This document shows, piece by piece, positions 1 through 64,000 of a DNA stretch of 64,000 nucleotides. Location of the stretch: the NCBI RefSeq assembly GCF_006345805.1, contig NC_043006.1, positions 51,212,001 to 51,276,000 on the forward strand, given 5' to 3'. Under the pieces are notes generated by a model. That model saw only the letters and a program-made list of their open reading frames with translations. It did not search any database and had not been told where the DNA came from. Positions within the stretch are counted from its first letter, which is position 1. Each line of letters begins with the position of its first letter. The translations under genes were made by a program, and so were the position numbers. The stretch is from Octopus sinensis (Eukaryota).

Positions 1-1697
1 TGATCCCCGTTTCGTGTATAAATGACTGTACCTGAGTTCCTGAAGTAGAAGCAAGCTTGTTTTTGCGACGACCTCAGGTCTCATAGCATAGATGTGATTG
101 TTGCTACAGAGATCAAGCTGGACAGACTACAAACCTTCTCGGCTCTCCTGAATGGCTATGAGAAAATCATGTCTCCTAACTAGACCGGAGGTCGAGGAGG
201 GTAGTAGTTTTGCTCCGTAAAAGCTTGGCTCTGCAGGCAAGTACAATCTTTGTAGACCCAGAAGATGGGCTGGTCGTTCTGGAGTAATGGCGACAAGTCG
301 TTCAGGTCTTATATAGATAGAATAATAATTCGTACTCGAGATAAGTCTAGTTTTAGTTGTCCACAGCTTGTTCTGGTCTCCTACACGGATCACAGGCCAG
401 TGACGTGTAGGATGAACATAGATAGAGTACATAGACAGGGATCTGGCTACTAGAAGCTAAACATGACTATTTTGTCTTGTGAGGCATACCGTAGTCAGAT
501 TAAGGAGTTAGTCATGAGAGCATTAACCGGCAACGTGTTAAATAACAGGTGGTGGTTTACCCTCAAACGAGCCATTCGACTTGAGTCGATTAGATTTAGC
601 CAGTAGCTAAGTTTAGATAAGGCTAGAATAGAAGGGAATCTAGTCAAGGATTTAGAAGAGGCATTAAGGATGGGCTCTGCATCCCAAGTTTTGACAGCAA
701 GATCGGCCTTGGACCGACACCTCAAAGCCAAACACGAGGGATGTAGAGTCCGGACTAAAGTGCGTACATTGGGCTGCGAGGAAATTACTGTTGCAATGAT
801 GCCACACTTGGGTCTTTGGTCGATGGACAGGAGCGTTTGATCGAAGGACAAGATGAGATGTGTAAGATCCTTTACAAGCACTTTGCCGAGTAAGGGAGGA
901 GTGAGGCGCTGGACCATGGTGAGCCCCTTCGGGACTTCCTGGCTGGTGGCCCGCGTCTCTCGGTACGAGAGGTTGAGTGCTGTGAAGGATCGATCACGGC
1001 TAAGGTCATAGAGGGACTGTCGCCGGGACTTGATGGTCTACGCTAAGAGTTTTTCAAAAGTATGCCAGATTTGTTCGGGCACCTACTGGCCAGCGTCTAT
1101 ACCAACTGGCAGCAGAATGGGAGAATTCCAAAGGCTGCGAGCCGGAATGGGGGGTGGGGGTGACGCTGATCAGAAAGAATCCAAGCAAGAGGGACATTAT
1201 TAGTAACTTTAGGCCCATAACTGTTAAACACATAGGTAAAGATTTTGGCCAATGTGCTGGCAAAGAGGTAAGCGCGGGTCGTAGGCAGTCTTGTTGGGGA
1301 AGCGCTAACATGGGCCATCCCTGGCAGGGCGATATACGACAATCTCCACCTCATGTGCTACACCTTAGAGCGGGTGGGTAAAATTTCTGTCGCGTAGTAC
1401 GATTGGTAGATGAACGAACGTAGTAAGAAAGTTGCGAATGAATGGAAATGACTAATTGCAGCCATCCAAGGGGGGATACGTCGGATAATAGCGGTGGGTG
1501 AATTAACCCGGTGATGTAAAAAAATGTATAAAATATGGAATTTTTAATTATTATCTCGCTTTCTGTAAGAATTCAAAAATTTTCCTTCATTTCATTACAT
1601 TTGTCATTTCATTATAATCACAGTGTGTGTGTGTTCGCTTGTCTGTCCTTGTGACGTCTCTCCTGTGTTGGGCCCTGTGTGGCCAATAAAAGAAATT
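1..1697 (+). mobile_element. Degenerate, internally deleted Tx1/L1-clade LINE (ORF2 endonuclease, linker and RT N-terminus, then ORF2 C-terminus and 3' tail)
   Basis: Manual translation across stops/frameshifts gives DVIVATE (APE endonuclease), GY*KLN, SPGLDGL, NFRPIT..KILANVLAKR and IPGRAIYDNLHL (L1/Tx1 RT motifs). It jumps to a C-terminal-like segment at ~1384 and ends in the tail ...GGCCCTGTGTGGCCAATAAAAGAAATT (~1670-1697). Confidence 0.85.
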
Positions 1698-1815
1698 GAG
1701 TGTTTTGGTAGTCATGCGAAGTACGTCATACGAACACATTGATTTAACCACCGCATCGTTAAATTATATATCTAACGTGTATCCCAAGGATATAAAAGCC
1801 TGCAAAGAAGGAAAT

Positions 1816-2254
1816 TATTGGTTTCAAATTTTGGCACAGGTCCAGCAGTTTTGGTGTAAGGGCTAAGTCGATTACATCGACAATAGTATTCAACTGGTAC
1901 TTACTTTATCGACTCCAGAAGGATGAGAGGCAAAGTCGACCTCGGCAAAATTTGATCCCAGAACTAAAGACGAACGAAATGCGGCTAAGCCTTTTCCGTG
2001 CTAACGATTCTGCCAGCTTGCTGCTTCACAATATTGGTTTCAAATTCTGGCACAAGGCCAGCAATTTCAGGGAACAGGATTAATCGATTACATTGACCCC
2101 AGTGCTCATTTGGTACTTATTTCATCGACCTCGAAAAATGTGAAAGGCTAAGTCGACCTCGGCCAAATTTGATCCCAGAACGTAGACGGACGAAATGCGG
2201 CTAAGCATTCTGCCCGGTGTGCCGCGTGCTAACGGTTCTGCCAGCTCGCTGCCA
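1816..2254 (-). mobile_element. Two tandem copies of tRNA-derived SINE family A
   Basis: Both carry the reverse complement of the recurring core TTCTGxGxTCAAATTxxGCCGAGGTCGACTT.GCCT and the tail GGCCTTGTGCCAAAATTTGAAACC. Confidence 0.85.
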
Positions 2255-2283
2255 TGCAGTATTTGTAATTTTGCAATGAGTTT

Positions 2284-2615
2284 AAGGCGGCGAGCTGGCA
2301 GAAACGTTAGTACGCCGAGTGAAATGCTTAACGGTCTTTCGTCCGCCGCTACGTTCTGAGTTCAAATTCCACCGAAGTCGACTTTGCCTTTCATCCTTTC
2401 GGGGTCGATTAAATGAGTACCAGTTACGCACTGGGGTCGATATAATCGACTTAATCTGTTTGTTTGTCCTTGTTCGTCTCCTCTGTGTTTAGCCCCTTGT
2501 GGGTAGTAAAGAAATAGGTCTTTCGCCTGTCTTTACGTTCTGAGCTCAAATTCCACCGGGAGTCGATAATTTAAGTACCAGTTGCGTACTGGGGTCGATC
2601 TAATCGATTGGCTCC
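2284..2615 (+). mobile_element. Composite SINE: family A copy interrupted by a Tx1-tailed SINE
   Basis: Head AAGGCGGCGAGCTGGCAGAAACG; insert 2342-2516 ends AAAGAAATA and is flanked by a 9-bp duplication GGTCTTTCG (2333-2341, 2517-2525). Confidence 0.85.
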
Positions 2616-2769
2616 AAGCAATGGCCGTAACATCCATTTGACGTACTTTCGGTTTGGAAAAGTGTTTTGGTGTTTCGCCTCAGTTCATCTTACTGCTCGG
2701 AATGTCGTAGTTTGTCGAAGAGAATCCATTTTCAGTCAAAGGCTACAAAAAAAAATGATATCATATAAT

Positions 2770-3048
2770 TGGAGGAACATGGCTTAGTGGTTAGAGAAGT
2801 GGACTCGCGGTCGAGGAATCGCGGGTTCGAATCTCAGACCGGGCGACGTGTGTTTATGCGCGAAACACCTAAGCTCCACACGGCTCCGGCAGAGGGTAAT
2901 GGCAGACTTCTGCTGACTCTTTCGCCACAACTTTCTCACACTCTTTCCTCCTGCATCAAGGAGCTCACCTGCGACAGATCGGCGTTCCGTCCAGGTGGGG
3001 AACCTATACGCCAATGAAACCGAGAAACCGGCCCTTATGAGCCAGGCA
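2770..3048 (+). mobile_element. tRNA-derived SINE (family B variant)
   Basis: A box TGGCTTAGTGG, B box GGTTCGAATCT, and 3' part GAAACCG.GAAACCGG.CC.ATGAGCC shared with copies at 50514 and 57548. Confidence 0.8.
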
Positions 3049-3252
3049 TATAAAACAAGCATATAAAATATAGCAAAACAACTCTTAATCGATGGTTGCT
3101 CATTCATGCAACGAACTTCTTTTTCCTTAACTGCAATACTCTGAAGATGGCTACAAGTGTGGCTGAAAACAAGGAGCTGACTTTTTAACCCGTACTTGGT
3201 GTGACAAAACTATAATTTAATAATTTAGTCTAAATACTGCATTCCTTCAATT

Positions 3253-3315
<63 letters not shown>

Positions 3316-3684
3316 TATATAATGACCAATAAAACTGTGTACTTATCTTAAAATCTAGAAAAAAAAAATCTGCATCCTATACAGATTTCTAAAAATCGTA
3401 TTCCACTCCCCCTACAGCAGCAATGCCTGCTGTTAAATTAAAAAAAGCGATTCCTGAACGCGATCACTTGACTGATAGAATGAGTAGCCATATCTTTCTC
3501 TCAAATCACATCCTACAGTATTGAAAGCAAGGCTACATTAAACTATGTAGTCTTCAAAGATTACACCATCTGGGTGGGAAATGGAATCTTCATCGCTGAT
3601 AGGCCTGATACTAGGCCATGGTTGACTTAAACACGTGGATGTGCATAGTATGATTTTCTACAGGGTGAAGAAGAAGGAACGATA

Positions 3685-4140
3685 TTAAATTGATGCAGAA
3701 AATATTTCTGTGGTTTTCTTTTTTTTTAATAAATTTTAAACTTGAATGCTTATTTTAGAATAAATTTTTGTGTATGTTATACACCATTTCGAAATGCAAA
3801 TTTATCTATTGTTTTATGTCAGATTAAAGCTGAATAAAAAGCAAATTCGAGCTATATTTTTATACGAGATCAAAATAGGCTTCAAAATGGCAGAAACTAT
3901 TGACAATATCAACCGAATATTTGGCCAGGGGACCGACGACAAACGTCCAGCTCAACATTGATTCCGAAGATTTCGTAGAGGAGATGAGAGCTTTGAAGAG
4001 GAGGAGGGTTGCCATTCACAACGACCAATTGAGGTACATTATTGAAGTAGATCCGCACAAAACGACTCGGAAAATTGCAGAACAACTAAACCTTAACCAT
4101 TCAACAGTTGTTCGACATTTGCACCACATTTGAAAGCCAA
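3685..4140 (+). mobile_element. Mariner 5' fragment (Hsmar1/cecropia-like transposase N-terminus)
   Basis: TA followed by TIR-like TTAAATTGATGCAGAAAATATTTCTGTGGTTTT; translation KKQIRAIFLYE...NDQLRYIIEVDPHKTTRKIAEQLNLNHSTVVRHL with a stop and frameshift. Confidence 0.85.
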
Positions 4141-4931
4141 ATAAAGAAAAGATTCGACAAAAGGATGCCGCTAGAGCTACAAAACAATAGCCCAATGAAT
4201 CACACCGCCCATAGGGTTGTCGGATTAGGACTTTCAGCAAAACAACAATTTCATCCATCTGTAGCCCAATATAATGAGAAAATTCTCGAAGATCGTGTTA
4301 ATCATCACCGCACGAAAAGGACACATTTTATTTCTGGTGAAAATCTTCAGTTTTGTTAAAAATACAATATAACTCCATCGTCACACATGACCAATTTCAT
4401 CGTTAACTTATCATTTTTTGTTGGGGAGATCAAGATCCAAGATGTATGAGAGAGCCTATTGTTGTAGTTACACGTTTTGATCTAGAAGATTTGGTAAGTA
4501 GTCACCCTCAATGTTACAAGTTTGGCCACAACGATGATGACACCCACCTCATGGATGTGTATGGAAATGGGTTTAAAGTTGCTGATAATTTCTAGTTGGT
4601 CTGGGAATGTCGACTCACCATGAATTGTTGCAAATCTAAAGCCCATTCAAATTGATTATATGAATGTGCAAACAAACGTGTAACCTAAAATTAAACTTTT
4701 CCTCTTACATTTTTTAAGAAATATTTTCTGAGAAAACTGATTTTTCAGAATACTTTACTTAATTTGCATCAATGCTTGAAATGAACTATTTTTCTCATCA
4801 ATAACCTTTTCCAATGTCTACTGCAGTGCTTGGAGTTTTTAATATTTTTGATAAGATTCAGAAAAAGTCCTAGGCAAAATTTCCGTTACCACCTTGGTGC
4901 AAAACTATGATCTACAACTTCATTTTTGTAT

Positions 4932-5147
4932 ATTGGTTTCAAATTTTGGCACTTGGCCAAAAATTTCAGGGGACCAAGTCGATTACATTGATCCCATTGT
5001 TAAACTGGTACTTATTTTATCGACCTTTAAAGGATGAAAGGTAAAGTCGACCCCGGCGACTTTTGAACCCAGAACTTGAAGACGGATGGAATGCCGCTAA
5101 GCATTTTACTTGGCGTGCTAACGGTTTTGCCAGCTCGCCGCCTTAAA
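4932..5147 (-). mobile_element. SINE family A copy
   Basis: Same head, core and tail as the 1816-2254 copies. Confidence 0.8.
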
Positions 5148-6902
5148 TTCACTTTCATATATTATGATGCCAGGCGGGCAAACTGGCAGAATAAAGAACG
5201 CGTGGTACAAAATGCTTTGCAGTATTTTTCTGGCTCTTTTATGTTCTGTGTTTATGTTCTGCCTCGGTCAACTTTGCCTTTGTTCCTTTCGAGGTTGATA
5301 GAATAAAGTACTAGGCTCGATGTAATCGACAAATTACTGACCATGAGACAAAATGTGAATGTTTGCAGAATAAAACCAGGGTTATCGTCTCGACTTAACA
5401 GCCCTCGCCGTTTGTTTTTACTGTTTTGTTCTCACTGTCCTGTTCTTGTTACCACTTTCACCCTCCGCAAAAAAAACCCAAATTTTATTTAGTTTGCTTT
5501 GCGGGAAGGACTGTTTCAATTAAGTTGCGTCTTGTCCTTGCTTTCTAAACGTGGAGAAGATGAAACAGGGACAACTGAAGAAGGGGAATATTCTTTATGT
5601 TGTATGTCTCATTTCTCGGGGGGGTGGGGGGTGGTCTCGTTGTTCGAAAAAAAGTTCGTTTCTATGTTTTTGTTTCTCATTGTGTTCAACGTTTTTTTTT
5701 TATGTCCTGTACCCATATATGCATATGTATATATACATATATGTATGTATATATGCATATATTTATATATTATTTATATTATTTTAAAATAACTTAGTTT
5801 TCCTTACAGAGAAGAAAAACATGTCAGAAGATTTAACTAGGTGAAATTAAAGAAAAGATAAGCAATGCCATAAAAAGTCAGTTATTTTGGTGGCTGTTGC
5901 TGTTTACCCCTAACCAACAACGTTCCAGTCAACCTTAAACCACCCAGCCCTTTATTTGTCCTGTAATCCAGCGCATAATCCACTGGGTGTGATTTGGGGG
6001 AAGTTTAGCTGTTATTTCTAGTAGGTAGAACTACTGCGCAGGAGAGTATCCAGCTGTAAAAATAATATGAATTCTGGAATGTTTATATTTCCTCGTTATG
6101 ATCCGATTCAAAATCTCGAATTAGATAGAATGTCGATAACATTCGCGGGAATTCTCCCTTTGCCTCTTCTCTCTATTTGTGCGTGCTAAGATCAATCAAC
6201 TTTATTGAACATGATCAAATCAATTATAGTTATCCAGGAACTAAATTTGTGTTCGTTTTTAAATAACTTCGTCAAACTAAATTTGTGTTCGTTTATAAAT
6301 GACTTCGTCAAATGAATCTTAAACAACCTAACCCACTTTGCTATAAATAGTTACAGCTAAAGTGTAGATAATCGTTGTTGGTCGCAGCAGCACTGTGAAA
6401 TTGATGAGTGTCTCTATATTGAGCTCAAGCTAAACAGGCTCTAAGATACATGCTGAGCAGGCTGTCTTCAGTGGTGCTTCAATGACACTTCATGTGAAAA
6501 ATAGCAGCATTTCTTTTAAAATTACTCCTACTTTCGAAGGATGGGAACTCAGATAGGATGGTCGTGGTTAGAATGATAGTCTAAACAGCAACAGCTTTTT
6601 TTACATTCATTTTATCTTATTTTTTCAACTTAGATATTCATGTTAATCAAGATAAGATGCGGGTAAGAAGTGGCTGGTGGTAGTGGTGGTGGCGGAGGGA
6701 CAAGTACTTGAAAAGCAAGCGAGAGTAAGAGATAAGTGTAAAAAATATTGAAGCGGAAGAAGGTAAGCCTATGAAGAATCGTAGGTAATGGAGGTGGGTG
6801 AGGTAATAATTAGGAGATGCTGGCGGAGCGGTCGGCTTGGTTGGGAGGGGGTTGGTTTCGAACATATCGTGGACGAATGAGAAAGTATGGGTGAAATATA
6901 AT

Positions 6903-7060
6903 ATTGGCTGAGTTTTAAGCAAGATTTGCCTACAAATAAATCAGAGGAAATGGGAGAGAGAGAATTTCATAAAGCGGTACAAGAGAAGGGGAGATATGTA
7001 GGAGAGAAGAGGGGAAAACTCCTCCACTATAAAACGGAGTGTTTTCGGCACCAGCAGTTA
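6903..7060 (+). promoter_or_regulatory. Core promoter of alpha-tubulin A
   Basis: Reverse CCAAT (ATTGG 6903-6907), GA-rich tract, TATAAAA at 7028-7034 and Inr-like CAGTT at 7055-7059, 28 nt after the TATA start; followed by a ~145-nt leader and ATG|GTAAGT. Confidence 0.7.
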
Positions 7061-7200
7061 CAAGCAGCTTCGCCCTCACGAAAGATACCTCATATCTGTG
7101 TGAGCGCCGCCTGCCGTGCTATTTTCCCACACAAAAAAAGAAAAAAATCTCTTCAAATTTCTTTTACTTTTTGTTCAACTGAAAACACATCAGATCCATT

Positions 7201-7203
7201 ATG
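7201..7203 (+). CDS. TUBA: Alpha-tubulin A, coding exon 1 (initiator ATG only); intron 1 = 7204..16206
   Basis: GATCCATT-ATG|GTAAGT behind a TATA/Inr. Exon 2 begins at Arg2 with no ATG, so an upstream ATG in phase 0 is required. The leader is homologous to the TUBA-B first exons. Confidence 0.8.
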
Positions 7204-10200
7204 GTAAGTTAATTATGTAACAATTAAGTAACAATGTATGACAATTTATTATGCAACAATTACTACTTTTAATTTCTTCATTAGTTTTGACACTTTTGAA
7301 ATGTTGAACTTAAATCTCAAACGATGCTGCTAATCTTTACTTCTCGTCTCTGCAATGGTTATAGTCAATACGATTTATTGACAGTAATCGCTTTAATGCA
7401 GACACTTATCCCAAAGGTTACCGATTTGTTTCACCCTCCCTCACCCCAAATATTACGATTGTGTACTACCGAAATATATTGAGCTCCGAATATTTAATTA
7501 CGTTGTGTGTTCCCCCAGATTTTTTTTTTTTTTGTGTGTGTATCACTGAAATTGATAAAATAAGTGCCAGGTAACGTATTGGTATCGATTTAAGCGATCA
7601 TATCCTCCCTCCCAGTTTGCAAAATTGTGAATTTGTGATAAAGTTTAAAATTTCGTCTGTATTGTGTCGAAAATCCCAATTGGTATATTAACTTTACTAG
7701 TCCTTATGAATAGACTGAAAAATTATTTTATTGTTCAAAAAAAAAAAACATTTCTTCAAATGAAACATCGCAGTTTATAATCAATCAAAAAAGAAAGAAA
7801 AAAAATTTGGAGTTTTATTTGCTTACCTTTTCCGTAATTTTTCAGTTTAATTTTCTTCCAGAAACTTTTTTCAGATTTGTGCTAAGAAGTTATGCAGTTT
7901 CTAAAAAAATATTATCGCAACCGTTAAAAACATAGATCTTGAAAGAAAAAAAAAATCAAATTAGGCTTGAAAAATTACAGAACGGTGGTGGGATTTTTTT
8001 TTTCTAATCGAAATTAACGATGCTTAAAGCATACACATCCGAAGAAATTACGGCTTTTGTCTCACGAAATAATTTGCGATTTTATAAGGAATTCTAGTTA
8101 CCGTTAATGGCTTCGTTATATGGCTTTAGTATAAATAACTACCCTCTTTATATTTCTCTTTTTCACTTGTCGATGTGATGCCAAACGTGCCTATCTAGTC
8201 AATTCAATTGAGGCCTATAGACAAGAGAAATCAGCTGTTTAATCCCAGATAATCCCCGATAGCAGATGTATTTCAGAAGGTTTTTTAGCTGTAACCTCTG
8301 TGTTTTTCCAAAAGTAAAATACGATGATTTTGAAGCAGACATTGGTGCGACTGAAAAGTGTAGCATAGTTCATTAATGAACTTGCACTGCAAAACTATAT
8401 TCAAATTATTGTTGACTAACAAAAAAAAAAAACATTTTTAAAGTGATTTGGCTGCTATTTCTAGCTAGATGAAAGAGCACGTAGAGGGGCTCCATACCAG
8501 CAATGTTCTGGATCAATGTGGATTTACAATCTAGAGCATCCTGCTTTTTCAGCGCATCTAGTGTGTGTCCCTATTTATTTTAAGACGATAGAATGTAGTT
8601 TGATTAAAATTTGGTTGAGGAGTCGTGTTAATTCATTATTTTACTTCACTGGTGTACTGTAAAGACGTTGCGAGCGAAATGTGTCAACCGTCGCAGGCAC
8701 TGCGTATTTTAGTAGTATACGTTATGAATCTCTGAATTTTCAATACAGTTGGGTTTAATTGACTGCTATTTCTGGCAGGTTGAGCGACGAGCTAGCCTTC
8801 AAAATCAGTTAGGAATGGCGATATAATCTGTCTAGTAGTAATAGTGATTATTCATCGTTAGGGATTCTATACATTTATTGATGAGTAATAAGTTCATCCT
8901 TCTCTGTCACCTATCCTCTACTTTTTGGTAATTTTGAGGAAAAGAATCTTTATATTCAAAGCTAAGTCCAAGATTTTTTTTCTTTTAAGATAAGAAATTC
9001 TTATCGAGCTAACGAGGCGTTCATAATGAAGCCACTCGACTTGCTAGAAACAACAGCCTAATCTACCTCGTATTACACCTACCCTCTTAGTAAAGAAAAA
9101 ATTTTTGATGGTTGTGGCTGAAATACAATAATCAAAGGCCTGGGCGATCACAGTTAACTTGCTTAAAATTCTGAACTTCCCTAACAAGTCTGGAATAAAT
9201 TTTTGTCTTTTGAAATCAATTTCTTCGTACGTTATGCAAAATAAAATTTCCACAAAAGTGATTCTATCATGACCAAAATACTTTATTCTTACTGGATTCA
9301 TAAAATTTTAGATCATTGGTGCAAATGCATATATTGTAGTTCGGGCCCACTCCAGAACTGATCGAACAGACTTATGATCAAGTAATTCCAACCATGCCCG
9401 TCTTGATGTATATGTGTTATATTGTTCAGTATATCTTTCCTTCGATTTTAAAGAAGGTAGGGTGAGGGTGTGATTTTAGGGAGATTTGATTGCTATTTTC
9501 TAACAGTTCGAATGAGAGTGTAAAAGATACGTCACCCAAGTGTTTACGTGGAGAAATATACATTTTCAAAACAGGATCGGTTAAAAAGTTGCGGCAAGAG
9601 GAACAGGCAAAGAAAAAAAAAAAAAGAAAAAACTTGTGACTGATTATTAAAAGAGATGTTAGTAAAAGAAACCAAGGCAATTAACTAGTCTTGTCGGATA
9701 TGACAAATAAAGATATTTAAACATTTGGTAAATTTTCAGATTAACACCCGCACGATTTTCACAAAAAAAAAAAAAAAAATACTCAGAGTTAATCTGAAAA
9801 TTTATCTTTTCTCCATCAAATTCTATTTTATAGCCATCTGTTTTATTGCATTCTTTTCTCTTATTTCCTACCTGAAAACTAAACTTTAAATACTTTTATC
9901 ATTTAAGAAACGGAATAAAAAAAACTAGGAGCGGTGACAACTAAGTGTCTGTTTTAACAAAGACAAATCAAATCAAAATAGATTTATCTAAATTCGTTGT
10001 TTAGAGTAAGGTCAAGGCACACCTACATCACATTCCCACATTGTGAATATTCTTTGTGTGGCTGTATGAGTCATGTATATTCTCGTGTGTGTATGATGAA
10101 TGTGTTAGGGTTTTGCTTGGTGCGTGTAATGAATGAAAATCTGTTGTAGTCTTTAATGTATAGCTCTGCAAGCATTATTGAAAATACGTGGATTATTATT

Positions 10201-10766
10201 TATTCATACGTATAGATATGTACACAATGTCAGTCTGTACAAAAGGGTGTGTTCTGTTGTATATTACAAACACGCATATTTAGGAATGTGTATGAAATAT
10301 GACGAATAGGATTTATGAACACGTTAAACGTAACTATTACTAACATTTAATCTGATACTGCTAAAAAATAAATAAATAAAATACATAAAGACCCAGCGAC
10401 GGAACTAATATATGTCTATGTCTACTTCTCGTATCAAATTTTGTTTTTAAGCCAATTATGTTACATATATCGTATTGATGGTGGATTTTCTACTATAAGT
10501 GTGTTGAGCAGGATATATCGTTTGACAAGCAACCGGTTATATCTGGAATAGAACGTCATAGGAATCTAAAAGGAAATAGGAATTACAACTTATAAACGAG
10601 TGCGTAGTCACAAACAGCTGTGAAAGCTGTTTATATATATATATGTGTGTGTGTGTATATGTATAGATAGATAGATAATATCTTGCCGTTTGTTTCCGTT
10701 TAGAATCTAAACTTCATATAACATACAATCCTCAGATATGACCGGTTGCCTGTCTTATGATATATT

Positions 10767-10812
<46 letters not shown>

Positions 10813-11634
10813 GAAAAACTCTTATCATTTTGATAGAATTAGATGGATGGGTGCGGCTGTTGAAATTAAATACAATGACTGATGATGATGTGTGTGTGTA
10901 TGGGTTATAGTACGTGTATAAACTTTCACGCAAAAACAGCCATTTCTAAAGAACGATTTTACAAACGAAACTAGTAGTTACAAATGTTCATTTCAACGAG
11001 GCAGTTTTTTTTTTTGGTACTCCATTTTGTTTTTTGAAAAATGATTTTCGTAATTTTATCTTTTGATAATTTCGAATTTTGTATTTGTCAAGTGCATGTA
11101 TTTGTACAAAAGTGTATTCGGTTTCATTAGCTAAATGGATCTACACTCAAATGACTCACACATTTTTATTCTGGTGTATGAATGAGTGTGTGAGTCATCA
11201 TAAAGGCGGTGGAATTAGCAGTTGTTAGATCATCGGATCGGAAACAAAAGCATTGCAGTTCTTGCTTTGCTTCTCTGCTCTCTTAAGTTTAAAATCCCGT
11301 CGGAGTCGATTTTGCCTTTAATCATTACGTAATAAAGTAGCGATACTGAGTGTTCACCCCCCCCCCTCATTGTACATGGAATTCGAAGGTTCAGCCGTGT
11401 CACTTCGTCATACCACTTCGGCCTGAAAATTACATTATAGTACATACATTTCTCGTAGAAACCGACAGAGATTCCACTTCCACGTATGAGTCATTCGTAT
11501 CCAATATGTATTCCTCGTTGTTTAGTCTCAGATTAAATCTTCATCAAATTTTTATGTAATTTGCCTTAATTTTAATTTTTTTTTTTACTAATTATTTTTG
11601 TTCTTGTTGCCACGTGATTAATATCAAGTAATCT

Positions 11635-11853
11635 AAGGCGGTGCGCTGGCAGAACCGTTAGCAGGCCGGGCAAAATGAATATTCGCATTTTCGTCTGCTT
11701 TTATGTTCTGAGTTCAAGTTCTGCAGAGGTTGACGTTGCCTTTCATCCTTTCGGGATCGATAAAATAAAGTACCAGACGAATACTGGAGTCGGTGTAATA
11801 TACTTATTCCACCACCCCAAATTGCTGGCCTTGTGCCAAAATCTGAAACTAAT
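11635..11853 (+). mobile_element. SINE family A copy
   Basis: AAGGCGGTGCGCTGGCAGAACCG head, core and GGCCTTGTGCCAAAATCTGAAAC tail. Confidence 0.8.
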
Positions 11854-14022
11854 ATTAAGTGATCTATGTTGATCCAAACGAGGGGACTTTTACGTAGTTA
11901 TTAAAACCTATTAGAAACAGTAACCAAATATCTGGCGGGTTTCCACTCATTTCTCAAATTTTAAGGTGTCTTCTACCACACCTGAGGTTACTGTAGATGA
12001 CACTTGTCTAAAGTAACCGCACAGTGTGATCGAACTCTTGTCCACGTTATTGCGAAGAGAACTACTTAACTATACAGGCATGTCTATTTTGTTATATGTA
12101 ATCTTGCATAACTTCCCACTCACTGTTCACTGAACCCAAACCTAGGGTTGATATTAAAAAATAGTGAGGTATTATTGGGGATATTAAAACACACATACAC
12201 ACACTTGAATATAGCAATACATATTTATGCTCGTATATCCGTAAAATGTTTAATTTAGTTTCTCAAAACTGACAGTAAAATCAAGATTTTTGTAGCATTT
12301 GAGATTTTTTCTTAATCCCCTCTCCATACATCCCTGTCTACACATTCAATTTTTCAGTACCATCTCCGCCTTCTATTGAATTATATGACGAACCAGTTGT
12401 TGCTGCTACACACAGCTGTTGCTACAACTTTTAGGCCTATCCTATAATCATTACTTCGTATAAGTGTTTATAAGTGGCAATTAAGAATCACTCTACAACT
12501 ATGTATTTATTTTAAAGGCGTTATTTATGTCAGTGACACATTACTTTAGAAAGATGAGTAACAAAATTTCAAAAATCTGTAGCATTCATTGCAAGAAGAA
12601 TGCAACCTCTACCCCAGTTTAAACTAATTGCTCCAAATAATTTCCTATTTTGACTAAAGCAGTATTTGAATCCTGAACATAACGACATCAGCATCGATCA
12701 CCATTATTACAGCCGTTTTTCATTTTGACCTAATCTAAGTGGTCGAAAGACCACTCCTTGAGAACAAATGTCTCAGTTTTGGTATGGTTTCTCTGGCTGA
12801 ATACCCTTCCTAACACCAGCCATTTTACTGTGTACGAAGTGCTTTTTTTTTTTCCTGTGGTAATTAACACTAATGAAGTCGCTTTGTAACTCGCAAGACT
12901 AAAAAGTTCCCTTAACTGGGAGAGAGGGTAGGAGATAGGGTCATTGCTACAAGTAAGGTATTGAGAAGTTTAATAAGTATGATGAAAGAAGCAGGAATGA
13001 GTTTACTTATGTGGGAAATCATGGCTACCTCACATTTTACATGGATGTCTTGGGTGAATAGATGGTGCCCCTAAGAGAGATAAATATCGTGGTGACGAAA
13101 TCCAAGCAACAAGTCCATTGTGGTGATGGAAAAAGAGCGTGAATACATAAGAATAAAGATGGTGGACAGATATAGGAGTAGGGAACAATGAGGGATGGAT
13201 GAAATGGTAATACGATGTTGTAATAATTAAATCAGTATAGAAAAGCATATCATCACAAGCTAAAGAAAGAACCTCTGCGTGGTTGCTAGAACTATCAGCC
13301 AAATCTCTCACAAATCATCCTACAGTCATTGAAAAGACAAGACACTAAGTATTATAATTTTAGATACTCTAATCCTGAAAAATACAGACGGATCTTGGCT
13401 GAAATGCCTTTTGGTCATATATCTGCTCTACAGAGATTTATTTGGGGTTAAACAACTTATCAGATAATTGGCATCATCATCTGAGAGTCACTCTTTCTCA
13501 AAAATGTATTTCCTGTTGGTGTTGGGTCGGTCAATTGCCTGAACCGAATGAATTCTAAGAATTGATGGATGACGTGACTCAGTCTGAGTCAGACAAGGCC
13601 AGACCGAGAGGAAGTTATTTCATTTTTTTTTCCACTTGACTCTCTGTGAAAAGGAGGTGATGTTGGCGAAGTGTAAAAGGGTGGTGGTAGTAGTGATTGT
13701 TGGAGCATTTTGTCTAAACAATAATTGTTACTGCTACACATTTGTTCAGACTTCCTGTGGCTTGACTCATGTTTATACGCATTAATGCTCCAAGCATAAA
13801 AGTAGTCTTTCTGTTTGTGTTCTTGAGGATTGCTAATAGAATATGTAGGTCAGTGGTGACCGTCGTAGGCATGAAACGGACTGGAAATAACAACAAACGG
13901 CTAAATTACGATATGAGTACCATAGTTATCAAGTGTGTGTTGGTATGTCGACGTATGAAGTCTTTGGAGACTAATTTCGAACGTGGCTCTCTTAATCGTT
14001 TATATATATATATATATATATA

Positions 14023-14243
14023 AACTGGCACTTCGTTGCTTACGACAACGAGGGTTCCAGTTGATCTGATCAACGGAACAGCTTTACTCGTGAGATTAGC
14101 GTGCAAATGGCTGAGAACTCCAGACACGCGTACTCCTCATACGTCTCAGGGAAATTCGTTTTACCAGCTAAATGGACTGGAGCACCGTTAAATAAAGTGT
14201 CAAGGACACAACGCGCTGCGGGAAATCGAACTCTTGAACAAAA
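14023..14243 (-). mobile_element. SINE family C, partial, between (TA)n tracts
   Basis: Similar to 51856-52178 (AAACTGGCACT.CGT.GCTTACGAC..CG..GGTTCCAGTTGATCTGATCAACGGAACAGC). Confidence 0.75.
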
Positions 14244-14257
14244 TACACTATATATAT

Positions 14258-14306
<49 letters not shown>

Positions 14307-14629
14307 GGCAATTAGTGAATCATCACTTTCGAACGAATAGACTCTATCTACCTACATTACACCCAAAGGTGTGTCTTTTATTTTCCATGATTTCCTATGT
14401 GTTCAGCAAATAAGTTCGTATTCAACAGATTTAAGAGGCACACCTTCCTCGATCATCGCTGTTTAAAAAAGCATGGGTGGGGTTCACATGCCTTAGTAAT
14501 TTGAATATATTCAGTCCATGAATTGACTGAACACTGTTTATGGCATTAGGTATAGTATTGGTAATGGAGTTGTACTTAGAACCCTTTCTAAGAATATGTA
14601 GAAACCATGGCTCTCGAACATATTGTGTA

Positions 14630-14960
14630 GATGTGTGGTAAAGAGTTTGCTTTCCAATTGCATGGTTTCGGGTTCGGTCTCACTACGTGGCACCTTGGGC
14701 GCGTGTCGCTACTATAGACCCAGTCTGACCAAAACCTTGTAAGTAGATTTGATATATGGAAGCTTAAAGAAGCCCGTTGTGTGTGCGCGCATGTTTGTCT
14801 CTCCCCACCACACTGTTTAACAACCGGTGTTGATAGTTCAGGTCAACGTAATATGATTGTGTGACACAAGAGGCCAATTGAATAAGTACCTTGTACTGGG
14901 TGGTTGATTTATTCGACAAAAACCCTCAAGATGGTGCCCCAACATGGCCAGAAGTAAGAT
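14630..14960 (+). mobile_element. SINE family D copy
   Basis: GTGTGGTAAAGAGTTTGCTT head and AAGATGGTGCCCCAACATGGCC tail, shared with 21937, 34668, 49367 and 59650. Confidence 0.7.
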
Positions 14961-15102
14961 ATAAAAAAAAAACTAAATACTCTTGTCTGAGGAAATTGGT
15001 GGCACTCAAAGTTCGGACTTCACATCCAACGAAGATTAACAATCATTCATCTCGTATATAGTCATTAAATAAAATTAGAATGCTAATCATGTATATGGTT
15101 GA

Positions 15103-15138
<36 letters not shown>

Positions 15139-16182
15139 AAACTTTTCTCGAACTTTTCAAGCATGCAATACTTGATCTGTGTATGGTAATAAAATGCTGT
15201 ATTTAAACCTAACATTGAAACTGATGCTTCCAAACTTCAGTGACCTCTCTCTCTTTCTCTCTCTGTCGCTCGTTCGACCACTCTGTTCTTTCAAAAGTAG
15301 CGTTATGAGTTTTGGTCATGTTAGATGTAGTGAATGATACGTAGGATGGTAAGGGAGATAACTTCTACACAAATCTAGTAGTTTGGATGTGTGACTAATT
15401 TTATCAATGAAACTTTTATTCGTCTCTAAGAATTTTTTTAATTTCTGATTTGATATTTTTGCATCTCATATGAGCAATATTCATTATTCTCTCTAGATAT
15501 CTCGCTTGCATGTGATAAACTCCGACAGATACTAGACAATAGTATCTTGTCTGTACACATCAATTTTATCTCTCCTGACAGTACATTTACAAGCCATCGA
15601 GTGGAGCCTCTATTTGGTCGATTGTTCTGCTAGAAATATCAGCCAAATCTCCCTTAAGCCACACCCTGCTGTCATAAAGAAGCGTAGGATATATTCCTAG
15701 ATACTCTTAAAATGACACGATGGTCCTGACTGCTCCATTAAGGCTGATCTAGGCCAAGTAACAATACAGCTAATGTATCAGTGAAACTCAATCATTTTTT
15801 TTTTTTTTTTTTTTTTTTGTGCCGCGGACAAAAGATCACGCGGATAATAAACCTCAATAGGCATATGTAATATGATTATCAGATCATATTACACATATAG
15901 TACAAAAACATCCAGTTGTGGTAGCCAGTAAAAAACAGTAAGATGTAAAAAAAAGTTTATCTGTTCTCTGCAGCTTGGTACCAAATGATCCACTGCTTTG
16001 TTTGCAATCTAGTGGTTGGCGACCTCTGACCTAATCCATCAAGTAGCTGAGAATTAATGAAATTGTAGTTCAATCAACACTGCACCCACACAGTGTCGTT
16101 GAAAGGATTCAATTTGTTTTTGTAGTCTTATCTAATGAGGCCCCTTTAAAAAAAATTAATCAATTTCTTTTAAATTAATTGA

Positions 16183-17669
<1,487 letters not shown>

Positions 17670-17705
17670 ATGATTTAAAGACATTTGCAAGAACGATTGC
17701 TTGAA

Positions 17706-17893
17706 AATAAAGTCACCTTTCAGGTTCAAATGAAATTTTGTTTGTTCTTGTTTTAATTGACACAATGCACCATTAATTAAATTAGCAATTCTATTCAACT
17801 TTTTACTTGTTTAATATTTGGTCTTTAACCGTGCTAAAGGATGCCTCCCAGTCTGTAGGCATCTATTATAATGCCCATTTTCCTTACAATAAA
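17706..17893 (+). terminator. Candidate polyadenylation signals of TUBA-A
   Basis: AATAAA 17706-17711, ATTAAA 17776-17781, AATAAA 17888-17893; which is used is unknown. Confidence 0.5.
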
Positions 17894-17979
17894 AGTTGTT
17901 TAGAATATCTAAATACAGAAAGTAATATAGATAATAACAGAGAAATGTATTGTACAAAAATTATAAAACATTTACAGAA

Positions 17980-18445
17980 CTTCAGTATATACACTGTTTT
18001 AAACTTTTTCCTTCAGAACATATATGAAGAGTTTCTGTGGGCTTGCTACTCTGGAGCAACCTACATGCACGTGACCATGTGAGAAACAGCCTTCTTCTAG
18101 ATGGAGACCGACGCTTGTTAATGGTCATTGAGTAACTGACTCTCACTGGAAATTGCAATCGTTTTAAACGAAAGGAGACATGTGTTGTATTAACTGTATT
18201 CTCGGTATAAATATGATGTCTCTCTTTCTGCATCCAATGAGGATTTTTGCTTCAATAATGTGAAGCTATAGTTCAGTCACAAGCATATCTGTACTATTGT
18301 ACAATCTTGGCTGATCCAGGTTTCTGAGAAGCATGATGATTGCGCCCTTCACTTCAAAGCTATGTGGCCGCATTCTGGACGCTTCCAGACTTCAGGAATT
18401 CAACAGGATAATGAACAGCATTGTCCGCGTCGATAGATTTATAGA
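17980..18445 (-). mobile_element. Helitron RepHel fossil (Pif1-like helicase C-terminus)
   Basis: Translation with breaks: YKSID..AVHYPVEFL..GAIIMLLRNLDQPRL..IFIPRI..FRLKRLQFPVRVSYSMTINK..CFSHGH..CSRV; part is visible in ORF 17982..18233. Confidence 0.9.
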
Positions 18446-19559
18446 TGTGGTTACCTTCATCCCCACTCTGTTTCACTAGTTTCTTTTTTTCTCCCTAACC
18501 TCCTTTCTGTCTTGTGTATTTTTTCTCTAAAGAGATAGTGGTAGGGGTAGTGAGAAAGACACATACAACCAGTCAGAGATAGTGATAGAGATATAGAGAA
18601 GGGCATATAGACTGAGAAAGCAGAGGTCCAGCGCCGCACTTGTTTTTTGTCTGTAACTTCCTTTCTCCTCGCATGTGTTTTCTCGAGAGAAAAAGAAGTA
18701 GAGGTAGTGAGAGAGATAGGCATAAAGCGGGACAATAGACAGAAAAGGCATAGGGCCAGCGGCGATTTCAAAAGAATAAATATGACTAAAGTTAGAGAAA
18801 GTTGGTGGTGGATTAAGTGATAGGTGGAGGATTTTTCACTTTATAAAAAGCATTATGACGAAATAGATAATAGCTGGTTTGCTAGAAATAGGAACTAATA
18901 CACCACCAAAATACGTTTTCGGAAAATAAGTACACAGCTATGTGTGGAATGGTCGAATTAATTTAAATGACACGAAGATCCTGAAATATCAATTTTATTT
19001 AGTGTTTTCAACAGTCAACATAGAAACAAACTTTGCTTTTTATATTTAGTGTTATCATCGGTTAATGTACAAACGAACTTTGCTTTTTATAAGGATATAG
19101 ACATTACTGTGAAATAGACAGTTCGTGGGTTGCTAGAAATAGGAGCCTATACGCCACTAACTGCCCCCCCCCCCCCCACAACAACACACACACACATTCC
19201 GTTTTCAGAAAATAAGTGCACAGCTATCTGCGGAATGGTGAAATTAATTTAAATGACATTGAAAAACTGGAAATATTATCAAGTTTATTTAGCATTTTCA
19301 GCGGTCAACGTACAAAGTTTTTTTTTTTTTAAGGATATTTATTGATATGTACCTCCAAAAGGAATACCTACTGCTGAATTGAATTTAGCTCAATGCTGAA
19401 CGTTAAGGCTTTCTAACATGATATTGCAAAGAGGCATTTTCCCCCTTAAGTTCATCACATGACACTATTGACATGCTTGTCATTGACTCATCAATGTTCT
19501 AATAAGGTGTAATAAACTAATGTACTAAATTGTGAAAGCAGAAATTAACACAACTAATT

Positions 19560-20240
19560 AGGATGAAAATTAGCTTAGTGGAGATGCAGATTGGCATATC
19601 ATTGAGAACAATGTACTGGACTTAGCATTTGTTGACACAGAGAACACTACACTATAGTCTGGACGCTAAGAAAACTAGATATAGACGAGTTGCTTGTGAG
19701 AGCAATGCAAACCCATTTACAGAGATGCTGTTATCAAAGTGAGCTAGCAACAAATTCACTGAAGAATTTTGTGTATAGGTAGGAGTCTGTCAAGATTTGA
19801 TTCTCAGCCACCTCATAACAGAAGAGTTTGGTTAGCCGTCCATAGTAACGAACTAGTTCTCAAAACTAATTCTGCTGAAAGAAAGAAATTCCAAATATGA
19901 GAGCAAAACTAGAATCAAGGAATCTTCACTTGGACATTGTAAAGACAAGTCTTAGCAGAGAAAAAAGACGGGACTCAACTGCCACCTGTAAAAGTGGTAC
20001 GAGGTCGGCATGCTCCACTGGATATGTAATGTTAGTGGACATGATTTATAGACACACATGAACAGAGTAAAATGGGTATAAGACGAATAAGATGTTTGCA
20101 AAAGACAAGACTGAGCTGCAGCAGATGTCGAAAATGACACTTGGATGAAGCGTTAGACAATCTAAATGGAAAACGAAGATTAAGGACACGATGATCTCCG
20201 GAGGCTGAATTTGACAATAGTTTTCTCAAATGGTGAGATA
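19560..20240 (+). mobile_element. Highly degenerate RTE-clade LINE fragment
   Basis: YRDAVIKV and VGVCQDLILS (cf. VGVHQGSVLS), EVGMLHWICNVS (cf. EMRMLRWMC); many stops. Confidence 0.6.
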
Positions 20241-21141
20241 ATGTTCCGGGGAAGATCTGTCTCTTATTGAAGCATGGAAAAACAGGCAAAAACGATTGAA
20301 TTACTAGTATATTAATAGTTTCGTTTCATTGCTTTAATGTTCTTTAGCACATATCTATGGAGATTCTTTTAGCCAGCATGTTTTCTGTCCAAGAGTTGAA
20401 TTGTTTTACAATCGTAATGCTGGCTAATACTTATAGGTATATTCTATGGTACCTTATAGCAATGTGACAAAACCCCATTAACATATCTGTAATTTAATGA
20501 TCCCGCTGCTTACAAAATTGTTAAAATATGCAAATTGGTTTATCGAGTTTACTTTAACCCTAATATTAGTGGTTTTATAGGCAGTGTGTTCGTGGATAGG
20601 TGAGGAAAGTACAGTTACTGGTCCTAAATGCAACAAGAATCGAAACACGTGTACAGCTTTTCTTTTTCTGTCCGCAGACGATTGATTAGACGTATTATCT
20701 AAAACCGTTGCAACACAAAATAAATTCTATAATACACTATAGTAACGAAAAGATATATAAATCGATGAACCTTCGTTGAAGTCAGTCTGATGCTATATCA
20801 GAAGAAACTTGTCAAGTTGGAACCACGTGGTTTAAATAAAACTACTTAACCTGATAAGCACGACGCAACCTCTTTCACACATTATGCAGTTATAACAAGA
20901 TGCCCCGATCTCTTACGTTATACGATTAATAGACGATCAAAACATTGTGCTGACATCTCATTAATCCTTGATACCATAGAATATTGTGCATTCTACGAGG
21001 TCTAGTGGTAAAGTGCAGATTTGATGAAAACGGCACGAAGGAATGTGAAGTCTTGTAAAACATACTTAAAATCTCCATAAGAGAAAAATGTCACTTAAAT
21101 TATTTAGGATTTATAAATTTCAAAAATGAACACGTCAAATC

Positions 21142-21369
21142 TTTACACTTCTGCAAATTGTTTGCAATATAAATTTTATTCTCACTTCACATTTAAACAA
21201 CTTTCCAGGGCAAAAAGTGTAAGAGTTTTTCCTTAGCAAAAAAAAGTAAAAGTTTTATTTATCTAATAAAAAGAGCGAACGGGATCTAATATCTCGCAAT
21301 AATGGTTCAAAACCACCATGAGGGAAATTTTTTTTGTATTAGAAATTCTATGTTCATTTCAACTTTTAA
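21142..21369 (+). repeat. ~228-bp dispersed direct repeat, copy 1 (copy 2 at 27052..27277)
   Basis: Colinear alignment by eye, roughly 85-90% identical (TTTACACTTCTGCAA...TTCATTTCAACTTTTAA). Confidence 0.9.
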
Positions 21370-21936
21370 AGCTTTTCTTTCTGCTTGTTTCAATCATGTT
21401 TAATCTGTTGTAATTTTACTTGATTTAATGAGGTACACGCTGTTGAAATCGTTCTGGTCTGAAATCACTTAAACACAAAATTTTGGGCCCTCCTTCAATC
21501 GTAGCGGCGAATGAAATAAATTTTCATGTTCTAAGGATTATCTAAATTACACAGCCGTAATTGAATTTTCATCTGTTTTCAATTCTTGTTCCATTAGTTT
21601 CGGATTACATCTCAACGCTTCTAAAGATATTTTTCTTTTGGTATCACTTAAACCAGTAGATCATTTTCTAGCATATATTTTGTAGCCATTGATACAGCAA
21701 TGGGGTCTGTCGCCTAAAGTATCATGGCAATCAACTGGTCTTATTTTATTAGTTCTTCCCACAAAAGTATGAACCAATGAAAATCTTCTTCTTGGTGGCT
21801 CGACCGGCTGGAAATAGCAGTAACATCTCCCTCAAACTACATTGTCTTGCTTTGCCTAGAATAATATGATCTTGAATAATAATTCTATGCCTAGAATATG
21901 ACACAAACATGTAAAATCAAAGACTAAACAATATAT

Positions 21937-22480
21937 AGGCGCCGGCATGGCTGTGTGGTAAGAAGTTTGCTTCCCAGCCACATGGTTCAGGGTTCAATTC
22001 CACTGTATGGCATCCTGGGCATGTGTTTTCTACTATAGCCATGTGAGTGGATTTGGTAGACGGAAATTAAAAGAAGGCCGTCATGTGTGTGTGTCCCATC
22101 ACCCCCGCTTGACAACCGTTGTTGATATGATTAGGTCCCCGTAACTTAACGGTTCGGCAAAAGTGACCGCTAGAATAGGTACCAGGCTTTACAAAAATAA
22201 TAATAATAAGTACCTATTTCTTTACAACCCACAAGGGGCTAAACACAGAGGGGGCACAAGCAAGGACAGACAAACGGATTAAGTCGATTACATCGACCCC
22301 AGTACGTAACTGGTACTTAATTAATCGACCCCGAAAGGATGAAAGGCAAAGTCGACCTCGGCGGAATTTGAACTCAGAACGTAACGGCAGACGAAATACG
22401 GCTACCGGAGTCGATTAGTTCGACTAAAATTCCTCAAGGTGGTGCCCGAGAACGGCTGCAGTCTAATAATGTAAAAAGCA
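21937..22480 (+). mobile_element. SINE family D interrupted by an antisense Tx1-tailed SINE (22215..22402)
   Basis: Family D head and tail flank an inverted insert; TACC is duplicated at 22211-22214 and 22403-22406. Confidence 0.8.
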
Positions 22481-23228
22481 GCAGACATTAAATATTGCGT
22501 AACTAAACTGAAGGACACGTGACTTCGATGCGATTTATATATTCGGTCATCGTAGACTAGTTGACAGAGTAATTGTGTAGTTCAGTTTCACTTCATTTTG
22601 ATATTTGTTAACAGCTCTAACTCGGAAATCTATGCTTTTAAAACCTGTTCTACAATGTCTGAATATTTCTTTTGTGTTAATAATATTCAGCAAATGTCAA
22701 TCGATAGTCCTGCAAATTTTGATTTTTCAATGAAGTAACACCGGATATGTCGGTTAGTTGGTCTTATTCTGCTCCAATGAAATTAGCATTATCATGAAAA
22801 CCCACAAATAATGGGGTAACTGCGCATTGAAAATTACTGGCAAGAAGACAAAATAAATAAATAAAAGACCAAAGTATAATCAGTTTTATAGGTAAGTTCA
22901 ATGCTCACTATTGTACCTTTGCATGATCAACTGCGCCTGCATTGTAAAATCACGGAAACACGCTGAAGTCTCACTTCTGAGTGTCACTTTAAGACACCGT
23001 TTTCTGGAGACGGCCTCGATCTCGCATGTCGAAACAAATTTTCTAGTATTCCCTACACTGATTCGTTATGGTGGTATAGCAAGACCTAGGATTTGAACCC
23101 CTGTCTTTATGTTATCTGGTTAGTACAACGAATGAAATATGCAATTATCACACGCATGTTCTTTTTATTGACCAATCGGTTTGTAGGAGATCATGGCACA
23201 AAGTCATCACATTATGAGAAAAGAATAG

Positions 23229-23440
23229 AGCAGGGAGCTGGCAGAATTGTTAGCAAGCCGGGCAAAATGCTGAGCGGCATTTCGTCTGTCTGCACGTTCT
23301 GAGTTCAAATCCGCCGAGGTTGATTTTGCTTTTCATCCTTTCAGAGTCGATAGAATATGTACCAGTTGAGTACTGACGTCGATGTAAACGACTTAGTCTC
23401 TTCCCCGAAATTTATGGCCTTGTGCCAAACTTTGAAACCG
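23229..23440 (+). mobile_element. SINE family A copy
   Basis: GAGCTGGCAGAATTGTTAGC head, core and GGCCTTGTGCCAAACTTTGAAACC tail. Confidence 0.8.
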
Positions 23441-25181
23441 AGATGAGAATATCATTTCAGATGTCCTTGAGATTCTTACCCTTTTCTCTGAGTAAGCAGT
23501 TTGGCGTTAAAAACATTCGCAGAAGTAGAGAGCAACCAAGGAACGCACATCTCAACTCTCGCCATTAGAAAACCAGACCAGGGCAGAGGCTTAGCAAGAT
23601 TCGGCAGATTCACATCTGCTGGCTTCTCGCCCCAAGAAAACCAATGGCTAACTAAACACAGTTAAAGACACATAATAGCACTCTTGTTCAAAGCAAACCA
23701 GAAGTGTGATTAGATTCGGATAAACTCGCATCTCATTTTTCTTTTAAGACCAGTTCGTTCCTATCTCTAGAATAAGCCACTAATGACTAGAATTTAGATA
23801 CTATGAAAGTGTCCTACGTTTCTACCGGCTACTTTTCTTCGTGACGATGGTGACTCGACTCAGACAAGCTATCTTACCAGGATACCATTCCATATCATCG
23901 CGACAGTGGTTTAGTTGAGTAATATATATCAACGAGATATCCTAGTTGGGCACATCAAATAACCTGTTAAATATCGAGCGCATACAGGTTTTTGCTCTCT
24001 TGGTTCTTAAATGCATTGCCCTGTAGGACAACCTACGCATTTTGGTATGAAACAAAAGTGGGAGAAATTGAGTTTCCATCGCATTACAAAGCTGTAGCAA
24101 AGCAGAAATGTGAACATCTTGATTTGATAAAATTAATCATTTCCACAGTTTAAATACAGTGTGATAAATATCGGAAGTCCGTTATATAAAAGCCCTGCGA
24201 TCAAATCGCGAGTTGAAATGAAAGCCAGCTTCTTCTTACAATGCATACACAATGAAACCTATCGTTGGATGTAGCAACACAAAATTCTCACCGAAGCTTC
24301 TCAGTTTGTACAGTTGAAAATATCCATAGCTGTACTTTCGAATCCAAGGCAATATAAAAATAGTAACGTGATCCTATTCTTAATAATATATATTGACAAT
24401 AGAATACATGCAGCGGCAATACACATAAGTTTGGAATGACAACAAGATTTCTTTTTAAGATATATACATTATTTATTTTACATATTTTACAATCATGTTT
24501 GATGTTTGTAAGTGTTCGCATGTTTTTGTGTCTGTGTGTTCGTTAGGCGTAAAAAGGTACTGACCAGTGAATTGACGATGGGATTTGATTCACAGTTAAT
24601 GTTGTTGGTATCGGCTTGGCAACAGGTAATAACAGATGGCTTAAGGTAGTTCTTAGAAGAAACTAGAACCAAGAACAGATAATTGATTTACCGCTTATGA
24701 GGTACACTATAAGAGTCCCATATCAAGATATTGCATGTCGCAGTTGAGATTAATTGATCATCACTCGTTGTGTTATCTTTCTCTTGATATGAATATACTT
24801 CCAGACATGTTACTGTAGCCGTTTTCTTCGTGGCGAGAATTTCACCTAACCGCTATAGTTGAATCTGTAGTTGTCTCATGTACAATTTAAATCTTCGATG
24901 TTTGTCGATTGGTTCTTGCTGCTTCTTCATCATATGTTCTGCTTGGTTATGTTTCTCTAGTTATAGATATCTTGTAACCGTTTTCTTCATGGTGATATTT
25001 CACACTAACAGTATGTTAGGTATCTGTAACATCTTGTATTAATGGTGGTCGCCTGCCTCGAAACTGGAACTTGGTCGAGTATTCTCTGTGTGGTCAGAGA
25101 CTTAGCTCTTAAAAGAACTAAAAGCCTAAGACGAGCTCTGTGTGGTCAGAGGTTCGCCCTGAGAAGGACTGGAAACCTAAG

Positions 25182-26582
25182 TATTTCTTTATTACCCACA
25201 AAGGGGCCACGAAGAGGGGGACATTACAAGACGGGACATGGGGTACATAAAGTAAAAATAAAATATGAAGTAAAGATGAATTATATGTAATGAGATGGAA
25301 CGGCTTACGAACCCCCAACTCGCAGTTCCGTTTAAAATACAATTGTACATTTCACAATTACATATATTCCAGTTCAAAATACAATTTTACAGTTACATAT
25401 ATTCCAGTTCAAAGTACAATAATTTTACAGTTACATATATTCCAGTTCAAAGTACAATAATTTTACAATTTACATTTTAACATTACATATATTCCTGTTC
25501 AAAATACAACTTTACATCTTACAATTTTACAATTAACAATTTTACTTTTTAACCTTACATATATTCTAATTCTTTTATATTGGACGTTCGTCCGTCATAT
25601 ATTCTAATAGGTCCATTTGGTCTATTACATTTGGTAAATTGTCATACCGTACATAATGCGTTATATGAATAGCATTAAATATCTTTTTTAATTTTGTGTA
25701 TGTTTCTTTTTCTATAATTGCGCCTTTTACATCGTCACCATACAGTTTTGGGTTCACCTTCACCCTGACCAACCCTTTCCTACCTGCAAGTCTCTTTTCC
25801 ACTTCTGTATTCTTGATATACATCACAACTGCTTTCAGGTTTTTTCCTGTAGGCCTTCTTCCATATTTACACGATTCCAACTGCTCGTTCACTCTTGTCT
25901 CCCATTCTTGTTCAAACTCTGTCCTTGGCCGCTCTCTCGCCTTCTCTTTTACTTCCTGTTCTTTGCATGTTCTCTCTTCTTTTTCTTCTGTTATCTTGCT
26001 TTTGATTTTTTTCTTTTTTAGATCTTTCGGTGGTGATTCCACCCTTGTTCTCTTCCTATCTTCTGTTCTTTCCTCTTCTGCACTTGCTCGTTCTTCTCCC
26101 GTATCCTCATTTAGCTGCTCCTCCATTCGTGCTCTCCGCTCTTTCGCTTCCTCCTGCACTTCTCCTCCTCCACACACGCATTTTACACTCCTCTATTACA
26201 GCCTCCGGGTGCTTTTGTTTTTTTCCCGCGGGCACACATCCTTCATGTGGCCCCTCGATTTACAATTATAGCAGATTGGAGGTCTTCCCTCTACCACAAC
26301 TCTAAGCCGTGTCTCATCAGGGTAGACCAACTCCTCCGGGATGTTGTACAGGTCTCGCACGGTTATGTGTGCCAGAACCTGCACCGTATATCCCCACCAC
26401 TTAACCTCTGCTGACTTCTCCACCTTCAACACCTCCACACTATCCTTGCAGTTGAAAAGTACTGCCGCCAGCAACCTCTCCATATTAAATTCGGGCGAAA
26501 TTCTATTGATTCTCATCCTCACTGCCCTCCTTCCGCAGTAACTTGGTAGTAAAGTCCACGACGAATATTCTTCTGAGAAACC
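25182..26582 (-). mobile_element. ORF1-only non-LTR element (gag-like ORF1 with CCHC zinc knuckle, minisatellite 3'UTR, Tx1-type tail)
   Basis: ORFs 26196..26522 and 25575..26177 are in the same frame, separated by TAA TAG. VVVEGRPPICYNCKSRGHMKDVC is a C-X2-C-X4-H-X4-C knuckle. No EN/RT lies before the tail GGCCCCTTTGTGGGTAATAAAGAAATA. Confidence 0.8.
25358..25570. repeat. Minisatellite, ~35-38 bp unit, about 4-5 copies
   Basis: Repeated TTACATATATTCCAGTTCAAA(G/A)TACAA..TTTTACA. Confidence 0.9.
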
Positions 26583-27051
26583 TTATTTATAGGCTTTACA
26601 TGGCTCCCAATGAACTTCCGAAATGGAAAGCTGTGATTGGCTGCTTGGAACTATGGCGCGAAAATAAGTCGAGACATTTTGCGCCAAGTTATAACCAGCG
26701 GTGCGAGCGTAGTAGAGACCAACGTGTCAGCCAATCGAATTAGTGTTTACATCAATGTTGAACTAGCCAAAGCTGTTTGTAATATCGACCGAGGTCATTC
26801 TATATACTCTTCTCAAACAGTGAAGATAGCACTGAGAGACGATATTGCTACAGCAACAAAGGAACTGTGAACATACTTTTGTAAACATCTTTATGGTGAA
26901 TGAATGCTGTAAGTTGTACCTTTCTAGTGTCGTCTGTACTCTTATCTAGCTAATGTGAAGGTATGATGATTTATTGCATGACATGTTAGATATGTTACAG
27001 ACCGTTTTATTGTACAACGAAGCTTTCATTTTCTTTTTCAAGGATTTTTGA

Positions 27052-27277
27052 TTTACACTTCTGCAATTTTTTTGCACTATAAATTTTATTCTCACTTCAC
27101 ATTTAAACAACTTTCCAAGGCAAATGCGTAAGAGTCTTTCCTTAGCAATATAAGTAAAAGTTTTATTTATCTAATAAAGAGAGTGAACGGGATCTAATAT
27201 CTCGAAATAATGGTTCAAAACCATCAAGAGGGGAAATTTTTTTCTACTAGAAATTCTATGTTCATTTCAACTTTTAA
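27052..27277 (+). repeat. ~226-bp dispersed direct repeat, copy 2 (copy 1 at 21142..21369)
   Basis: Colinear with copy 1. Confidence 0.9.
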
Positions 27278-27360
27278 TGTTTCTCCAAATTTTTGCACTA
27301 TAATATTTATTTTCATTTTACATTTAAAACAAACTTCACCTCGGAACAAAACTTACAAGA

Positions 27361-27700
27361 AGGAAATGCAATGATACAGGCAAAAACGAAACCAAGATAA
27401 TCCCCCGACAACAGAGAGAGAGAGAGGTTCTGCGAAACATGAACGATGAACAGCAGGTAGAATACCGGCAAAAAAAGTCGAGAAAGTAATCGAGTACGAG
27501 AAGAAAACATGTCGAAAGAACAGTTGCTTAATTTGATAAATGTTGGGAGCAGAGCATGTCCTCGGCGATTTGGTGTTCCTATGACACAACATCAATCAGA
27601 ACGAACAATTTGCAGTTCAACAATACATCGAAGAAATGGCTAGATCCTGTCTTTACTGTGACACTTTTCAAATCAGAAATGAATCTCAAATCCTCCCAAA
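27361..27700 (+). mobile_element. Possible Helitron RepHel N-terminal fossil
   Basis: Frameshifted translation with charged repeats (RNMNDEQ..ENMSKEQ) followed by EEMARSCLYCD (C-X2-C); resemblance only. Confidence 0.3.
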
Positions 27701-28339
27701 GGTGGTTTCAGTATCATTTACAAATCAGGTAAGTTTGTTTCATTGATATTTCCTCGGCACATACGTCAAAGATGAAGGGTTTGTAAGAAACACATTATCC
27801 AAGATACTAGTTGAGCAGTAAACTATGACATTACAAATTACCTAAATCATAATTTTTTCAATAGCACCTATCCATTGTCTAGATCTAAAGATCATAAAAG
27901 ATCTTTAACAGTTTGTACAGGTCAATAAGGTCAACGTAATTTTTTATTCGGAATGACTGCCCACCTAGTGGAACGATGGACAACGTTTCGTTTGTACGCT
28001 TCGTTTTTGTCTTGGTTCCGTAGATTGGATCTCTTGCCTAAACCAACCACTTCACATAGTGTACCGTGTGCATTTTATTTTGGCATCATCACTAGATAGA
28101 AAGAGAGAGGAGTGGGGGAGAGAAAGGGATTGCTTTGTCCCCAGCAGGACAAAAGAATTTTCTCTTTTTGCTTCCGTTGTTTCGAGGTAAACTGGACCGA
28201 GAGGGTGAGAGTAGGAAAGAGACTAACGAAAAGGGCAGTAGATAGCAATTTAAAAGGAATATAATGAGCGAATACAAAAGATCCCAGTTAGTTAACTTAT
28301 ACATCTCAGCTTCCACCACCATTTTAACGACTGTTTTGT

Positions 28340-29100
28340 TGCGTTTGTATCAGTAGATGAGTCTTCGCTTGGATTTTGTTGCCAGTCCTGATGGTTTTTG
28401 CCATTTCCTTCGTGAAGTTCAACTTCCTGAGATCAATCTTTAACACTTTAGTTCTCTATTGCAAGTTTTTGCTTCTGTATTTGGAATTTCTGCTCTAAGT
28501 CTATAAATTCAGCTATAACAACTAGGTCGTCGATATATATAGGACTTCCCAGAGATGGGTTTAAAACTCCTGTGTAGCCAATACTGTAATAAACAGAAGT
28601 TGCGAACTGAGCTCTAATGGATCCTTCACTGCACACTAAATTCCTCACCGCACATCCTTACATAGCTTGTACGGCTCTCACAAGTGATTCCTCTATGCTT
28701 AGTCACCTTAGCAACCACTAGATTTCATTGCACAAAATTCTGTCAAAGGACCATCACCAGATAGATGAATTATAGACACAGCAGTAATTTCCTAGACATC
28801 TATTTTCTTGGCAGTTATGTTGCTAGGAAGATGGTATCAGTAGTACTTCGTGGAACAAATCTGAACCGCGTCTAGAGCAAGTCCTTTTAATTACCCTTTC
28901 CGTAACTTTCATAACTAAGTCTAACAATTTCATTTTTCCTTAGTTACCTCTCTAGTGCATCTCTTTTACCAGTTGCCTGTGACACTACTAAAGCAGTCAT
29001 TGATAGATTGCCTAATATGCCAATTATTTTGCGCAGATGGCCCTTCATACCCTCAATTGTATTTGCAACCATACCACAGTCAACGTTATTAGTTTGTTTT
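28340..29100 (-). mobile_element. Degenerate RTE-clade LINE RT fragment
   Basis: FRFVPRSTTDTIFL (cf. FGFVPGRSTTDAIF) and YIDDLVVIAE..LEQKFQ (YADD motif; ORF 28448..28648). Confidence 0.75.
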
Positions 29101-30455
29101 GTATAGGATGCGTTGTCTACAGTCAGCAAACTCACATAATCGCTCATGAGCACTGTAGTGCTAATGTGTGGGCACCATAAGTTCTCGGAGGACTCTGGTC
29201 CAAAAGGTCCTGTCATCCTGCTACAATCTCACTTTTATATGTGCACTAAATACATAAGCAAGCTTTATTTGTTTTACTGGAATGACATAATTATTAATTA
29301 TCTGCTTTCAGATTGGCACCAGGCCAACCCTGATCAGAGGTATTTCAGCAATGAACATTCCGCTCTTTATGTATTATCAGAAACTGTGTTGTTATGTTGC
29401 CCAGTGTATCTTTGGTGTTTAGCTGTCAATCAATTAGGCAGTAAGGAACTACAGACATTGAATAAAAACATTCAAGTCATGACTATCCAATCCTCTCAAA
29501 CATCATTCATCAATGACTATATCATGCAATATTTTTTTAGACTGTGGGGTTGTAAGGCTTTATTTGAAGATTTAACTATTATTTCCAACTGGGTCAAACG
29601 ATCACAAAAGAATTGGTGAGTGATGGAGAAATGCTCATCACTTATTGTTTTTCAAAAGTTTGGAGTTAAAAGTCCATCTGGAGTCACAACTTCCTTTAAT
29701 AAAATCCGTGCAAGTACTGAGATCAATAAAAATTGATTATAGGCAGTGGATGTGGAGCAGCATTAAAACATTGGACAAAAATACCTGCTGTGTTTAGCTA
29801 AGTCCCTTTGCATTCCCAGTTCAATTCCATCAAAGCCTACATAGTTTCTCATCTTCCTGGGGGTTAATAAAGTAAAACACTTGTCAAGTACTGGGACCAA
29901 TTTGATATTCCAATAAATCTTCCTCAGTGTAAATGCAATCATAACAGAAGATTAGACTATCTCCTCAGCAAGTTGTAGCCTACCATTATTAACCACCTTG
30001 TATTCCAATGATTAGCTGTCAAATTTGGTCGGAATAACCTGGTATTGAAATCTTATGACTGTCCCGAAAAGTAGTAACATAATTATGTAAGAACTATCTT
30101 AAATGTTGTGCATTTGCGGTAAGAAGACATCACAGAACTGACATCTCTCCAAGTCATACTCACAAGATGAGCTGAATCATATGCAACATGCTAATGAAAT
30201 ATACGTAGCTTCCTCAGCTTACAATTAATTACATGTACTTTGTTTATGGTACTTATTTTCAGCTCTACAGACTAAATCAGTTGGAACTTGAGTGTATTAA
30301 ATGCTTGAAATGTTAACTTGGTCATCTACAGTTTTAACAAGAACCATGCTGTTATTCTCCCAATAATAAACAATGTGAATAGTTTTATCAAAAATACAGT
30401 TTTTGAATGCCTACCAAATAAGAGTTCACAAATTTGAATAGAATTACAAATGCTT

Positions 30456-30725
30456 TTTATTTTCTTTTTTTTTTTGCCAGGAGGCAGCAAAGATATGAGT
30501 ATAAGGAATTGGATAATCTCAGTGGATAACTGATACTTTGTTGATTAAAAGAAATATACGAAATAAAAGTCAATTCTTAAGATTTTAATTCAGGATTTAG
30601 AATGATGACTATATTTCTCTGAACATTAATCTCTGTGCCCTATTGTTTTTTTGCCACTCTGACAAATAAGAAAGAAAGAAAAAAAAAAAAAAAAAAAAAC
30701 AAGGTGAAGTATTTAGTTCTTTATT
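30456..30725 (-). terminator. Candidate polyadenylation signals of TUBA-B
   Basis: AATAAA on - at 30720-30725 and 30456-30461, with a long U-rich tract between (~30670-30700). Confidence 0.5.
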
Positions 30726-30758
30726 TGTTGGAGAGTGGTCACAATATCACTGAGTGAT

Positions 30759-32275
<1,517 letters not shown>

Positions 32276-33728
32276 CTATTCATACATAAACATCATCTCT
32301 ACATGAGTATATGTATGTAGTAAATTCACATTATATATATATATATATATATATATAATGAACATTAAAAATGTCATCTGAAATAATTCTGTAGTTAGGA
32401 AAAGACTTCTGATCAATAACGTAATTTCAATAATCAATGGCAAGTATGAGAGATAACCCTGGAGACGTAGTTTTTATTAGGCTTAACTTTATTGGACCCT
32501 AGAGATGAATGAATCATTAAGTTGATATAAAAACATCAATGGAATTTAGTTGATTCCATCAATGCATTCTTTAATCATTGAACTACCTACTTATAGAATT
32601 ACTGTTTAAGTGATCAAGTATTCCATAAATACATGCTCTCTGAACATAACTGTCAATCAGATCTAGCTTGACACAGGGTGATAAAGCTGGTTTATTTTGT
32701 ATCACAATGTACAATCCAATAGGCTTCTACAGTTTCTACTTACCCAACTTTACTCACAAATCTTGGGTTGACCTGAAAGTCAAAGAACTTGTCCAAGATA
32801 CCAGGTAAATGGGACTGAACCTTGCACCACATGATTACAAAGCAAATTACTTAAGTCATGTAACTCTTGTAACCATTAGACATGTTCCTTTTCTTTATGG
32901 ATTCTGTTATCATAATGGCTGGTAAGCCACTAAACTAGCAAGATAGATATCCATTAATCCTCAATTTAGACCTGCTTGCCATATTGGCACAAGTTGGACA
33001 GGTTATCACATTCTGAGTTAATCCATATTTGGAGTTAGTGCCTTCCTAGACATGCTAGAAGACTAAAACTTGCATTTAGTTCATTATTCCATGCTTCCTA
33101 TGGCTAAGTGTCCTTGCAAATATTTACAACTATACAAAGTGTAGATGATTTTAACATCGTACAAGTATTATAAAATTTGCAACATCCTCAACAAGATTAA
33201 AAATCTCTTTAATTTCATTCACCAACCACTTAACAACATACTGGGTTCATTTTATCATGGCACCAACACTAAAGAAGTTGACGTGTCCTATACAAGGCTG
33301 CAAAAAGAGATCTCTTTATGTTGTTCCTATTTGTTCAGGGCAAATGTGAGCAAGGAAATAAACAAAAGAGAACAGAAAAAGTATAACAGGTTGAGGAGGA
33401 AAACAAGAGTTAGAAGAGTGTAAGTGTGGTATGGAAGAATTAATGGAAGAGAGTGAAGGGTAGTAATAAATGAGTGATGGTAAAAAGTAGCAAGCAATAA
33501 ATGCAGGCCTTCTGAGAGTGGTGATATTGATGTTGTTAATGTTCTGTTTCAAATGTTGTAAGTCAACACCTGCAAGGAAAACATGACTGAAGAAAGGGAG
33601 AGTTGGATGTACTAAGACAAGAAGTGAAGAAATGACTGGATCAGAGGTGCCTAAATGACAGAAGTATGTGACCAGTCAGCCAGCCAGGTATCCCTGTCTT
33701 TTAAATTATACTTTTGTTAATTTATATA

Positions 33729-34584
33729 CATAGGTGGCATCAAAAAGTTCCAGGACTAGTTATGTTTAATAAAAAATAACATCTAAATTTTAGCATCAAC
33801 ACCTTTGAAATGGTCACCTTGCACCACAATACACTAGTCCAAGTGTTCCTGTTACTTTTGGAATCTGGCCTGGAAGTCGTTTTCCATTAGCGAGTCGAAA
33901 GCCTTCTGCAATTTGCTCTGGATCTTGACAATGGTATTAAAACAGTAACTTTTGAGTTGCATTTTCATCTTGGGGAAGAGATCAAAGTCCACAGGTGCTA
34001 AATCTGGTGAATAGAGCAGGTACGGAAGCAATATGTTTTTGATGAGAAACTCAAGAGGTAGGAGAGCTCAGTGACACAGATCCAGTCACTTTTGCCAAAA
34101 GTCTTCCCTCAAATGCTTCAAAACTCTCGATTGATGATCTGACCCTGGGGGATGAATTCTTGATGCACACTACCACATTTCTGGGAGTGATGCTTATGGC
34201 AGATCTCCCAGATTGCTCATTGTCTTTCAAGGATGTTCTCCTGCTTTTGAAGCACCCATACCACTTGAACCATTGCACACGACTCATTGCCTCATCACCA
34301 TAAGCTTGCTGAAACATGCTTAGTGTCTCAGTAGCAAACTTATCAAGTTTAAAGCAAAATTTCATGTTGGCTCTCTTTGTTCCCATCTATGACAAAATCG
34401 CAGACTACAGCATACACATGATCACAAAAACACAAATTTCACAACTTGCAAAGTAAACCCAGCAATGTTACTTAGCACACTGTTTCATGAAGGTCACTGC
34501 TAGCTCTCACGGTGCACACAACCATGTGCTGCCATCTATTGGTACACTACAAAACTAGTCTGGGAACTTTTTGACACCCTCTCA
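33729..34584 (-). mobile_element. Internally deleted mariner element in TUBA-B intron 1
   Basis: Imperfect TIRs (..TCAAAAAGTTCC.GGACTAG) with TA flanks; N-terminal KRANMKFCFKL..ETLSMFQQAYGDEAMSR and C-terminal YSPDLAPVDFDLFPKMK; catalytic middle missing. Confidence 0.88.
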
Positions 34585-34667
34585 TACATTCAGTTTTGTT
34601 TATTCACATTTCAAAATCTATTACTATTGTTGATGTTTTATGGCTAACAAATGTTTATCAATACTAT

Positions 34668-35020
34668 CTTATTTGTTTCAGTCACTAGACTGGCCATGCT
34701 GGGGCTGCTCTGAAGAATTTTTTAGCCAAATGAATCAACCCCAGTACTTATTTTTTTAAAAAAGCCTGGTACTTATTCTATTGGTCACTTGCCAAACTGC
34801 TAAGTTACGAGGATGTAAACACACCAATACTGGTTGTCAAGTGGTGTTGGGGCAACAAACACAAAATGGGCTTCTTTCAGTTTCCATCTATCAAATCCAC
34901 TCACAAGGCTTTGATCAGCCTGAGGCTATAGTGGAAGGCACTTGTCCAAGGTACCATGCAGTGGGACTGAACCCAGAGCCATGTAGTTGGGAAATAAGCT
35001 TCTTATCACACAGCCATGTC
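34668..35020 (-). mobile_element. SINE family D copy
   Basis: Reverse complement of the family D head and tail. Confidence 0.7.
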
Positions 35021-36293
35021 TGCATATATATATATATTTAAATATTTCTCAAGTCAATATTTAAATAGGGGGTCAAATTAAGAAAACTATATATGCATCT
35101 ATCCCCACTTCCTACACCCCATGGGGCAGTACTGCCCATTTTGAGAAGCATTGTTTTATTGGAAATGTTTAGTAGTATGATGCAGGTATAGGAGCAATTG
35201 TCTTCTAGTACAGTCTTGGGCCAATCAAAGTCTTGTGAGTGAATTTGGGAGATGGAAACTGAAAGAAGCCTGCAGTGTGTATGCGTTTGTGTACTCTTAG
35301 TTTGATTTCACATGATTGTAAATGAGCATCAATCATTCCCCATCTTCTGTGAAAAATGTCTGGCCATTGGGAAAGAGATGAAGAAAGAGCATCTGGCTGT
35401 AGAAAATCTGCTTCAACAAATCTTGTCCAACCCATGCAGGCATAGAAAAATGAATGTTAAAATGAGGTTTATATTGACAGTAAATTTACTTGTATGTTCT
35501 ATGCAATGTTTCTTTATGTTTCATTAACAATTTTCTGTCACTCGCTCTCTCTCTCTCTCTCTCTCTAACAGTTTGTCCTACTAGAAATAGCAGTCAAATC
35601 TCCCTTAAAACACTACTTGTCTTAAGAAAGGGGATGACATATTAGACAATGTAATCGTATATATACAAGCAGGATGGTCATGGTTACAGTATAGATAGAC
35701 CTGCATCAGTGGTTAACAACGATGGTCAGAATACATAAAAAAAAACACAGCCATCAAATCACACCACCAATCACTAGCATAATTATATCAAACTGCCATA
35801 AATAATTTTATTGACAGATTTCTTGTTCATTTGTTTGCTTATATGAAAATGAATTTATAACAGTTGAAAATATTTAAAAATGAGACAAAATGAGAGAGCT
35901 CCTAAGTGATTGATCGAATTGTAAGAAATAACAGCCAAATTTCACTTAAATCACACCCTACTGAATTTTTCCTTCTAAATTATATAACACATTTAACAGT
36001 GGAGTACTAGATATGCAAGAAGAGAGATGATCACGATTTAAAAGCCTCTGATCAACAGAGCTCATCTATCAGGGCTAGCCTAGGGCTAATTAAGAAAAGA
36101 ATAATCACATAAAAGAACCAAGAATTCAAAATTTATAAATGTAAAAAGAAATAAGTCGGTTCACCATCCCTACATTTCTTTAGCATTCTACTTCTAATTG
36201 AATAATAAATTCAACCTCAAAACGTAAAATAGCGGTCACTCACTATATAATAATAATGATGATGTCACTGATGATAATTAAAATTAATCTTAC

Positions 36294-36296
36294 CAT
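36294..36296 (-). CDS. TUBA: Alpha-tubulin B, proximal first coding exon 1a (ATG only)
   Basis: AATCCATT-ATG|GTAAGATTAATTT; context matches TUBA-A (ATCCATT-ATG|GTAAG); conserved leader hairpin at 36423-36453. Confidence 0.8.
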
Positions 36297-38149
36297 AATG
36301 GATTTTGGATCTTAAGATAAATTGAAAGACGAAGATGAGATTGTAGTGGTATTAGTTGTTGTAGATGCTGCAGTTGTAGCAGTCGCTGGAAGGTATGGTT
36401 GTTGTAGCAGTACTACAATGTTCGCTCATGGATTCGATGTATCCTTAATGAGGCCAAATATTGGTTATGAACGTCTGAGATGGTACCATGATTTTGAGTG
36501 TATATGTGTATATGTGTGCATGCGTGTGTGAGCGCGCCTCCTATAACTACTATCCTACACAATATTTATCGATTATATTTATTATATCATTATTTACTAG
36601 ATCCAAAACGAAGTGTCGTTTTCCACATCCTCTTTTCCACCATTTCGGAAACTCAGTGCTGGATCTTACAACCACCATCACCACTACAACAACCCGCCTT
36701 TTTTTTTTTCTGCGACATCTATCTTTCATTTTGTTTACGAATGCGTCTTTTCACAAACACAGATCCGAAATAGTCATATTCATACACAAACACATACAAA
36801 CGACAGGAGACATTGAAACAATCATACATGTATTTGTGTATATACACACACACACACACACACACACATAGACACTAAAAATTATGTAATATAGTCAATA
36901 AGAACATCTATGTGGTTGTCCTACTAGCTAGAAATAGCAGCGTATCTACGTTTTAGAGAAGGCCACATTTGATAATATAGTCTTATACATACTATATAAC
37001 ATACGCAGTTTCGAGTTACGTGTTTTTGAAAAGAAATCAATGGAAAAAATAAACCTCGACTCCATTAGATTTTTATCCGACTTTACGTCGATCCCAAACA
37101 TTTAAAATTATGAAAATAAAAAACCCCACTTAAATACCTTTACCGAGGAGGAATATCAAATAATACACGTTAAAATACGTAGAAACCATTTATTAAAACA
37201 TAACTTTTTTGGAAAATGTCTTTTCGTGTTAAGTTGTTTCTTGGAAGCAATTATCGATCTATGTTGAGGTATGCCTACATGTAGTATGACTGAGACAGTG
37301 ATTGCTGTAATATCTTTGCTCAATCAGGTCTGACCTAGGATTAAACAAGAAACATTTGCACAAACACTAAAGAGGAGTAAAATATGAAAGGCATGTACAT
37401 TCACAAATACACAATCTAGATAAGTAATTTACCATAACAGACACACATATACTGTCATTCGAACGTAAACACGCAGACAACGATAAACACTAGAAGTATC
37501 TTTAAAGATTATTATATACACGAACACATGCATATATTAACTGACGCAGTGTATTTGGTTGATGGAAACTACTTAAAGCCCGTCGCGCGCGCTCATATGA
37601 ATGTGTGAGTCTGCTCCACCACTTGTCAACTGGTATTAAGTTCCTTACGTTCCGTAACTTAGAGGTCCAGCAAAAAGAGACCGATCGAATAAATACTAAA
37701 CGTAAAATAAGTACTAGGATAGATTCAATCTATAAGGCTCCAGCATAGCCGCAGTCCAATAACTGGAACAGGAGTAAAGAGCGCACGCACACACAACGAT
37801 CACATGTATGCATGTGTGTGCGCGCAGTGTGATCGCAAGAACTTCCTCGTCTATCCTCCCTAAAGTGAAACTAGTGAGATTTCGATCAGTAAATCCCAAA
37901 GCAAAAAACTTCATTACTTTGCAGAAACCAGAGATTTAACCAAAGACCTTTAGACCTTGTCTAACATGCTCCTAAACGGAGATAATTTAACTCTGCAAAA
38001 TGGTCTAATTTGTTAAAATGCCATGAAAAAGCGAATATCTTGCTGAGGTATACCTAACTAAATGCATTAAATACAAATAAAGGAAAAACTAATTCCAATA
38101 AAAATAAAAGTGTCTCAGAAAGTATAAACATTTATGGCACCAAGAGACA

Positions 38150-38450
38150 AAATGGAAAAGGCGTTGCCCAGGAGATTGCCACTGATTCATGGGGCTCGCA
38201 CTTGCAGACAGCAATCTCTGCCCCGATACCGATGAGTTGGGATATGGTCCGGAGCCAAGAACACCGCAGGTCTCAACTGCCACAGGCTTACCATAAACCT
38301 GTTGGAAAGCAACCGATATCTTGACAGTTTTTTTTCTCAGCCCGACGAGCAGCGGAACCTGGTGATTAACACTAAATTGTCGATGGAGATGGTGTCACAG
38401 TATGTGATATCTCAGATGAGGTCTACTGTCATGGAACGGGAAAAGATTTT
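38150..38450 (-). mobile_element. CRE-clade-like (restriction-like endonuclease) non-LTR retrotransposon 3' fossil
   Basis: With frameshifts: PF..SR.LI*DITYCDT..GSAARRAEKK..RY..L..RF..KPVAVETCGVLG, matching the RLE-domain pattern WDxTxxDT..AAxxAExxKxxKY..PxAVETxGxxG. Confidence 0.7.
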
Positions 38451-39081
38451 TACTGACTTTTCTAATACAATTTCGTTCCTCACCCAACTTTCTTTTACTC
38501 TGAAATCGATAATCTATATACGTACATAAACCGCACGACGTATTGCAGTTATGACTAACACTTTCAGCGTAAGAAATGTCCGGGTTTTCTATTATATGTT
38601 TCAGCGCAAAGGCTGTGTCCATGCTGGAGCACCCAGCACATAATGCAGTTGTCGCTTAATATGCAGAAAACAGCGCCTCTCAAAACTATACAAATCACAC
38701 CCAGACTGCATTGAACAATATAGTTCCCAATATACAAACCACGGAATTGTCACGACTGGAGTGCCTTTCATCATAATTTTATTTTTACAGGTGGTTTGTT
38801 GGGGGGCTACACAACAGCACCGGTGTTTACTTCGAGTCACTGCGTGAACGCGACTTGTAGAGCATAGCAAACTTTTCTTCAAATCGCACCCTGCCATCTT
38901 AAATTAGGACAGGATGAATTGGCAAATACATCTCTAAACAGAACACACAGACAGGTGCGATATCTATATCTGCCTGTTTGTAACATCTGTTAGCAGATTA
39001 TGGAGGGCGCCTGTGGTGGGATAGTGTAATCTTGCAGCTTCAGTGGTAGACGAGATCTCTCTCTCTCTCTCTCTCACTGAA

Positions 39082-42055
39082 ATTGAGAACCACTGCGTTG
39101 GAGTGATTTGAACTTTTTAGCTATTTCGAGCTACCACGTAAAGCTCTCATTGGCTCTTACAACCAAACCTCGAAGGCTTGAATGCCCACCAACCGTATCG
39201 GATTCAACAATATTTAAACAACCCAAGGCGGCGAGTTGGCGGGCGAAATGCTTAGCAGTATTTCGTCTGTCTTTACGTTGTGAGTTCAATTTCCGCCGAA
39301 GTCGACTTTGCCTTTCATTCTTTCGGGGTTGAGAAATTAAGTACCAGTTGCGTACTGGGGTCGATCTAATCGACTGGCACCCTCCCCAAAATTTCGAGCC
39401 TTATACCCAGAGTAGAAAAGAATATTCAAACAACCCCTTCTGCAAAAATATGTTAAAATTTAAAATAAGGAAAGATTGCCAAATATTAAATAAAATTTAT
39501 TGATAAATAAGTAAAAAAAACGTCTTGCATTCGTCAATTATCCCTGTTGTGATATAAAATATATATGAACCAACTTTTAACAGATAAAAGATGAAGAGAT
39601 CCGTTGCCAGAAGTCGAATCAGTTATCGATCGCTATCCTACAGAGAGTTGGAAATTTCTAATTTTGCTTAGTTATTACGGAAGGACTTGGTGCTTTTTTA
39701 TTGTATTCTATGATCCGTCGTAACGTCTTCTATTTAGATTATAAAGAGAGAGAAAGAGAAAGAAAGAGAGATTCTCCAAAATTCGCTAGGTACTATATAT
39801 TTCTAAAATTACGAAAGGCTACATCGACATTGGTAGTATCTGAAAAGTAGAGACGCAATACATTGCAATGCGTTCTATCGGATGTCCAAACAATGTCATT
39901 GACTGCCTTGCATTCAGACAATTGTTCATACATACATACATACATACGAGAATTTTGCGAAAGAGATGCGAGCTGAAAGAAAAAGACAAAGCTCTGTTTT
40001 AATAGAGTGAAGGGAAATTGGAGGTGAAACGTGATAAAACAATTGTAATGGGTAAATGATAAAGATAAAATGCATTTATAATACTGAAGTGTATGCGTCG
40101 GTATACGAGAGATTTTGAGAGAGAGCATAAGAGAGGAAATTATATAAAGGGAGAGGAAGAGAAGAAATAATCATGTAAGTGAACACGAACAATGAAGAAG
40201 CATAAGTGATGACAAGGTATTTCTTATAAACAAATTTATTCCAGGCCATACAGAGCAAACAGAGATTATCATGGGAATTGAATATTCCATGCAGGGAAAT
40301 AGTGTTGCAAAACAACACAGTACAAGAAACAGAAGCAATTGATTAAGAATTACTGAATGGCAACGAAATAGACCTCGTCATTTTCGACGGGTACTACGCT
40401 TGTATTTAATAAATTTGGTATTTATATTTCGTGTCAAGTTAGAGCAGTGGAGTAGCAGAATCTGTGAGTTTAGTTTCCTCTCTTTATATTTTGTGTTCAA
40501 AAGACATCGGTAGCCGTTAAAATAGTTACCAGTTGTGTACTAGGATCGATATTGCCAATTTCTCCTGTACATATATCAATGTCATTGAGAAAGACTACGT
40601 TGTAGCTTCATCTGCTAAAATTAACATCCACAAATCTCTCAAATTACACTCTACTGTCTTGAAAAGAGAAGGCTAAGATGGTTATGACAGGCCTTCTTAG
40701 AGCATGGCTGATCTGTGTCAGAATAGCAACATGTGACCGGACTCAGTTAAACTAATAATCAACATAAAGACGTACTTAGGGTATCGAGAGCAGAGGCGAA
40801 AATTGCTTTTGCAATTTTATTCTGGTGCGAACGGTAAAATATTGTTTTAATGAATGAAACTGTTGGAAGTTTGCATCCCTCATCCCACCCAATGCTTGGT
40901 AAATGAATTGCTTTGAACACAATTATGAAATTGGCTATATTTGATACAGTTGTAAGGTTTGGCTTGGTGGACGGTCGACCAAACAGAAACGTAAATTTTT
41001 TTATAATTTCATCCAAAGCACTTAGATCTTTTGTTTCAGTTAACAATGGAGGTGTCGAGACGTAGAGGACATACATATACGCTATTGTTTGATTGTGCTT
41101 AGACCTAGCAATTGGTCTTAAACCGGTTCTGTATGTGGCGCTAAATAAAGTTAGTGTGTGTAGTAAATAAAAACTCTACAATAACAGATCAGCAAAGCTG
41201 TAAATGTTTTCTTGTTCAACACTCCGTTATATTATTAATAATGTATTAACAACATGTTAACATGAAGACTGAACGACTAGTGCTCTCTCTCTCTCTCTGT
41301 AGGATAGCGATCGATAATCGATTCGACTTCTGGCAACGGATCTCTTCATCTTTTATCTGTTATGAGTTGGTTCATACATATTTTATATCACAACAGGCAT
41401 AATTGACGAATGCAAGACGTTTTTTACTTATTTATCAATAAATTTTATTTAATATTTGGCAATCTCTCATTTTAAATTTTAACATATTTTTGCAGAAGGA
41501 GGGGTTGTTTGAATATTCTTTTCAACTCTAGGCATAAGGCTCGAAATTTTGGGGGAGGAGGACAGTCGATCAGATCGACCCCAGTACGCAACTGGTAATT
41601 AATTTCTCGACCCCGAAAGGATGAAAGGCAAAGTCGACCTCGGCGGAATTTGAACTCACAACGTAAAAACAGACGAAATACTTATTTCTTTACTACACAC
41701 AAGGTGCTAAACACAGAGAGGACAAACAAGGACAGACAAACGGATTAAATCGACCCAGTGCGTAACTGGTACTTATTTAATCGACCCCGAAAGGATGAAA
41801 GGCAAAGTCGACCTCGGCGGAAGTTGAACTCAGAACGAAATACTGCTAAGCATTTCGCCCGCCAACTCGCCGCCTTGGGTTATTTGAATATTGTTGAATC
41901 TTATACGGTTTGTGGGCATTCAAGCGTTCGAGTAACAGGTTTGTTTGTCTATTTAACCTATCAAGACTCTATAAGAGCCAATGAGAGAGCTTTACGTAAT
42001 AGCCCGAAATAGCAGCTAAAAAAGTTCAAATCAGTCCAATGCAGTGGTTCTCAAT
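39082..42055. repeat. Long inverted duplication: arms 39082..39647 and 41293..42055, spacer ~1.65 kb
   Basis: Colinear reverse-complement match across unique sequence and a SINE; arm 2 has extra insertions. Confidence 0.92.
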
Positions 42056-43503
42056 CTTTTAGGCTTCAAATTTGGAGGGTGAAAAAGTAGACGTTTAGTA
42101 TATTGTATTAAATTATAATGGCGTACAATGACGCTCAAGTCTTATTTTAAATTATATATTTGGCATACCTATGTCTCTCTCTGTCACGCACTAGCACATC
42201 TTTTGAAAGACACTCCTCAAACGTTTAAGAAAAAAAAAAAAAAAAAGAATACTTTTAATTCAAGTTTGCCGACCAGAGGAAAAGCTACTGACACATTTTA
42301 TGGAACCTAGGGTTATAAAAAGTTATGTTGACTAATTATGAATGTGTGGGGGTGGGACACGATACAAAGATAAATGTATGTCCATGAATGTCTATGCAGT
42401 GACATGAGCTGCCAGAGCTAAGTTAAATAATCACCCCTTAAAATCACAACTACTGTCTTCATCACCACTATTATTTGTTTTTCTTTTGTTACAAATTATT
42501 TAATTTTGATTTGTAGATTTCACAGACCCCTTGTCCATTCGAACACGCTAGTGGTTGAAGCACAAAACTGCCACATATATAAACCAGTGAGTGAGTCTTT
42601 GCTTGGTTAAGCTACTAGAAATAAAGAAAAGAAAGGAAACCCAAACCATACCAGATAGTCTTGAAATATAAAAGGAAGAACACATTGAAATAATGGAGTT
42701 CTAGACAAACAAATTGATGAGATGGTTATGTCCTGAACCAGCAACCACAACAATAATCACAAAAAAATAAATAAAATAAAACTTAAGCGCCGAGAAAGAA
42801 CTAAAGCTGTGTGTCAATTTTTTAAAGAACAATTTTCATAATATTTATGACCTAGCTGAATAATAAATTCGACCTCGAAACGGAAATAGCGGACACTCGT
42901 TAAATAACAATAACGGTTTTAAATTTTAGCAAAAGGCTAGAAGATTTTATGGGGGGATAATCGATTATATCGACCCCCCGCGCTTGACTGGTACTTATGT
43001 TGAGGGCAGAACAAAGGCGAATTAGAAAATGAAACAGAAAAGAGAGGGAGTATTTACATCGAGTAAATAGGAGAAATCAACAAAATCTTAATAAATAATT
43101 ATAGTACAAAATAAGAAAAAGGGATTCCCGAAATGTTGAAGTGGTGGGACCTTGTAGGGTGATCACGCACATCAACGGATTGTTCTGGCATACCAAAAGC
43201 AAGTACTTTCTCCCAGGGGTTTTTTTCTTTTTTTTTGCTGCATAGTTAAGAGTAATTAAATCCCTTTTGCCATGTCAATTTTGCCATTCTCTCAGAAATT
43301 TCATAAAATTTACTGGAGGACAGCATATCGCTCTCTATCACATTCATCTTCAAATAATACTTAAATAAACTGGCGAAGGTTTTTACCAACTGCGTTTACT
43401 ACGCAAATTCTTTCGCCAGAACTTACCACCTGACAGAGGAAAGAAAACTTTCCGTTCTTTAGATAATGCGTCACAGATGAAAGTTAAAAGAAATTAATCT
43501 TAC

Positions 43504-43506
43504 CAT
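43504..43506 (-). CDS. TUBA: Alpha-tubulin B, distal alternative first coding exon 1b (ATG only)
   Basis: GCCACT-ATG|GTAAGATTAATTT (13 intronic nt identical to exon 1a); leader homologous to 1a; no tubulin exon 2 found between 1b and 1a. Confidence 0.7.
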
Positions 43507-43624
43507 AGTGGCTTTTGATTTCGTTCAAGATATTCGAAAAACAAAGATGAAATCGAGAAGATAGTGATTGTTGTTAGAGTAGGTATCGCCGAAGTTGTAG
43601 TAGCAGTAGTCGTACAGCAATATT

Positions 43625-43704
43625 CGCTCACACGGACTTGATGTATCCTTTATGAGGTCGAAGATTTGTTTTGAGTGTCTGAATCGGTGTCAGTGGTTTA
43701 TATA
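43625..43704 (-). promoter_or_regulatory. Core promoter and 5'UTR hairpin of exon 1b
   Basis: TATATAAA on - at 43704-43697; predicted TSS near 43676; hairpin motif 43657-43625. Confidence 0.7.
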
Positions 43705-43856
43705 CGTATGCGTATCTGCATATGTATATGTGTGCGTGTATGCGCTTACATATGTGTGTGCATAGTAAGTAGTTCGACGACTATATATATATATTTAATT
43801 GTTCGCTACATTCCACTGTCATAGTCCTCCCTCCCTTCTCCTTTCATTTGCATCTG

Positions 43857-43917
43857 CCACCACTCATTATACTACTACTACTACTACCTTCACCATCACC
43901 ACCTACACCACCACCAT

Positions 43918-43966
<49 letters not shown>

Positions 43967-44050
43967 CCTACTACTACCCACAACCACCACCACTCATTAT
44001 ACTACTACTACTACTACTCCTACTACTACCCACAACTACCACCACTCATT

Positions 44051-44085
<35 letters not shown>

Positions 44086-44165
44086 CATAACCACCAATAC
44101 TACTACTACCACCACCACCACCACCACCAATACTATTATTACTACTACTACTACTATTGCTGCTG
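43857..44165. repeat. Compound (TAC)n/(CAC)n trinucleotide tract with three CACCACTCATTATACTAC units
   Basis: Read directly from sequence. Confidence 0.95.
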
Positions 44166-44790
44166 CTGCATGTAGTCTTTTTCTTCTGCGTCGTTTTCGC
44201 TGCGGCTTTACTTTTATTTATGTACCTAACCATTTACGCTAATTTCAATTTTTCGACTAGTGATCATGCATGTATGCACACACGCACACGCATTCATACA
44301 CACATACACATACGCGCGTGCACTTATATATCTACGCAAACACATGACTACAATGGAAATACATAATAAACACACTTGTGAGCGCGCGCAACACATACAC
44401 GCACTCACTCAGACACATGACCGCATATGGAAACAAATGCTCATTTAGATAAAACACACTTGCTCGCGCGCTCACGTAAACATGTGTGAATGTGTTCTTT
44501 TGTTATTGCTACATTATTTTTGGTGCATCAGATCCACTGTGCTTCTTTCGAATTTTGTGTTTGTTGATCTTTATGTTTTAGATGCATTCATCTACTTCCC
44601 TCTTCTTTAATTTCGTTATTTTCATATCCCAGCGAGATTAATGATAGTCACCCTCGTAATATTGAAGGGACATGGTCAATTACTAACAATAACATGGGTC
44701 TTCTCAAGGAATCTATCTGGTGACGAATGAACATAAATAATTAACGTGCCAATACCGAAAGTCTACTACGCAGGCATATGCGTATATGAT

Positions 44791-44825
<35 letters not shown>

Positions 44826-45034
44826 TTAATTTATTATATAGAAGGAGCTTCTACAGGACTAGAACTGTTTCATTCAAGAGAAATCTTCAGGAAGCCAGGC
44901 TTCCTGAAGATTTCTCTTGAATGAAACAGTTCTAGTCCTGTGGAAGCTCCTTCTATATAATAAATTAATTTTACTCTGCTATGTATTGAGTACCTTATTT
45001 ACTGTGGTTAACCCCGAATCAACCCGGGACCTAC
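44826..45034. mobile_element. Penelope-like pLTR relic in (TA)n with an inverted terminal segment (143-bp palindrome 44826..44968)
   Basis: 71-bp arms, 1-nt loop, 1 mismatch; the right arm continues ~65 bp beyond the palindrome; (TA)n on both sides; contains hammerhead cores. The Penelope assignment is inferred. Confidence 0.6.
44846..44896 (-). ncRNA. Type I hammerhead ribozyme motif (GUA cleavage triplet)
   Basis: GGCUUC-CUGAAGA-U[UUC UCUU GAA]U-GAA-ACAG[UUCUAGUC]CUGU-A-GAAGCU: stems I and III pair and the core is intact; the 10.1-11.1 pair is a non-canonical U.U. Confidence 0.6.
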
Positions 45035-45049
45035 ATATATATATATATA

Positions 45050-46219
45050 TCTTTATATATATAAAACTGAGAATGTGTGTCTGTCTGTCTGTCTGTGTGT
45101 TTCCCTGAAACTTGAGAACTACACAACCATTTTCATTCAAATTTTACACATGCCTTACTTGGGGTCCGGGGAATGTCATCGGCAAAAAACTTTTTGCCTA
45201 GGGCGAGCCCACAGCAATATCATATCTTCTCCACTACGATTCCCTAAAACTTGAGAACTACACAACCAATTCCATTCAAATTTTACACATGCCTTACTTA
45301 GGGTCCATGTAGTTTCATGGGCAAAAAAAAGTGTTCAACTTCTTGCCTAGAGCGAGCCCATAGCAATATCATATCTTCTCCACTATTTCAGTATTACGTG
45401 TTAAAAGTGAAACAAAAACGTTTCTCTATTTTATGTCAGATACTTTCACTTTAACTATAAAAATTATAATAACAATTGAATTATATGTAGTAAGTAATAA
45501 TTAAAATCAAACTAAAGTAACATGGCAAAAGTAAAAATAGCAATTGGTATAAAATTGCATCAATGATTTAAACTTGAATAAGTGGTTTCACATGAATGGG
45601 GATAAATTAAAAATAAAATTAGCGTGCAGAAATGGAATAGTCCAGATGGATAATAAACAATTAAATTAAAGAAAAGACTATTGTCTATAAAGTATATACA
45701 ATGTAGAGAAAAAAGATTTGAACACCTGGAGGAAAGCACCTTCGAAAAGTGTCTTGGTGCGACTATGAAAGGTATCTAATCAGAGGCGGTAAATTCGCCA
45801 CAATAGAAGCCAGGTTCGAGTCAACGGAGCGTGCAAGGGAGTACTCGACTCGAACTTGCAAAGTGGAAATATTTTATTTTTACCTTTATATCTGGGACGT
45901 AGGACATCCCGGAAAAAATTTTAAATGCCCCCACCCCACCCCAGAAGTAGAGGTAGGCTGGATTGTAGCCACACTTCTATACAAGAGGGAGGACAAGATA
46001 CAATTGATCGAAATTACAAGAGACGGGCTAACAATTCCAGTCTGTTATATATTTCGAGTATTGTTATCACTAGCGATATCAACATATAACTTTGTATTTT
46101 GTATTTTATGTGTAGATGTATATATATAGATGTACATGTAATATGTACACATATATATATATACACGTATATACATGCACTAGCACTATGACCCGGCAAC
46201 GACGGGTCTTTAATGCTAG
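45050..46219 (+). mobile_element. Non-autonomous Helitron (1170 bp)
   Basis: 5' TC preceded by A; (GTCT)n near the 5' end; internal ~135-bp tandem duplication; 3' hairpin GACCCG-GCAACGA-CGGGTC (46190-46208) then CTAG (46216-46219) followed by T. Confidence 0.88.
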
Positions 46220-46372
46220 TATTCCTTTCTGTTGAAGAGCGTAGGCTCGAAACGTTAAAGACTTTCTCACATTCCTGAGCGTCAAACTGATACACCTACT
46301 TGTTGTTTATGCACCTGTCTTCATCTTTTGTTTTTCTGTAAATTTCAACTATATATAAACAGCCATTTCCAC
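46220..46372 (+). repeat. Dispersed Penelope-like relic (second copy inverted at ~61450-61640)
   Basis: Shared CTTTCTGT.GAAGAGCGTAGGCTCGAAA.GTTAAAGACTTT... ending at TA-rich sequence; class assignment inferred. Confidence 0.55.
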
Positions 46373-46639
46373 TGTAAAGTACAGTGCTCTACCTTTCAGC
46401 TTCCTCGGAGCTTCTAAAGTTTTATATGCTCCGAAGAAGCTTAGTTATAAGCTAACGAAGTTCATTATATAATTCTTGTTTCCTTCTCATTTATTATAAC
46501 ACTTTCTACTAGCCTAATTCTTTATACTGAAGCACATGTGTATTGAATTCTAACGCCAGGTTATTTGTGTCGTTATGCCAAAGTGAAATCTTAATGTGTG
46601 TGTGTGTGTGTGTGAGTGTGTGTGTGTGTGTGTGTGTTT

Positions 46640-47050
46640 CTCCACACACATGTATGTATCATCCAATTCAGCCTTACATCACTCGTGAATACGGCTCCGA
46701 GATGCTTAAACTGCTCCACTTCAATGATGGAAGGCATGAGAATACTTTCTAGATAGGACCAATGTCTCAGTCTTCGTAACACTTATTCTAATCCCTACCT
46801 TGCAGCACTCAGCAGCGAACCCATTCTGTGCATGCTGGAGGCCAAGTAGCACCATGACGTCTGCAAATATTGGCCAACCGATCTTAAACTCACCGATTGT
46901 GATAGCACTTCCACGACCGTTGAGTTTGTCGGTCCAGTTCATAAAAATTATAAATAAAGAGAGGTAACAATATGCATCCCTGTCGAAGTCCAACATGCAC
47001 GTCGAAAGGTTTCAATTTAACAACCTCTACCTGAACACAAATATTCGTAT
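46640..47050 (-). mobile_element. RTE-clade (Rex3/Expander-like) LINE, RT segment, inverted
   Basis: ORFs 46721..46996 and 46591..46782: LFIIFMNW..IFADVMVLL..FAAEC..ISVTKTETLVLSRK and EVEQFKHLGAVFTSD. Confidence 0.85.
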
Positions 47051-47329
47051 AGGAACTTCACAGCAACCGCAAATTACCTATTCATCTCAAACTCCAGCAA
47101 AATCTTCCACAACATCACTACGTAGCTAGGGAGGGGTGGTCCGCCCCGGGCAGCACTTTTAAAAGGTCACCACTTTTGGGTCTGCTGTAGGTAATATGTT
47201 TTTTGTGGGATCCGGGGGCGGCAAACGGAAGGGCCGCCCCAGTTGGCAAACAATCTAGTTACGCTAGTGCACAGCATGTTCTGCGGTATGCGGTCATATT
47301 CCTTTTAAAGAATTGCTAATACTGATACA

Positions 47330-47800
47330 GTAATGCGCTAGCGTCAACATTCGATCAATAGAAGAGAAATTAGTATAAAAAGCTGAACTTGCTATCTTCG
47401 ATTTCGTGCCTATCCTCGGCTATCCTTCGTGAAAGTTGAGTAACGACCTAAAGTGTACGATCGCGAATACAAGCGACCGAAATGGGGATCCTCCGAAATA
47501 TCATTGAAGTAATGTTACTCAAGTTCAGGAACCCTCTCCCGGTCGAGCTGCTACTTCTCCACATTGGGAGGTCACAGCTTCGGCAGTACGGTCATGTGAT
47601 TAGAATCCTGTGGAAAGGATCGCAATACGGATTTTTGAAGGCGAGCCAACCAGAAGGAGACCTCGAACGAGATGGCCCAATAATATCCATCGCCTTAATT
47701 GGTCACGCTTGGGAGTCCAGCAGGATAATGTAATGACGGTTGTTTCCGATCGTACTTTATTGTGTAGGTGCTTGAGGACACTATTTTCACGACCCTCCTA
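47330..47800 (+). mobile_element. RTE-clade (Rex3/Expander-like) LINE, C-terminal segment
   Basis: FVPIL..RSRIQATEMGILR..RSQLR.YGHVIR..RRRPRTRW..RLNWSRLG. Confidence 0.85.
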
Positions 47801-48956
47801 CAAATAGTGGGCAGAGAAAATACACATGGAAACGTGCTTAAGAAGTGACCAATTGGCTTCGAGTTCAGTCCCACCGCTCTGCACTTTGAGGAAGTGTCTT
47901 CTCCAATCGTCCTGGGCTCCTGGGCCAACCAATGCCTTGTGAGTGAATTTGACAGATGGAAACCGTGTGGAAGTCCGTCGTAAATAAGTATGTACGAATA
48001 TGAATGCGGGGTGGGGGAGTGCGCGTGCCTCAGTGATTATGTTTGCCTCGCACCGTTTGACTAGTGACGTTAATGTATTTGCGTCTGTAAATTAACGGTT
48101 CGGCAAGTAGTGTCCGATAGAATGAATGTCAGACTTAAAATAAGTACTGGGCTCGATTTGATCGACTAAGCACTTCAAAAAGTTCGTTTCCTTCCAAAAT
48201 ATTACTGCATTATGCACCAAGACTTGCTACATGAGGAAAATTTAAAACTGCAGCATATTATCGGTTGTCAAATGTGTGTATAAAATTAGAGCAAAAACAT
48301 TACATAGCTAAGAATTCAGAAAATATTGTAAAGTGTCATATACGAAATATGGCGATCAGGTTTTTCTAAGTTCAGATTCAGCGTGAATTTTGGAAACTGA
48401 AACTGTTCATTATATAAAAGAAAGGCGGCGCTCGGACAAGATCGTTAGAGCGAAGGAAAAATGCTTTGCAAAATTTGTTTCGACTCTTTACATACTAGGT
48501 TCACTTCCATAAAGTAAAGTACCAATCAAGTACTGGGATCAATAATATCGACATGCTTCCCTCACCGAAAACATTGTTGGTCCTGTGCATAAATTAGAAA
48601 CCATTAATTTCTAGAAGAGAAAAATAATCTGCCCGAAAAGTTGGTCCCTTTATGTAATAACAAATGGCTATTTGATTCAGTATCTTTATTTGATACGAAA
48701 TAAACAAATATTATTTTTACAATGAAGTTATTCTTCATCTCGAAAACGCATAAGTTTAATTCAGCCGAAGAAAGCTACATTTTATTTATTGTGAAGGTAG
48801 CTCGCGGATGAGCGATAACAAGAATGTAGGCGTCGACCTTTGGGAGACCTCCGAATAGTACGAGCGAAAGTCTACATAAAAATATAGTACTAGGAAGTCT
48901 ACATACCCCCCCCCCCAAGAACAGTCAAAAAGTGTACAAAATAACTAACAGTAGTA

Positions 48957-49173
48957 TTGGGTTGGTGTATAATTATTGCGGCTTTTTTTCAACAAATTTT
49001 ATCCAACAAAAACATCTTTAATGACGGTCTGACCGTCTGCCAAGCAAATGGGAAGCAGTAATTGAAGTAGACGGGGAATATGCTCCAGAATAATCATTTA
49101 AAGATGTTTTTGTTACATGTTGTTGAATAAAATTTGTTGAAAAAAAAGCTGCAATAAATATGCACCAAACCAA
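48957..49173. mobile_element. 217-bp mariner-derived MITE
   Basis: TA on both sides; ~65-80 bp imperfect inverted termini (TTGGGTTGGTG.ATAATTATTGC.GC); centre encodes the transposase end RLPSKWEAVIEVDGEYAPE*. Confidence 0.85.
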
Positions 49174-49366
49174 TATATATAGATCTATAGACAAACTTTT
49201 CCGAGGAGAAGCGGAGACAGAAGCCAAGCATTTTTGTTTGAAAATTTTTCAAATTGTCCGCTAAACCTAAAGATTGCACAACAAATTGATTAAACTAACC
49301 AAGCTAAATAAGGACCAAATAAGAGCTCAAAGATTTCCTTTCCTTCCTAAAGCTGAATATTTTTAT

Positions 49367-49699
49367 CTTTTACTTGTTTCAGTCATTAGACTGTGGCCAT
49401 GCTGGAGCACCACCTTGAAGAATTTTTAGTCGAATGAATCTACCTCTTTTACGCTTGGTACTTATTCTATCCGTTTCCTATTGCCGAACCGCTAAGTTAC
49501 TGGGACGTAAATACATCAATACCAGTCGTCAAGACAAACACACACACACGGCATGCTTCTTTTAGTTTTCCTCAACCAAATCCACTCACAACGCTTTGGT
49601 CAGTCTGAGACAGGAGACACTTATCCAAGGTACTACGCAGTGGGACTGAACCAGGAACCACGTGGATGGGAAGCAAACTTCTTACCACACAGCCACACC
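49367..49699 (-). mobile_element. SINE family D copy
   Basis: Reverse complement of the family D head and tail. Confidence 0.75.
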
Positions 49700-49935
49700 T
49701 GATATCTTCGCGTCAGAACTGCATTTGTGTATGTCCGTTTAATTCAGATCGGAGCCAAATGATTTAGGCAATCGTGTCCCATAATATTCAATGGATAACT
49801 TTTCAATCTTCTGTGGCAAGAGAGATGATTGGGCGCAACTGGTTGGACGCTAACGATTTGACATACGGCTGACTGAACATTCAGCCTGTCTTAGCGCTGG
49901 AGACTAGTACACGCAGAAATATACAAAATATATAG

Positions 49936-49937
49936 AT

Positions 49938-50013
<76 letters not shown>

Positions 50014-50250
50014 TGCAACAGAGAGGGAAAGAGAGAGATTAATTTAATTATTGAACACAATTGTCAAAAACACTTTACCTCCTTTCTTACACAAGGAGAA
50101 ATATGCTTACACACATAAACAGAGAAAGAGAGAGACAGAAAGACAGAAAGACAGAGAGACAGGAAGACAGAGAGACAGAAAGACAGAGAGACAGAAAGAC
50201 AGAGAGACAGAAAGACAGAGAGACAGAAAGACAGAGAGAGAAAGAGAGAG
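49936..50250. repeat. (AG)n and (AGAGAGACAGAAAGAC)n simple repeats
   Basis: Read directly from sequence. Confidence 0.95.
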
Positions 50251-50513
50251 CTAAAACAAGAGAAATATTAATATGTCTGGTGTCAAAGAAGTCAACATCG
50301 GTAGAGCCAAAACAGCTAGTGAAAACGTCTCAGAAGAACAGGTTCAGAAGAGTATTCAGAATAACAGCATATGGTGGAAATCACGAATAAAATTTGAACT
50401 GTGGTTATAACGAATTATCGAATGTCAGAAAGCGAGCGCTTTCATTCACTGTTTGACTAAAATTATTCGACAAAAGTCTATGTCCGATAAATCGAGCCTT
50501 ATCCAAAAGTCTG

Positions 50514-50748
50514 TGGAGGCGCGTCGGCTTAGTGGTTAGGGTGTCAACATCATGATCGTAAGATTGTGGTTTCGATTCCTGGACCGGGCGACGCGTTGTG
50601 TTCTTGAGCAAAACATTTCATTTCACGTTGCTCCAGTCCACTCAGCTGGCAAAAATGTGTAACGCTGTGATGGACTAGCGTCCCGTCCAGCTGGGGAACA
50701 CATACGCCATTGAAAATGTGAAACCGGGCCCATGAGCCTGGCTAAACT
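50514..50748 (+). mobile_element. tRNA-derived SINE family B
   Basis: GGCTTAGTGGTTAGG A box, GGTTTCGATTCC B box; closely similar to 57548-57772. Confidence 0.85.
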
Positions 50749-51483
50749 TTAAAAGGGCGCATTTATTTTTATTTATCCAAATTGGAATAGCTGATACTTA
50801 ACCTCATCCATTCCTGACTCACACACTTACAGTAGTACATTGAAATAAAACGCATGAAACAATGGGGGATAGTATGAATTAGAAATATGTAGAACAATTT
50901 TAACTAGCAGAGAAAGAAGAAAGAGGGAACCATGTTGGTTTACAATTGGTGAACAAAAGAAGTATAGAATTTTCATGTTAATGGGACAATAGGACAAGGC
51001 ATCATATGCTGCAAATATAAAGTTTTTCTATACAACGAACGTTGACGCATAATGCGGTGAAATTTTAGAAAATCTAAAACAGTGGTTTTTTGCATTTTTT
51101 TCTTTTTTGTAGCTCCCCCCTGTATATAAACAGAGTGGCAGTTTGTTTCTCTGAGATTAGTCAAGTAATATAGACAGTTCTGATAAGAACCCTATAAGTT
51201 TCGAAAATCAATGAAGGCTGTTCATAATTTTCAGACACATACGCGTGCGTGTGTGCCCATACGTATGTCTGTATGTGTGTGTGCGCGTGCGTGTGTATGT
51301 GTGTCAGTGGATATGGATGTTCTAGGTGCGCGACAAAGTTACCGTATTGTCGCATTTACAATTTGCCATCGTCGTTTACCTATTATTGATCGCAGAAACG
51401 TTCTTAACAGATGTAAAAAAAATACCAATTCCTGCTTCTCTCTCCCACCCGCTCTCACTCGCTATATATATATATCACCTTGA

Positions 51484-51835
51484 CCGATCAGTCCGTCGGG
51501 CATCTATTTGACACCGCTGGTCACAGCACGCTGTCCACTCCTCTCTGGATCGCGTCTTTCTCATCCACGTGATCCCAATCGTCCTCCTGAAATCGTAACT
51601 CCACCGTCGTGGAGGCCTTCCGGGTGGTCGTTTCCGCTCGCGCGGGTATCACTCGACAACTGCGCGGGTCCACCGATTATCGGTGAGCCGGGCGACGTGT
51701 CCAGCCCAACTAAACTTGCTGCGTGTATACTCTGCGATGACATCCCTCACGCCAGACTTCTTTCTGATGATCTCGCTACTGATGTGCTCTCTCAACGAGA
51801 TACCAAGCATTGACCTTTCCATGGCTCTTTGAACC
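51484..51835 (-). mobile_element. 5'-truncated RTE-1-like LINE 3' end, GC-rich and little decayed
   Basis: Translation MERSMLGISLREHISSEIIRKKSGVRDVI..KFSWAGHVARLTDNRWTRAVVE*YPRERKRPPGRPPRRW; sits between (TA)n tracts. Confidence 0.9.
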
Positions 51836-51855
51836 GTTATATATATATATATAAA

Positions 51856-52178
51856 CTGGCACTCCGTCGCTTACGACGACGATGGTTCCAGTTGATCTGA
51901 TCAACGGAACAGCCTGGTCGTGAAATTAATGTGCAAGTGGCTAAGCACTCCACAGGCACGCACACCTTCAACGTAGTTCTCAGGGAGGTTCAGCGTAACA
52001 TAAAGTGTAACAAGGCTGTCCCTTTGAAATACAGGTACTACTCATTTTCGACAGCTTAAAAAACTGGAGCAACGTGGAATAAAGTATCTTGCTCGAGGAC
52101 ACAACACGCTGTCTGGAATCGAACTCACGACATTTCGACCGTGAGTGAATATCCCTAACCACTAAGCCACGCGCCTTC
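51856..52178 (-). mobile_element. tRNA-derived SINE family C
   Basis: Full head (GGCTTAGTGGTTAGGG..GAGTTCGATTCC) to tail; an opposite-orientation copy lies at 52642-52962. Confidence 0.85.
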
Positions 52179-52641
52179 ACACACACACGCATAAGTGTGT
52201 GTGTGTGTGCGGGCGCGCGTGTAAGAGGAACTTAGTAATACACCCTTTAATCTCTTTCTCAAGGTAAAATTACTTCCAGATAACTGTGCTTCTGTAAAAA
52301 CTAAAATATGATATAGGAGTATTTTTTATTTCACATATATATGCATACATGTCCTAAATGTAACGCATCTAAATTCACCTGAATTAAAGAATATTATTTT
52401 TAAAATGTGTACGCAACATATAGTTAACAATAATGGTTTCAAATTTTGGAACAAGGCGGGGTAGGGGACCCCAGTATTCAACTGGTATTTATTTTATCGA
52501 CCCAGAAAATATGAAAGGCAAAGTCGGCCTTGGCGGAATTTGAACTCAGAACGTAAAGACGGATGAAATGCCGCTAAGCACTTTGCCCGTTGTGTTAACG
52601 ATTCTGCCTGTCCGCCGCCCTCATATAGTTAGCAAAGTGAA

Positions 52642-52962
52642 AGCGTGTGGCTTAGTGGTTAGGGGCATTCGGCTCATGATCGTAAGGTCGTGAGTTCAAT
52701 TCCCGGCAGCGCGTTGTGTCCTTGAGCAAGACACTTTATTTTACGTTGCTCCAGTCCACTCAACTGGCAATAAGGAGTAGTACCTGTATTTCAAAGGGCC
52801 AGCTTTGTCACACACTGTGTCACGCTGAATCTCCCCGAGAACTACGTTAAGGGTACATGTGTTTGTGGAGTGTCAGCCACTTACACGTTAATTTCACGAG
52901 CAAGCTGTTCCGTTGATCGTATCAGCTAGGACCGTCGTCGTCGCAACCGACGGAGTGTTCCA
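52642..52962 (+). mobile_element. tRNA-derived SINE family C
   Basis: TGGCTTAGTGGTTAGG A box, GAGTTCAATTCCC B box, tail CGTCGTCGCAACCGACGGAGTG. Confidence 0.85.
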
Positions 52963-53283
52963 ATAGTTAACAATAATAAAATTCACAAGTTGTGATATTA
53001 ATCTCCCTCAGAAGTGGGGAACTTGCGTACTTACGAAGGGCTGAGTGCAGCCTTCTGAAAAATAATTATATTGGAATATATTTTTTTTGTATTCAAATTT
53101 AATTAAAGTCTATCCTTTGAACTAGGAGAATGATGATGAGGGTGATCATGATTACGACTACGATCTAGATTCTGATGATGCTGATAATGATAATTATAGC
53201 AATGGTTATTAAAACGTTCTGGTATGTGTCAGGTACAGATAATAAATTGTTTGTCTGACACTGGGGACTGTCTCTGTTCGTTT

Positions 53284-53375
<92 letters not shown>

Positions 53376-54915
53376 TTGTTTTTGAAGGGTGTATAGGTGT
53401 GGGGAGAATACCACTATCCACAGATCTTGGCGTGTACTTTAATTTATCGATCTCAGAAATGCAAAGTTAACCTCAGCGGATTTTGAACTCAGAATTTTAA
53501 GAGCTGGAACAAATGTCCAAAGATCTAAACGAATCGGCCAGCTGGCCACTTTTAATTGCTTTAAACTTTAGTCACAAGGCCAGCACTTTAGATTAGAGGT
53601 GTTAGTCAATACCACGGACTACAGTGCTATACAGGTATTATATTTCATCAACTCACTGAGGGATGAACGGTCATGATGATCTCGATGGGATCTGAACTCA
53701 GCATGTAAAATACCAGAAAAAATCCTGCAAACCATTTTCCCAGCGCTCTTAACGATTCTGTCGGTTCACTGCTCTAGAAAATGAAATAATGTCATCTCTA
53801 TTTATTGATTAAACGTGGACGCCAAACGACAGCATTCTAAAAGTAAATTGCACCGAATGTGTTTCATCGCCGATTGGTCAGGAATGGGCATGTGATGTGC
53901 AAACATTAATAAGCCATAGTGAGCTGGGTTTTATTTTTGCATTGTTTTTAGCTCAGAATTTGGCGATGTGATGAAAGCCACTTCATGAGTTAATGTGACT
54001 TGAAAAACCAATTAGGACGTGGGGAACAATTCATGTGCTTTGTTGTTGACAACAATGAAATTACTCCTAAAGGATGTCAAAATAAAGCACTCCTAGTTAC
54101 ATTCACACGCACTGTTTTTAACATTGCTAATCGCTATTATGAAGGGTCACCGTATCAAATTAGTATGCACTAAAAAAAAAATATAAAAAAAGAAGGGAAA
54201 AGAAATTATCACATAAAGGGTTTTATTACAGCTCAAACTAAAGTTCTGATTCCAAATATCACTGGCGGTTTCTCGCAAACAACACTATGACATCATGTCA
54301 TCACAAAAATCATACCATTATAGCTTTAGCTGAGCTATACACAAAAAAATCAACGGAGAATCACAGTGTGTTGGCGAAAGATTTATTTAGTTACATTTAG
54401 TTAAACGCATGAGGGCGGGAGCCGTCGGTCATCTCGTGCTTCGAAGAAGTTTCGCCTCACCGGAAGTCCGCTTCACTGCAGACCAGCTCCCCAGCTATCT
54501 CGCACCGAAGTTCCTGTCTACAGTTCGTCCGTCCATAAGTCCTTGAGCAGTGCTTCACACCATCACAACCAGCACTGGATTAACCATTAAGCAAAATAAC
54601 CTTGTGCTTACGACATCAAGGGAAGGATGGTTTACGGCACTAAGTATAGATGCAGATGTGTTACCTAAGATTAATTTTGAAGCTCTGAACAAAGACTTTG
54701 TATTTAAAAAAAGTAGGAAGAAACTTTTCAAATATAAATAAAGTGAAAGTACACAAAAATAAACATTATTTTCCCTCTTACTGCTTTGTTTCGTTTTGAA
54801 AAATAAAAATGTATTTTATGATTTGTTATTGTTCATATTTTAAATTACATAATCTTTTATAGGGACACCAAAATCTTTTAAGTGCTTAGGGCCTCGATGG
54901 GCCTGATCACAACAC

Positions 54916-55460
54916 TACTCCAACACAAGCCAACGCCATCAAACACCGCAGTATTATCATAAATTTCGCCATCCCAATCTCACACCATTATATCTCTGCT
55001 ACAATTCAGTACGACGTAACACAACACTAAAATACCATCACAATACTACAACTCTACCATCACAACACGGCAATACCATTACAATACCATAACATTGTCA
55101 CAACACTATGCATCACGCATTTACAACTCTACAATATTACACCATCATAACTAAAACATCATCACAACATAACATCAATACAACGTCACACCATCACGGC
55201 ATCACAACACCATCACTATATCACTATACCGCCACGCTATTGCAATACCATCACAGTACTATTCCATTGCATCATCACAACATTATCACAACATTATAAC
55301 AAACTCCATTACTTTATCACATCATTGCAACGTTACCACAATTACACGATTATTACAACGCCATCATAACGCACCATCATATTGTTCCCATACCAACACA
55401 ACATACCACCAAGACTTCACACCATACCAAACCTTCACAGCACTAATACACCAGCATACT
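54916..55460. repeat. Degenerate CAT/CAC/CAA low-complexity tract, strongly G-poor on +
   Basis: Read directly from sequence. Confidence 0.85.
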
Positions 55461-55499
55461 ATTATAGAATCGCAGTTTCAGCATCAAAGAACAATATCT

Positions 55500-55905
55500 C
55501 TTGTCTACTCTAGGCACAAAGCCCGAAATTTTGGAGAGGGGCCCAGTCGATTAGATCGATCCTAGTACGTAACTGGTACTCAATCTATCGACCGCGAAAG
55601 GATGAAAGGCAAAGTCGACCTCTGAGGAATTTGAACTCAGAACGTAAAGGCAGACGAAATACCTATTTCTTTACTACCCACAAGGGGCCAAACACAGAGG
55701 GAACAAACAAGGACAGACAACTGGATCAAGTCGTTTATATCGACCCCGACCCCAGTGCGTAACTGGTACTTATTTAATCGACCCCGAAAGGATGAAAGGC
55801 AAAGTCGACCTCGGCGGAATTTGAACTCAGAACGTAACGACAGACGCAATACGGCTATGCATTTCGCCCGGCGTGCTAACGTCTCTACCAGCTCCCCGCC
55901 TTCAA
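55500..55905 (-). mobile_element. Composite SINE (Tx1-tailed SINE joined to the 3' part of family A)
   Basis: Junction AAAGAAATA|GGTATTTCGTCTG on - at ~55655-55672. Confidence 0.85.
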
Positions 55906-55967
55906 ATAGCAATATCTCTAATGGAACAATTAATCTAACATTCTCCTCCGCACATGATTTAGTCTAA

Positions 55968-55998
<31 letters not shown>

Positions 55999-56892
55999 TG
56001 TATGTATGTATGTATGTATGTATGTATGTATGTATGTGTGTGTGTGTGTGTGTGTGTCTATGTATGTATGTATGTATGTATGTATGTATGTATATATGCA
56101 TGCATGCATGTATGTATATATGGACTAGAAGCCATCTTGTTATTAATGAGTCACGGTTAAATACTTCATGTTTTTTTAATGAATCCCATCCGTCTTCCTC
56201 TTTTCTCTCTTGCTCTCTCCACTCCTCTCTTTATCTCGTCCTTTCCTGCCTGCTTCACTTCTTCCATACTTTCATACTGCCCTTCTTACCATCCTTCTAC
56301 CGATTCATTCTATTTTTCTTTATTTTCAACATTATTTATCTTTTTTTTTTCTTTAATTTCCTCTTTCTTTTCTTTTTTCTTTCTTTCCTTCTTTTTTTTA
56401 TCTTAACGCCATTGGTAAAGATGGCGGTAATCGTGGTGGTCATGTATAATTTATAATTCAGCTACAAGAAGATCAACAGCATCCGTGACCATGTACAGGT
56501 TTTCCATGACTGATGAGAGGAAGTTAACCTTTTGCCGCAGACTTCTCGCAAATGTAGGTTAACCAGATGTAGGGTAATTATCTAATTACACGAGCGAGAC
56601 GGGAAATTATCTCAGTTTATACATTCAGTCGCACACATACATACATCGTAGGTCTTTTATGTATGAGAATAAGAACTTATTGTCAGTGTACTTTGTTAAA
56701 TCATTTATCTTTTACTCGTTTCAGTCAGTGGTCTGCGGCCATCTTGGATCCCGCCTTAAAAGATTTTGTCAGACAAATCGACTCCAGTACTTATTCTTAA
56801 GACGTCGTATCAGTCTCTTTTGTCGACCCGCAAAAATTACGGGAATGTAAGCAAACGAACATCGGATGACAAGCGGTCTTGGAGAATGACCA

Positions 56893-56948
<56 letters not shown>

Positions 56949-57422
56949 TATAAGTGAAAATTGTATAAACAAACGACGTAACATATACTGAATGTAAAAA
57001 CGAACGGGAGACAAACAGAAGATCCGTAATTCTTCATCAGTTGTCGACTAACTCGTAATGTTCAGTCTCGCACCTTTAACGATAAGACCGAGTGCTTCCC
57101 GATTGGCGGTGCTCACAAGAAAAGTTTTCTTGCGGAGAATTAGGGACAAGAGCAAGCAAAACAAAACAAAACAGGCAAAATGACGCAGAGTGTGATTTAG
57201 GACAGTGGATTAGGACGAACAGTCGAACAAAATACGGCTTTGGGGCCAAGCAGACGAGAATAGTGGGTAACGCCTAGAGAATGTCTTGAAGGACGGAGAA
57301 CGGAGAGACAGAGAATTTCGGACTGGTCAGCTACGGGACCAGTGTAAGGAAGGAAGAAAAAAAAGGAACTGGCCGCTGGTTACATGACAGCAGTAGGCAG
57401 AGGTGAAAGACAGCAGGGAGAG

Positions 57423-57849
<427 letters not shown>

Positions 57850-59820
57850 GTGCATATATATGCATATATGTTCTAATATCTACACAGCCTTGGTTTTTTT
57901 AGCTCGTTACGCAAAAAATTCTTATATGCATATATATATATGTGTGTGTGTGTGGTGTGTGTGTGTGTGTGCGTGTGTATGTATATATATGTATGTATAT
58001 ATGTATATATATATATATATATATTCATATATATATATAGCGATTATATATATATATATATATATAATATATATATATATATATTCATATATATATAGCG
58101 AGAAAGATAGAGAGACAGTCAGACAGACGTAGGCATGACTGTACGCAACGATGTCATACCGGGTTTGGTTCCATTGCAAGACACCTTTGGCGAGTGTCTT
58201 CTACTATGGTCCAGGGTTGACCAATGCTTTGTGAGTGGATTCAGTAGACGAAAACTGTGCCAAAGCCCATGATCTATGTATGTGTGTGTGTTTGCGTGCG
58301 CACGCATCCGCCGCTTCACAAACGTCTGCCTAATTTCGTAACCCAGTTTTTCATTTCACAGTTGGTTAGGTTCATTTCACTCTCAGATGATGTATGTAGT
58401 TATTGTTGTCAGTCACAGTTGAATAGATCTACGAACGTAAATGTTCCACTCATGACTATTCCGTTTTATATTCAGATTCAGTACTTCTACTTTTATTATT
58501 CTTATTTCAAATCGTACTGAGGTCAGCTTTACCCTTCTTCTTTCGCAAGGTTAACAAATTAAAGTATCACTGAAGTACTGGGGTCGATTTAATATTCCTA
58601 TAATGCGTCCTAGAAGCGAATGAAATGTTAGAAGATAAGACAAGATAGTGGAGTATATTTCACTGCTATTTTTAGCAGGTCAAACATACACATAGCGTCT
58701 ACTCCTTTGGCACACCCAATTATATGATTAAATACTCTGGTAATAACACAAACGTTCACAACTTATTGTTCAGACTTGCTACAGCTCTAATGTCGATGGA
58801 AAGTGGGGGATAAACATCTGATGATAGAAATGATAATGATGGAGATGATGAAACTTCTGATGCGGTGGCGATAGAGATGATACTGATAATGATACTGATA
58901 TAGTCAAAACTCGGTTATCAGAAAAATCAGTTATCCAGACAAAATGCTCTCAATCTGTTTTGTTCAAGCCGTCGAAATTTAACTATATATCGACGTACTG
59001 TATACAGACATAGTACGCGCACATACGCACACACTTGCACACGTACGTATGCATATTGTTGAAAATTTGGAAGAAAGTACTTAGTGCGCTTATGATATCT
59101 CAGAAATCTGTTGTTGTTTTTTTTAATTTAAAATTATCAAACAAAAATTATCTGTTTAAAAACAGATTAACACAGACCTGATGGATGATATGAAGAAAAT
59201 TTTTGTGTAAGTGCTTTCAACCGCGATTGTCTCTTTAGACACCTGTCTAAACAAAATCTAATCTCTTTTTAAAGAATTCTTTAAATACAAAGACACATAC
59301 ACACACACAAGCAGACATGAGAGCTGTCGTTAGGACGTTCGTTCATAGTCACAGGTGTTTCGAGTTCAGTCCCAGTATGCGGCACTCTGGACAGGTGTCT
59401 TCTAGTTTGGCTTTATGACCAATGCCTTGCAAGTAAGTGTACGTGTTGCGTGCGTGCGTGCGTATTTCTTAGCGCTTGGCAGCGATGTAGATTTGGTCAT
59501 GTATCTGTAGTTTGGTAGTTCGGAAAAAAGAAAGCGATAGAGTAAGTCCCAGAACTGGGGACGATTTTATCGACTAAAAAGCTCTTTAAAGCGGTGCTCC
59601 TGCATGACCATGGTCTAATAATTGACACAAGTAAAAGAAGAAATGAATAGGTGCAGGAGTGGCTGTGTAGTAAGAAGCTTGCTTCCCAAACACATGGTTC
59701 CGAGTTCAGTTACACTGCGTGGCACATTGGGCAAGAGCCTCGGGCCGACCAAAGCCTTGTGCGTGGATTTGGTAGACGAAAACTGAAAGAAACTCGTCGT
59801 ATATAAATATATATTAATTA

Positions 59821-60531
59821 CATGGAAAAATGTGAGCGTGAAAAATCATATTCTTAAAATTATAAACCTGGAAATGTACAGGACAAATTATTACGCATGT
59901 AAAAGTATAGGATAAGCTATTACTTCTAGTAAAGTAAAGAATAAGAAACTTTTTACTTAAAATATTGCAGCAAAGAATGCCAGCTCTTCTAATTAATCAT
60001 TCTTTACAGTTCCCATCTTTTAAATTTATTGTACAAAATTGTTCAGGTAATGTGTAAGTTTGTCTAATTAGTCACTTTTTTCTGTATTTAAGTTAGCCAA
60101 ATTCTACTTAAATAAGTATAGTGTTATTTGTAAACTATAATAAAATAATTTATAATATTCAAATTTTAATTTTAGCTGCAATATTTTAAGAAAAAAGTGT
60201 CTTATTCTTTTCGTTTTTGGATTTGGTTTGCAAGGTTCTTTATATGAGTTCGTATGTTGAAGCATATTCTGTTGTGTCTGGGGAGAGTCATTTTCTTTTT
60301 GCGCCTTATAATGTAACACACTCACCGGTAAAATTTCCACTTATTTCTTTATTTTATTTTCCTAAAATTTTCATTGCACCTGGCAACCTTTTCAATAGTC
60401 TTGACTCTTATTCTTTACTTTACTAGAAGTAATAACTAGTCCTATACTTTTACAGGTGTAATAACTTGCCCTGTACTTTTCCAGGTTTATAATTTTAAGA
60501 ATATGACTTTTCATGCTCGCATTTTACCATG
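59821..60531. mobile_element. 711-bp non-autonomous DNA transposon with 126-bp TIRs
   Basis: 59821-59946 is the reverse complement of 60406-60531 (termini CATGG..CCATG); TA on both sides. Confidence 0.85.
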
Positions 60532-61059
60532 TAATCCATTTTTCCAGGCATTGCTGCTATAAGATAATTAATAATGTGTCAGTTAATAATTTAAGATTTT
60601 ACCTTATAAAATACTGAAAGATAATATTTCAATTTTTCCATGTAAGTGATGATAATATTTCAATTTTTTGTGTGTTTAATTTAAATATATGTTGTGATTG
60701 AATTATTTAATATTACCCATCCACACCAAATTAATGGCAGGGATTTTTTACCATGTTGTTGGTTGTACCATGGCTCACCATAAGTTACAAACAAGATCCC
60801 AGAACCATCAGTTACCAGGATCACCTTAAGTAACTTAATTAGGAGCTCAGGGTACTTGATACCACGCAAAAAAATCAAATTCTTTTTCTTAGTGAAAATC
60901 GTGCGAATGTTAATATAGAAATTGACCATAATGTTGTTGTTATTTAGCCTCAAATAAACCCTGATACTGCAGACGTATCATCAAAGACATTCCAGCCTTC
61001 AGCAAACCGTCCTTTTAGGGATAATCTAGGACAATACATACAATGGGCGTGTGATTTAA

Positions 61060-61452
61060 GTAGGTGGATACACAACTTAGGGTCCATGGAGTGTCATGGG
61101 GCAAAACAATTTTCAACTTCTTTCCTCAGTTTCCAACTTCTTGTTCTCTAAACAACTTGTTCGACCGTCCCATAGGCCTCCCCTTTGAGAAACACTGATT
61201 TAACCTAATTTTGAGACACCAGCAAAAGAAGAAATAAAGATAGACTTTTTTCTATTCCAAAGAAAAACGATTTCCTACGGCTTTATCGATCGCATTCTCA
61301 CCTGGAATCGATTTTTGTAATTTTTTCAAGACTTATACACGCCCTGACGCCGTCGGTATCTACATATCAAATTTGAGCGCAATCGGATAGAGGATGCCCG
61401 AGATCCTAGAAGACACACACACAGACGGACAGAACGGATTTTATATAATATA
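61060..61452 (-). mobile_element. Helitron-like non-autonomous fragments
   Basis: On -, a TATATAAAATCCGTTCTGTCCGTCTG(TG)n start typical of Helitron-derived 5' ends; 61075-61130 resembles the interior of the 45050 Helitron. Confidence 0.5.
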
Positions 61453-61643
61453 TATGGGGAGAATTCACACACAAAAAAGACGAAGACGGTTGGTGTAGAC
61501 AACAAACAGATGTATTAGTATTACGCTCGGGAAGTAAAAAAGTCTTTAACATTTCGAGCCTACGCTCTTCCACAGAAAGGAACACAGAAAGAAACAAGGA
61601 GAGAAAATAAAGAATGTGTAGGGGCTAGCGATCTATATGCATG

Positions 61644-61674
<31 letters not shown>

Positions 61675-61752
61675 ATGAATATATATACATCTGTATGTAT
61701 ATATATATATATGCATGTATAATATATGTATATATATGTGTATATATATGTA

Positions 61753-63025
61753 CGAGGGGCGTTCAATAAGTAATGCCCCTGACCCACTTCCCATAGCAGT
61801 AGAGCAACGAAACTTGGCACAGTTATTAGTCTTTTTCTACATAGGAACCACCCAGAGTTACGCATTTCTCCCATTGTTTGATGCAGCTCTGGAGACCGTT
61901 TTTGTAGAAGACCTCAGCTTGGTCCTCCAACCACGACGTGACTTCAGAAATCAAGGCTGCATCATCTGGGAAACGCTTTCCTTTCAAAAACAACTTCATG
62001 GCTGGGAAGAGGTGAAAATCAGAGGGTGAAAGGTCAGGAGAGTGGGGAGGATGGGGGAGGAGTTCATAGCCGCACGCCTGTGCTTCTGATCTGATCTGGC
62101 GTTGTCCTGCAGGAGGAGGATGCCTTTGTTGATCTTGCCCCGCCTCTTGATTTTGATAGCTTCTCTTAATTTCCTCAAAAGTTAAGCATAATAGGCTCCT
62201 GTAATTGTGGTACCCTTTGCCAGGAAATCTGTCATCACTACTCCGTTCTGATCCCAGAAGACTGTGAGTATGACCTTGCCAGCGGAGAGCTGCACCCTTA
62301 CCTTCTTTGGAGGAGGTGAGTCACGGTGCTTCCACTGCATTGACTGGGCTTTGGTCTCTGGGTCATAGTGATGGACCCAGGTTTCATCCTGTGTAATCAG
62401 TCTTTTGAAAAATTTTGACTCATCTTCTTGGCACATCTCCAAATTCATCCTCCAGCACTCGACGCGTTCTTGCTTCTGGAAAGGTGTGAGCAACCTGGGA
62501 ATCCATCTGGCAGACACCTTTTGCATATGCAAATGGTCATGAATGATAGTTTCCACAGACCCGATACTAATCTTGACCTCATGGGCTATTTGGCGAATAG
62601 TTATGCGTCGATCTTCCAAAATGGCAGCCTCAACTTGACAAACAAATGCCTCATCAATGGCAGAAGGGGGCGACCAGATCTGGGAGCTGTTTCTACAGAG
62701 TTCCGACCATGTTTGAATTCACGATGCCAGCGTTTTACAGGGTCATATGATGGGGCATCATCACCATAAGTTACTTTCATTTCATCAAAAGTCTCCCGTG
62801 GTGTGTGTCCTTTCAAATACAAAAACCGGATCACTGTTCGACACTCAACAGGCTCCATTTCACACTTGACTCAGTTCAAACACCTATGAATCAGAAACCA
62901 CAATTAGTTCAGAGCTGTAATTTTCCACCTAATCTATAGAGATATAAATAATTGCACATGCAATATTTCAGCTAGATCAAACAACTGCAAGTGGGTCAGA
63001 GGCATTACTTATTGAACGTCCCTCG
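61753..63025 (-). mobile_element. Near full-length mariner (1273 bp, irritans/Himar1-like); transposase pseudogene 62858..61826
   Basis: 37-bp TIRs with 2 mismatches; TA duplication (61751-52, 63026-27); MEPVECRTVIRFL, WIPRLL, DETW, QDNAR, SPDLSPSD; one frameshift, one in-frame stop (62182-84) and a small deletion. Confidence 0.96.
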
Positions 63026-63147
63026 TATATATATATATAGCATGTATAATGTGTGTATATATGTGTACATATATATGTATGTATATGCATATATGTAGAT
63101 GCATATATATAGATGTATATATATATAGATTTATATGCATATATATG

Positions 63148-63188
<41 letters not shown>

Positions 63189-63409
63189 GTATATACATAT
63201 ATATATAATATATGTATATAATGCATATATACATTATATATATATACATATATATGTGTGTATAGTGTATATATATATATATATGTATACACGTATATAT
63301 ATATGTATCTATACATATATATATATATATATATGTGCATATATGTAATATGTATATATGCATATGTATATATACATATATATGTGTGTATATAGTTATA
63401 TGCATATGT

Positions 63410-63465
<56 letters not shown>

Positions 63466-63783
63466 ATATATATATACATGTGTATTGATATTTGTATATG
63501 TATATATATATATGTATGTATAATTGTATGCATGTATGTTTATACATGTATATATATATATATATATATATGGAAAAAAAGTCAAGATAGAAAATGCTAA
63601 ACTAATTTATGAAAAACATTTCAGTACCGGTTCAGTCATTGAGACTTTTTCACCTGTAACAATTAGATAATTAAATTAGAAAAATTAAAAAAAAAGTTTT
63701 TTTAAAAGAATTTTGGATAGTGCTCAAATACAAGTGGCATTTTCCTTGTTTCTGCTGTCTCTGTCTCTCTTGTTTACTCTTGT

Positions 63784-63835
<52 letters not shown>

Positions 63836-64000
63836 CTATATATATATATATATATCTATTTATATATATACATATAGTATGTATTACATTTCCATGTAGT
63901 ATGTATGTATGTATGTATGTATGTATGTATGTATTGTATGTATGCATGCATGCATGTATGTATATATGAGTGTATGTACGTACCTATGTATATATATATG
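63026..64000. repeat. Extended (TA)n/(TATG)n low-complexity region
   Basis: Read directly from sequence; explains the spurious Y/I/C-rich ORFs. Confidence 0.9.

What the first reader, a model, noticed from the sequence alone, without database searches (positions are those of the whole stretch)
7074..7106. Covarying RNA stem-loop conserved in all three tubulin 5' leaders
About 20 nt after each predicted TSS: A = C-CUCAC-GAA-AGAUA-CCUCA-UAUCU-GU-GUGAG-CG (7074-7106); B1b = C-CUCAU-AAA-GGAUA-CAUCA-AGUCC-GU-GUGAG-CG (43657-43625); B1a = C-CUCAU-UAA-GGAUA-CAUCG-AAUCC-AUGAG-CG (36453-36423). A and B1b match at 26/33 while the rest of the A leader is not alignable. Substitutions keep pairing: top of lower stem C-G / U.G / U-A; base of upper stem A-U / G-C / G-C; another pair U-A / U.G / U-A. 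This suggests selection on structure. I do not recognise it as a known element (it lacks the IRE CAGUGN loop). It may be a cap-proximal translation or localisation switch for tubulin mRNA (inference).
Basis: partly seen in the sequence, partly recalled or inferred. Interest (0 to 1): 0.85.

Follow-up and report, generated by a model that had tools for sequence, protein, structure and literature searches.

The report
Conserved hairpin in octopus tubulin leaders
A 33-36 base palindromic element sits just downstream of the predicted start of transcription in all three leader exons of two octopus alpha-tubulin genes and in an argonaut octopus; it is clearly under selection and probably acts as a small protein-binding RNA hairpin near the mRNA cap, but a DNA-level promoter role is not excluded.

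Summary
The three sequences lie exactly where stated, and the motif occurs nowhere else in the window. It is the only conserved island in promoters and leaders that otherwise cannot be aligned.

Corrections:
- The window is Octopus sinensis.
- It holds two tubulin genes, both alpha.
- "B1a" and "B1b" are tandem alternative first exons of one gene.
- B1a is a damaged copy: it has no TATA box, and a 2-nt deletion creates an upstream ATG.

I found a fourth copy, 28/33 identical to B1b, in the first exon of an Argonauta hians alpha-tubulin gene. A gastropod (Littorina) alpha-tubulin leader lacks it.

RNAalifold predicts the same bulged hairpin for all four copies. There is one compensatory pair. 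All six non-Watson-Crick cells are G.U on the sense strand, and random placement of the observed substitutions rarely keeps pairing this well (p about 0.01-0.08). Against this, the tool's shuffle test is not significant, the Argonauta hairpin is thermodynamically unremarkable, and the TSS is only predicted.

There is no Rfam match, and the motif is not an IRE.

Best reading (about 0.5): a cap-proximal, protein-binding RNA stem-loop that controls alpha-tubulin mRNA translation or localisation. Main rival (about 0.3): a downstream promoter DNA element.

The parts
7071..7106 (+). Element copy A (gene 1). Outer pairs 7071-7106 and 7072-7105; 2-nt bulge 7073-7074. Lower stem 7075-7080 with 7099-7104. 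Internal loop AA 7081-7082 opposite G 7098. Upper stem 7083-7087 with 7093-7097. Loop 7088-7092.
   Evidence: CM 61 bits. MFE -9.6 kcal/mol, z -3.1 to -3.2.
43625..43660 (-). Element copy B1b (distal first exon of gene 2). Same bulged hairpin with a 4-bp upper stem and a 7-nt loop ACAUCAA. The flanking UUCG/CGAA can extend the helix.
   Evidence: CM 69 bits. MFE -9.4 kcal/mol, z -2.9 to -3.7.
36423..36456 (-). Element copy B1a (proximal first exon of gene 2). A 2-nt deletion removes the bulged G and its neighbour. The hairpin is kept (5 + 4 bp), but an upstream ATG is created at 36429-36427.
   Evidence: MFE -6.0 to -6.5 kcal/mol.
7028..7034 (+). TATA box (TATAAAA) of gene 1, starting 46 nt upstream of the motif.
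   Evidence: Read from the sequence; the TSS was not mapped.
43697..43704 (-). TATA box (TATATAAA) of the B1b promoter, starting 45-47 nt upstream of the motif.
7056..7203 (+). Predicted first exon of alpha-tubulin gene 1: a leader of about 145 nt ending in the ATG (7201-7203), followed by donor GTAAGT. The 94 nt between the motif and the ATG contain 8.5% G.
   Evidence: The 5' end is inferred from TATA and an Inr-like GCAGTT.
43504..43680 (-). Predicted distal first exon (B1b) of alpha-tubulin gene 2, with ATG at 43506-43504 and donor GTAAG. The annotated CDS range on record for this gene starts at this ATG.
36294..36476 (-). Predicted proximal alternative first exon (B1a) of gene 2, with ATG at 36296-36294 and donor GTAAG. 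It has no TATA box and carries a 25-codon uORF at 36429-36352.
16207..17669 (+). Exons 2 (16207-16429) and 3 (16543-17669) of alpha-tubulin gene 1.
30759..32209 (-). Exons 2 (32209-31987) and 3 (31885-30759) of alpha-tubulin gene 2.

Best explanation
The element is a sense-strand RNA stem-loop at the 5' end of octopod alpha-tubulin mRNAs. Its base lies roughly 13-24 nt from the cap.

Structure:
- two outer pairs, then a 2-nt bulge;
- a 6-bp lower stem (CUCAYN / NRUGAG);
- a conserved AA/G internal loop;
- a 4-5-bp upper stem;
- a 5-7-nt loop with conserved C, U and C.

The rest of the leader is G-poor and unstructured, so the hairpin is the one structured feature. At -6 to -10 kcal/mol it is too weak to stop scanning by itself. 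It most likely works as the docking site of a sequence- and shape-specific RNA-binding protein. Bound that close to the cap, such a protein would hinder 43S/eIF4F loading, as IRP does on the ferritin IRE. That would keep alpha-tubulin mRNA masked for storage or transport until it is released.

Shown: conservation, foldability and pair-preserving substitutions. Inferred: presence in the mRNA, protein binding, and the direction of the effect.
For: Selection.
- The motif is the only conserved island in promoters and leaders that otherwise cannot be aligned.
- The coding regions of the two paralogues are homogenised by gene conversion that stops sharply at exon 2 and at the stop codon.
- A fourth copy in Argonauta hians is 28/33 identical to B1b. 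Outside the CDS and shared repeats, Octopus and Argonauta DNA is not alignable.

Structure.
- Each Octopus copy folds into the same bulged hairpin, alone and within its leader.
- RNAalifold returns that structure for the four-way alignment.
- 97.4% of cells are paired, against 18-68% when the partners are slid.

Substitution pattern.
- One compensatory A-U <-> G-C pair, and a C-G -> U.G -> U-A series.
- All 6 non-Watson-Crick cells are G.U on the sense strand; none is A.C.
- Placing the 13 inferred substitutions at random leaves 1 or fewer unpaired cells in only 1.1% of trials. The figure is 2.7% if changes are confined to positions 6-27, and 8% if confined to the observed variable columns.
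- The B1a deletion removes exactly the bulged G and its neighbour and leaves a continuous helix.

Context.
- Conserved unpaired bases (AA, G, and loop C/U/C) are typical of protein contacts.
- Leaders downstream of the motif have 7.6-11% G, against 18.9% in the window, and are rich in CAA. This is a strand-specific property expected of a 5' UTR.
- The distance to the ATG varies (79-126 nt), whereas the distance to the TATA box is fixed (45-47 nt). The constraint is therefore cap-side.
- In octopus retina, alpha-tubulin mRNA and protein levels change in opposite directions between light and dark, which points to translational control of this mRNA (PMC2493028).
Against: - Only four copies from two species. 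The tool's column-shuffle control is not significant (130/500).
- The structure was derived from these same sequences, so my simulations are post hoc.
- The Argonauta copy has a weak upper stem (two G.U pairs) and folds no better than shuffles (z = 0.08). Antisense folds are as good as or better than sense for A and B1a.
- The most conserved parts are the two arms of the lower stem, which never covary. Their sequence, not only their pairing, is constrained.
- The TSS is unmapped. No transcript, trans-factor or functional data are available.
- The fixed distance from the TATA box fits a promoter element equally well.
Confidence: 0.5

Rival explanations
1. The element is a DNA-level downstream promoter element. 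In this reading the dyad-symmetric sequence at about +13 to +48 is bound as double-stranded DNA by a transcription factor or a core-promoter factor that drives or tunes alpha-tubulin transcription. The RNA hairpin would be a by-product of the palindrome.
For: - The distance from the TATA box is fixed (45-47 nt in A and B1b), while the distance to the ATG varies.
- The invariant blocks are contiguous (CCTCA and TGAGCG) and do not covary.
- Folding is strand-neutral for A and B1a, and there is no thermodynamic signal in Argonauta.
- An RGWYV-like pentamer (AGATA/GGATA) lies near the DPE position in the Octopus copies.
- Precedents from my own knowledge, not tested here: the shared 'tub box' promoter elements of Chlamydomonas tubulin genes and the downstream element beta2DE1 of Drosophila beta2-tubulin.
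Against: - All departures from Watson-Crick symmetry are G.T on the sense strand and never A.C (6 vs 0). A double-stranded DNA palindrome gives no reason for that.
- There is a compensatory A-T <-> G-C change at symmetric positions.
- B1a tolerates a 2-bp change in arm spacing.
- The DPE-like pentamer is lost in Argonauta (GGGTG).
- Promoters A and B1b have TATA boxes. Spacing to the Inr-like motifs is not constant (+19 and +24 in Octopus, about +30 to +39 in Argonauta).
- I recognised no match to MTE, pause-button, GATA or ETS consensus sequences across all four copies (by inspection).
Confidence: 0.3
2. There is no function of its own. In this reading the similarity is residual homology, or a short gene-conversion tract between duplicated first exons, carried along with the concerted evolution of the two alpha-tubulin genes.
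For: The two genes clearly exchange sequence: the CDS is 96% identical, with only 5% difference at fourfold-degenerate sites. B1a and B1b are tandem duplicates.
Against: - The conversion tract ends 13 nt upstream of exon 2, kilobases away from the leaders.
- The sequences flanking the motif are near random identity, 25-52% in an optimised alignment.
- The motif is kept at 26-28/33 (A and B1b) in Argonauta, where even the CDS is only 87-88% identical and no unique non-coding DNA aligns.
Confidence: 0.07
3. The element is a relic or exapted tRNA-like B-box (a TFIIIC site, or a SINE-derived sequence). The 3' half of the loop and upper stem reads TTCAAGTCC (Argonauta) or ATCGAATCC (B1a), which resembles GGTTCRANYCC.
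For: Matches to the B-box consensus are 10/11 in Argonauta and 8/11 in B1a and B1b (by inspection). This is a resemblance recalled from memory.
Against: - Copy A matches only about 6/11.
- The position equivalent to G53 is an invariant C in all four copies.
- The pairing register differs from that of a T-arm.
- ARAGORN finds no tRNA-like gene in the window, and Rfam gives no hit.
- It is a post-hoc match of a short motif, with a chance of about 1-2% per element for the 8-nt core.
Confidence: 0.03

Closest known systems
Iron-responsive element (IRE) bound by IRP in ferritin-type 5' UTRs
   Same: Both are small bulged hairpins (lower stem, bulge or internal loop, a 4-5-bp upper stem, and an apical loop with conserved bases) of modest stability, placed near the cap. 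The proposed mechanism, a bound protein blocking 43S recruitment, is modelled on the IRE (established knowledge).
   Different: The loop is RCNUCRW or CCUCA, not CAGUGN. The internal loop is AA/G rather than a 5' C bulge. There is no hit to Rfam IRE models. The host genes are tubulins. The binding protein is unknown.
Collagen 5' stem-loop bound by LARP6 (PMC4615758)
   Same: Both are bipartite stem-loops with a functionally important single-stranded bulge, conserved in the 5' UTRs of paralogous mRNAs whose UTRs otherwise differ. The collagen element is thought to coordinate translation of subunits of one polymer.
   Different: The collagen 5'SL encompasses the start codon and is a vertebrate element. 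Here the element is cap-proximal, 79-126 nt upstream of the ATG, and there is no sequence similarity. Only alpha-tubulin genes were seen here; beta-tubulin was not examined.
Drosophila Mst(3)CGP/Mst87F translational control element (TCE), a cap-proximal 12-nt leader element shared by paralogues (recalled from memory)
   Same: Both are leader elements at a fixed, cap-proximal position shared by a paralogous gene family. The B-copy loop ACATCAA / ACATCGA matches the first 7 nt of ACATCNAAATTT.
   Different: The match does not extend further and is absent from copies A and Argonauta. The TCE is not described as a hairpin.
TTC5-mediated tubulin autoregulation (PMC10403363, PMC11570694)
   Same: Both concern post-transcriptional control specific to tubulin mRNAs. 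Both octopus genes encode the MREC N-terminus that TTC5 recognises.
   Different: Autoregulation reads the nascent peptide, not an RNA element. The hairpin would be an additional, independent layer of control.
Core-promoter downstream elements (DPE/MTE) and shared tubulin promoter boxes (Chlamydomonas 'tub box'; recalled from memory)
   Same: Both lie just downstream of the TSS at a fixed distance from the TATA box, and the Octopus copies carry an RGWYV-like pentamer. This is the analogue for the rival DNA-level reading.
   Different: The pentamer is not conserved in Argonauta. The promoters contain TATA boxes. Spacing to the Inr-like motifs is inconsistent. The element is 33-36 bp long and palindromic.

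Membership tests
IRE (Rfam IRE_I / IRE_II) | Six-nucleotide apical loop CAGUGN | tested here: not met
   The loops are CCUCA (or ACCUCAU), ACAUCAA, ACAUCGA and GCUUCAA.
IRE (Rfam IRE_I / IRE_II) | Unpaired C (or UGC/C internal loop) five base pairs 5' of the loop | tested here: not met
   The interruption is AA on the 5' strand opposite G on the 3' strand, four pairs below the loop.
IRE (Rfam IRE_I / IRE_II) | Scores against the curated covariance model | tested here: not met
   No Rfam family reaches its gathering score in the window. Only chance-level hits to unrelated families appear at E <= 10 around copy A.
IRE (Rfam IRE_I / IRE_II) | Cap-proximal position in a 5' UTR (within about 60 nt of the cap) | tested here: inconclusive
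   The predicted position is +13 to +24 from TATA or Inr-like sequences. The TSS is not mapped.
Collagen 5'SL (LARP6 site) | The stem-loop encompasses the translation start codon | tested here: not met
   The element ends 79-126 nt upstream of the ATG.
Collagen 5'SL (LARP6 site) | LARP6 binding to the bulge nucleotides | not testable with these tools
   Needs binding assays.
DPE core-promoter element | RGWYV exactly at +28 to +32 from the Inr A+1, conserved among orthologues | tested here: not met
   AGATA or GGATA would lie at +28 (A, Inr GCAGTT) but at +33 (B1a and B1b, Inr TCAGAC). Argonauta has GGGTG, which fails W. TSS positions are predictions only.
tRNA-type B-box / TFIIIC site | GGTTCRANYCC with G53 and C56; a tRNA-like gene or an isolated B-box | tested here: not met
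   The G53 equivalent is C in all copies, and copy A matches about 6/11. ARAGORN finds no tRNA.
Conserved structured cis-regulatory RNA (generic criterion: significant covariation) | Statistically supported compensatory substitutions across homologues | tested here: inconclusive
   There is 1 compensatory pair, and 4 pairs with one-sided wobble changes. Shuffles are not significant at 130/500. Substitution-placement simulations give p = 0.011 to 0.08. Only 4 sequences are available.
Conserved structured cis-regulatory RNA (generic criterion: transcribed) | The element lies within the mature transcript | not testable with these tools
   I could retrieve no cDNA or RNA-seq contig. Indirect support: the annotated CDS range on record starts at the B1b ATG, and the leaders have a G-poor, strand-specific composition.

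The most novel reading that the evidence does not exclude
The hairpin is an octopod (perhaps cephalopod-wide) RNA 'address or masking tag' bound by a dedicated RNA-binding protein. It would give alpha-tubulin mRNAs, and possibly other cytoskeletal mRNAs carrying the same tag, a layer of translational or localisation control that is independent of TTC5 autoregulation. Possible settings are axonal or photoreceptor transport and light-dependent unmasking.
Probability: 0.35. Interest if true: 0.6.

Novelty: new member of a known kind. Interest (0 to 1): 0.4.

Why it matters
Tubulin synthesis is classically thought to be tuned through the nascent peptide (TTC5 autoregulation), not through UTR structures. 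A selected, cap-proximal hairpin shared by paralogous alpha-tubulin mRNAs would add an RNA-based control layer. It occurs in an animal group known for large neurons, long axons and extensive post-transcriptional regulation. It also gives a concrete 36-nt bait for finding the binding protein and any co-regulated mRNAs. If it turns out to be a DNA element instead, it defines a lineage-specific tubulin promoter module that could be useful for cephalopod transgenesis.

Tried and rejected
Search for more orthologues. This was the decisive evidence, and it failed.
Ids that the listing of cluster members had returned while I was identifying the organism were accepted. They yielded the Argonauta locus and the window's own locus.
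- The E. dofleini protein and the window's exon-3 ORF are not on record.
- A chimeric query made of leader-ORF translations gave no hit.
- A profile of cephalopod-type C-terminal tails returned only short unnamed fragments without the cephalopod tail signature.
- Ten further clusters contained no cephalopods.
- The JGI metagenome scan for the motif returned 0 matches.

Deeper conservation.
- The Littorina saxatilis alpha-tubulin locus has the same first-exon design (leader + ATG|GTAAGT) but no motif, by regex, by covariance model, and by folding.

Extra copies.
- Covariance model R1 finds only the four training copies in the window, L001 and L003. A 14.9-bit hit at 5952-5981 is not homologous on inspection.

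Readings I considered and set aside.
- IRE, DPE/MTE, pause button, GATA or ETS sites (by inspection), tRNA B-box, miRNA precursor (the hairpin is too short), and uORF peptide (no start codon in frame in copies A, B1b or Argonauta).
- The Argonauta annotated start (L001:10001) has a CAA-rich leader resembling B1a but no motif.

Full report
**What is in the window**

The window comes from Octopus sinensis chromosome CM016868.1. It contains two tubulin genes, and both are alpha-tubulin (MREC at the N-terminus, EEY/DEY at the C-terminus).
- Gene 1 (+ strand): first exon ending in ATG 7201-7203, exon 2 at 16207-16429, exon 3 at 16543-17669. It matches XP_029641493.1.
- Gene 2 (- strand): exon 2 at 32209-31987, exon 3 at 31885-30759. 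It matches XP_029641494.1.

In each gene the first exon carries only the leader and the ATG, followed by GTAAG.

Gene 2 has two such promoter-leader-ATG modules in tandem. B1b is distal (ATG 43506-43504); the annotated CDS range on record starts at this ATG. B1a is proximal (ATG 36296-36294). The finding's 'three tubulin leaders' are therefore one leader of gene 1 and two alternative leaders of gene 2. No beta-tubulin gene is involved.

**Check of the observation**

The three sequences are exactly as quoted, at the stated coordinates. A degenerate 24-nt pattern with up to three mismatches hits only these three sites in 64 kb, and 100 shuffles gave none.

The two coding regions are 96% identical, with only 5% difference at fourfold-degenerate sites. 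That similarity begins 13 nt before exon 2 and ends 2 nt after the stop codon. Intron 1, the 3' UTRs and the leaders do not align. This is the signature of old paralogues whose CDS is homogenised by gene conversion. Consistent with that, both Octopus genes are only 87-88% identical to the Argonauta CDS.

Within the leaders, blastn finds only the motif (7068-7106 vs 43663-43625) and the ATG/donor region. In a four-way alignment the best 36-column window over the motif has 21 invariant columns. No other stepped window has more than 10, except the ATG/donor region with up to 13. Pairwise identity is 65-83% in the motif and 25-52% in the flanks.

**A fourth copy, and the limit of conservation**

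The Argonauta hians alpha-tubulin locus L001 (a different octopod family) carries CCTCACGAAGGGTGCTTCAAGTCCGTGTGAGCG at L001:2143-2175. An ATG|GTAAGT follows 79 nt downstream. This copy is 28/33 identical to B1b and 26/33 to A.

It lies 7.7 kb upstream of the annotated start codon (L001:10001). That annotated start has a poor donor (GTTTGT) and no motif.

Apart from the CDS and interspersed repeats, nothing else aligns between the two species. The motif is therefore under purifying selection.

The gastropod Littorina saxatilis has the same first-exon design but no motif and no comparable hairpin. A covariance model built from the four copies finds nothing further in the 122 kb I hold.

**Anatomy**

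All Octopus copies fold into the same structure, both alone and within their leaders. RNAalifold returns it for the four-way alignment. It consists of:
- a 6-bp lower stem (CUCAYN / NRUGAG);
- an AA/G internal loop;
- a 4-5-bp upper stem;
- a 5-7-nt loop with invariant C, U and C.

Two further pairs (YG with the terminal CG) and a 2-nt bulge extend it to 36 nt (7071-7106). Stability is modest, at -6 to -9.6 kcal/mol.

In A and B1b a TATA box starts 45-47 nt upstream. That puts the base of the hairpin at about +13 to +16. Using the Inr-like TCAGAC of the B copies it would be +24.

The leader between the motif and the ATG varies in length (79-126 nt). It is G-poor (7.6-11% G, against 18.9% in the window), rich in CAA and A, and free of upstream ATGs.

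B1a is the exception. Its 2-nt deletion inside the motif creates an ATG that opens a 25-codon uORF, and it lacks a TATA box. B1a looks like a degenerating or differently regulated copy.

**RNA or DNA?**

For RNA:
- 97.4% of stem cells are paired, against 18-68% when the partners are slid.
- One pair changes on both sides (A-U in A, G-C in the other three).
- One pair runs C-G / U.G / U-A.
- Four pairs vary on one side only, through wobble.
- All six non-Watson-Crick cells are G.U on the sense strand and none is A.C. A double-stranded DNA palindrome would not predict that.
- The B1a deletion removes the bulged G and its neighbour and leaves a continuous helix.
- I inferred 13 substitutions and re-placed them at random, keeping lineage sharing and transition/transversion class. 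One or fewer unpaired cells resulted in 1.1% of trials. The figure was 2.7% with changes confined to positions 6-27, and 8% with changes confined to the observed variable columns.

Against RNA:
- The tool's shuffle control is not significant (130/500).
- The structure was derived from these same sequences.
- The Argonauta hairpin is no better than shuffled sequence (z = 0.08).
- The antisense strand folds as well as or better than the sense strand for A and B1a.
- The most conserved bases are the two arms of the lower stem, which never covary.
- The fixed distance to the TATA box suits a promoter element just as well.
- The TSS is unmapped, and I could retrieve no transcript.

Among specific DNA readings, the DPE-like pentamer fails in Argonauta and its spacing is inconsistent. 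A B-box resemblance fails in copy A and at the G53 position, and ARAGORN finds no tRNA.

**Mechanism proposed**

My best reading (about 0.5) is a cap-proximal, protein-binding RNA stem-loop. It is too weak to block scanning alone. It sits in an otherwise unstructured leader, where a bound protein would prevent 43S loading. This follows IRE/IRP logic, which is established knowledge.

Alternatively, the hairpin could recruit a factor that coordinates or localises translation, as LARP6 does on the collagen 5' stem-loop (PMC4615758).

Octopus retina shows opposite light/dark changes of alpha-tubulin mRNA and protein (PMC2493028), so translational control of this mRNA is plausible. That paper examined only the 3' UTR.

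This control would be independent of TTC5 autoregulation, which reads the MREC nascent peptide (PMC10403363). Both genes encode that peptide.

Rivals:
- a DNA-level downstream promoter element (0.3);
- conversion or hitch-hiking without function (0.07);
- a B-box/TFIIIC relic (0.03).

**Comparison with known families, and novelty**

There is no Rfam match at gathering thresholds, nor any meaningful match at E <= 10. The element is not an IRE (loop and bulge tests failed) and not a collagen-type 5'SL (it does not span the ATG).

It works like, but is not a member of, these families. If confirmed it would be a new member of the known kind 'cap-proximal protein-binding 5' UTR stem-loops'. So far it is restricted to octopods.

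**Verdict**

The 'covarying RNA' interpretation is plausible but statistically only suggestive. The function is inferred. Interest is moderate (0.4). The decisive data are cephalopod-wide comparison, TSS mapping, and tests that separate the RNA level from the DNA level with compensatory mutants.

Noticed in passing
window 16194-17671 (+) vs 32223-30757 (-): The two convergent alpha-tubulin paralogues show concerted evolution. The CDS plus the short intron 2 are 93-96% identical, with 5% difference at fourfold sites. The identity has sharp ends at exon 2 and at the stop codon, while intron 1, the leaders and the 3' UTRs are unalignable. Both genes are only 87-88% identical to the Argonauta CDS.
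   Followed up: partly
window 36352-36429 (-), and the B1a promoter around 36476-36510: The 2-nt deletion in the B1a copy of the motif creates an upstream ATG that opens a 25-codon uORF. This module also lacks the TATA box present in B1b. It may be a decaying or differently regulated alternative first exon.
   Followed up: partly
L001:2255-2257 vs L001:10001: In Argonauta hians the annotated start codon (ATG|GTTTGT, no motif) is 7.7 kb downstream of a motif-bearing exon ending in ATG|GTAAGT. The annotated first exon may be wrong, or it may be a second (B1a-like) alternative. Its upstream region shares a CAA-rich stretch with the B1a leader.
   Followed up: partly
window 7107-7200, 43624-43507, 36422-36297; L001:2176-2254: The leaders downstream of the hairpin are strongly G-poor on the sense strand (7.6-11% G vs 18.9% in the window) and rich in CAA and A. 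This resembles unstructured, efficiently scanned leaders.
   Followed up: yes
window 34868-34952, 35203-35272, 59736-59802, 14687-14780, 49556-49639, 22037-22082; L001 about 6373-6429, 6972-7063, 7546-7641, 9527-9612, 21462-21537, 21797-21884: A short interspersed repeat of about 50-95 nt is present in many copies in both Octopus and Argonauta, at 74-91% identity. It is probably a SINE-like element shared by octopods.
   Followed up: no
window 62182-62619 (-); 25575-26522 (-): These are transposable-element remnants, judged by reading the translations only. One ORF looks like a mariner/Tc1-type transposase fragment. Two adjacent ORFs include a CCHC zinc-knuckle (CYNCKSRGHMKDVCP), typical of a retroelement Gag.
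   Followed up: no
L003:9840-10003: Littorina saxatilis alpha-tubulin shares the ancient gene design (exon 1 = leader + ATG, then GTAAGT) but has no copy of the motif. A CCTCAC...(CG)n...GTGA palindrome about 150 nt upstream of its ATG is low-complexity and does not fold significantly.
   Followed up: yes
L001:16839-19354 (-): A second, convergently oriented alpha-tubulin gene in Argonauta is of a more generic isotype (tail VGIDS...). Its first exon lies beyond the end of the fetched locus, so I could not check whether it carries the motif.
   Followed up: no
window 7087-7097, 43644-43634, 36440-36430; L001:2156-2166: The loop and 3' arm of the upper stem resemble a tRNA B-box (TTCAAGTCC, ATCGAATCC). 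This was noticed post hoc. It is not supported by copy A or by the invariant C at the G53-equivalent position.
   Followed up: partly

Follow-up and report, generated by a model that had tools for sequence, protein, structure and literature searches.

The window analysed here, a 64,000-nt stretch of Octopus sinensis DNA, contains two convergent alpha-tubulin genes, and the one on the minus strand raises the question of why two related first exons, each contributing only a start codon, should lie upstream of a single coding body. We hold with roughly even confidence that these exons, 1a and 1b, belong to two tandem paralogous promoter modules that would feed the one body and yield the same protein. 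Each module comprises a core promoter, a leader of approximately 180 nt with a hairpin, an ATG-only exon and a conserved intron start of approximately 100 nt, and from the sequence we infer activity of both promoters and use of both splice junctions.

The sequence composed of ATG followed by the donor GTAAGATTAATTT occurred twice in the window, both times on the minus strand, at 43506-43491 (1b) and 36296-36281 (1a) with a spacing of 7210 nt, and the 16-mer ATGGTAAGATTAATTT gave just two matches in a search of both strands (128 kb). This identical donor was the feature by which the first-pass annotation had spotted the pair, so the perfect agreement of the first 13 intronic nucleotides that it reported, and which we found after both ATGs, is partly a detection effect. 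Its description of 1a and 1b as paralogues lying 7.2 kb apart on the same strand was borne out by comparison of the leaders. Global alignment gave 73% identity (191/262, z = 36 versus shuffles), and BLASTN aligned 36264-36478 with 43470-43682 (68% over 225 nt, E = 3e-15). A colinear BLASTN match was located within the introns (36199-36256 and 42857-42913, 84% over 58 nt) and, combined with nhmmer, delimited a conserved early-intron block at 36191-36261 in 1a (approximately +33 to +103 of the intron) and at 42852-42916 in 1b (nhmmer E = 2.4e-7 against the 1a block). The same methods showed that ~550 nt of the 1b intron (42917-43470) are absent from 1a; this stretch includes a fragment (42905-42998) of a repeat with copies scattered over the window. 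Overall, the two copies remain homologous across the core promoter, the leader and roughly the first 100 nt of the intron, while the remainder of the 7.2 kb between the modules had diverged beyond detection, which implies constraint on both copies. Both are flanked by unique sequence. A loosely gapped local alignment stretched the homology further upstream via low-complexity GGT/GTA and CA/TA tracts and was not relied on. Further ATGGTAAG sites at 38294 and 56292, both on the minus strand, were discarded as they lacked leader homology and their number corresponded to chance expectation.

Module 1b carries a canonical TATA box, TATATAAA (43704-43697), previously noted as strong, which is located 24 nt upstream of the A in an initiator-like TCAGAC (43682-43677). 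Transcription would start at this A (43680), giving an exon 1b (43680-43504) with a leader of ~177 nt free of upstream ATGs, the start codon at 43506-43504 and the donor at 43503-43491. A hairpin of two stacked stems was predicted in this leader at 43659-43623 (-9.4 kcal/mol, z = -2.4). With ATG, donor, core promoter and structured leader all kept, 1b does not have the features of a relic. The core promoter of module 1a (36500-36473, minus strand) has CACTCAAA at the place homologous to the TATA box (36500-36493), with a weak TATACA nearby and nothing stronger, and retains the initiator-like TCAGAC (36478-36473). Exon 1a (36476-36294, its 5' end putative as for 1b) comprises a leader of ~183 nt and the ATG at 36296-36294, followed by the donor at 36293-36281. 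Every pair of the leader hairpin is kept in 1a (36455-36421), and a 2-nt deletion has placed an upstream ATG (36429) into its 3' arm. This ATG, found in 1a only, opens an out-of-frame uORF of 25 codons (36429-36352) that stops 55 nt before the main ATG; the weak TATA-like stretch and the uORF originally ascribed to 1a were hence both recovered. Having kept its ATG, donor, initiator-like motif and hairpin while losing the TATA box and gaining a uORF, 1a does not resemble a relic either.

Conceptual splicing of the ATG to exon 2 (32209-31987, codons 2-75, RECVSIH..., acceptor ...ttgttccag) and exon 3 (31885-30759, through the stop codon), all on the minus strand, gave a 450-aa alpha-tubulin that starts with MRECVSIH and is identical to XP_029641494.1 of Octopus sinensis. 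Each first exon provides a phase-0 ATG alone and would consequently give the same frame and the same 450-aa protein, in agreement with the first-pass proposal that either could splice to 32209 to encode one MRECV protein. The donors of 1a and 1b are identical and, at the sequence level, 32209 is the sole acceptor with a coding exon. First exons have no acceptor site and neither 1a nor 1b possesses one, so a transcript started at 1b would join exon 2 by default. We propose that transcription could start at distal 1b, with its TATA box and no upstream ATG, or at proximal 1a, with no TATA box and a uORF, and proceed in either case to the same donor; as this would join the only available acceptor, both mRNAs would encode the identical protein. 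Differences between the mRNAs would lie in the strength or specificity of their promoters and probably, via the uORF, in translation.

Exact look-up placed each of the two tubulin proteins of the window on one contig only, the NCBI chromosome, with no assembled transcripts recorded. The minus-strand protein had a single XP accession, which fits a single annotated transcript, and Met36-truncated isoforms of either paralogue found no match in the protein collection. Homologue searches returned mainly long fusion models, the closest named cephalopod protein being Enteroctopus dofleini TBA (96%, on no contig). The representative of a second cluster from the protein look-up was an annexin and hence uninformative.

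The interval between the modules was examined for remains of a further gene. A tblastn search with a word size of 2 detected tubulin only at the two known gene bodies and none between 1a and 1b, and nhmmer --max searches of 36.3-43.5 kb, for which the body, the 3'UTRs and the 3' intron-1 ends served as queries, gave no match with E < 0.1. The window contains zero N and hence no assembly gap. The earlier statement that no tubulin exon 2 lies between the two exons, for which a tBLASTn check had been suggested, thus holds, with no decayed body in the interval. None of the ten longest open frames of 36.3-43.5 kb encoded a genuine Pfam domain, and Rfam at gathering thresholds gave no match anywhere in the window, the leader hairpin included. 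Within the interval are repeats and numerous AT-rich tracts in which poly(A) signals could occur.

An nhmmer profile built from 1a and 1b revealed a third module, P, on the plus strand (7028-7203, E = 2e-6), with a TATAAAA at 7028-7034, CCAGCAG at 7051-7057, a hairpin at 7072-7108 and an ATG at 7201-7203 followed by GTAAGT. The profile scan of the window gave no module copy beyond 1a, 1b and P. As P is located 9 kb upstream of exon 2 of the plus-strand gene, it is probably the distal first exon of this paralogue, whose body comprises exon 2 at 16207-16429 and exon 3 at 16543-17669 and whose product is XP_029641493.1. The first-pass annotation held that the module had been duplicated rather than the gene; this cannot stand, as the gene was duplicated too, and the paralogue (16207-17669) has its own module. 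Exon identity between the two bodies is 96% (91% for third codon positions), and their copies of intron 2 can be aligned; upstream, this homology breaks off 13 nt short of exon 2, and downstream it ends 2 nt past the stop codon. Comparison of intron 1 of the plus-strand gene with the minus-strand introns gave no colinear homology, only dispersed repeats.

Leader identity across the three modules was 64-73%. P and 1b have in common a TATA box, a leader without any upstream ATG and the hairpin box, and the spacing from TATA to initiator is 25 nt in P and 24 nt in 1b. When P alone was used as the query, 1b was detected (E = 5e-5) and 1a was not. Relative to P, 1b retains the TATA box and 32 of the 39 hairpin-box positions, and 1a retains the start-codon context ATCCATTATGGTAAG at all 15 nt. 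With P as outgroup, 11 derived changes were assigned to 1a versus 6 to 1b, a difference in rate that is not significant (p = 0.33); within the hairpin box the counts were 7 and 1, respectively. On this comparison 1b is the copy that keeps the putative ancestral-type TATA promoter, and 1a is the more altered one. Since 1b has the ancestral-type TATA box and hairpin, and 1a has lost the TATA box and gained a uORF but kept the start context, there is no obvious case for 1b as the extra or orphaned copy. The pattern of conservation argues that both copies have been held under selection.

The same 5'UTR hairpin occurs in all three leaders; for 1a and 1b this had already been remarked, and it was located at 36455-36421 and 43659-43623, respectively. 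Across the three leaders, 93.8% of the hairpin cells were paired, versus at most 55% when the partners were slid. Two pairs showed compensatory changes, and the substitutions and indels specific to 1a (a G to A and the 2-nt deletion) leave the pairing intact. Covariation was not significant with three sequences only (shuffle control 120/500). The whole leaders folded no more stably than shuffles (z = -1.0, +0.3 and -1.75), the local hairpin alone standing out. The hairpin box was also scanned against JGI metagenome contigs for cephalopod host DNA and gave no match. We tentatively suggest, while regarding it as doubtful, that this ~35-nt stem-loop, ~20-55 nt from the inferred cap, is a new cis-regulatory element of cephalopod alpha-tubulin mRNAs, which could control translation, stability or localisation; alternatively, it could work in the DNA, as a promoter element lying past the transcription start. 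If such an element exists, the uORF start in its 3' arm in 1a would subject an unchanged protein to another mode of translational control, and the duplicated module would diversify post-transcriptional as well as promoter control.

The loss of the TATA box in 1a, its upstream ATG and its 7 versus 1 hairpin-box changes could also represent decay. 1b would then be the sole working first exon, an ancestral distal promoter mirroring P, and 1a a younger duplicate within intron 1, decaying or used at most as a minor start, which we regard as unlikely. The features that link 1b to P and set 1a apart (TATA box and its spacing, absence of an upstream ATG, hairpin box, detection by P alone) all favour this explanation, under which the first introns of the two genes would be long, at 9.0 and 11.3 kb. 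TATA-less promoters are common, however, and 1a has kept its ATG, donor and TCAGAC along with a fully paired hairpin, the intronic block and the 15-nt start context; at ~27% divergence some of these sites should be gone, so 1a is unlikely to be long dead. The converse arrangement, in which only 1a is used and 1b is the silent orphan promoter left after a third tandem paralogue lost its body by deletion, appears slightly less probable still. It would agree with the closer position of 1a to the body and with the single XP accession, and the 550-nt insertion with its repeat fragment, which parts the 1b donor from the intronic block, might impair an early-intron element comparable to the essential one of sea urchin. 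Against it, 1b has the better preserved promoter, with TATA box, initiator-like motif, no upstream ATG and a hairpin of -9.4 kcal/mol, and the searches of the interval turned up no trace of a gene body, its 3'UTR or its poly(A) region. Moreover, an intact 1b, unless silenced, would read through to exon 2, which converts this explanation into the use of both modules.

1b might instead be active for another product, namely a non-coding or prematurely ended transcript or one containing an unrecognised exon in 36.5-43.4 kb, and give no tubulin mRNA. The repeats and AT-rich stretches of the 7.2-kb interval, with their potential poly(A) signals, would accommodate this, but neither a protein domain nor an Rfam family nor a conserved frame was found in the interval, and the retention of a phase-0 ATG and donor is best explained by joining to a coding exon; we consider this improbable. 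The pair comes from one assembly and could in principle be an assembly error, whether from the collapse or duplication of a haplotype or from a mis-join that conceals a tubulin body. As the window is free of N, both copies have unique flanks, and ~73% identity with indels and an insertion is far past haplotype divergence, such an origin is very improbable.

The reading that we favour, two modules feeding one body, would originate from a tandem duplication, either of the module alone or of the whole gene followed by deletion of the upstream body; both routes give the same working arrangement. The first-pass proposal that regulation was diversified by duplicating the module is permitted by the anatomy, with the correction that the gene was duplicated as well. 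If both modules are used, this locus would be a clear natural case in which the regulation of a housekeeping and neuronal protein under strong constraint has diversified while the protein itself stays unchanged, with three diverged promoter-leader modules driving two nearly identical bodies. For cephalopod tubulin annotation, distal first exons 9-11 kb upstream of the body are easily missed. Practical uses would include selecting promoter and intron-1 fragments with which to make transgenic cephalopods, and studying a conserved 5'UTR hairpin.

The near-identical bodies and diverged flanks of the two genes match the concerted evolution of inverted paralogues, gene conversion being only a candidate here; alternatively, strong codon constraint and a more recent duplication of the body would account for them. 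An exon 1 made of the 5'UTR and ATG only is the ordinary animal alpha-tubulin layout, as in sea urchin Pl-Tuba1a, where the TATA box, the leader and ATG exon and the first ~95 nt of intron 1 are conserved and functionally essential (PMC5283682). 1a, 1b and P all fit this layout, with a phase-0 intron and an exon 2 opening with Arg-Glu-Cys. As in Pl-Tuba1a, the TATA box, where present, is located ~25-30 nt upstream of the start and the module spans from TATA to ~100 nt of intron 1, a part that in the sea urchin contains an essential cis-element. Pl-Tuba1a was described with one such module and a first intron of 0.8 kb, whereas the octopus has two such modules upstream of one body and one more at the paralogue, and its first introns measure 4-11 kb.

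Alternative first exons with an identical protein are found in BDNF, NR3C1 and CYP19A1. Tandem first exons with their own promoters and common downstream exons are characteristic of the protocadherin and UGT1A clusters, in which approximately ten to dozens of first exons encode large variable parts of the protein. The likeness to variable-first-exon clusters that had been drawn for the octopus locus is weak, as the minus-strand gene has two copies rather than an array, each encoding Met only and giving no protein variation. A closer parallel is Rbfox1, whose alternative promoters and first exons give an identical protein (PMC7214753). As in genes of this type, multiple leader exons would be joined to a common exon 2, with the protein constant and transcription and 5'UTR regulation diversified; unlike them, the octopus first exons carry the start codon and are clear tandem paralogues, and their dual use is predicted from sequence. 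Overall, the octopus locus would be an ordinary alternative-promoter layout, a common arrangement rather than a new class of mechanism.

The minus-strand alpha-tubulin gene was found to have two modules upstream of its coding body, 1a (proximal) and 1b (distal), each made of a core promoter, a leader with a hairpin, an ATG-only first exon and the first stretch of intron. The first-pass annotation had described these as duplicated first exons of a single tubulin body, and its sequence observation was correct in all particulars. Two ATG-only first exons were located, ATGGTAAGATTAATTT occurring solely at 43506-43491 (1b) and 36296-36281 (1a), 7210 nt apart and both on the minus strand. Their leaders were homologous by BLASTN (E = 3e-15 over 225 nt) and by global alignment (73% identity at 262 aligned positions; z = 36 relative to shuffled sequences). 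The TATA box TATATAAA of 1b (43704-43697, minus strand) and an out-of-frame uORF of 25 codons opened by an upstream ATG in 1a only (36429-36352, minus strand) were both present as first described, with CACTCAAA in 1a at the position homologous to the 1b TATA box. A second colinear block of ~60-70 nt was detected early in the intron (36261-36191 in 1a and 42916-42852 in 1b, minus strand; nhmmer E = 2.4e-7; 84% over 58 nt); in 1b, additional sequence, part of it a dispersed-repeat fragment, displaces this block ~550 nt downstream. Homology was limited to a unit reaching from about the core promoter to intron position ~+100; elsewhere the 7.2-kb interval could not be aligned, and the retention of homology over this unit only points to constraint on it in both copies. 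GGT/GTA-rich microsatellite-like tracts at 43851-44156 and 36660-36700 (minus strand), ~350-650 nt upstream of the 1b and 1a ATGs, may indicate that the duplicated unit reaches further, their complexity being too low to call homology.

The absence of tubulin sequence between 1b and 1a (~36.3-43.5 kb) was borne out by tblastn at word size 2, which matched only the two known bodies. With tubulin body, 3'UTR and intron 1 3'-end queries, nhmmer --max gave nothing better than E = 0.14 in this interval, its ten longest open frames were without a real Pfam match, and Rfam at gathering thresholds returned no match anywhere in the window. Outside two inverted repeat copies (39082-39647 and 41293-42055) the interval was unique within the window. 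The repeat family, SINE- or MITE-like, ~380 nt long with internal sub-repeats, had more than 10 copies across the window, others lying at 1816-2611, 4931-5330, 11635-11856, 22208-22404, 23230-23439, 52467-52628 and 55493-55909. Transposon remnants were also seen on the minus strand (34051-34386, 62182-62619 and 26196-26522); the fragments recognised were a Mos1-type HTH_48 fragment in intron 1 of the minus-strand gene (E = 1.5e-8), a mariner Transposase_1 remnant (E = 5e-18) and a gag-like ORF containing a CCHC zinc knuckle (E = 7e-4, narrowly short of the Pfam cut-off). At 63025-63572 and 57772-58097 there were long low-complexity arrays, rich in TA/CA and imperfectly palindromic, that matched themselves in both orientations.

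The window (G+C 37.6%, N absent) holds a convergent pair of alpha-tubulin genes, one on the minus strand (exon 2, 32209-31987; exon 3, 31885-30759) and one on the plus strand (exon 2, 16207-16429; exon 3, 16543-17669). With an ATG added, exons 2 and 3 of each gene yield a 450-aa protein, the two products differing at 14 residues. By exact look-up these were XP_029641494.1 (minus, 'tubulin alpha chain') and XP_029641493.1 (plus, 'tubulin alpha chain isoform X1') of Octopus sinensis, with one contig each on record, the 105.9-Mb chromosome; the latter name implies another isoform of the plus-strand gene. The bodies were 96.4% identical in exon 2, 95.8% in exon 3 and 91% at third codon positions, and even intron 2 was alignable (16194-17671, plus, versus 32223-30757, minus: 93% identity over 1488 nt, intron 2 included). 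This homology was sharply bounded, from 13 nt 5' of exon 2 to 2 nt 3' of the stop codon, and the leaders, intron 1 and 3'UTRs of the two genes were unrelated or hardly alignable, leader identity (64-73%) being far below that of the bodies. Judged from sequence, bodies so much more alike than leaders are the typical mark of gene conversion, or recent body copying, between old paralogues whose regulatory parts would be evolving separately from the bodies; the sharp boundaries look like the outcome of conversion between paralogues in inverted orientation.

Scanning the window with a joint profile of 1a and 1b gave a single further significant match, at 7063-7213 (plus strand, E = 2e-6). This third module, P (7028-7203, plus strand), has TATAAAA at 7028-7034, CCAGCAG at 7051-7057, a leader with the hairpin and an ATG at 7201-7203; its box CTTCGCCCTCACGAAAGATACCTCATATCTGTGTGAGCG is nearly identical to the 1b counterpart (32/39 positions), and its 3' end reads ATCCATTATG immediately followed by GTAAGT. 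Exon 2 of the plus-strand paralogue follows P at a distance of 9.0 kb on the same strand, so the simplest reading is that P is probably a real distal first exon of that gene. A nearer site, ATGGTAAGG at 15346 (ATG followed by GTAAGG, 15346-15353, plus strand; 858 nt 5' of exon 2), has a CT-rich leader non-homologous to those of 1a, 1b and P, with TATTTAAA at 15201; it may have arisen by chance or may act as an alternative first exon proximal to the body. The window contained six ATGGTAAG sites, half of them those of the three leaders, against ~2.5 expected by an estimate from base composition.

The same two-stem hairpin folds locally in all three leaders, ~20-55 nt past the inferred start site: at 7072-7108 (plus strand, -12.6 kcal/mol) in P, 43659-43623 (minus strand, -9.4 kcal/mol) in 1b and 36455-36421 (minus strand, -6.5 kcal/mol) in 1a. 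In the three-way alignment 93.8% of hairpin cells were paired, versus <=55% when the 3' partners were slid by 1-3 columns. Two pairs had changed on both sides (C-G / U-G / U-A and A-U / G-C), which is suggestive of conservation with compensatory changes; a shuffle control for covariation on the three sequences gave 120/500, not significant. The 1a-specific changes, a G-to-A and a 2-nt deletion, preserve the helix and create the upstream ATG. No match to the hairpin box was found in the metagenome contigs scanned.

First exons have no acceptor site. By general splicing rules, a transcript from 1b crossing the interval would thus join its ATG exon to the first competent acceptor it meets, 32209, as would transcripts from 1a, so that both would encode the identical protein; the mRNAs would differ in promoter (TATA box in 1b, none in 1a), leader sequence and the 1a uORF. 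Homologue searches and cluster look-ups returned no octopus transcript contigs. We give even chances to the use of both modules. That 1b alone is used, 1a being a stranded copy, is unlikely, and that 1a alone is used, 1b being silent, slightly more so. P alone as query detected 1b (E = 5e-5) and not 1a, which places the split of P from 1a/1b before the 1a/1b duplication. With P as outgroup, 1a had 11 derived changes against 6 in 1b (p = 0.33), the counts being 7 and 1 for the hairpin box and 0 and 2 for the start-codon context, where 1a matches P at 15/15 positions. The ancestral states retained thus differ between the two copies, and on these counts neither resembles a relic under neutral decay. 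The small remaining probability is shared by a role of 1b in another transcript and an artefact. The pair may have arisen either by duplication of the module only or by deletion of the body from an upstream tandem paralogue; barring a silencing of 1b, both origins would leave a locus that works in the same way.

The likeness first drawn to variable-first-exon clusters of the protocadherin or UGT1A type fails on copy number and protein variation. Of more interest are by-products of the analysis: module P, the hairpin conserved in the leaders, and the contrast of homogenised bodies with diverged promoters. Vertebrate alpha-tubulin genes likewise have an ATG-only first exon. This is the normal animal alpha-tubulin layout (PMC5283682), and alternative promoters leading to one protein are widespread, Rbfox1 being an example (PMC7214753). 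In the sea urchin gene Pl-Tuba1a, the region conserved between species runs from the TATA box through the leader and ATG-only exon to ~95 nt into intron 1, and expression requires the TATA box and the intron start (PMC5283682). By analogy, the early-intron block of 1a and 1b, which was not found in P, is a candidate intronic cis-element, and the unit conserved in octopus, from core promoter to ~+100 of the intron, is the same as that of Pl-Tuba1a (PMC5283682).
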